Below are positions 1 to 34,256 of a stretch of DNA of 34,256 nucleotides, one piece after another. The notes beneath the pieces are model-generated. The model saw only the letters and a list, made by a program, of their open reading frames with translations, had not been told where the DNA came from and searched no databases. Position 1 is the stretch's first letter, and every line of letters begins with the position of its first letter. The position numbers and the translations under genes are program-made. This DNA is from an uncultured Syntrophomonadaceae bacterium (GTDB taxonomy: Bacteria; Bacillota; Dethiobacteria; PWVN01): NCBI GenBank assembly GCA_964646795.1, contig CAZYHL010000002.1:1-34256 (forward strand), written 5' to 3'.

Positions 1-199
1 TTTCCCGAGTAAGAGCTTTTCCCAGGGTACTGCCGATAATCCGGGGGAACCTGCTTAACTGCAGGAAGCGCATTCGTAGGGAAAGATAGATGCCTGTCAA
101 TAAAATAAGGGCTGCGAGAGGAACTCCCGCCACGTAGGTATGTAAAACGTCGTTAATAACTTCTATCAAAAAAAGAAAATCCGACAACAGTGTAGCCAA
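1..199 (-). CDS. alanine/glycine:cation symporter (AGCS) family transporter, N-terminal fragment (continues past the left edge)
   Basis: The frame stays open to the window edge. TTG at 199-197 follows the SD GGGGAGGTAAGGA. The translation MATLLSDFLFLIEVINDVLHTYVAGVPLAALILLTGIYLSLRMRFLQLSRFPRIIGSTLGKALTRE has the TM1 plus G.GI.L..R.RF.Q.R pattern typical of AGCS/AlsT N-termini. It is absent from the ORF track because it has no stop in the window. Confidence 0.6.
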   Translation of the reverse strand, partial: MATLLSDFLFLIEVINDVLHTYVAGVPLAALILLTGIYLSLRMRFLQLSRFPRIIGSTLGKALTRE

Positions 200-301
200 A
201 TCCTTACCTCCCCTACAAAAACCTCCTCTATTTATTATGCTGGAAAAAACTAAAAATACCCTGGGTTATAACGGAAAAGGCCACAATATCAGTCCTGCCG
301 C

Positions 302-1306
302 CTAGGAAAAGAATGAAAAAGCATCTCCCACCTGGAAACCGCAGGAAGGACATTGTTTGCCCGCCAGCAGCACCCGCGGAAAACCGTCTTTTCGACTGAC
401 AAGCAGGCGGGAACAGCTTGGACAGAAGGTATCCATACCCTCATGCCCCGGCAAATTACCGATATAAACATAGTTTAAGTGTTTAAGCGCCTGTTCGCGG
501 GCCCGAATCAGAACAGCAGGGGTTGTCGGAGGGATATTCAGACGGTGATTCGGAAAATACCTGGAAAAATGCAGAGGTATATTCCTGTCAAGGCCTCCCA
601 ACCAGCGTGCCAGAGATTCTATCTCCCCGGGCGAATCGTTTTTCCCCGGAATTAGGAGGTACGTTATTTCTACATGGCATTTTTCCGCAGCCCTTTCGAC
701 GGTTTTCAAAACAGGTTTCAGTCTGCCCCTTAAGTTATGACGGTAAAAATCCTCGCTGAATCCTTTGACATCGATGTTCAGCGCGTCGATCAGAGGCAAA
801 AGTTCCGCTAAGGGGGCCGGGTTCAAATAACCGTTGGTCACCATTACATTCTTCAGGCCCAGCTCTTTCACTAAAGGAGCCGCCTCGCTAATATATTCGT
901 ACCACACAGAAGGCTCTCCGTATGTGTAGGCCACCCCTAATTGCTCCTTTAGTTGGGGCTTTTCCCGCAAATGGCGGGCCAGCTCTTGAGGAGTAAGGAA
1001 AGCCGTTCCCTTACCCTCGCTCCGGACCAGCTGCCAGTTCTGGCAAAAGCTGCAGTCCAGATTACACCCAAAGGTCCCAAGAGAAAGAATTTGAGCCCCA
1101 GGATAAAAATGATATAGGGGCTTTTTTTCAATGGGGTCTAAAGCCATGGCGCCCACCCGGCTGTAATTTAAAGAATAAAGCTTGTGCCCTTCAGCTTTCC
1201 TGGCGCGGCATAAGCCGGTCTCCCCCTCCTTCAAGCGGCAAGCCTGGGGACAGAGAAGGCAGCAGGTCTCTTCTCCCTTATTAACATAGTAACGGGCTTC
1301 CTTCAC
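302..1306 (-). CDS. amrS: AmmeMemoRadiSam system radical SAM enzyme (PFL-activase-like)
   Basis: 334-aa ORF with a GTG start after GGAGGAGGGGAGG. It has an N-terminal Cys cluster (CCLLCPQAC..C) and the radical SAM motif CNLDCSFCQN (CxxxCxxC). It lies 27 nt downstream of the AMMECR1-containing gene on the same strand. Confidence 0.85.
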   Translation of the reverse strand: MKEARYYVNKGEETCCLLCPQACRLKEGETGLCRARKAEGHKLYSLNYSRVGAMALDPIEKKPLYHFYPGAQILSLGTFGCNLDCSFCQNWQLVRSEGKGTAFLTPQELARHLREKPQLKEQLGVAYTYGEPSVWYEYISEAAPLVKELGLKNVMVTNGYLNPAPLAELLPLIDALNIDVKGFSEDFYRHNLRGRLKPVLKTVERAAEKCHVEITYLLIPGKNDSPGEIESLARWLGGLDRNIPLHFSRYFPNHRLNIPPTTPAVLIRAREQALKHLNYVYIGNLPGHEGMDTFCPSCSRLLVSRKDGFPRVLLAGKQCPSCGFQVGDAFSFFS

Positions 1307-1333
1307 TGCCTCCCCTCCTCCGGCAAGCCTCCG

Positions 1334-2725
1334 TCAATCATAACGCTTAACCCTGAAGCGGTAAAGCTTGGGATTGTCTTGCGGGGAAATACCCGCTTTC
1401 CTGCAGGCTATCTCCACCTGTTCCCGGGGAGTATCAACTCCCGGCAGGTCAGGCAGGAGAAGTCCCCTCCTGTTATTTAATGCCACTACCACGCCGTATT
1501 CCTGCGGATTTAAATCTTCAAGGCCCGCTGCCGGTTCGGGAGGCATAAGGACATCCACGGAAAAAGTAATATCCGGCAATTCCCGGAGCTTTACCGGCGG
1601 GAAACGGGAATCATAAAGCCCGGCGCTGACAGCATTTTGGATTATTTCCGCCGCTATGCTGGAGGTAGCGGGCTCTATCGTGCCGATACACCCTCTTAGA
1701 GACCCCTCTTTATACAGGGAAACAAACACGCCGGCCGCAGCAGTTTGAAACTCCAGCGGTGTATCCGCAGGAACAGCCGGAGGCCGCTTGTCCTTCAAGT
1801 AGGTTTCCAAAGAACGGCGAGCCAGGGCGGCAGGGAAACTCTTTTCTTTGCTTGCCTTTGCCTCTATATCATCGGCTGTTTGCATGAAAGAGGGAGCTTC
1901 CTCTCCCGAAGGCTCAAATTCAGCCACCAGGTAGCCCACGCCGAAGGGGCCTTCGTAAGAAAGAACCCGGGCTTGAAACTGAAGCCCATCCAGGGCGCCA
2001 AAGGCCATGATTATCGAACGGAAACCGCATTCCGCCGCTTTTTCCAGGTCTCTTTCCTGAAAATTTAGTAGGCCTTCCACGTTACCTGCGGCCAGCATTT
2101 CCTTGAGCTTTCGGTCAAAAACAGGCCCTTCAGGCCGATAACCTGCCGGTGCGCCGGGGATAAGGCAGTGGGAAAGGTCGCCGCTTGCTATAACAACAAT
2201 CTTTCTGCCTGTTTCCTCCGCCGCTTGCCGCAGCATAAAACCCAGGCGATAGAGACGGTCATAGGAGTACAGGCCGTAAGTTATGTTAACGTACATCGCC
2301 TTAACGCCGGCGTCCTTAAGAAAAAGCATGGGAATCAGGGCGCCATGGTCAAGGCGGTACTCTGTTTGATAAAGGCGCGCCGTTTCCCGGTCCATTCTGA
2401 CCACAGTACCTTCTGTTTCGCTCTTAGCGGTAAAAGCCGCTACAAAGGAGGTATCTATTTCAACCTCCACGTCCTCGGCAGGTGCGTTAAACCGGCCCAG
2501 ATCCCCGGAGAGACGCTTCCCGTCAAAAACAGCCACAGCATCCCGGAAAACAGGCCCGTGGGGTGAAATAACTACCACAGTATCGGGTTTAAGCGTCGCA
2601 ATCTTACAGGCAATTGCTTGCATGGCTGCCGCCGTTTTTTTAACCGTTCCTGCCTCCTCCCCTCCTACAGCCGGAATTATCAGGGGAGGATGAGGCACCA
2701 CAGCCATAAAAAGCAGTCCCGGCAT
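1334..2725 (-). CDS. fusion of a Memo/LigB-like (class III extradiol dioxygenase fold) domain with an AMMECR1 domain (AmmeMemoRadiSam B/A-type fusion)
   Basis: 463 aa. The N-terminal ~270 aa show MAVVPHPPLIIP, VVVISPHGP and SGDLSHC, typical of the LigB/Memo fold. The C-terminal ~170 aa show the AMMECR1 signature GVFVSLYKEGSLRGCIGT...DSRFPPV. ATG sits 10 nt after GGAG. Confidence 0.85.
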   Translation of the reverse strand: MPGLLFMAVVPHPPLIIPAVGGEEAGTVKKTAAAMQAIACKIATLKPDTVVVISPHGPVFRDAVAVFDGKRLSGDLGRFNAPAEDVEVEIDTSFVAAFTAKSETEGTVVRMDRETARLYQTEYRLDHGALIPMLFLKDAGVKAMYVNITYGLYSYDRLYRLGFMLRQAAEETGRKIVVIASGDLSHCLIPGAPAGYRPEGPVFDRKLKEMLAAGNVEGLLNFQERDLEKAAECGFRSIIMAFGALDGLQFQARVLSYEGPFGVGYLVAEFEPSGEEAPSFMQTADDIEAKASKEKSFPAALARRSLETYLKDKRPPAVPADTPLEFQTAAAGVFVSLYKEGSLRGCIGTIEPATSSIAAEIIQNAVSAGLYDSRFPPVKLRELPDITFSVDVLMPPEPAAGLEDLNPQEYGVVVALNNRRGLLLPDLPGVDTPREQVEIACRKAGISPQDNPKLYRFRVKRYD

Positions 2726-2802
2726 AAGACCACACTCCTTTTCGTACTATTTTGCTTTCAGGCAAAACTTTCCTGCTTAAATTCCGTTTTTCAAAAAATT
2801 TT

Positions 2803-3036
2803 TTAGAATAAGCCTAAAAGACCGGATAAATATTTTATGGCAGCCCCTATAATCTCCGGCGGCCGCGGCAGCGGAACCCCCGCCACCACCAGAACGGCGT
2901 AAACAGATGAACTAACCCAGAAAAGCAGAAAAAAGGCTAGGTCCCGCCATTTCCTAGAAAAAAACAACGACGGCGCCTGCAGCAGCAAAATCATAACCAT
3001 GATAAAAGAAGTTGCGATTATCAGCACTTGTTTCAC
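2803..3036 (-). CDS. small two-TM membrane protein, distal ORF of the germinant receptor operon (possible D-type subunit)
   Basis: 77-aa ORF (GTG at 3036, or GTG at 3027) lying 32 nt downstream of the gerXC stop on the same strand. It has two clear hydrophobic spans (VLIIATSFIMVMILLL and LAFFLLFWVSSSVYAVLVVAGV). Confidence 0.5.
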   Translation of the reverse strand: MKQVLIIATSFIMVMILLLQAPSLFFSRKWRDLAFFLLFWVSSSVYAVLVVAGVPLPRPPEIIGAAIKYLSGLLGLF

Positions 3037-3068
3037 CCTTTTATGCCGCTAAAATAATCTGCTAAAAA

Positions 3069-4292
3069 CTAACGCAGCTTGAGAGAGTCCTTAATTAACC
3101 CCGAACGGCGTACGTCCGCTTCAACGAGGACTTCTACCTCCAACCGGGGGAAGATTTCTGCCCAGCGGGGCTCCAGCCTTGCCCACTCCCGGGGCAAGGT
3201 ACGGTAGATTAAGTTGCCGAAGCCAAAAACATCGCTCTTGTATTCTTTCTGGGCTTTAGCCAGGGCTGCCTGGACGTCATTCCTGATAGCCTCGGCCAGG
3301 CGCCTGTTCAGGGAATCAATCAGGGACGAATCCAGGCTCAGCCAGTTGTCTTCGGCTATTGCCTCCTGGATACGACCCTCGGCCTCTATCCTAACAATAA
3401 TTTTTCGTGTCTCCCCGCTGACTTGAGCCTTAAGCTTGGTGCCGGCCTTGAAGACTTCCACGGTAACGATTTCTTTTCCCACGGCGGCGGGGACATTCTC
3501 GCTCTCAATTCCCCGTCCTTCGGTAGGGCTTTCGAACACGTAGGTAGTCCGGTATATCTCGTTATTTACCCAGTTACAACCCCGGCTTTCTTTATCATTT
3601 AAATAGCCCTTCATTTTATCTTTGTTAAAAACAGCCAAACCACCCATAAATAAGGGATTTTCAAGCAGGCCGCTGCCGTCCTCCTTCTCCATGACCAAAA
3701 TCCTGGGTAATAAAAGCTCCTGGCCCGGACGGCATAAGACAATAAGAACATCCTTTACCATCACCGGCCGTGTTGTCGCCTTCTCTCTGTATGTAAACCT
3801 CAAAAGGCGCATCATTACCCGCCCGCCCACGTCTTCCATGGGGAATTTGGTCTCTATAAGCTTTTCGATATCTCCTTTAACCACAAAGGGATGGACGATG
3901 ATCCGGATCTGCCGCTCTCTGTCCAGAAAATCCAGCAAAGGGTATATTCCCCGCGAGGCCAATTCTTCGGAAATTAGCAATATTTCCGTATGGGTCATGT
4001 CGATTTTACGGCTGGACTTGGAGGTTAAGTTTCTTATCGCTTCGAAAGGGGTGCGACCCCGGGCTGTGAGAACAAAAAATGATTTTTCACTGCCGCCTCC
4101 CCCGCCGCTTTCAAGGCCTGTCTGCTTCTGGGGATCGGCTATCCTGGCCAGCGCTATGATTTCACCCGTTTCCTTGTCCACGTCAAAACCAAGATGGATG
4201 ATTAAAGCCAGCTCTTCCGGCTCCTGCCTGTTCCAGCAGCCCGCCGTGCAAAACAGGGCAACCAGAAGAAGAGGAAGAAGAAACCGCTTCAT
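3069..4292 (-). CDS. spore germination protein, Ger(x)C-family lipoprotein
   Basis: 407 aa with a signal peptide and lipobox (LLLVALFCTAGC). Length and overall pattern fit C subunits of GerA-type receptors. Its ATG overlaps the upstream stop as ATGA (4289-4292). Confidence 0.9.
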   Translation of the reverse strand: MKRFLLPLLLVALFCTAGCWNRQEPEELALIIHLGFDVDKETGEIIALARIADPQKQTGLESGGGGGSEKSFFVLTARGRTPFEAIRNLTSKSSRKIDMTHTEILLISEELASRGIYPLLDFLDRERQIRIIVHPFVVKGDIEKLIETKFPMEDVGGRVMMRLLRFTYREKATTRPVMVKDVLIVLCRPGQELLLPRILVMEKEDGSGLLENPLFMGGLAVFNKDKMKGYLNDKESRGCNWVNNEIYRTTYVFESPTEGRGIESENVPAAVGKEIVTVEVFKAGTKLKAQVSGETRKIIVRIEAEGRIQEAIAEDNWLSLDSSLIDSLNRRLAEAIRNDVQAALAKAQKEYKSDVFGFGNLIYRTLPREWARLEPRWAEIFPRLEVEVLVEADVRRSGLIKDSLKLR

Positions 4293-5464
4293 TTTTCACT
4301 CCCCCTCTTATTCTGCTTTCTCCTGTCGTCTTCTTGCCCCTCCCTTTGCCGGGGAAGAGGAAGGGTTCCCAGGGCCTTCCTCAAAAAATAAGCCCCCCAG
4401 AGACAGCCATAAGGGAAAAGGATTAAAAAAAACAGGTAGGGGCCGAATATTTCAGGAGCAAAAAAAGAACGGAGCTGGAAGGCATTCTCAAAATTTTGGA
4501 TGGTAATCACTACCCAGAACACACCCATGGGCAGCAGCAGATGGCGGTAATTATCGAGGCGGAAGAGTTGGGCTGCGCCTTGGGCGCCGCAGTAGATGAA
4601 GACGGAAAGGGCGATAAAGATGCCGAAGCCCCAGGCAAAAATAACCAGGATTTCAATGCGCTCCAGGAACTCTCCCAGCGTGACGCTGCGAATAGCTTTA
4701 AAAAAAGGGAAAACGAAGCGGGCCCCTGTTTCCGGACCCAGTACCGCCACCGTGAGCACGGCAGTCAATAATAATATCAGTGCGGCCGCCGACACCCCCG
4801 CCATAACGGTAGCCGTTCCCCGGCGGGGACGAGTCAGGTTAGGAATAAGCATCCCGACCGTGAGGAGATGAGCGGCGATGCCGACAGGAGTGATGCTGCC
4901 CCTTAATATCGGCCCCGCTCCCCGGGCCAGAACAGGCTGCAGGTTGGTAAAATCGGCTTCCAGCGCCAAGGGAACAAAGCTGCCTAACAGCACCAACAAA
5001 AATATAGGGAAAATAAAGTCCGCCACCCGCCCGATCACTTCGATACCGGCATAGGCCGAAACCACTGCCGCCAAAACGATAACGGAAGTTAAAAAAACAA
5101 TAGGGGTTTCCGTCAAGAAGCCATCGATAATCATTTCCACGTAAACACGGGTCTCTATGGAAACCAAATGGAGAAAGGACCAAAGGATAAGCAGGGAGAC
5201 AATGCCCCCCGCCACCTTGCCCAGAAGCTTCCGGCTGATCTCCACTACCGTCTCCCGAGGGAAACGGGCCCCAAGCTCTGTAATAGGAAGAATCAGAATA
5301 ACCGTAACGGCAAGAATTAATAAAACGGAAGCCCAAACGTCCTGGAGAGCATCGGCGGAAACCAAGACGGGAAGGGTGGCTATATCTATAGTGGTGCGCA
5401 TGATAATGACAATAAAAATAAGCTGGCGGTTGGCTAACTTCTCAATCCTCATCTCCTTCCTCAT
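4289..5464 (-). CDS. spore germination protein, B subunit (spore permease, APC superfamily)
   Basis: 391 aa, polytopic (~10 TM), located between the A and C subunit genes and overlapping both neighbours. An alternative ATG at 5452 is possible. Confidence 0.9.
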   Translation of the reverse strand: MRKEMRIEKLANRQLIFIVIIMRTTIDIATLPVLVSADALQDVWASVLLILAVTVILILPITELGARFPRETVVEISRKLLGKVAGGIVSLLILWSFLHLVSIETRVYVEMIIDGFLTETPIVFLTSVIVLAAVVSAYAGIEVIGRVADFIFPIFLLVLLGSFVPLALEADFTNLQPVLARGAGPILRGSITPVGIAAHLLTVGMLIPNLTRPRRGTATVMAGVSAAALILLLTAVLTVAVLGPETGARFVFPFFKAIRSVTLGEFLERIEILVIFAWGFGIFIALSVFIYCGAQGAAQLFRLDNYRHLLLPMGVFWVVITIQNFENAFQLRSFFAPEIFGPYLFFLILFPYGCLWGAYFLRKALGTLPLPRQREGQEDDRRKQNKRGSEK

Positions 5465-7088
5465 CCTCTCTTTCTGCTTCCATTACCCTGAAAAACCGTT
5501 TTCGCTGCTTGGGATCCTGGCGGACAGGTTCCCGGAAACCCAGCAGGCGGGGGCGGTTAATCATGCCCCATTTCCAGGCAACAAAAAGGTTGTCCTTCAT
5601 ATCCTTCCAAATCAAAGGGGCCAGAGGCATAAGATAGGGAACACCGAAGGAGCGCAGGGCGCTGAGGTGCACCAACAGCAGCAGTATGCCGAATTGTACC
5701 CCGAAAAGACCGAAAACCGCACCCAGAGCCGTGAAAGCAAACCGCAGCAAACGGATGGATATGCCCAAAGCAAAATTAGGGATGACAAAGGAGGCGATAG
5801 CCGTGAGAGCCACAATAATGACCACCGGCGGGGAAACAATTCCCGCCCTGATAGCGGCATCACCCAGAACTAAGGCCCCGACGATGCTGACGGCGTTACC
5901 GACGGTCGTCGGCAGGCGCAGCCCCGCTTCCCGCAAGATTTCAAACACACTTTCCATGAGCAGCAACTCTAATATGACCGGAAAAGGCAAACCCTCCCGA
6001 GAAGCGGCTATACGCAGGATAAGAGCGGTGGGCACCAGCTCCTGGTGGAAATTGACGACAGAAACATAAAAGCAAGGCAAGAAAACGGCTATTGCCACCG
6101 CTGTCAGCCTGAGAATACGGATAAAAGTCCCCAAGGGTGTTTTTTCAAAATAGTCGTCGCTGGATTGCATCATGGCAAAGGCAGTAGACGGCGCCAGAAG
6201 AACAAAAGGCGAACCATTGGTCATAATAGCTGCCTGGCCTTCCACCAGGGAAGCCACCACCTTGTCTGGGCGTTCCGTGCGCTGAATCAAGGGAAAAATT
6301 GTGAAGGGCTCATCTTCGATGAATTGTTCGATGTCACCGCTTTCAATAATGGAATCGGTATCAATTTTTTTGAGGCGGGACCGGATTTCCGCAAGAATTC
6401 CTTCTCCCACCAGGCCTTTTATGTAAATCAGGGTTACATGAGTACGGGTCAGGCTGCCTACCTGGAAAGACTCAACCCAGAGCTGGGCGATAGGCAGGCG
6501 ACGGCGCAGCAGGGAGAGGTTATCATGAATGCTTTCATTAAAGCCTTCCCGTGCCCCTCTGATTGAGGTTTCCGCTTCGGGCTCGGTTAAATTTCGGGTC
6601 TTCCAGCCTTTTGTGTCCAATGCCAAGGCTCGGTCGACGCCTTCCATCAAAAACAGGGTATCACCCAGCATCACCATATTCAGCAACTCATCAAGATTCC
6701 CTCCTTCCTTGATTTCAGGGATCAGCAGGATATTGTCCCTGACAAAGGCAAAAAGGCTGCCGCCGTCCTTGGGGACTCCCGGTTTTTTTAGGCTGTACAC
6801 TAAAAGAGAACGGATCGCTTCTTCCTGGGAAGCCGTATTCACCATTCCTTCCATAAACACAATTGCTCCCCTGGTATCCTTGGGTCCGAAGTTAAACTCC
6901 CTTATATTGAGCCCGAAGCTGTTTCCCGTATATTCTTTAATTAAAACAAGATTTTGGGAAAGACTATCGCTTAAGTTTTCCTGTGCCGTCATCTCCCTAA
7001 GTTCGGAAATGTCCGCCAAATCTCCAGCGGTCTTATCCTGCTTTTTTTTACCGAATAAATCTTTGCATTTCTTGATTAACCCCATCAT
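5442..7088 (-). CDS. spore germination protein, GerA-family A subunit
   Basis: 548 aa with an N-terminal soluble domain and a C-terminal TM bundle. It carries the conserved GerA-family segment ...FPLIQRTERPDKVVASLVEGQAAIMTNGSPFVLLAPSTAF... The SD is AGAGGGG. Confidence 0.92.
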   Translation of the reverse strand: MMGLIKKCKDLFGKKKQDKTAGDLADISELREMTAQENLSDSLSQNLVLIKEYTGNSFGLNIREFNFGPKDTRGAIVFMEGMVNTASQEEAIRSLLVYSLKKPGVPKDGGSLFAFVRDNILLIPEIKEGGNLDELLNMVMLGDTLFLMEGVDRALALDTKGWKTRNLTEPEAETSIRGAREGFNESIHDNLSLLRRRLPIAQLWVESFQVGSLTRTHVTLIYIKGLVGEGILAEIRSRLKKIDTDSIIESGDIEQFIEDEPFTIFPLIQRTERPDKVVASLVEGQAAIMTNGSPFVLLAPSTAFAMMQSSDDYFEKTPLGTFIRILRLTAVAIAVFLPCFYVSVVNFHQELVPTALILRIAASREGLPFPVILELLLMESVFEILREAGLRLPTTVGNAVSIVGALVLGDAAIRAGIVSPPVVIIVALTAIASFVIPNFALGISIRLLRFAFTALGAVFGLFGVQFGILLLLVHLSALRSFGVPYLMPLAPLIWKDMKDNLFVAWKWGMINRPRLLGFREPVRQDPKQRKRFFRVMEAEREDEEGDED

Positions 7089-7133
7089 TACCCCTCTAGC
7101 CTATTTAAATAATCCATTAAGGAAACCTATACC

Positions 7134-7163
7134 TAGTTTAACAACCTTAGCGAATCCTATTCA
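7134..7163 (-). promoter_or_regulatory. putative forespore (sigma-G/F-type) promoter of the ger operon
   Basis: Minus strand reads TGAATA (7163-7158), a 17-nt spacer, then TAAACTA (7140-7134). The remembered sigma-G consensus is TGAATA-N17/18-CATACTA. It lies about 45 nt upstream of the gerXA ATG. Confidence 0.3.
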
Positions 7164-7165
7164 CT

Positions 7166-7187
7166 CTTTCAGCCCGCTTTCAGCCCG
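7166..7187. repeat. perfect tandem duplication of an 11-nt unit (CTTTCAGCCCG x2)
   Basis: Read directly: 7166-7176 and 7177-7187 are identical. The repeat sits immediately upstream of the putative -35 element of the ger operon. Confidence 0.9.
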
Positions 7188-7189
7188 GC

Positions 7190-7212
7190 AAAAAACCGCC
7201 GGGTCCGGCGTC
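7190..7212 (-). terminator. putative intrinsic terminator downstream of the ZIP transporter gene
   Basis: The minus-strand RNA reads CGCCG-GACC-CGGCG followed by G and U6. The stem is short (5 bp, all GC). An alternative UCCGGC/GCCGGA pairing exists just upstream. Confidence 0.4.
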
Positions 7213-7284
7213 ATAAAAAGGGAGAAAGGCCGGACTCGGCGGCAGAGGAAATATTATAGGGGAAATACTTCTAAAAAATTATGA

Positions 7285-8031
7285 TTAAAAACCGACAATC
7301 ATGATGCCCAGGAGAGTCCCCACGAGGATGCCGACAATGGGATAATGACCGGAGGCCGCTTCATACGCATCGGGAATTAGTTCATCACAAACTATATATA
7401 GCATGGCTCCGGCAGCGAAAGCAAGGGAGAAGCTCAAGACGGCGAAAGATACCTGGCCGAGGGCCGCCCCCAACAGCCCGCCAAGGCCCATGGGCACACC
7501 AGCCAGACATGAGGCCCACAAGCCCTGTACTTTTTTTCCGGCGGCTTTAAGAGGAACAGCTATGGAAAGTCCCTCCGGAATATTATGTAAACCTATAATA
7601 ACTGCCAGGCCAATACCCAACTCGCTGGAGGCGGCGAAACCGGCACCTATAGCCATGCCTTCCGGCAGATTATGGAGAGCTATCCCGGCGGCTATCAGGT
7701 ATCCCTTCCTGATATGTTTGTCCTCCGCACCTCCATCGGCTCCCGTCACAGGGTGCCAGTGAGGCAAAGAACTGTCAAGCCACAGAAAAGCGGCTATGCC
7801 TGCTGCCAGGCCGCTTAAAGTTGGCCAATACCCTCCGAGAACCAGAGACTCCGCCAGCAGTTCCATGAATACTATTACCAGCATGACTCCGGCGGCAAAG
7901 CCCAGTACCAGGCTGAAAAACCTTTTCCCCAGATGGGGGAAAAAATAGGCGAGGACGCCGCCGCTGCCCGTTCCCAGCACTCCTGCCAGAAAACTTAAAA
8001 GGCCTATAGATAATAAACCCGGTTCATTCAA
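7285..8031 (-). CDS. ZIP family metal (Zn/Fe) transporter
   Basis: 248 aa, polytopic, with the duplicated ZIP signature HNLPEGMAIG / HNIPEGLSIA. TTG start lies 8 nt after GGGAGG. Confidence 0.9.
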   Translation of the reverse strand: MNEPGLLSIGLLSFLAGVLGTGSGGVLAYFFPHLGKRFFSLVLGFAAGVMLVIVFMELLAESLVLGGYWPTLSGLAAGIAAFLWLDSSLPHWHPVTGADGGAEDKHIRKGYLIAAGIALHNLPEGMAIGAGFAASSELGIGLAVIIGLHNIPEGLSIAVPLKAAGKKVQGLWASCLAGVPMGLGGLLGAALGQVSFAVLSFSLAFAAGAMLYIVCDELIPDAYEAASGHYPIVGILVGTLLGIMIVGF

Positions 8032-8175
8032 CTGATTTGCCTCCCTTCGTTGCCTATCTCTAAATATATTTTACCCTAAGCCTTAATACTCCTGCCGCAA
8101 CACTGATTAAATTCCCTTTTACAGGCAGGAAATACACCCCGGGGAAAGAATTATTTATTTGAAGGAGAGAGGATT

Positions 8176-9024
8176 ATGGCAAGGACTTACCGGGTTATTC
8201 TGCCCCTGGCTCACCCCTCCATAGCGTGGGAACTGACCACCTTGGGAGCTGCCGTTGCTTTACATAAAAAAGGCGAAGTGGTTGCCTTAAATATTCTGCC
8301 GCCTGTTCCCCGGGAAGATGGCGCCAACAAGGAAGAGATTGAAGCTCGGATCCGGGACCAAAACAATCTCCTCCAAAAGGCCTGCCGTCATACCCGGAAA
8401 ATGGGCCTAAAAATCCGCCCCGTTACCTTGACTTCCCAAAAAGTGCAAGAAACCATCATTAACGAAGCCAGAGCCAGGCACGCCAGCCTTGTTTTAATGG
8501 AATGGAACGGTCCTTCGCATACACCCGGGGCAATCCTGGGCAATATAATTGATAAAGTAGTGAACAGCTCGCCCAGCGATGTGGCCGTCTTCACCAATAG
8601 AGGTCTCAATGAATACAGAATCCTCCTGCCCACAGCAGGGGGACCCGAAAGCCACCTGGGCGGGCAGATCGCAGCGGCGCTGCAAAACGTCATGTCGGCA
8701 AAGGTAACCCTTTTACATCTGGTCAAAGGACAGGAGGAGATGGCTCAAGGCAAAAAAATCCTGGAAGACTTTGAAAACCGGTTTTCCCTCAAGGCTTACA
8801 AGCTTATCAAAACTCGGGAGGACTTTACGACCGGGATCCTTGAAGAGAGCAAATTCTATGACCTGATTATCCTGGGCGGTTCCCAGGAAGGGCTATTCAA
8901 AAAAATATTTATCAAAACTATTCCCGAAAAAGTTGTCCGCCAGGCTGCTTGTTCTGTGCTCGTAACCCACATGCAAGGACGACTGCCTCTGCTCACTTAC
9001 CTTTTTGGCTACAGAAGAATTTAA
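8176..9024 (+). CDS. universal stress protein family protein (tandem Usp domains)
   Basis: 282 aa with two Usp-like halves ending ...DKVVNSSPSDVAVF and ...EKVVRQAACSVLV. ATG follows GAAGGAGAGAGG. Confidence 0.8.
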   Translation: MARTYRVILPLAHPSIAWELTTLGAAVALHKKGEVVALNILPPVPREDGANKEEIEARIRDQNNLLQKACRHTRKMGLKIRPVTLTSQKVQETIINEARARHASLVLMEWNGPSHTPGAILGNIIDKVVNSSPSDVAVFTNRGLNEYRILLPTAGGPESHLGGQIAAALQNVMSAKVTLLHLVKGQEEMAQGKKILEDFENRFSLKAYKLIKTREDFTTGILEESKFYDLIILGGSQEGLFKKIFIKTIPEKVVRQAACSVLVTHMQGRLPLLTYLFGYRRI

Positions 9025-9068
9025 AGGCCAGCGCCTTACCGGCTGGTAATCTAAGGGAGGTGTTTTTG

Positions 9069-9908
9069 ATGAATGTCACCCAACTCCTCTGGCTGTTTTT
9101 TTTGGTCACTGCTTTTCTTCTTCCTTCCCTCAGGCAGCAGAAAATAAGAACTTCCCGTTATAAAATCCTGGAAAACATCCAAAAGAAAAGGAGCAGCCGG
9201 GTCATAACCCTTATTCACCGTCAAGAGTCCGTCGGCTTCTTCGGCATTAACCTGTCACGCTACATAGACATTGAGGACTCTGAACACCTGCTGCGGGCTA
9301 TCCGCCTTACCCCCGACGAGATTCCCATCGACCTTGTCCTGCATACGCCGGGAGGACTGGTCCTCGCCTCCGAACAAATCGCCCGGGCCATCCAAAGCCA
9401 CCCGGCTAAAGTAACCGTTCATATCCCCCATTTTGCCATGTCGGGCGGAACTATGATAGCCCTGGCGGCGGATGAAATTATCATGGATGAAAATGCCGTT
9501 TTAGGGCCGGTGGATCCCCAGTTGGGCAAATACCCCGCCGTATCTATCTTAAAAGTCCTGGAAAAGAAAGACATAAACAAAATAGATGACGAAACCCTTA
9601 TTCTGGCAGACATGGCAGCAAAGGCCATGATCCAAGTTAAAGCTGTCCTCCGGGAACTCCTGGAGAAAAACCACCCTCCTGAGGAGGCCGAAAAAATAGC
9701 CTCGATTTTAAGCAGAGGGGAATGGACCCACGATTATCCCATCACTTGCCGCCAGTTGCAAGAAATGAACCTGAAGGTATCTCATAAAATGTTAAAAGAC
9801 GTATATGTTTTAATGGAACTCTACCCTCAACCTCCCCAGCGAAGGCCTTCCGTCCAGTATATCCCTTTCGAAAAAGAACATGACGCCAAACTGGGTAAAA
9901 AAACTTAG
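9069..9908 (+). CDS. SDH-family ClpP-fold serine proteinase (DUF114-like), N-terminally membrane anchored
   Basis: The track ORF starts at 8949, but the ATG at 9069 follows AAGGGAGG and opens with a TM helix (MNVTQLLWLFFLVTAFLL). It carries the family motifs LVLHTPGGLV and FAMSGGTMIALAADEI. Confidence 0.85.
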   Translation: MNVTQLLWLFFLVTAFLLPSLRQQKIRTSRYKILENIQKKRSSRVITLIHRQESVGFFGINLSRYIDIEDSEHLLRAIRLTPDEIPIDLVLHTPGGLVLASEQIARAIQSHPAKVTVHIPHFAMSGGTMIALAADEIIMDENAVLGPVDPQLGKYPAVSILKVLEKKDINKIDDETLILADMAAKAMIQVKAVLRELLEKNHPPEEAEKIASILSRGEWTHDYPITCRQLQEMNLKVSHKMLKDVYVLMELYPQPPQRRPSVQYIPFEKEHDAKLGKKT

Positions 9909-9937
9909 AGGTTTCAAAATACTTGAACACATATAAA

Positions 9938-9973
9938 GGAAAAGGGCGGCCTTTTAAAGGATCGCCCTTTTCC
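9938..9973. terminator. bidirectional hairpin between convergent genes
   Basis: An 11-bp perfect stem, GGAAAAGGGCG (9938-9948) with CGCCCTTTTCC (9963-9973), and a 14-nt loop. It lies between the protease stop and the NSS transporter stop. Confidence 0.55.
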
Positions 9974-9994
9974 CATCTTATTTCCGCCCCTTGT

Positions 9995-11359
9995 TCACTT
10001 GAAAGTATCATAAAGACCGAAAAACAAGACCAGAATAATGGCCGCAGGCACCGCATATTTTAACAGAAACCCGTACCACCGGCCAAGAATGATTTTTCCT
10101 TTGGGTTCGTTGGCATATGCTTGGGCTTCTCCGGCTTTCCAGACATACCCGGCAAAAATGGCTGTCAAAAACCCACCCAGAGGGAGAACAACCGAATTAG
10201 CCAGCCAGTCATAGGTATCTAAAAGGTCGGCCTGGCGGAAAGCGCCGACTCCTGACAAAAGATTATAGCCGAGGGAAGCGGGAATACCTACCAGAAAAAT
10301 AAGAAAGCCCATCAGCAGGGAGGCTTTGACCCGACTCCAACCCTTTTCGTCCACAAGCCAGGCAACCACCACTTCGAGAAGGGATATCGCGGAGGTGAGA
10401 GCGGCAATAGTCAAAAGCAGAAAGAATAAAACTCCAAAAAAAGAGCCGGCCGGCATTTCGGCAAAAACAGCGGGGAGAGTAACGAAGGTCAAGCCGGGCC
10501 CTTGCCCCGGTTCCAGTCCTAAAGCAAAAACAGCCGGGAAAACGGCGAAACCGGCAAGGAAAGCAACAATGGTATCCAGGCCGACCACCCACGCGGCATT
10601 GTCACCGATGTTCTCTCCCTTATTGAGGTAACTGCCGTAAGTAATCATGGCTCCCATCCCCAAACTGAGGGTAAAAAAACTCTGGGCCACGGCGGCCAGA
10701 AATGTCCGCCCCGTTATAGCGCTGAAATCTGGCTTCAAATAATAGGATACACCGGCCCCTGCCCCCGGAAGGGTAACAGACCTTAAGACGAGAATCAAGA
10801 GCAGAATAAAAAGCAAAGGCATAAGAATTTTTACCCAGCGCTGAATACCCTTTACCACGCCGGCAGCAATGATGGCCACTGTCAGCACCATAAATAAACC
10901 GTGCCAGAGAATAGGCGTGAGATAATCGGCGCCTTCACCCAAATCAACACCAATTGTACTGTAAAATAAGGCTTGCGTATCCGGCGCGAATCCGCCCAAG
11001 GCTTTAAAAATATAAGCAACAGCCCAGCCGGCTACTACCGAATAGAAAGAAAGGATTAAAAAACCGGCAAAAACCCCCAAAGCGCCTACAAACCACCAGG
11101 GTGTACCGGGGGCTAAGGCTAAGAAAGCGCCGATAGGGTTTTTTTGCGTTTTCCTGCCCAGGGATATTTCCGCTACCATTAAGGGGTAGCCGATCAGAAC
11201 AATAGCCAGTAAATATATGATCACAAAAGCAGCTCCGCCGTTTGTGCCTGTAACATAAGGAAACCGCCAGATGTTGCCCAGTCCGATAGCAGAACCCGCA
11301 GCGGCAAGGATAAAGCCAACCCGGGAACCCCATTGTTCACGCTTATTATCCATTTTCAT
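9995..11359 (-). CDS. sodium-dependent transporter, neurotransmitter:sodium symporter (NSS/SNF) family
   Basis: 454 aa with ~11-12 TM and the hallmark N-terminus WGSRVGFILAAAGSAIGLGNIWRFPY. The start may be the second ATG (11353), which has better spacing from AGGAGG. Confidence 0.92.
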   Translation of the reverse strand: MKMDNKREQWGSRVGFILAAAGSAIGLGNIWRFPYVTGTNGGAAFVIIYLLAIVLIGYPLMVAEISLGRKTQKNPIGAFLALAPGTPWWFVGALGVFAGFLILSFYSVVAGWAVAYIFKALGGFAPDTQALFYSTIGVDLGEGADYLTPILWHGLFMVLTVAIIAAGVVKGIQRWVKILMPLLFILLLILVLRSVTLPGAGAGVSYYLKPDFSAITGRTFLAAVAQSFFTLSLGMGAMITYGSYLNKGENIGDNAAWVVGLDTIVAFLAGFAVFPAVFALGLEPGQGPGLTFVTLPAVFAEMPAGSFFGVLFFLLLTIAALTSAISLLEVVVAWLVDEKGWSRVKASLLMGFLIFLVGIPASLGYNLLSGVGAFRQADLLDTYDWLANSVVLPLGGFLTAIFAGYVWKAGEAQAYANEPKGKIILGRWYGFLLKYAVPAAIILVLFFGLYDTFK

Positions 11360-11500
11360 CCTCCTAAGCGCCTTCAGGCTTGTTATTATAAAAATAACTT
11401 TAAAACTAATTATTGCTACGAAATACTTTTTCCACCTGGCATAAATAATATACCGGAAGAAAAAATATAAATGGTTCCTTAATTAAAAGGGGGGATTATT

Positions 11501-12190
11501 CTGTTTAAACATGAAAAACCAACCCTGTATGAGGTAAAAGTAGACAACCCCAACCCAAACTATGCGACCATGCTGATGGAACAGCTCGGCGGCGCAAACG
11601 GGGAACTAAAAGCCGGGATGCAATATATTTCCCAGAGCTTCCGGATCAAGGATCAGGAAATCAAAGACCTTTTTCTTGATATTGGAGCAGAAGAACTCAG
11701 TCACATGGAAATGGTCGCTACTATGATTAACATGCTTAACGGTCATGACCTGCAAGCCGGGAATACCACCGCCGGCAATATTGAAGCGCATGTGTTAGGC
11801 GGTCTTGCTCCTATGTTGATGAATGCCTCCGGTTTCCCTTGGACAGCGGCTTATGTAAACGTTACCGGTGACCTGCCGGCCGATCTTCTGTCCAATATAG
11901 CAGCGGAACAAAGGGCAAAAGTTGTTTATGAATACCTCTACCGTCAAATTAATGATAATGGGGTAAAAGAAACTATCGACTTCCTTCTCAACAGGGAAGA
12001 AGCCCATAATGCTTTATTCAGGGAAGCCTTAAATAAAGTTAAGGACGAGGGCTCAAACAGGGACTTTGGTGTTGATGAAAAAGCCAGACTCTACTTTGAC
12101 TTGTCTACGCCGGGGAAATATTTCGAAAATCCTTTTCCTACACCTCCGTCCTTTCAAAATCCCCGTCAGAGCCAGCCTCCCCCCCAGTAA
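11501..12190 (+). CDS. manganese catalase family protein (CotJC-like spore coat protein)
   Basis: The track ORF (ATG 11570) begins at ...MLMEQLGGANGELKAGMQYISQSF and contains the di-metal ligand segment EELSHMEMV. The frame is open from 11483. The upstream in-frame codons encode LFKHEKPTLYEVKVDNPNPNYAT, which matches the conserved family N-terminus. An SD AAAAGGGGGG (11485-11494) sits 6 nt before CTG 11501. Confidence 0.8.
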   Translation: MFKHEKPTLYEVKVDNPNPNYATMLMEQLGGANGELKAGMQYISQSFRIKDQEIKDLFLDIGAEELSHMEMVATMINMLNGHDLQAGNTTAGNIEAHVLGGLAPMLMNASGFPWTAAYVNVTGDLPADLLSNIAAEQRAKVVYEYLYRQINDNGVKETIDFLLNREEAHNALFREALNKVKDEGSNRDFGVDEKARLYFDLSTPGKYFENPFPTPPSFQNPRQSQPPPQ

Positions 12191-12224
12191 GCCAATAAAT
12201 TACAGGGCATTGACGGACATTATG

Positions 12225-12280
12225 AATCGCGCCTCAAAGGTAAGGCTTAAGCCCAACCTTTTGAGGCGCGATTTGTTTTC
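12225..12280 (+). terminator. rho-independent terminator after the Mn-catalase gene
   Basis: AATCGCGCCTCAAAGG (12225-12240) pairs with CCTTTTGAGGCGCGATT (12257-12273) with one bulge, followed by TGTTTTC. Confidence 0.7.
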
Positions 12281-12298
12281 ATCCATCAACATTCTTTT

Positions 12299-12619
12299 TT
12301 ACAAGAAAGCCTTTAATAATAAAATGGAAACCATGCCTGTTAAAACAGTAAAAATCATGTTCCGCGTTCTCAGTGCGGCGGCAAAAGTAGGCAAGGCCGC
12401 TAAAAGATAATTGTTTTGAAGGCTAACGTCAATGCTGCCCTCAGACAAAAGAAGGCCGGGGAACAAAAGAGCAGCTAAAACGGCAGCAGGCACATAACTT
12501 AGCCAGACAACCAGCCGGCGGGGTATATTTGTCTTCGCAAGGATATATAACGGCAAAAACCTAGGCAGGTAAGTTACCAGGGCCATCCCCAGGAAGAGCA
12601 GCAGGTATTCCTTGATCAT
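12299..12619 (-). CDS. azlD: AzlD family branched-chain amino acid transport protein
   Basis: 106 aa with 3-4 TM and an N-terminus LLFLGMALVTYLPRFLPL typical of AzlD. It lies directly downstream of azlC. Confidence 0.85.
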   Translation of the reverse strand: MIKEYLLLFLGMALVTYLPRFLPLYILAKTNIPRRLVVWLSYVPAAVLAALLFPGLLLSEGSIDVSLQNNYLLAALPTFAAALRTRNMIFTVLTGMVSILLLKAFL

Positions 12620-13313
12620 TATCTGTCACCAACCCTATTGTCGCACCTATAATCGTCGCTGTAATGATATACCACTGACCGGGTAAAAACTTGCAGCATA
12701 CCAAAGCCGCTAAACCAGTAAAGAGGGATACGGCAGCCATTCTCCAGGAATTGAGCTGCAGCACCAAGAGGAAGATAAACATAGCATAGAGCACATATTC
12801 CAGGCCCATGGCAGTAAACCCCGCCAGGAATCCCCCCAGCAGGCCTCCAAGCAGGCTTCCCGCAACCCAGGCAGCATAGGACGACATGTTTAAGGCAAAA
12901 ATAAACCTTTCATCCTTCGGCTCTTTGTGCAAAACAGTACTGACTACGGCAAAAGTCTCATCCGTTAACCCGAAAGCAAGGAAAGGAAGCCATCTGCCGT
13001 TAAATTTCCGGTAATAAGGGGCCAGGGAAGCACTCATGAGCAAATGTCTCAGGTTAACAAGAAAAGTAGTAATAATAATGGGCAGGAAAGCTGTTCCCGC
13101 CCCCAGCATGGCCACACAAATAAATTGAGCGGAACCGGCAAAGACTATAAGAGACATTAGGCCGGTTAACAGGGGGGAAAGGCCTGCCTGCCTGGCTAAG
13201 AGGCCGTAAGCAAACCCTACAGGCAAATAGCCTAAAATAACAGGCAGGGCTTCCCGACAGCCCGAAGTAATACTTTTATTCAAAGTCCAACCTCCCAAAT
13301 AATCAGGAAACAC
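12561..13313 (-). CDS. azlC: AzlC family branched-chain amino acid permease component
   Basis: 250 aa with REALPVILGYLPVGFAYGLLA...IVFAGSAQF, typical of AzlC. The start is ambiguous: GTG 13313 (GGGAG 10 nt upstream) or TTG 13283 (GGGAGG 6 nt upstream). Confidence 0.85.
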   Translation of the reverse strand: MFPDYLGGWTLNKSITSGCREALPVILGYLPVGFAYGLLARQAGLSPLLTGLMSLIVFAGSAQFICVAMLGAGTAFLPIIITTFLVNLRHLLMSASLAPYYRKFNGRWLPFLAFGLTDETFAVVSTVLHKEPKDERFIFALNMSSYAAWVAGSLLGGLLGGFLAGFTAMGLEYVLYAMFIFLLVLQLNSWRMAAVSLFTGLAALVCCKFLPGQWYIITATIIGATIGLVTDNDQGIPAALPGDGPGNLPA

Positions 13314-13369
13314 GTGTTTAATTCTCCCAACACAACGCTAATCCTCCTTCCCTCCCTGAAAAAGGGCGC

Positions 13370-13392
13370 AAAAAAACCAGGCTTAGGCCCGG
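13370..13392 (-). terminator. putative intrinsic terminator downstream of the HemN-family gene
   Basis: The minus-strand RNA reads CCGGGC-CUAA-GCCUGG (one G-U pair) followed by U7. Confidence 0.4.
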
Positions 13393-13485
13393 TTTAAATA
13401 AAAGGAGGAGGAGAAACTATAATAGCCAAGCTCAAGGCTTATGCTATAAAAAGTATGGTTCCCATCCATTGCTAAAATATACATT

Positions 13486-14766
13486 TTACAGGCGGAAACT
13501 GTCCCGCCAGGGGCTGCTCATCCCCGCCGCCCACATATCGTTTAAGTACGTCTTTGAATAGTGCTTTTCAATTAGATGATAGAGATAAGCACCCCGGGAG
13601 GTTAATTTTAAGGTTTTTCCTTCTTCCTTAACCAGGGAAAACAGCCGCATGGCTTTGAAAAGCAAAGGAAATTCCTCCTGCAGCTGTGCTTTGAACAATT
13701 GTTGAAATTCCGCAGTATCAATAGAGGTTTCATAACACCGCCAGAAAAGCCAGAAAACCATTCTATCCTTTTCCGTCATTTCATTAACCAGGTTTATCGG
13801 CAGCCTGCCCCGGTTGGCCGCTGCAATATAAGCATCGACGTTAAAGGTATTCACATAAAAATAATTACCGAACTGAGAAGTGGCTCCGGCCCCAACGCCG
13901 ATAAAGCTCTGCCTGGTGACGGAAGTATACTTTTTGGCTCCCGGCTTGGCATAAGTCCAAATGGAGGTTTTTTGATAACCGTATTGCGCGGCGGTCTGCT
14001 CAATCTGCCTCAGAATTTTATACTCCTTAAGCTCATTAAGGCGGTGCAGCTTTTCCCGTTTCATTTTTTTTGCCATTTTGGTCAGCGGGAAAATAATCAG
14101 GGGATATGCAGACAGCTGGTCCGCACCATAACTGAAGCAAGTGGCGATATCTTTTACGATATCGCCATCTGTTTGGTTGGGAAGATTAAACATGATATCG
14201 ACATCCACACAGTCGAAGCCAGCCGCCATTAACCTTTCCAGGGCGGCCCTGGCCTCGCAGCCGCTATAGTTCCTTCCCAGTAAGCGAAGTTTTTCGTCAC
14301 TGAAGGTCTGGACTCCCAGGCTGACCATGTTAATGCCTGCTGCTTTCATTCTTGCGAGGTGGTCCCCTGTCGCCTCCCGGGGATGAAGCTCCATGCCAAC
14401 ATCGGCGGCTGCAATGCCGCCTGCCGCCGCCAAAAAGCGCAGCAGCTCGGTGATTTCCGCCAGCAGCAGCGAGGGAGTACCGCCCCCTATATATATGGAA
14501 CTAACGGCTTTCCCGGCAAGATAGTTCTTAAGCAGCGCTATTTCTTTAAACAAAGCTTCTTTATAGGCCTGCGCCTTATCATAATCATAAATAATCTTAT
14601 TGTAAGGACAGAACGGACACAGAGCTTTACAAAAGGGGATATGGATATACAAGCCGATACCCTCGGGGACAGAAGCGAAATCGATATTACTATCGTAGCT
14701 TTGAAACAAATACGGCTCTTTTTTGCCGGCTACGAGCCGCCGCATTGCCCGCGTTAACAACAGCAC
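13486..14766 (-). CDS. HemN/HemW-family radical SAM protein (coproporphyrinogen III oxidase-like)
   Basis: 426 aa with GLYIHIPFCKALCPFCPYN (CxxxCxxC preceded by HIPFC), then IYIGGGTPS and a HemN-type C-terminal domain. The start may be TTG 14760 or ATG 14745 rather than GTG 14766. Confidence 0.85.
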   Translation of the reverse strand: MLLLTRAMRRLVAGKKEPYLFQSYDSNIDFASVPEGIGLYIHIPFCKALCPFCPYNKIIYDYDKAQAYKEALFKEIALLKNYLAGKAVSSIYIGGGTPSLLLAEITELLRFLAAAGGIAAADVGMELHPREATGDHLARMKAAGINMVSLGVQTFSDEKLRLLGRNYSGCEARAALERLMAAGFDCVDVDIMFNLPNQTDGDIVKDIATCFSYGADQLSAYPLIIFPLTKMAKKMKREKLHRLNELKEYKILRQIEQTAAQYGYQKTSIWTYAKPGAKKYTSVTRQSFIGVGAGATSQFGNYFYVNTFNVDAYIAAANRGRLPINLVNEMTEKDRMVFWLFWRCYETSIDTAEFQQLFKAQLQEEFPLLFKAMRLFSLVKEEGKTLKLTSRGAYLYHLIEKHYSKTYLNDMWAAGMSSPWRDSFRL

Positions 14767-14788
14767 TCCTCCTCCCGCTAAAGACAGC

Positions 14789-14817
14789 TTTACTTTAATT
14801 GGTAGTTATGCCATAAT
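14789..14817 (+). promoter_or_regulatory. putative sigma-A promoter of the ABC-2 exporter operon
   Basis: TTTACT (14789-14794), a 17-nt spacer, then CATAAT (14812-14817), with a TGC extended -10 element directly upstream of the -10. It lies about 45 nt before ATG 14862. Confidence 0.4.
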
Positions 14818-14861
14818 AGCTATGCATACAGTTATATACCGCTTAATTTCTATAAGTAAGG

Positions 14862-15797
14862 ATGAAAGTTATGGTAAATGTTTTAACCCTGACGGAAGTA
14901 TCTAAAGCTTATAAAAAGAAAAAAGTGGTGGACAGGGTAAATTTGAACGTTTCCAAGGGAGATATTATCGGTTTTCTAGGCCCAAACGGGGCGGGGAAAA
15001 CAACAATCATCCGCATGATCTTAGGCCTGGTACATCCGGATCAGGGCAGAATCACTATTGATAATTATGACATAAATAAAGATTTCCGTAAAGCAATCTC
15101 TAAAGTTGGCGGCATTGTGGAAATGCCGAATTTCTACCTGCAGTTGTCAGGATACCAAAATTTAAAACTAATTGCCAATATGCACCCCCAGGTTAATCAT
15201 AAGAGGATCGAAGCAGTGCTGGACGTGGTTGGCCTGACAAGCAACGCCAATAATAAGGTCGGAACTTACTCCCTGGGAATGAGACAGCGCCTCGGGATAG
15301 CCAGAGCCTTAATAAACCGCCCTCAAATAGTCTTCCTCGACGAACCTATGAATGGACTTGATCCCAAAGGGATGCAGGATATCAAAACAATAATCCGGCA
15401 GTTGAACCAGTCTGACGGGATTACCTTTTTCATCACCAGTCATTTACTGCACGAGATTGAGCAGCTGTGCAACAAAGTCTCCATCCTGGTAAAAGGGAAA
15501 GTGGTCGCCGAGGGTCCCGTGAAGGAGCTTCTCAGCAATGAGCTGGAATTCATTGAAGTGCATACAACCAGCCTGGGGACTTTAGAAATACTGAAACAAA
15601 TAGATTTTGTCAAGTCGTTCAAAACCCTAAGGGGGAAGTTCCTGGTGGAAATCAAAAAAGGCTATGCGGGAGAATTAAACCGCCGCTTGCTTGAAGCAGG
15701 TATCAGCGTAAATTATTTAATTCCGCAGAACCCTTCCCTGGAAGAATATTTTATGGCATTAACCAAAGGAGGAAATTCCCTTGGTCAACCTGATTAA
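14862..15797 (+). CDS. ABC transporter ATP-binding protein (ABC-2/bacitracin-type exporter family)
   Basis: 311 aa with Walker A GPNGAGKTT, signature YSLGMRQR and Walker B IVFLDEP. Confidence 0.9.
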   Translation: MKVMVNVLTLTEVSKAYKKKKVVDRVNLNVSKGDIIGFLGPNGAGKTTIIRMILGLVHPDQGRITIDNYDINKDFRKAISKVGGIVEMPNFYLQLSGYQNLKLIANMHPQVNHKRIEAVLDVVGLTSNANNKVGTYSLGMRQRLGIARALINRPQIVFLDEPMNGLDPKGMQDIKTIIRQLNQSDGITFFITSHLLHEIEQLCNKVSILVKGKVVAEGPVKELLSNELEFIEVHTTSLGTLEILKQIDFVKSFKTLRGKFLVEIKKGYAGELNRRLLEAGISVNYLIPQNPSLEEYFMALTKGGNSLGQPD

Positions 15798-16548
15798 AAA
15801 CGAACTGCTGAAAATCTACTGGCATAAAAAATTAACTTATTTTTTACTTTTTATTTGCCTGATGCAATTCCTGCCCCTGTTATTTGCCTTTATCTCTTCC
15901 ATGAAAATCCACGACGGCCAGACTTACCCCCTTTTTTTTGTTGGCATTATCACGTCTTTTTTACTGCCCGTCTTTATCACGGTTCTGGTTTCCGAAATGA
16001 TTACAGACGAATACGTAAAGGGCAACTTTGCCGTCACCCTAATCCACCCGGTATCCAGAACCAAGCTGCTTACGGCCAAGGCAGCCGCCCTCTTTCTGGT
16101 GATCAACATTGTCCTCGCCGTCTCCCTTATTACCGGCTACGGCATCGGCACTCTCCTTTTCGGGTGGGGCAAGGAATTTGTAGATCACGGCGTTGTCTAC
16201 ACAACCCGTGAGGGAATCTTCATGACATTAGGGTACTATTTCTATGCTTCCCTTCCCTTAATCTCTTTCAGTTTTCCTGTTATCTTGTTGGCCTTGATTT
16301 TCCAAAACAGCGGCCTTGTTGTCGGGATCACCCTGGGGGCAACCTTTGCCGCCATTATACTGGGCTTGCTGGTGACGGAAATACAACCATATTTAATTAA
16401 CACCTATTTTACTGGCTTGCCGCAGTTATTGCTGTCAGAAGCCGGCTTAAACGATATCCTCCGGCCTGTTACCGTTATTTTTTTATACGCCTTCATCCCT
16501 TACCTAATCAGCCTCTGCCTGTTAAACAGGAGGGATATCCTGCATTAA
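15781..16548 (+). CDS. ABC-2 family transporter permease
   Basis: 255 aa with ~6 TM and the start motif NLIKNELLKIYWHKK common to ABC-2 permeases. Its TTG start overlaps the ATPase stop by 17 nt. Confidence 0.8.
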   Translation: MVNLIKNELLKIYWHKKLTYFLLFICLMQFLPLLFAFISSMKIHDGQTYPLFFVGIITSFLLPVFITVLVSEMITDEYVKGNFAVTLIHPVSRTKLLTAKAAALFLVINIVLAVSLITGYGIGTLLFGWGKEFVDHGVVYTTREGIFMTLGYYFYASLPLISFSFPVILLALIFQNSGLVVGITLGATFAAIILGLLVTEIQPYLINTYFTGLPQLLLSEAGLNDILRPVTVIFLYAFIPYLISLCLLNRRDILH

Positions 16549-16571
16549 AGGAGGCAGTCTGCATTAAATGC

Positions 16572-16600
16572 GAAAAAGACGGCTTCCCGTCTTTTCTATA
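16572..16600. terminator. bidirectional rho-independent terminator between convergent genes
   Basis: AAAAGACGG (16574-16582), loop CTTC, CCGTCTTTT (16587-16595). T-runs follow on the plus strand and A-runs precede, so the minus-strand transcript also ends in a U-tract. Confidence 0.7.
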
Positions 16601-16671
16601 TTTCCATGGCGCAAACCTATAAGGTTGCGGAAAAAGATACCATTAAGCGGACAAAGGCTGCGTTTGATTCA

Positions 16672-17271
16672 TCATCTATTACCCGCCGCAATCCCTTTGC
16701 CCGGCTTCCTGTTTGCACTTAAAACAAAGCTCCTTGGACCGATGCGGTAAATAATATACTCAGAAGAACTATCACTCAAAATTATTTTTCCCTTTTGCAG
16801 GGTATCGATATAGGGTTTTTTAAAGCGTATGGACCTAACGGCGGCGGTTAGTTCCGACCAACTCAATTCATGCAATGGATCGGGAGCCGTTGCGGCGGAA
16901 TAGTCGTAAGCCTGTGCCGTTAAAATATTTTCATCTATCCTTAAAGTCAGCAAAGACACTTCGAAGTCTATCGTGCCCAGGCCTTCGCAGCCCGGGCAAA
17001 AAAGTTTTCCCGTGCCGTCGCACCTGGCACATCCGTACATATGGCCGGTTCCTTTGCATACCGGACAGGGATTACTAATTACTTTTTTTCCCAGACAGTC
17101 TCTGCAAGTAAAAATACCGAAGCGGCGGCCCGTGCCGCCGCAGGCCGGACAAGTCGTAAGGGAGTAACCTTGCCCCTTGCAAACCATGCATTTGCAGCCG
17201 CACTCATTGGGGCCATACTCGGCGCTTCTAAACCCGAGCCCCTTGCAGTGAAAACATGTGTAATCGGTCAA
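16672..17271 (-). CDS. cysteine-rich protein with seven DnaJ-type CxxCxGxG-like zinc-finger units plus an uncharacterised C-terminal domain
   Basis: 199 aa, TTG start 9 nt after GGGGAGGAG. Residues 1-100 contain 16 Cys in CFHCKGLG, C.C, CMVCKGQG, CPACGGTG, CRDCLGKK, CPVCKGTG, CARCDGTG and CPGCEGLG. Residues 101-199 have no Cys and no motif I recognise. Confidence 0.75.
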   Translation of the reverse strand: MTDYTCFHCKGLGFRSAEYGPNECGCKCMVCKGQGYSLTTCPACGGTGRRFGIFTCRDCLGKKVISNPCPVCKGTGHMYGCARCDGTGKLFCPGCEGLGTIDFEVSLLTLRIDENILTAQAYDYSAATAPDPLHELSWSELTAAVRSIRFKKPYIDTLQKGKIILSDSSSEYIIYRIGPRSFVLSANRKPGKGIAAGNR

Positions 17272-17350
17272 TCACTTTATCTCCTCCCCGGATATTCGGC
17301 ACAGCTGCCCGGCCTCGCTTTAAAGTATTTCTATTAGATTATTATGATAG

Positions 17351-17382
17351 ATTAATTCTATACCATTAATTAATTCTATACC
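17351..17382. repeat. two perfect 14-nt direct repeats (ATTAATTCTATACC), 18-nt period
   Basis: Read directly: copies at 17351-17364 and 17369-17382, lying 80-110 nt upstream of the Cys-rich gene start in an AT-rich intergenic region. Confidence 0.9.
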
Positions 17383-17485
17383 GGCTTCGTTATATCCTTC
17401 CAGTTAATTACTATAATTACATTATTATTAGATTTTTAGTAAATTTTTTTACACCGTTCCCCCATCTGGAAATACACCTTTCAAT

Positions 17486-17517
17486 AGGGGAGGAAAGTCC
17501 GCTGACTTGCCTCCCCT
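17486..17517 (-). other. strong GC-rich hairpin downstream of the ABC operon (possible terminator or RNA element)
   Basis: AGGGGAGG (17486-17493) pairs with CCTCCCCT (17510-17517). An inner stem AAGTC (17495-17499) pairs with GACTT (17504-17508) around a 4-nt loop. No clean U-tract follows on either strand. Confidence 0.35.
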
Positions 17518-17626
17518 GCAACAAAACAATGCCAAATATGAATTCCAAGGGAACAATAACGCCCCTCAGATTGCCTAAGAGATTCCGACCCTTAACAGAA
17601 AAACCTTTTAATTATTCACATTACAT

Positions 17627-18265
17627 TTAAATGCTGTTTTTAAATAAATCTTTTTCTATCCGGAAGCCGCACCATAAAATTACTAAAGCTACAGCGGCTA
17701 GAACGGCGGCTTTGCCGAGGTCGGCTGTGCTGTTAAAAATACCCTGTCCGAAAATATTTAAAGGGGAATGATCAAAATCTTCAACCAACCTAAAAAACAA
17801 GCAGTAAGTAAAATTTAAAATCAGGGGCATAAAAGTATTTTGAAACAACAAGGACAGATAATACGCCGCGGCAATTAAAAGCAGGCTTTGACTGATGACG
17901 GCAATAAACAGGTACCAGACAAAATCGAAGATAGAAGAAAAATATATAAATGCGGCCAGCACATGCAAGGAATAATAAGCCCATAAAATAAGCATTTTTA
18001 CGGAAAGGCTGTCACGGCCGGTCCTGTAGCTAAAGAGCAGCTCCTTTCCGGGTGAATTAAGATATTCCTTCATAATAAATAACGGCCACCAGGCGGAAAA
18101 GACGGGAATAAACAACTGGCTGATAAAGGCAAATTCCGGGAAACAGTCACCACTGCTGTTTTTTAATGTGGCATAAACCATCAAAGGAGTCAGGATAAAA
18201 AGGACGACGAGCGGAACGAAATAATAATACTGCTGGTTTTTCAGCTCAAGGTATAGCCTTCTCAT
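17627..18265 (-). CDS. integral membrane protein, probable permease partner of the ABC ATPase
   Basis: The track ORF starts at 18289. The ATG at 18265 shares its A with the ATPase TGA (GCGTGATGAG), which suggests translational coupling. About 6 hydrophobic spans and no recognisable motif. Confidence 0.7.
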   Translation of the reverse strand: MRRLYLELKNQQYYYFVPLVVLFILTPLMVYATLKNSSGDCFPEFAFISQLFIPVFSAWWPLFIMKEYLNSPGKELLFSYRTGRDSLSVKMLILWAYYSLHVLAAFIYFSSIFDFVWYLFIAVISQSLLLIAAAYYLSLLFQNTFMPLILNFTYCLFFRLVEDFDHSPLNIFGQGIFNSTADLGKAAVLAAVALVILWCGFRIEKDLFKNSI

Positions 18266-19113
18266 CACGCAAACCCCTTTACCAGGCACATATATCCGTC
18301 CTCCAGGCTGGGCTTCTCGCTTTGGCCGGTTTGCATCTCCTTCGCCAGTATCCTGTAGTAAACCCTGCCTTCCGTCTCGCTTGTCTTGAGAATAAATGTT
18401 TTCGCGGTAATACTTTGATATTCATCCTCCGGGACTTGGAACACCTTACCTGCCGCAATAGCCTTCAGTTCTTCGCAAGACCCGTTGAAGACAACATGTC
18501 CTTCGTTGATAACAATAACAAAGCGGCAGCAGGCATCCACATCCTCCACGATATGGGTGGAAATCAGGACCATCCTGTCCTTTTTAATCCCGCTTACGGT
18601 GTTTTTAAACCTGGCCCTTTCACTGGGGTCAAGCCCGGCCGTAGGCTCGTCCAGCAGCAATACCTTTGTCTTCCCCATAATGGCTTGCGCGATGCCGGCC
18701 CTTCTCACCATGCCGCCCGACAGCGTGTTAATCCTATCACCGGCTTTGTCTTCCAGGTTAACCTTGCGAAGGGCTTCCATTATCTCGCTGTCCCTGCTGC
18801 CTTTGGCAATCCCCTTTAATGTACAGATATAGTCCATCATTTCATACAAAGTGAGCTCCCGGAACATACCGAAGGCCTGGGGAAGATAGCCGAGGGTTTG
18901 GCGATAGCGGCGGGATTTTTGGATGGGCTCTTCGTCATAAAAAACAGTACCCTGCCGGGGTTGGTACAATCCCGTCATACAGCGTATCAGCGTGGTCTTT
19001 CCGGCGCCGTTGGCGCCCAGCAAGCCGTAAACCTCCGTATCCAGCTCTAAATTCACCCCGTGGAGCGCTTCCTTTCTGCCAAAGCTTTTACTCAAATTTT
19101 CTACCCTTATCAT
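18265..19113 (-). CDS. ABC transporter ATP-binding protein
   Basis: 282 aa with Walker A GANGAGKTT, signature LSGGMVRR and Walker B VLLLDEPTAGLD. Its start overlaps the upstream gene stop (19110-19113). Confidence 0.9.
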   Translation of the reverse strand: MIRVENLSKSFGRKEALHGVNLELDTEVYGLLGANGAGKTTLIRCMTGLYQPRQGTVFYDEEPIQKSRRYRQTLGYLPQAFGMFRELTLYEMMDYICTLKGIAKGSRDSEIMEALRKVNLEDKAGDRINTLSGGMVRRAGIAQAIMGKTKVLLLDEPTAGLDPSERARFKNTVSGIKKDRMVLISTHIVEDVDACCRFVIVINEGHVVFNGSCEELKAIAAGKVFQVPEDEYQSITAKTFILKTSETEGRVYYRILAKEMQTGQSEKPSLEDGYMCLVKGFA

Positions 19114-21230
19114 TTTTGCAGGTCCTCCCTCACAATTCTTTCAACTATATCCAAATAATTTTCACCGGTATCAGTGGTGAAATATTCCATAAAGATGCGC
19201 TTGTTCTCGTCTCTATGGGGAGATTCACGGAAAAGATATTTGGCTGCCGTTTCGTTGACGCTGGAACGCAAGCTATACATCTGCATATCTAGATTAGAAA
19301 ATGTTTCTCTTTCCTGCTCATCCAATTCCCGGATGCTTTTGTTATCCATACCCCCATATTTTTCTAATTCTTTATTGAAGTCACGTAACTCAACAATACT
19401 TTTAAGGAGCAGCTTAGGGTTTACTCCTTCCTGATAAAGCGGATCCGTCTTATCCTCCCGGTTAAATAAACAGCGTATAAACTCGTACTTAAACTCGTAA
19501 TCGGCCGGACCGGCCTTAATTAGTGAGTGGATAACATACTCAGCTAAATCTTCACTACTTATACTGTAACAAGAGGTGATGATGTGGTCGTTCATAACAA
19601 CAAAATTATTGGAACTGGAGGAAACCAGATGAGGCACGAGAAAAATTTTCCGGCTGGAAATCCCCATGGCGGCTTCAGGAAAGAAACCCATGCCGGCAAA
19701 TATGCCCCCCATTACTGCTTCAGCTTCCCTGAAGTGTTTCCGCTTGGGCCAGTTCTTTTCCAGGGGCTCGGCATACAAATTTTCTTCCACCTCGGCATAC
19801 ATGCCGGCAAATAGCGTTAAAGCGTTTGATCTCCCGGCAAAGGAGTTGCCGCTCCCTTCCAGGTTGCAGAACAGACGCAAATTGGAGCGGATGTTTACCG
19901 TAAAGTCCATTTCCTCAGGCGGAACATTGATGGAATAGCCATCCCGGCCCCAAATGTTTTTTCTGCCGGCCTGGGGGTAATAAACAAAGTAGCCGGGCAG
20001 AGTAACTGCCTGACTGTTGGCATAGAATATTGGCGATTTGCCGTAATACTTGAAGATAAGGGTGTCCTCTCCTTTTAAAGAACCCAGGGTAATGTAATCG
20101 CCCTCGCGGGTGAAAGGCATTTCCTTCCCCCTGGCAGTGGAAACGCTTTTCAGCCTGTAGCCGTGGTAGAGGGTGAAATCGTAGCTTTCAAGGCCGGGAT
20201 TATCTACGGCAACTTTCACTTCCGCGTGCAGTTCGTTGCTGATTTTGAGGTTCATTTCGTAGGCCCTGATTTTGAAACCGGCTTCACTTCCCGTGTAGTC
20301 TGCCACCGGCGTGTCCATATAATAAATTTGATCGGCGAAAACATAGGAATCATTTCTGTAGTCCATTAACAAGGTCGATCCCCTAAGGGAAAACAAGCCC
20401 ACCGCTGCCAGTACCGTGATGAATCCGGCGGCTGCCAGCCGTTTTTTTGTTCTGCCCTTGAAACACTCCATTGACACCAGGATAAGGGGGAACATAAGCC
20501 AAAATACCGCCAGTACCCACCTGATAGGTTCCATGGGATACCCATATAAGGAAATAAGCCTAAAGGTGCTGCCTATCTCGTAGGGTACAAAGGCAAAAAA
20601 ATCCTTGACGTAGTAGAGGAGCCTTTCGGCCAGGGAAGAATTGAAAAGCAGATAAGGAATTCGAAAGGGAATTTCAGTAACTTTGGTATTCAACATCAAC
20701 AAAATAACAGCAAAGCTGTAGACCTTCAGCCTCTTGGTTTTAATTTTTGCCGCCGCAGCCAACCCCAACAACCCACCGCTTGCCAGGAACAGCCCGAAAT
20801 AGAGCACCGACAGTTTTACCAGGTGAACTAAAAAGGGATGGTATTGAATATTTAAGTAAACATAGATAAAAATGTTAAAGGCAAAAAACATGAGAAAGGG
20901 TAATGCCGTCAACGTTAAAAGGCATAACATGAAAGCCTGGTAGGCTTTCCAATAACCCCGCCCGGAGGCTGCGAAATATTCGGCCATATCGTTGTCGTAT
21001 ACTTTCACGGCAAGTTCGTAACCGAGGTAAAAGAAAAACATAACTAGAAAAATGCAGGAAAGTACCACCCATTTGGTAATTTCAACTATATTACTATCGA
21101 ATATCTCCTCTAGACGCAAGTATGAAAAACCAAGATACAGAGAAATCAAAGCCAGCAAGATAAGGTATGGGATACTCAGATATTTGCTGCGCCAAAATAT
21201 CTGGAGCGTTTGTCGGTATAATTTCCGCAA
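19110..21230 (-). CDS. large membrane protein: N-terminal ABC-2-like permease region (~290 aa, multi-TM) fused to a ~410-aa extracytoplasmic domain lacking a metalloprotease motif
   Basis: 706 aa, TTG start 8 nt after GGGAGGC. It is hydrophobic up to about residue 290 and soluble afterwards. The segment FKIRAYEMNLKISNELHAEVKVAVDNPGLESYDFTLYHGYRLKSVS resembles the start of M1-aminopeptidase-like N-domains. No HExxH occurs anywhere in the protein. Confidence 0.75.
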   Translation of the reverse strand: MRKLYRQTLQIFWRSKYLSIPYLILLALISLYLGFSYLRLEEIFDSNIVEITKWVVLSCIFLVMFFFYLGYELAVKVYDNDMAEYFAASGRGYWKAYQAFMLCLLTLTALPFLMFFAFNIFIYVYLNIQYHPFLVHLVKLSVLYFGLFLASGGLLGLAAAAKIKTKRLKVYSFAVILLMLNTKVTEIPFRIPYLLFNSSLAERLLYYVKDFFAFVPYEIGSTFRLISLYGYPMEPIRWVLAVFWLMFPLILVSMECFKGRTKKRLAAAGFITVLAAVGLFSLRGSTLLMDYRNDSYVFADQIYYMDTPVADYTGSEAGFKIRAYEMNLKISNELHAEVKVAVDNPGLESYDFTLYHGYRLKSVSTARGKEMPFTREGDYITLGSLKGEDTLIFKYYGKSPIFYANSQAVTLPGYFVYYPQAGRKNIWGRDGYSINVPPEEMDFTVNIRSNLRLFCNLEGSGNSFAGRSNALTLFAGMYAEVEENLYAEPLEKNWPKRKHFREAEAVMGGIFAGMGFFPEAAMGISSRKIFLVPHLVSSSSNNFVVMNDHIITSCYSISSEDLAEYVIHSLIKAGPADYEFKYEFIRCLFNREDKTDPLYQEGVNPKLLLKSIVELRDFNKELEKYGGMDNKSIRELDEQERETFSNLDMQMYSLRSSVNETAAKYLFRESPHRDENKRIFMEYFTTDTGENYLDIVERIVREDLQK

Positions 21231-21440
21231 GCCTAAAGCCTCCCTTAGGAAAAAGAATAACGGGAACTTCCTGGATATTTATTCTAATATATTCTATTTT
21301 ATAAGCAAACTTCCTTCTAGAGGCTAGTATTATTTAATTATAGTTTCCTTGGGATGTGATTATCTGGCAGCTTATATACATGGATAACCCGGTATGTCCT
21401 TGCTTCACGGGTGCAGATTGGATGCTTGTTTTTTCTCCTG

Positions 21441-21475
21441 CCAAAAAAAGAATCAAGCATAGCCTGATTCTTTTA
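21441..21475. terminator. rho-independent (bidirectional) terminator ending the HTH/membrane/micro-ORF operon
   Basis: AAAGAATCA (21447-21455) pairs with TGATTCTTT (21465-21473) around a 9-nt loop. On the minus strand the hairpin is followed by a U-run (plus-strand A-run 21443-21449). Confidence 0.6.
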
Positions 21476-21520
21476 TCTCGGCGTAACAAAAAGCCCTTCA
21501 GTCCTGGTCTTTTTATTGTA

Positions 21521-21649
21521 TTAAAGAATATTTTCTTCTTTTAACTCTATTACCGCTTTTTTTATAGCGGTCTTAACGACAAAATACAATACCAATACCG
21601 GAATAGCGAAGTAAATTGGAAATAATATTATACTTATAAAAGGATCCAT
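21521..21649 (-). CDS. 42-aa single-TM micro-protein (not in the ORF track)
   Basis: ATG 21649 lies 6 nt after AAAGGAGGG. I translated it codon by codon as MDPFISIILFPIYFAIPVLVLYFVVKTAIKKAVIELKEENIL, with stop TAA at 21521-21523. It starts 40 nt downstream of the 111-aa gene and is followed by the terminator. Confidence 0.5.
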   Translation of the reverse strand: MDPFISIILFPIYFAIPVLVLYFVVKTAIKKAVIELKEENIL

Positions 21650-21689
21650 TACCTTCCCTCCTTTCATCCCCAAACATTTTTTAGTTCTT

Positions 21690-22025
21690 TTATTCCAGGT
21701 CCAGAATATTCATTTTTTCTATCTGTTTATTCTTCTTCAATTTTTCCCGGCTAGCAAAGTAGATTACCAATAAAATTGCTGTTGGAATATTGAATACCAA
21801 GAATATCGTTAATATATGCAAAAAATTTATAATTTCCGCTAGACCCGGTTCAGCATAGACATTTAAGGTTGGAAGGAAAGAAAATAATAAACTAATTGAG
21901 GGCAATATCAGGCCAAACCATTTGTACTCTTTTTTTGACAAGAATACTTGGATGACAATTACCCCAATTAACAATACTACAAGAATCAATACTACAAGAA
22001 TCAATAAATTCGCGGAGATACTCAT
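21690..22025 (-). CDS. small integral membrane protein (3 TM)
   Basis: 111 aa. ATG follows GGAGGAAAGTGAG, with one base (22026) between the upstream TGA stop (22029-22027) and this ATG (GTGAGATG). Three hydrophobic spans and a lysine-rich tail. Confidence 0.7.
   Translation of the reverse strand: MSISANLLILVVLILVVLLIGVIVIQVFLSKKEYKWFGLILPSISLLFSFLPTLNVYAEPGLAEIINFLHILTIFLVFNIPTAILLVIYFASREKLKKNKQIEKMNILDLE
21972..22006. repeat. perfect 15-bp tandem duplication (CAATACTACAAGAAT x2 plus a partial third copy) inside the 111-aa gene
   Basis: Read directly: 21972-21986 equals 21987-22001, followed by CAATA. It is in frame and encodes the LILVV-LILVV duplication in TM1. Confidence 0.9.
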
Positions 22026-22026
22026 C

Positions 22027-22332
22027 TCACTTTCCTCCGTCCTTCTCTGTTTTTTTATACTCTTGAATTAAAATTTTAGCGGTATCAAAGTCTAATTTCT
22101 CATTTATTGCCAACCGCTTTATTAAGGACACATAAGGATCCTTCGTATTATTCTCTGATATCTTTATTTTTTGAATTAAACGATCCAGCCTCAACCTTAC
22201 GGTGGGGTAAGTAACATTATAAATCCGGGCACTTTCTTTTAATGAACCAGAACATAATATAAATTTTTTAATGAAATTTATATCTTCGTCATCTAAAGCA
22301 GCTATCCATTCGGGCATCACATTGACAGTCAA
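22027..22332 (-). CDS. DUF2089-like helix-turn-helix transcriptional regulator (no zinc ribbon)
   Basis: 101 aa. The segment LDDEDINFIKKFILCSGSLKESARIYNVTYPTVRLRLDRLIQKI matches the DUF2089 C-terminal HTH pattern (..E..FI..F....GN.KE.....ISYPTVRN.LD..). The start is TTG 22332 or ATG 22317. Confidence 0.7.
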   Translation of the reverse strand: MTVNVMPEWIAALDDEDINFIKKFILCSGSLKESARIYNVTYPTVRLRLDRLIQKIKISENNTKDPYVSLIKRLAINEKLDFDTAKILIQEYKKTEKDGGK

Positions 22333-22390
22333 TCAACTCCACTCCTCAATAATAATCAGTTATACCTTGAATTTGTTTTTAATTATCTTT

Positions 22391-22419
22391 AATATAAACT
22401 TTAATATAATTAAAGTCAA
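22391..22419 (-). promoter_or_regulatory. sigma-A-type promoter of the HTH operon
   Basis: Minus strand reads TTGACT (22419-22414), a 17-nt spacer, then TATATT (22396-22391). It lies about 60 nt upstream of the HTH gene start. Confidence 0.5.
22399..22415. promoter_or_regulatory. 17-bp palindrome CTTTAAT-ATA-ATTAAAG in the promoter spacer (candidate operator)
   Basis: Perfect 7-bp inverted arms were read directly. A third CTTTAAT heptamer at 22387-22393 overlaps the -10 element. Confidence 0.4.
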
Positions 22420-22621
22420 GGATAAAATACCCTGTCTTGGGATTATTACAGTTGAAATCCTTTACAGAAACCACAGATTTAAGTTCCGTATCCCCCTTTG
22501 ATGATACTAAAATATTTATTATACTGATGGTAGACATCCGTCATTAAGTAAATAATAATGTAATGAATACTGAAGGATAAAGAAATCGTTCTCTATGACT
22601 GAAGAAAGGGGCTACAGAATC

Positions 22622-24727
22622 ATGAAAATGAAAAAAGGTGAACCCAACCGTTTAATAAATGAAAAAAGCCCCTATCTCCTGCAGCACGCCTACAACCCGG
22701 TGGACTGGTTCCCCTGGAGCGGGGAAGCCTTTGAAAAAGCCCGCCGGGACGATAAACCGATATTTTTAAGCATCGGCTACTCCACCTGCCACTGGTGCCA
22801 TGTCATGGAAAGGGAATCTTTCGAGGATGAAGAGGTTGCCAAAGTGCTCAACGACAGTTTTGTCTGCATCAAAGTGGACCGGGAAGAACACCCCGACGTG
22901 GACGCCGTCTATATGGCTGTCTGCCAGGCCATGACGGGCAGCGGCGGCTGGCCTCTGACGGTGTTCCTGACGCCAGACAGGGAGCCTTTTTTTGCCGGCA
23001 CTTATTTCCCCAAAAACAGCGGCTACGGCCGCCCGGGCATCAAGGAACTGGCACAACAAATTTTCCATTTATGGTCTGACCGGCGGCAGGAACTCCTGCA
23101 TTCCGCCGGCAAAATTGTAGAAGGATTGAAGGGCGCATTGGAGGGTATTAAAACGGGAAAGGAACCGGGAAAGGAAACCCTGGCTAAGGCCTATGCTCAA
23201 CTATCCCGCAGTTTTGATCCCGTCTATGGCGGATTTGGCGCAGCCCCCAAGTTTCCCATGCCTCTCTACCTGTCTTTCCTGCTCAGGTACGACAAACGAA
23301 CAAATAATCCGGCCTGTTTGGCGTTGGTTGAAAAGACGCTGGCGGCCATGGGGAAGGGCGGCATATACGACCACATTGGCTTCGGCTTTCACAGGTACTC
23401 CACTGACAGGAAATGGCTCCTCCCTCATTTCGAAAAAATGCTGTACGACCAGGCTTTAATCAGCCTCGCCTATCTGGAGGCTTACCAGGTAACGGGAAAT
23501 CCCTTGTATGCTTCGAAGGTTAAAGAAATTTTTACTTATGTCATGAGGGACTTAACGGACCCCAAAGGGGCGTTTTATTCTGCCGAAGATGCCGACAGCG
23601 AGGGCGTGGAAGGAAGGTTCTACCTTTGGAGGGATGGTGAACTGAAGCAAGTTTTAGGAGAAAAGGAATACCGCGCCGCCGCTCTCGTCTACAATATTGA
23701 CCCGGAGGGGAATTATGCAGACGAAACCGCCGCTAAAACCGGCTTTAATATACTGCATCTCAAGAAGGACCCCGGGGAAATTGCCGCAGCATTACAGGTA
23801 AGAAAGGAGGACCTCCCGGAACGCCTTGAAAAGATGCGTCGGCCTCTCTTTGCCTGCCGGGAAAAAAGAGTCCGCCCCCACAGAGATGATAAAATATTAA
23901 CTGACTGGAACGGCTTGATGATAGCCGCTCTCGCCAGGGGCGGCCGGGTGCTGGCGGCGGAAGCGGAAGCATACCTGGAAGCAGCGGAAAAAGCCGCTTC
24001 TTTCATCTGCATGAAAATGATGACTCCCGAGGGGCGGCTCAAGAAAAGGTACCGGGATAATGAAACAAAGGGAAACGCCTATGCCGCTGATTATGCTTTT
24101 TTTATCTGGGGCCTACTGGAGCTCTACCAGGCTACCTTTAAAACCGACTACCTTAAAAAAGCCCTGGAGTTGGAAGATATGTTCATCGAATCCTACTGGG
24201 ATGACGAAGAAGGAGGCTTCTTCCTGGCAGCCAGGGATGATGACGAACTGCCCCTTAAGGTTAAGGAAATAGATGACGGGGCCGTTCCCTCGGCCAACTC
24301 AGCGGCCGCCCTGAACCTTTTAAAGCTGGCTCGGATTACGGGGAAGAAAGAGCTGGCGGAGAAAGCGGAAGCCATAGGCCGCTCCTTCGCCGGTAACATC
24401 ACCGGCAATCCGGCCGCCTATACCTATTATCTTTCTGCCCTTGATTTTCAGCTGGGCCCTGTTTTTGAGGTGGTAATTGCGGGAGACAGAAACAACCCGG
24501 AAACCCGGAAAATGCTGCAAAAACTAAATAGTCCCTTTATACCCGGGGCTGTCTTCCTGTTCAAAGACACTGGCAATAAAGAAGAAAGGGAGAATCTGGA
24601 AGAGATTGCTCCCTTGACAAGGGGCAAGGAAAAACTAGATGGTAAAACTACCGTATATGTTTGCCGCGATTATACCTGCCTGGCCCCCGTTACCGACCCG
24701 CAAAAGGCCCTGTCCCTACTCCTCTAA
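22622..24727 (+). CDS. thioredoxin domain-containing protein, DUF255/YyaL (SSP411-like) family
   Basis: About 700 aa with N-terminal [32 protein letters not shown]...[16 protein letters not shown] (thioredoxin fold with CxxC), followed by a long alpha/alpha-toroid-like region. ATG 22622 (SD AAAGGGG) is preferred over track start 22595. Confidence 0.9.
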
Positions 24728-24730
24728 GGC

Positions 24731-26098
24731 TTAGCGGCGGGTTAAAGCCGCAAAATTTATCCCCTCGTTCAGGGTCGGGTGGACGTGAATCATTTCCCTT
24801 AAGTCTTCCAAAACCGCACCGAAACGAAGCGCCATGACCAGCTCATGAATCAAGTCCCCGGCATGGGGCGCCATGATTAAGGCGCCTAAAAGCTTTTCCG
24901 TACCTTCTTCATAAATTAGCTTAATAAAGCCCGCCGTTTCTTTCATGGCTTGAGCCCTGCCCAAAAACCTCAAAGGATAAAATATTGTGCCGCTGGCAAA
25001 ACCCTGCCGGCGGGCTTCTGCTTCCGTTAAACCTACGGCAGCAATTTCAGGATCCGTAAAAATAGTGAAGGGAACAATGCGGTTCTCCAGGGAAAAGGCT
25101 TCGCCTTGGTTAAAATAGCGAGACAAAAGGTAGGCGTCATGGCGGGCGGTATGGGTATACATGGGCGGCCCCGTTACATCCCCCATAGCCCAATGGCTGT
25201 CCACCGCTGTTTTTAGGGAAGAGTCTACTTTGATAAAGCCTTTTTCATCAAGTTCTATCCCTGCCTTATCGAGATGAAGTCCGTCCGTGTTGGGCTTTCT
25301 CCCCGTAGCCGCCAGCAATTTTTCCGCGGTGAAAATTTCTTCCTTTCCTTCCAAGTCAACGGTAATCCTGGTTGATTCACCGTCCCGGCTTACTCCTCTG
25401 GCCTTCGCTCCGAAAAATACCTTCACGCCTTCCTGCCGGAGTACTTTTAAAAGTTCCCGGCCGGCCTCTTCCTCTACATGAGGAATCAGGCGGTTAGACC
25501 TTTGTAAAACCGTTACCCGGGAACCGAAACGGGCAAACATCTGGGCAAATTCCACAGCCACCGTACCGCCGCCCAGGATGACGAGGCTTTCGGGAACCTC
25601 CCCAAGCTCCATGATGGTAGTGGAAGTCAAGCAGCCTGTCTCTTCCAGGCCTTTAACAGACGGAAGCAGGGGGCGGGCACCGGTACCTATAATAATGCGC
25701 TCTCCTTTTATTTCCCTGTCACCTACTCTGATAATCCCGGGAGACTGAAAATGAGCCTCTGCCTCAATCAGTGTAAGCGCTTCGATGTCGGCTACTGCCC
25801 GGTGGGCATGTTTCAACATTCTTTGTACCAGTTCGTTCTTCTTAGCCACAATCAAGGCAAGGTCGACCTTGCCGGCCGCCGCCTCTTTGAAGCCATAATC
25901 TTTACCCCGCCTAGCATATTCGGCCACTTTGGCCGCATGAATTAAATCCTTGGAGGGGATACAGCCGATATTGGGACAAGTTCCTCCCAGGGGTCCCTTC
26001 TCCACCAGAGCGGTCTTATGCCCCTCCCGGGCCAGCCTGACAGCCAGGGTGAAGCCCGCCGAACCGCCTCCTATGATAACGAAGGAGTAGTTTTCCAT
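24731..26098 (-). CDS. class I pyridine nucleotide-disulfide oxidoreductase (dihydrolipoyl dehydrogenase/glutathione reductase family)
   Basis: 455 aa with the FAD site IIGGGSAG, the redox-active disulfide GGTCPNIGCIPSK, the NAD(P) site LGGGTVAVEFA, and the C-terminal interface motif HVHPTLNEG. Confidence 0.9.
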   Translation of the reverse strand: MENYSFVIIGGGSAGFTLAVRLAREGHKTALVEKGPLGGTCPNIGCIPSKDLIHAAKVAEYARRGKDYGFKEAAAGKVDLALIVAKKNELVQRMLKHAHRAVADIEALTLIEAEAHFQSPGIIRVGDREIKGERIIIGTGARPLLPSVKGLEETGCLTSTTIMELGEVPESLVILGGGTVAVEFAQMFARFGSRVTVLQRSNRLIPHVEEEAGRELLKVLRQEGVKVFFGAKARGVSRDGESTRITVDLEGKEEIFTAEKLLAATGRKPNTDGLHLDKAGIELDEKGFIKVDSSLKTAVDSHWAMGDVTGPPMYTHTARHDAYLLSRYFNQGEAFSLENRIVPFTIFTDPEIAAVGLTEAEARRQGFASGTIFYPLRFLGRAQAMKETAGFIKLIYEEGTEKLLGALIMAPHAGDLIHELVMALRFGAVLEDLREMIHVHPTLNEGINFAALTRR

Positions 26099-26138
26099 AC
26101 TTAAATCCCCTTTCCCGATTTTTACCGCCAGAATGCAG

Positions 26139-29100
26139 TTAGAGTTTTAGCATCAGAGAGCCGTTAAAATAATAAAGGTATTTCTCCGCCACCTCCTCTT
26201 GCCAAGCGGCCTGAACGGCCCGGGCATATAAATTTATTTGTTCCCTGTATCTGTCCGCCAGCTTCTCTGCTTCAACCCCGGCAGTTCTATCCGTCTTGTA
26301 ATCAAGCAGAATGAGGCCGCCTTTTTCCTCCCGGAAAAGACAATCAATTACTCCCTGGACGAGTACCTCTTCGCCTTTTTCACCGGGGAGAGCTTCTTCC
26401 CGCCAGTGGGGGTAGACTTCCTCAGCCGGCAAAACCAAACTGAAAGACAGCTCCCGGTATACCTCCGGGGCTGCTGCAAGCCGCCTGCCCAGGGGTGTTC
26501 GGAAAAATGAGACAATCTGCCGGGGATTAATGGCCCGGTAAGCTTGTGCCTCTATTTGGCCAGCAGCGGCCATTGCGGTCAGCTTGGCTTTGATTTCTGC
26601 TTCAGAGGGCAAAATGCCCCGATCCCAATCCAAATGCTGCATCACAAAATGGTATGCCGTCCCTCTTTCGGCGCTCTTCAAACCTTCCCTGCCTAGAAAA
26701 CGAGGCCTGAAGGGCGGCTGCTTCTCACCGCCCCCGGCAAAGGGATACGGCTCGCCCTCTTCCTCCAGGCGGCGACTTTTGATTTCCGAAACAGTCAGCT
26801 TGGCCCGATGGAAGGGTGAAAGCGCACAAGGGTATTTCCAGGTCAGCCGCCTTTCCACCTCCGGAGCATCGGGCCCGGGAGCGCCTACCGGTTTTAAAAG
26901 AGTTATCCGGGCTCTTTCCTCTTTTTTTGCTGTTGTTTCTTCCTCCTCCCCCGCTCCGGCGGCAAGGGGCAAAAGTTCTCCTGCCGAAACCATGGTAAAA
27001 CACCAATGTGAGCGCTCCTTATCCTCGACAACACACACCGGGTCTATTCCGGCAGCCTGCCTGAGGGTCAAAGCCTCAGGATGACGAAGCAGGGCAGGGC
27101 CGAGCCAATCCAAACAACTCTTGGCCTTGGCCCGATAAAAAGCAGGCAGAAGCGAACCTCCTCCGGGAGTCAAGGCCGGCAGCCACTTTTTCGCTTCTTT
27201 TGGGAGATTCTTGACGGAGGCAACCAGATAAAGCTTCTCCTCTGCCCTGGTCATGGCTACATAGAGGATGCGCATTTCTTCCGCCAGCATCTCCAACTCC
27301 AATTTGGCCTTTACGGCAGTAAAGGGAAGGGTGGGATAGCTTACCCGTTGAAAGGTATCAATAAAGCGGGGGCCAAAGCCTAAATCCTTGTGAAGCAAAA
27401 AATCCTGATAAAGGTCCTTCTTATTAAACTGCTTGCCCAGGCCGGCGACAAAAACTACCGGGAACTCCAACCCCTTGCTTTTATGGACAGTAATAATCCT
27501 GATAACATCTTCCCGCTCTCCCGCAGCCCGGGCTGAAGCTAGGTCGCCGCCGCCTTCCTGGAGTTTTTCGATAAATTTGAGAAAGCGGAACAAGCCCCTG
27601 AAGGAACCTTCTTCATACTGCCTGGCCCTTTCATATAAGGCCCTCAAATTAGCCTGACGCTGCTGCCCGCCAGGCATTCCCCCCACAAAATCATAGTAAC
27701 CTGTTTCACGATACAGCCGCCAGACAAGGTCCGGGAGGGATTCTTCCCGGGCTTTTTCCCGCCAGCCTTCCAGCCGTTCTAAAAAAGCGGCGGTTTTTAA
27801 AGGCAAATCGTCGTCTTCCGCTGCCGCCGCACTCGCGCTATACTCCTTAACCGCCTCATAATAAGGGCTGCGGGGCGCAGCCAGGCGCAGGTGCGCCAGG
27901 TCTTCGCCCTTGAAGCCAAAGAGGGGGGAACGCAACACGGCAGCCAGGGGAATATCCTGGTAAGGGTTATCAATAACCTTGAGGAGAGAAAGAATCACTT
28001 CCACCTCTACGGCGGCAAAATACCCCGAATTAAGCTCCGCATAGGCAGGCAAGCCGGCCTCCTTGAGCGCTTCCAAAAAAGACGGGGCATAACTTTCGGT
28101 TGAACGCAAAAGGATAACAATATCCCGACAGTTTATGGGCCGATATTCTTTCTTTGCCTTATCATAAACATAAGCCCGGGGAGAACCGTTCCGCCCTAAA
28201 AGTTCCTTGATTTTTAAAGCTATCAGGCGGCCTTCCAGCAGGCTGCCAACCGCTTCCTCTCTGGCTTCTTCCTCCCTGTCGTTATCCGGGGCGGCAATAT
28301 CCTCCTCCCCCAAGGATCCCCCTTCCGTGTCCTCCAGGGAAACGAGGAGAAACTCCCCTTCTTCTTCCGCCGCTGCGGCCAAGGCCGGGAAAGCAGCGCC
28401 ATAATCAAGCCTTGCCTTGGCATCATACTCAATCTCTCCGACTTTTTCGTCCATTATCTGTCCGAAGAGATAATTCACTGCTGCCAGCACTCCCCGGCGG
28501 CTGCGGAAGTTACGGGACAGGTCTATCCTGCGGCCGCCTTCGCCGCCGGCAGCAAAACGCCGGTATTTCTCGAGGAAGAGTCCGGGCTCCGTTAGACGGA
28601 AGCGGTAAATACTTTGCTTGACGTCTCCAACCATAAATAAGTTGCCGTCGGTGCCGGAGCCGCCGCGGGACACCAGCTTGAGGATAGTTTCCTGAATTTC
28701 ATTGGTGTCCTGATATTCGTCCACCAAAACCTCCTGAAAACGCCGCCGGTAATCCAAAGCCGCCTCAGACGGCACAGGCTGCCCGGGAAGGGAACCGGGT
28801 CCGCTTAAAAGGGCAAGGGCATGATGCTCCAGGTCAGAAAAATCCAAAAGCCCCTTTTCTTCCTTGGCCTCCCTGTACCTGTCGGCAAAAGCGCCGGTCA
28901 ACTGCACCAAAGCCTCCACCAGCGGAGCAAGGGTCATTATTTCTTCTTTCTGTTCCTCAAAGGAACGGCTGAAACATTCTTTTTTAAGATTGTTAAAATA
29001 TTTTTTCGCCTTATCCCTGAGTTCCCTGGCCCTCTCAGCGGGGGCAGGGTCATAAGCATCCTTTTTTAACGGTTTTAGCCTGTCGAAAGTAGCTTGGTGC

Positions 29101-29951
29101 ACAGCCTCAAAAAAAGCCGGCCAGCCTTTTAAAGCTTCCTCCCTGAGCCTCTTAAAGGCAGTTAGCTCCGCGCTGATTGTCTCCAGGTAGGGAGTCGGGC
29201 CGCCGGGAGCGGCAGCGGTTTCGCCGGCCGCCATGAGCAGGCTGATTATATTTTCTATTTCCATTAAAGCAGTTGAGGCTATGATTTGATGCCAGGAGCT
29301 AATCCCCGGGTCGTCCCCGTTTAAGCGGAAGGCGCAGGCTGTCTCATCGAGCCAGTTTTCCGGCCAGGGATGGCTCCGGGAGAAAAAGTAAAGACGCAAA
29401 ACCAACTGCTGCAGGGCGGCATCCCCCCGGGAACCGCTGTAAGCCTCCGCCAGGCGGTAAAAAGGGCTGTTCTCCTCATTCTCGTCATAATATACTTCCA
29501 GGGTTGCTTCCAAAATTTCTTGCCTGAGCAGGTCTCCTTCTTTTTCCTCTAAAATGCGATAGGAGGGGTTCAAATCCTTAAGGTAAAAATATTTATGCAA
29601 CACCTCGGCGCAAAAGGAATGAAGCGTGGAAATTGAGGCCTTGTCCAGCAGCAAAGCCTGCCGCCTGATATGGGATGCGTCCGGCTGCTCTTTTATGGCT
29701 TCCTCCAGGGCTTTGCCGATGCGCTGGCGCATTTCGGCAGCGGCGGCATTGGTAAAGGTTACGACCAGCAGCCTGTCCAGGTCTAAGGGCTCTGTGCCGG
29801 CCACTACTTTGCGGATTATTCGCTCAACCAATACCCGAGTCTTGCCCGAGCCCGCTCCGGCGGCCACCAGCAGATCCCCGGTCGGCAAGGTGATGGCTTC
29901 CAGCTGTTCCCGTGTCCATTCAGTAGTCCTGTCAGGTTTGTGTTCTGTCAA
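26139..29951 (-). CDS. addA: helicase-exonuclease AddAB, subunit AddA
   Basis: 1270 aa with UvrD-type motifs (GAGSGKT, DEYQDTN) and the C-terminal RecB-family nuclease motif GVIDCLF...LLDYKTD. Its TTG start abuts the addB stop (TAATTG). Confidence 0.95.
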   Translation of the reverse strand: MTEHKPDRTTEWTREQLEAITLPTGDLLVAAGAGSGKTRVLVERIIRKVVAGTEPLDLDRLLVVTFTNAAAAEMRQRIGKALEEAIKEQPDASHIRRQALLLDKASISTLHSFCAEVLHKYFYLKDLNPSYRILEEKEGDLLRQEILEATLEVYYDENEENSPFYRLAEAYSGSRGDAALQQLVLRLYFFSRSHPWPENWLDETACAFRLNGDDPGISSWHQIIASTALMEIENIISLLMAAGETAAAPGGPTPYLETISAELTAFKRLREEALKGWPAFFEAVHQATFDRLKPLKKDAYDPAPAERARELRDKAKKYFNNLKKECFSRSFEEQKEEIMTLAPLVEALVQLTGAFADRYREAKEEKGLLDFSDLEHHALALLSGPGSLPGQPVPSEAALDYRRRFQEVLVDEYQDTNEIQETILKLVSRGGSGTDGNLFMVGDVKQSIYRFRLTEPGLFLEKYRRFAAGGEGGRRIDLSRNFRSRRGVLAAVNYLFGQIMDEKVGEIEYDAKARLDYGAAFPALAAAAEEEGEFLLVSLEDTEGGSLGEEDIAAPDNDREEEAREEAVGSLLEGRLIALKIKELLGRNGSPRAYVYDKAKKEYRPINCRDIVILLRSTESYAPSFLEALKEAGLPAYAELNSGYFAAVEVEVILSLLKVIDNPYQDIPLAAVLRSPLFGFKGEDLAHLRLAAPRSPYYEAVKEYSASAAAAEDDDLPLKTAAFLERLEGWREKAREESLPDLVWRLYRETGYYDFVGGMPGGQQRQANLRALYERARQYEEGSFRGLFRFLKFIEKLQEGGGDLASARAAGEREDVIRIITVHKSKGLEFPVVFVAGLGKQFNKKDLYQDFLLHKDLGFGPRFIDTFQRVSYPTLPFTAVKAKLELEMLAEEMRILYVAMTRAEEKLYLVASVKNLPKEAKKWLPALTPGGGSLLPAFYRAKAKSCLDWLGPALLRHPEALTLRQAAGIDPVCVVEDKERSHWCFTMVSAGELLPLAAGAGEEEETTAKKEERARITLLKPVGAPGPDAPEVERRLTWKYPCALSPFHRAKLTVSEIKSRRLEEEGEPYPFAGGGEKQPPFRPRFLGREGLKSAERGTAYHFVMQHLDWDRGILPSEAEIKAKLTAMAAAGQIEAQAYRAINPRQIVSFFRTPLGRRLAAAPEVYRELSFSLVLPAEEVYPHWREEALPGEKGEEVLVQGVIDCLFREEKGGLILLDYKTDRTAGVEAEKLADRYREQINLYARAVQAAWQEEVAEKYLYYFNGSLMLKL

Positions 29952-32900
29952 TTAATCTCCCTCCTCTTCCGAGCGGGTAACAGCTGCCTCGATTTTCCGC
30001 AGTATGACATCATCTTTGTCCCACCGCAAGAAGCGGTACCTGTTCCCCGCCAATTTGGGATCAAACTGGCAGACCGCCTTATGCGGGCAGAAGCGGCAAG
30101 CTTTCTTCTCTTTCAAGCTGGAGGGAGCGATGCTGATTTCGCCCGCTGCTATGTCCCGGGAGGCTTCTCTAATACTTTTTTCAATAAATTCACCCAGCAT
30201 TGAAAACTCCCGCAATTCAAACAAACTGCTATTTTTATGGAAACCTCCGGCTGTTAAAGCCAAAGGTACAATCGCCGAGCTGCCGCCGGTCAAATTTTTA
30301 TCCATCAGCCGGGCCGCTTCCAAATCCTTAAGCACTCTCCCTTCCATTCTGGAGGCCTTGAATAGTTTTTTCTGGGCTTCTTCCGGAGAAAGGGGGGTTT
30401 TTTCTTTCAGCAAGGGAGACTGGATTGAGAAATAAAGCGCTCCGGCCGGCAGGACCTCTTCCCCCAACTGCTCTGCCGCCATATCCAAAGCGATACCGAG
30501 ATAGAGAAGAAGCTGGAGGGAAAGGCCGTAGTATATTTCCGCCGGATCCAGCTTTGTGCTACCCGATTTATAGTCCACCACCCGTAAATAATACCTGCCG
30601 TCGCTGCCCCTTGCTATGTCAATACGGTCAATCCGTCCCCGCAGACGGACAAGAGTGCCGTTCTCCAAACGAAAAACGGGACCCGCCGCCGCTTCTCCTG
30701 CGCCGAAAGAGACTTCCAAACCTACCGGTTTGAAGCAGCCGCCGCGAAACTGCTCTCTTATAACCAGTGCGGCCCTTTTAACTGTTTCTTTGAGCTGGTT
30801 GCCGAGATAACGGTAACGGTTGGAGCTAAGGAGGATTTCTCCCTGCAGTAAAGGCATCAGCTTTTCGACTTCCGTTTCGATAATCTTTTCCAGGGAATCT
30901 ATGTCCAGGTTCTCCCAGTCCAGCCCTTTTTCCGCCACAGCCTTGAAAAGACGGTAAAGGGCGGCATGGTAGAAGCGGCCAATGCCGGGATAGTCCAGGC
31001 GGTAAACAGGGCGCTCTTGCAGCCGAAGCCCGTAAGAGATGAAATGATTGAAGGGGCAGGCCTTATATTTTTCCAGCCGGGAAACACTGACTCCCAGGGC
31101 GGAACCGTATAGCCGGCGGCTGGTCCTTGCAGTAAGCCGTTCTTCGTTATTGGCATAAAAGACACCCGCTAAAACTCTTTTTACTTCCTCATGCCATTCT
31201 TCCCTCGAAGCATACCAATTGTAGAGGTCCCACCAAAGAGAAGCCAACCTTTCACCCCGGTCCCAGGCATTTAGCTTTACTGCAAGGTGGGACAGGGCAC
31301 GGCGGGGATGGGCAATGTAAGCCATGCCACCCTCTTCTTTAGGTTCCTGAAGAAGTTCCTCCTCGATGGTCAAAGGGAAAAGACGCTTGAGCCGGGAAAA
31401 GACGGCGGCAGGCATAAGAGCTTTCCCTTCCGCATCGGCCAGTGCAGTGCTGACCCTGAGATATGCGGAGGAACGGGTCAACACCTGATAGGTCAGGTAC
31501 TGCTCGTCCAGCATCTGCCGCTTGGCTCCGGGCGGCAGTTCTAATCCGGCGTTAATCAGGTCTTCTCTTTCTTCCTCCGTAAAGAAGCCTGTCTCCTTGG
31601 GGGCAGCAGGAAATACCCCCTCATTTAACCCTAGGATAAAAACAGCCTTGACAGCTCCGGGGCGGGTTCGCCGGGGTGTTCCGACCAGGACACCGTCCAG
31701 GGAAGGGGGGACCAGCTTCAACCGCAGACTGTCCAGCCCCTCCTCCACAAGGCGGGTAAAATAGGAAAAGGCTACCTTTTCCTCTCCCATTATTTCCACC
31801 AGCTGGTCCATCATAGCGACAACCAGGCGGTAAACCTGAAGATGTTCTCTCCCCTTCTCCGCATTTCCAGCAGCATAAGCTTCAGCCTGCCACTCTTCCA
31901 GGCGGCGGTAAACCGCGGTATCTTCCAACAGTTGAAAGAGAAGCGCCGTTTTATCTCTGATCGTTGCCGCTTCCTTCATTTTTTCCTTTAGTTTGAGCAA
32001 CGGAGCGCTTATTTGCCTGCGGGTGTCGTTTATTTCTCGTAAAAAAGCTTCCGCCTTGCCCGAAGCTTCCCCGCCGCCGAAATCGTCCAGGGAATCCGCT
32101 TTTTGATAAGGCCAGTCTTCCTGCTTGAACCAGCCGGAGCCTCTTATGCCGAAGGCTAGAACGTAGTTTTCCAGGCGGCATAACCTTTCCCGCCACTCCT
32201 TAAGCTCTTCTTTTTTCAGCCCCGCCGGCAGGAGAAACTCCGTTTTAGCGCAACGAAAGCAGGCTTCATAAGGCCAGTTATGACTTAATACATCCAGGGT
32301 CGAACGCAAAAACTCCACCAGGGGGTGGTTAAGCACATCCCTTTTTTCATCCAGAAAAAAAGGGATTTCATAATCGGCAAAAACCGCCTTCAAAAGGTGG
32401 CGGTAAGCTTCTATTTCCCCCGCCATGACGGCAATATCCCGCCAGCGCAATTGTTTATCCCTGACCAGAGAGATAATTTCCCTGGCAACACCTTCCACTT
32501 CCGCCAGTCGGTTGGCTGCCGTCACCAGACGCAGACGGGGAAACTCCCCTCCCTCTTTATCACCAAAGGGTACGGGGGGATAGCTGTGAAACTCCTTTTC
32601 CAGATGGGCCAGCGGAGCACTCTCGCGGAAACGGTAAGGAGGTTCGTTTTTCAACACTTGGACAACTACCGGCAAGTTCAGCAAGCAGGCTTCCTGCTTC
32701 AAAAGAATTAAAGCTCGCGCGGCAGGGAAAAAAGGATTTAATTCGTTTAAAAGCTCGCCGGGAGGGTAATCCCTGTCCAGGCAAAAAGTTACGGTAACTT
32801 CAGCCGTGTGTTTGAGCAGTTCTCTTATAACCGCCAGTTCCTGGTTGGTATAGCTGTGGAATCCGTCCAGCCAAATCCTGCCTTTTTTTAAAAAAGCAGA

Positions 32901-33473
32901 TTGGGAAACCCCGGCGGCAAGTAAATCCAAACACTCCTCTGCATCCAGATAATCGGCTGCCAGCTCCGTCCTAATATGTTCCATAATGAGCGCCAGGTCG
33001 GCTATTTTTTGTCTTAAGTGGGGCGATAAAGCCTTGCTGTCGGTAACAGCCTCAAGCTGTTCAAGGGAGACCCGGGAACTTTTCAGCTCATTATAAGCCT
33101 CAACGACTCTTTCCACGATACCTTCCCGTCGGCTGCTTATCTTGGCGGCTTTAAGAGACGTCCGGCATCTCTCCAGAACTTTGCGGGCTACCATGGCCTT
33201 GCCGACATCATCTATATAAATCCGCCGGTCTCCGCCCGCCTCCTGCATCACCTTGAAAGCCAAACGGCGAAAACTCAAAACCTGGCCTCTGATGCTGCCT
33301 CGGATGTCGGAGGAACCGAGAAGGGCATATTCCGCCTGAAAGGTAGCCTGCTCCGGTGTTATGTAGATGAGAGGCGGCCCCTTTGGACTTATCTTTAATT
33401 CTTCCCTGATCTCATGCATGCATAGATGAGTCTTACCGCTGCCTGCCCGGCCGATAATAAGCCTGAGAGCCAA
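29952..33473 (-). CDS. addB: helicase-exonuclease AddAB, subunit AddB
   Basis: 1173 aa with Walker A GRAGSGKT, the nuclease motif GRIDRID...VVDYKSG, and Fe-S staple cysteines (KACPFNHF ... CRFCPHKAVC). TTG start lies 8 nt after GGAGG. Confidence 0.95.
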   Translation of the reverse strand: MALRLIIGRAGSGKTHLCMHEIREELKISPKGPPLIYITPEQATFQAEYALLGSSDIRGSIRGQVLSFRRLAFKVMQEAGGDRRIYIDDVGKAMVARKVLERCRTSLKAAKISSRREGIVERVVEAYNELKSSRVSLEQLEAVTDSKALSPHLRQKIADLALIMEHIRTELAADYLDAEECLDLLAAGVSQSAFLKKGRIWLDGFHSYTNQELAVIRELLKHTAEVTVTFCLDRDYPPGELLNELNPFFPAARALILLKQEACLLNLPVVVQVLKNEPPYRFRESAPLAHLEKEFHSYPPVPFGDKEGGEFPRLRLVTAANRLAEVEGVAREIISLVRDKQLRWRDIAVMAGEIEAYRHLLKAVFADYEIPFFLDEKRDVLNHPLVEFLRSTLDVLSHNWPYEACFRCAKTEFLLPAGLKKEELKEWRERLCRLENYVLAFGIRGSGWFKQEDWPYQKADSLDDFGGGEASGKAEAFLREINDTRRQISAPLLKLKEKMKEAATIRDKTALLFQLLEDTAVYRRLEEWQAEAYAAGNAEKGREHLQVYRLVVAMMDQLVEIMGEEKVAFSYFTRLVEEGLDSLRLKLVPPSLDGVLVGTPRRTRPGAVKAVFILGLNEGVFPAAPKETGFFTEEEREDLINAGLELPPGAKRQMLDEQYLTYQVLTRSSAYLRVSTALADAEGKALMPAAVFSRLKRLFPLTIEEELLQEPKEEGGMAYIAHPRRALSHLAVKLNAWDRGERLASLWWDLYNWYASREEWHEEVKRVLAGVFYANNEERLTARTSRRLYGSALGVSVSRLEKYKACPFNHFISYGLRLQERPVYRLDYPGIGRFYHAALYRLFKAVAEKGLDWENLDIDSLEKIIETEVEKLMPLLQGEILLSSNRYRYLGNQLKETVKRAALVIREQFRGGCFKPVGLEVSFGAGEAAAGPVFRLENGTLVRLRGRIDRIDIARGSDGRYYLRVVDYKSGSTKLDPAEIYYGLSLQLLLYLGIALDMAAEQLGEEVLPAGALYFSIQSPLLKEKTPLSPEEAQKKLFKASRMEGRVLKDLEAARLMDKNLTGGSSAIVPLALTAGGFHKNSSLFELREFSMLGEFIEKSIREASRDIAAGEISIAPSSLKEKKACRFCPHKAVCQFDPKLAGNRYRFLRWDKDDVILRKIEAAVTRSEEEGD

Positions 33474-33488
33474 TAAAAACGCCTCCGT

Positions 33489-33839
33489 TTACAAAATTGC
33501 CTCCAGTTCCGGGGTCTTAAACCCCAGGACAATTTTCTCTCCTCTGGTTATGATTGGTCGTATCAGAACCCTGGGATTTTCACCGGCTACCTTAACAGCT
33601 TCTTCCTCTCCGATGTTTTCCGGATCCACACCCATTTTTTTTAGGGTACGGCTTTTTTTATTAATCAATTCTTTTGCCTTTAAACCGTGTTGGGCGGCCA
33701 AGGCTTTTAATTCTTCTTCCTTAAAAGGGTCTTTGAGGATATCCCGGTAAATCAAATCAACGCCTTGCTGCAAAAGCCACGCTTTTGCTTTTCGACACGT
33801 GCTTCAGGCGGGAAAACAGTAAAAAACTGTATCAGTCAC
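33489..33839 (-). CDS. ArsC/Spx-family (arsenate reductase-like thioredoxin fold) protein with an in-frame TGA, probably selenocysteine, at codon 12 (UxxC)
   Basis: GTG 33839 lies 7 nt after AAGGAGGG. The frame reads MTDTVFYCFPA-TGA-STCRKAKAWLLQQGVDLIY... and continues into the track ORF 33489..33773. TGA (33806-33804) aligns with the first Cys of the family motif (Spx: SPSCTSCRKARAWL). The C-terminal LIRPIITRGEKIVLGFK is also family-typical. Total 116 codons, a normal family length. Confidence 0.7.
33770..33788 (-). promoter_or_regulatory. candidate bacterial SECIS hairpin
   Basis: The minus-strand RNA reads GCAAAAGC-GUG-GCUUUUGC, a perfect 8-bp stem. The stem starts 15 nt after the UGA. 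The G/U-containing apical loop begins 26 nt downstream of the U of the UGA, within the 16-37 nt range recalled for bSECIS. Confidence 0.5.
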
Positions 33840-33866
33840 AATGTAACCCTCCTTGTTTAGCTTGTT

Positions 33867-34256
33867 TTAACCCGACATGGCCAGGGCCAAGGCTCCGTAA
33901 AGGCCTGCCTTATTCCTTAATGGAGATAGGATTATTTTGACGTGCCTCCCCTGTTCCCGCATGGCATGTCTTGCCACTTGAGCCTTAACGGCGGCAAGCA
34001 GTTTGTCCCCAGCAAGGCTCAAGCCACCGCCGATAATGACCCGGTCGGGGTTGAATATATTAATGAGTCCTGCTAAACCGATACCCAGCCAACCGGCACA
34101 GCGTTTAAAAGCAATGGCGGCAGCAATATCGCCCCTGTCATAGGCCTCGGAGACCATTTCAGCTGTAATAACGCCTTCAGTTGCCGCCAGTTCATGCAGC
34201 AGGGAAAAAGGATCTTTTAAGGCCTCCAGCCTTCCTTCCCTAGCCAAGGCAGGCGC
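33867..34256 (-). CDS. ROK family protein (glucokinase-like), C-terminal part (gene starts beyond the right edge)
   Basis: The frame is open to the window edge. The C-terminal ROK pattern is present: ...RGDIAAAIAFKRCAGWLGIGLAGLINIFNPDRVIIGGGLSLAGDKLL... Confidence 0.85.
   Translation of the reverse strand, partial: APALAREGRLEALKDPFSLLHELAATEGVITAEMVSEAYDRGDIAAAIAFKRCAGWLGIGLAGLINIFNPDRVIIGGGLSLAGDKLLAAVKAQVARHAMREQGRHVKIILSPLRNKAGLYGALALAMSG

Follow-up and report, generated by a model that had tools for sequence, protein, structure and literature searches.

The minus-strand stretch from 33839 to 33489 of the window (the whole 34,256-nucleotide stretch of DNA that was analysed) is very probably an intact gene encoding a selenoprotein of 116 residues and ArsC/Spx (thioredoxin-like) fold, decoded with the help of a SECIS element and having the redox function proposed below. 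To judge from its own sequence and those of its relatives, the apparently split gene is almost certainly whole, with its in-frame TGA read as selenocysteine (Sec). It belongs to a clade, added here to the ArsC/Spx superfamily, that is nearly all Sec-form and has a C-x3-U-x2-C active site.

Anatomy of the gene

The elements of the gene are as follows.

33854-33847, minus strand: Shine-Dalgarno sequence AAGGAGGG, read from the sequence, with a 7-nt spacer to the GTG
33839-33489, minus strand: complete coding sequence of the predicted ArsC/Spx-fold selenoprotein, from translation, Pfam ArsC match and invariant residues
33839-33837, minus strand: start codon GTG, read from the sequence
33818-33816, minus strand: Cys8 codon TGT, part of the FYC motif and four residues ahead of Sec, an additional Cys specific to the family; Cys in 80/80 distinct members
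33806-33804, minus strand: in-frame TGA, the proposed Sec codon (U12), aligned with Spx Cys10
33797-33795, minus strand: Cys15 codon TGT, second residue of the UxxC motif, aligned with Spx Cys13; invariant in 80/80 members
33788-33770, minus strand: SECIS-like hairpin, from fold, orthologue pairing and synonymous codon bias
33491-33489, minus strand: stop codon TAA, read from the sequence
33489..33773, minus strand: 94-residue fragment beginning at TTG, a truncation artefact and the sole product of mechanical ORF calling here

Eleven sense codons (MTDTVFYCFPA) lead from the GTG to the TGA, after which the frame continues S-T-C-R-K-A-K-A-W-L and on to the TAA. Counting the TGA as one, there are 116 sense codons with Sec at codon 12, and the TGA is the only interruption of a reading frame opened by a Shine-Dalgarno sequence and a GTG. 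The sequence-only reading had given the ribosome-binding site, start, eleven codons, TGA and length, each of them correct to the base, and had remarked that the ORF track offers just the TTG fragment, as indeed the ORF lister does (33489-33773 only). The window protein has kept every family-invariant residue. Its active site, read from the sequence as C8-x3-U12-x2-C15 where helix 1 begins, has U12 and C15 at the positions of the Spx/ArsC-family CxxC.

The TGA column across relatives

We assembled 96 related loci, the window included, at 35-55% protein identity; they come from MAGs of Syntrophomonadaceae, Bacillota and Sumerlaeota and from metagenomes that for the most part look non-marine. The Sec column is TGA in 95 of them and TGC (Cys) in one (L073), and in none is it TAA or TAG. 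The TGA is found in 14 genome loci; one metagenome scan gave 572 relatives, and 79 of the best 80 carry it. Cys-form members exist besides L073 (P0007, P0008, P0041 and P0057). Profile alignment to Spx structures places the TGA at Cys10 of the Spx CxxC and the next cysteine at Cys13, bearing out the earlier suggestion that the TGA stands at the first cysteine of the motif. The peptide upstream of the TGA, FYC[FVI]P[TA], is kept as protein over 5-11 codons with a start codon of its own; thus translation must start upstream and run through the TGA. One relative (L015) looks decayed, with a TAA 68 codons past the TGA and the frame lost afterwards. No second selenoprotein candidate emerged when the window was scanned for further genes split by a TGA.

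A conserved hairpin after the TGA

The stem GCAAAAGC (33788-33781) pairs with GCUUUUGC (33777-33770) over 8 bp and encloses a GUG loop (33780-33778), located as the sequence-only reading had it. The stem begins 15 nt and the loop 23 nt past the TGA, which puts the loop about 4 nt farther from the UGA than that of the paradigm, E. coli fdhF. Rfam gave no SECIS or other credible match, either for the whole window at gathering thresholds or for the site at E <= 10. For the single sequence, folding of the 66 nt is no more stable than that of dinucleotide shuffles (z = +0.61), and only 2% of synonymous recodings of the window peptide fold as well as the native sequence.

The evidence that appears to take the hairpin beyond chance is comparative: the TGA column in 95 of 96 loci together with a conserved, covarying hairpin. 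In the larger class of orthologues (class A, 64 sequences), the stem is 7-8 bp with a GUG loop, 88% of cells are paired, double changes occur at three pairs, and none of 500 shuffles attains the values observed, a shuffle statistic that overstates independence since the sequences share ancestry. In class B (14 sequences) the stem is shifted by 3 nt, the loop is GGC, the closing pair is GC, AU, UA or GU, and the loop begins 20 nt past the UGA rather than 23. The first loop base is G in both classes, and a G in a small apical loop is a feature named for bacterial SECIS elements (PMC1088965). The window stem has a compensatory A-U variant of one pair and an extra eighth pair.

Codon choice in the stem points the same way. 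Alanine is encoded by GCG in 75% and 83% of cases at the stem positions against 17% in the rest of the same genes, leucine by CTT in 88% against 16%, and serine by TCG in 79% against 6%; the mean MFE at the hairpin is -8.4 in the observed sequences and -5.6 when the codons are synonymously recoded. Since recoded sequences still average -5.6 kcal/mol, the KAKAWL peptide on its own tends towards a palindrome, and part of the hairpin therefore comes from the amino-acid sequence. L073, the sole Cys orthologue with DNA examined, has the same KAKAWL peptide and has lost the hairpin (-3.8), while TGA-containing orthologues conserve it. The sequence-only reading had argued for recoding over a pseudogene, and the TGA column, the compensatory changes and the synonymous bias all favour that view.

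By the established bacterial mechanism, the GUG-triloop hairpin 15 nt past the UGA would act as a SECIS element during translation, recruiting SelB-GTP-Sec-tRNA(Sec) so that UGA codon 12 would be read as selenocysteine and not as a stop. No tRNA gene (tRNA-Sec included) was found in the 34-kb window contig or in the flanks of 68 loci. SelD, together with Sec-containing forms of FdhA and Prx, has been reported from Syntrophomonas wolfei (PMC1794560).

Genomic context and proposed function

The neighbours of the gene in the window are as follows.

33867..34256, minus strand: 3' end of a ROK-family (glucokinase-like) gene, Pfam ROK with a partial match to NCBIfam TIGR00744
29952..33473, minus strand: addB, Pfam ADDB_N and PDDEXK_1, starting 15 nt past the selenoprotein stop
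26139-29951, minus strand: addA, Pfam UvrD-helicase
24731-26098, minus strand: class-I flavoprotein disulfide reductase, Pfam Pyr_redox_2 and Pyr_redox_dim

The stop of the ROK gene lies 27 nt ahead of the selenoprotein GTG. We found no promoter-like or terminator-like sites on the minus strand between 33300 and 34256, and the selenoprotein gene, addB, addA and the flavoprotein disulfide reductase gene are probably co-transcribed. The position next to addBA had been called unusual, and it is in fact unique: no other locus among the 96 has addB or a ROK gene adjacent. We have therefore dropped the idea of a functional link to AddAB, the adjacency being more likely incidental than functional; the ROK/addBA context as a whole is probably incidental, and in the window the gene has moved into the string ROK - gene - addB - addA - flavoprotein disulfide reductase.

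The relatives offer a more recurrent arrangement. In 29 related loci the immediate co-oriented neighbour, about 500 nt upstream, carries FYPGDFTFV-TGA-PTE and is PrxU, scoring 367.7 bits with NCBIfam PrxU NF040737 (cut-off 270). With this TGA next door, those genomes recode TGA in a recognised selenoprotein family. The gene is second in a PrxU operon in about a third of the relatives, and the PrxU copies in these operons have Thr where 2-Cys peroxiredoxins carry the resolving Cys. In the window there is no PrxU neighbour.

The most likely activity of the product would be that of a selenol/thiol-disulfide oxidoreductase, in which the selenolate would attack an oxidised substrate and C15, possibly with C8 as well, would resolve the selenenylsulfide. 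Given the PrxU operon in about a third of the relatives and the PrxU without a resolving Cys, what the family typically does is probably to reduce, or to resolve, PrxU in its oxidised state or targets like it. This recurrent operon supplies a testable functional hypothesis for a class of selenoproteins that reviews list as uncharacterised.

A narrower proposal is that the C-x3-U-x2-C protein is a dedicated partner of PrxU, the two forming a two-selenoprotein module for detoxifying or sensing peroxide. The selenenic acid of oxidised PrxU would then be resolved by the selenolate or thiol of the partner through an intermolecular Se-Se or Se-S bond, and the partner would either, in the role of a reductase, be re-reduced or, as an Spx-like sensor, relay the oxidation signal; the stand-alone window copy would serve other targets, beside the flavoprotein disulfide reductase. 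We regard so specific an arrangement as possible but rather unlikely. The NCBI name for PrxU, "thioredoxin-dependent peroxiredoxin," suggests that a dedicated partner may not be needed.

In 14 other loci a second copy of the ArsC-like gene is preceded by AmmeMemoRadiSam genes. The window also has AmmeMemoRadiSam genes (302-2725), with no ArsC-like gene after them; the 300 nt that come next hold the start of an unrelated hydrophobic ORF, perhaps a transporter by the look of its sequence, which has no match in the loci.

Family membership and relation to Spx

With Cys put in place of the stop, the window protein scores 61.1 bits with Pfam ArsC PF03960 (cut-off 24). A structural model of one homologue (P0002, pLDDT 87.7) gives TM scores of 0.85-0.87 to Spx, ArsC-related and YffB structures. 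The curated model for ArsC-type selenoproteins, NCBIfam NF041106 (ArsC_rel_Se_1, "ArsC family (seleno)protein"), gives the window protein only 24.9 bits against a cut-off of 85, and its best E among 13 family members is 1.4e-8, compared with 2.3e-29 for the Spx/MgsR model. The window protein is outside NF041106, and the family that this model misses is a large one.

The best match in both sequence and structure is Spx, the global disulfide-stress regulator of Bacillus subtilis (1Z3E, 3GFK, 7F75), which aligns without gaps over 113 residues at about 30% identity (E = 4e-28). The two share the redox motif at positions 10 and 13, R92-P93-[IL]94, K15 and W19. Could the protein then be a selenium-containing regulator of the Spx type, which PrxU might oxidise and which would bind the alpha-CTD of RNA polymerase in response to oxidative stress? 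That E value holds for both 3gfk and 1z3e, the P0002 model has a TM score of 0.87 to Spx 3gfk, and NF002459 and TIGR01617 are the top NCBIfam matches, with some relatives scoring above the window protein; one Cys-form member carries the source name "Spx/MgsR family transcriptional regulator," the UxxC and R-P-[LI] motifs are conserved, and regulator genes often adjoin their targets.

A residue survey of 80 distinct family members argues against this. Position 10 is U or C and position 13 is Cys (Spx numbering) in 80/80, with Sec in place of Cys10, and all 80 also have an extra Cys at Spx position 6, where Spx has Thr6. R92 and P93 are likewise present in 80/80, and L, I or V occupies position 94 in 79/80, but this motif is general to the ArsC fold. 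The alpha-CTD determinants of Spx, which include Gly52, R47, T53, D54, L76 and Y80 (PMC8501982), fare differently: no member has Gly at position 52, where T, S, E, K or N is found instead, and the other five contacts are unconserved across the 80 members. Only 1-4 residues follow Spx position 113 in 74/80 members, so the last ~18 residues of Spx are missing in almost all of them, and the family lacks the C-terminal ~28 residues (helix, sigma-A contact and YjbH/ClpXP degron) that characterise Spx. The window protein is also below every Spx cut-off (68.9 vs 75.05 for TIGR01617, 73.7 vs 123 for NF002459).

The sequence-only reading had assigned the gene to the ArsC/Spx family. This stands for the family in the broad sense of PF03960 and does not extend to Spx proper; on the residues surveyed, the window protein is not a canonical Spx. 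A selenium-containing Spx-type regulator is accordingly an improbable reading, and we infer that the protein works like a redox protein of the thioredoxin fold and probably not, like Spx, as a binder of RNA polymerase. No papers linking Spx with selenoproteins were found in the literature searched.

Other readings of the TGA and of the protein

Among bacterial stop codons UGA is the leakiest, and public gene callers took genetic code 4 for short contigs carrying the gene. One might thus suppose that the codon is passed without selenium, by a near-cognate tRNA (Trp or Cys) at low level or through a reassigned code in which TGA means Trp or Gly. In the window, however, TGA is an ordinary stop: of 26 ORFs checked, 8 terminate with it, and AddB (1173 aa) and AddA (1270 aa) are each called as an ORF free of in-frame stops. 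The recoded codon occupies the column of the catalytic Cys, a conserved hairpin with a G-first loop comes after it, and in 29 relatives the gene adjoins a PrxU with TGA at the peroxidatic position. We consider non-Sec read-through very improbable.

Membership in Pfam ArsC, along with the Sec "arsenate reductases" listed among marine selenoproteins (PMC1088965, PMC2398784), might suggest a genuine glutaredoxin-coupled ArsC arsenate reductase with a Sec nucleophile. The arsenate reductase models nevertheless score far below their cut-offs (52 bits vs 106 for TIGR00014, 28.2 vs 242 for PRK10026), and ars genes are absent both from the gene clusters conserved around the loci and from those window ORFs that were annotated. 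Where ArsC has Arg60, the window protein has Lys and the family as a whole K, G or R, and the dithiol-type UxxC motif is unlike the UxxS of ArsC-type selenoproteins. That the gene encodes an arsenate reductase is highly improbable.

A pseudogene or sequencing error, in which TGG (Trp) or TGC/TGT (Cys) became TGA and a truncated product or none is made, is hardly credible: the first full-length homologues (P0002-P0004) do show Trp at this column, TGG is one transition from TGA and L015 does look decayed, but the Trp is an artefact (the P0002 DNA has TGA, and its stored protein is not obtained under code 11), the TGA recurs at the same column in 95 of 96 loci, and the window gene keeps every family-invariant residue and a stem with its own compensatory pair and added eighth pair.

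Comparison with known selenoproteins

ArsC-like selenoproteins were predicted by Zhang and Gladyshev in 2006 (PMC1794560), a UxxC "Arsenate reductase 2" (cd03032) followed from the same authors in the 2008 GOS survey (PMC2398784), and a 2026 review equates UxxC ArsC-like selenoproteins with NCBIfam NF041106 (PMC13188914); ArsC receives no mention in Peng 2016 or Haft 2022. Since proteins of this kind, whose computational prediction in anaerobes the sequence-only reading had mentioned, have been described since 2006-2008, the window gene adds a member to a known kind, and it leaves knowledge of Sec decoding unchanged. Like the window protein, the known UxxC proteins have the ArsC/Spx-superfamily fold, Sec first in UxxC at the catalytic Cys position and a SECIS-like hairpin just 3' of the UGA, and they are known from sequence alone. 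The clade of the window differs in falling far under the NF041106 cut-off, in its extra invariant Cys (C-x3-U-x2-C), in being nearly all Sec-form, in its frequent place in a PrxU operon and in its sources, Syntrophomonadaceae, Bacillota and Sumerlaeota MAGs and mostly non-marine-looking metagenomes, the 2006 and 2008 sets being compared by description only.

PrxU, too, is a selenoprotein of anaerobic Bacillota in which UGA stands for the catalytic Cys and a hairpin follows at once, although it belongs to the AhpC/TSA fold and family. Its SECIS has a shape unlike that in the window, with a 5-6 bp stem and an 8-nt loop, UCAGUUGC, starting 15 nt past the UGA. The SECIS of the E. coli fdhF type resembles the window hairpin in lying within the coding sequence just 3' of the UGA (PMC1794560, PMC1088965) and in exposing G (and U) in a small apical loop, where SelB would be expected to bind; the hairpin described here differs in that its perfect stem measures only 7-8 bp and lacks a bulged U, and in that its loop has 3 nt.

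Annotation of the family

The sequence-only reading had warned that standard annotation would truncate this gene, and gene callers do routinely truncate members of the family, to judge from their sequences; the window gene is cut to 88-94 aa. The protein-collection product (P0001) has 88 aa and starts further in, at MIYRDILK..., and the public protein library holds many similarly truncated family products of 85-105 aa. The full-length "Trp" forms in public predictions are an artefact of gene calling under genetic code 4. We had considered a TGG-to-TGA nonsense change on the strength of three full-length homologues, all with W, and ruled it out when the DNA of P0002 and the 14 genome loci proved to have TGA. 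The alignment and hairpin descriptor from the present analysis could be used to correct many such annotations.

Gene structure and conservation of the TGA codon

On comparative grounds, we judge the 116-codon ArsC/Spx-fold gene on the minus strand (33839-33489) to be a real and, almost certainly, intact selenoprotein gene, as the sequence-only reading had it. The coordinates given there for its Shine-Dalgarno sequence, start, TGA, hairpin and stop all proved right when the sequence was read again.

Features of the selenoprotein gene
33854-33847, minus strand: Shine-Dalgarno sequence AAGGAGGG, then a 7-nt spacer and GTG
33839, minus strand: GTG start
33806-33804, minus strand: TGA, proposed Sec codon 12
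33788-33770, minus strand: hairpin GCAAAAGC-GUG-GCUUUUGC, beginning 15 nt past the TGA
33491-33489, minus strand: TAA stop
33489-33773, minus strand: 94-aa fragment starting at TTG

After the GTG, the codons read ACT GAT ACA GTT TTT TAC TGT TTT CCC GCC TGA, and continue AGC ACG TGT CGA AAA GCA AAA GCG TGG CTT TTG. Mechanical ORF calling reproduces the 94-aa TTG fragment as the sole product, and the version stored in a public protein collection (P0001, 88 aa) is shorter still. If the stop is read as Cys, the product matches Pfam ArsC at 61.1 bits (cut-off 24).

When a single genome was scanned for each species, 17 loci came up, 15 of them close relatives with 35-53% identity, from Syntrophomonadaceae, other Bacillota and Sumerlaeota MAGs. 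TGA lies at exactly the same column in 14 of the 15; in the exception, L013, the N-terminus is garbled. Scanning metagenomes gave 572 matching relatives, and among the best 80 the codon is TGA in 79 and TGC in one (L073). With the window and L018 (the DNA of protein P0002) counted, the column holds 95 TGA, one TGC and no TAA or TAG. Upstream of the TGA there is a conserved peptide, [FY]YC[FVI]x[TAS], with a start codon, likewise conserved, 4-6 codons ahead of the TGA, so the frame is translated on both sides. Aligned to Spx structures, the family profile needs no gaps (E = 4e-28); the TGA column matches Cys10, and the Cys that follows matches Cys13. This agrees with the earlier placement of the TGA at the family's redox Cys, as do the Cys-form members with an FYC..C..C pattern from a full-library HMMER search (P0007, P0008, which is L073, P0041 and P0057).

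Some copies depart from this picture. L013:148-480 lacks the U/CxxC region, and L015:6022-6228 has a TAA 68 codons past the Sec codon and loses the frame thereafter; these MAG copies are either decaying or assembly errors. L016 and L017, from Pseudogracilibacillus, are Spx-like paralogues that have lost both redox Cys positions (LYGSSTASTRKARRWF); drawn in by a YRDILK motif, they are not selenoprotein orthologues.

A reassigned genetic code is excluded: TGA works as an ordinary stop in the window, where it ends 8 of 26 checked ORFs, and the ORFs of AddB and AddA (1173 and 1270 aa) are called with no stop in frame. A word-indexed protein search returned only three full-length homologues, all with Trp at the TGA column (FYCFPxWxTCRKAKAWL), which hinted at a TGG-to-TGA nonsense mutation. 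It was ruled out by L018, which has TGA at that codon, and the stored P0002 does not match the code-11 translation of this DNA. The Trp is artefactual: on short contigs, gene callers had picked genetic code 4. Full-length members with Trp at the Sec position are P0002 (L018:532-882), P0003-P0006 and P0070; most others in public protein sets are stored as N-terminally truncated products of 85-105 aa, and the full-library search likewise met many such truncations and several code-4 "W" forms. With TGA in 95 loci, a conserved hairpin and an intact frame and fold, recoding is preferred to a pseudogene, as originally argued.

The hairpin after the UGA

Folded by itself, the window's 66-nt stretch did not outperform shuffled controls (z = +0.61), so the case rests on comparison with relatives. 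Taking the U of UGA as position 1, the hairpins fall into two registers. Class A, with 65 distinct sequences of which 64 were aligned, has a stem at 20-26 : 30-36 around loop G27-U28-G29, with an extra pair 19:37 in 14 sequences, the window's included. In its stem 88% of cells are paired, dropping to 25-53% in slid controls; both-sided changes occur at three pairs, one of them 21:35, where 60 sequences have G-C and three, the window's among them, have A-U. The observed values were reached in none of 500 shuffles. Class B (14 sequences) has its stem 3 nt further upstream (18-23 : 27-32), with loop G24-G25-C26. Both classes resemble bacterial SECIS elements, whose hallmark is a small apical loop with G (PMC1088965), in having a small, G-first loop. 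In the class B closing pair (GC 6, AU 2, UA 2, GU 2), the middle base of a Lys/Arg/Met codon is coupled to the synonymous third position of the Ala codon that follows.

The KAKAWL peptide could encode a palindrome unaided (AAAGC...GCTTT). Codons at the stem were therefore compared with those in the rest of the same genes.

Codon use at the stem and in the rest of the same genes
Ala GCG (19-21): 75% at stem, 17% in rest
Ala GCG (25-27): 83% at stem, 17% in rest
Leu CTT: 88% at stem, 16% in rest
Ser TCG: 79% at stem, 6% in rest

The observed folding energy averages -8.4 kcal/mol, against a mean of -5.6 for synonymous recodings, and only 2% of recodings of the window hairpin fold equally well. 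L073, the lone Cys-form orthologue examined as DNA, keeps KAKAWL but encodes it with AAA GCA TGG TTG, and its fold (-3.8) is weaker than its own recodings. We read these patterns as a contribution from the peptide with evident selection on the RNA besides. The proposed SECIS-like element is thus borne out by conservation and covariation in TGA-containing relatives of both classes, by synonymous codon bias, and by its loss in L073.

Searches for tRNA genes in the window and in the flanks of 68 loci, and for a second TGA-split gene in the window, found none. Sec decoding in these organisms has indirect support from two sides. In 29 related loci the immediate upstream gene on the same strand encodes FYPGDFTFV-TGA-PTE and belongs to PrxU, a Sec-containing peroxiredoxin (NF040737, 367.7 against a cut-off of 270), with its own conserved post-UGA hairpin, UUGGCG-UCAGUUGC-CGCCAG. 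SelD and Sec-containing FdhA, HdrA and peroxiredoxin have been reported in Syntrophomonas wolfei (PMC1794560). By the established bacterial pathway, SelB-GTP-Sec-tRNA(Sec) would bind the hairpin and Sec would be inserted at codon 12.

Identity of the protein

The AlphaFold model of P0002 (pLDDT 87.7) superposes on Spx, ArsC-related and YffB structures with TM 0.85-0.87, and fold and motif suggest a selenol/thiol-disulfide oxidoreductase. We tallied the Spx determinants (PMC8501982) in 80 distinct family members. All of them have U/C10, C13 and R92-P93, and 79 have L, I or V at position 94. The family is not canonical Spx: Spx Gly52 is never Gly, the alpha-CTD contacts R47, T53, D54, L76 and Y80 are unconserved, and the C-terminal tail is absent, almost all members stopping 1-4 residues past Spx position 113. 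Where Spx has Thr at position 6, all 80 have Cys, which makes the site C-x3-U-x2-C. With every specific NCBIfam model, the window protein scores under the curated cut-off.

Scores of the window protein against NCBIfam models
Spx (NF002459): 73.7 bits, cut-off 123
Spx/MgsR (TIGR01617): 68.9 bits, cut-off 75.05
ArsC (TIGR00014): 52 bits, cut-off 106
ArsC (seleno)protein (NF041106): 24.9 bits, cut-off 85

We take cd03032 to be the Spx subfamily model of CDD. ArsC-like selenoproteins had been predicted before, as the sequence-only reading stated, in 2005-2008: a UxxS "arsenate reductase" from the Sargasso Sea (PMC1088965), "ArsC-like" proteins in Desulfotalea and Desulfuromonas (PMC1794560), and "Arsenate reductase 2" (cd03032, UxxC; 42 sequences in GOS; PMC2398784). 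An "arsenate reductase-like protein, UxxC" also figures in reviews from 2022 and from 2026, where it is mapped to NF041106, so this kind of selenoprotein is already known. The poor NF041106 fit, the extra Cys and the PrxU operon appear undescribed in the literature searched. The gene offers moderate annotation value and one testable functional hypothesis.

Gene neighbourhoods

In the 29 loci the order is copper P-type ATPase, PrxU, selenoprotein gene, macro-domain protein, gatC, gatA, and in most the PrxU stop lies 40-50 nt ahead of the Sec codon. PrxU forms an operon with the selenoprotein gene in L040 and 28 other loci.

L040:2303-2918, plus strand: PrxU gene (NF040737) with TGA as its peroxidatic codon, some 500 nt before the Sec codon of the ArsC-like gene, as in the 28 other loci

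All 22 distinct PrxU sequences read GEPTPAGW, with Thr at what we take, from the comparison motif, to be the resolving-Cys site of 2-Cys peroxiredoxins. Since these PrxU copies lack a resolving Cys, a partner that resolves or reduces its oxidised Sec is attractive, and we hypothesize from gene neighbourhood in relatives that the ArsC/Spx-fold selenoprotein could be that partner. Some loci have a longer (~75-nt) spacer between the two genes, much shorter in most, that holds a strong GC-rich inverted repeat with no T-run (L040:2925-2962, plus strand; GGGGGAGAC...GTCTCCCCC).

A second context, in 14 loci that have a class B hairpin or the Cys form, places the gene directly downstream of an AmmeMemoRadiSam pair. 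The window has such a pair too, but instead of an ArsC/Spx-fold gene a hydrophobic ORF (roughly 1-195, minus strand; at a guess a transporter) begins after it.

302-2725, minus strand: AmmeMemoRadiSam genes, a LigB/Memo-like + AMMECR1 fusion (TIGR04335) and a radical SAM enzyme (TIGR04337)

The window gene has a third context: ROK, selenoprotein gene, addB, addA and then a flavoprotein disulfide reductase that is MerA/Lpd-like. The ROK stop is 27 nt upstream and the addB start 15 nt downstream, and no promoter-like or terminator-like site was found around the gene on the minus strand. The position upstream of addBA, singled out earlier as unusual, is real; neither addB nor ROK adjoins the gene in any other locus, and the adjacency is peculiar to the window and probably incidental. 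The class-I flavoprotein disulfide reductase (24731-26098, minus strand, as is the selenoprotein gene) lies 40 nt past addA and reaches 431.7 bits with the MerA model, whose cut-off is 454. On the opposite strand, 22595-24727 encodes a 710-aa DUF255 thioredoxin-domain protein. Both might conceivably serve as redox partners. Two further minus-strand ORFs, of 706 aa (19110-21230) and 111 aa (21690-22025), match nothing in Pfam at E <= 1e-5; their neighbours are genes for an ABC-transporter ATPase (18265-19113) and a DUF2089 HTH protein (22027-22332).
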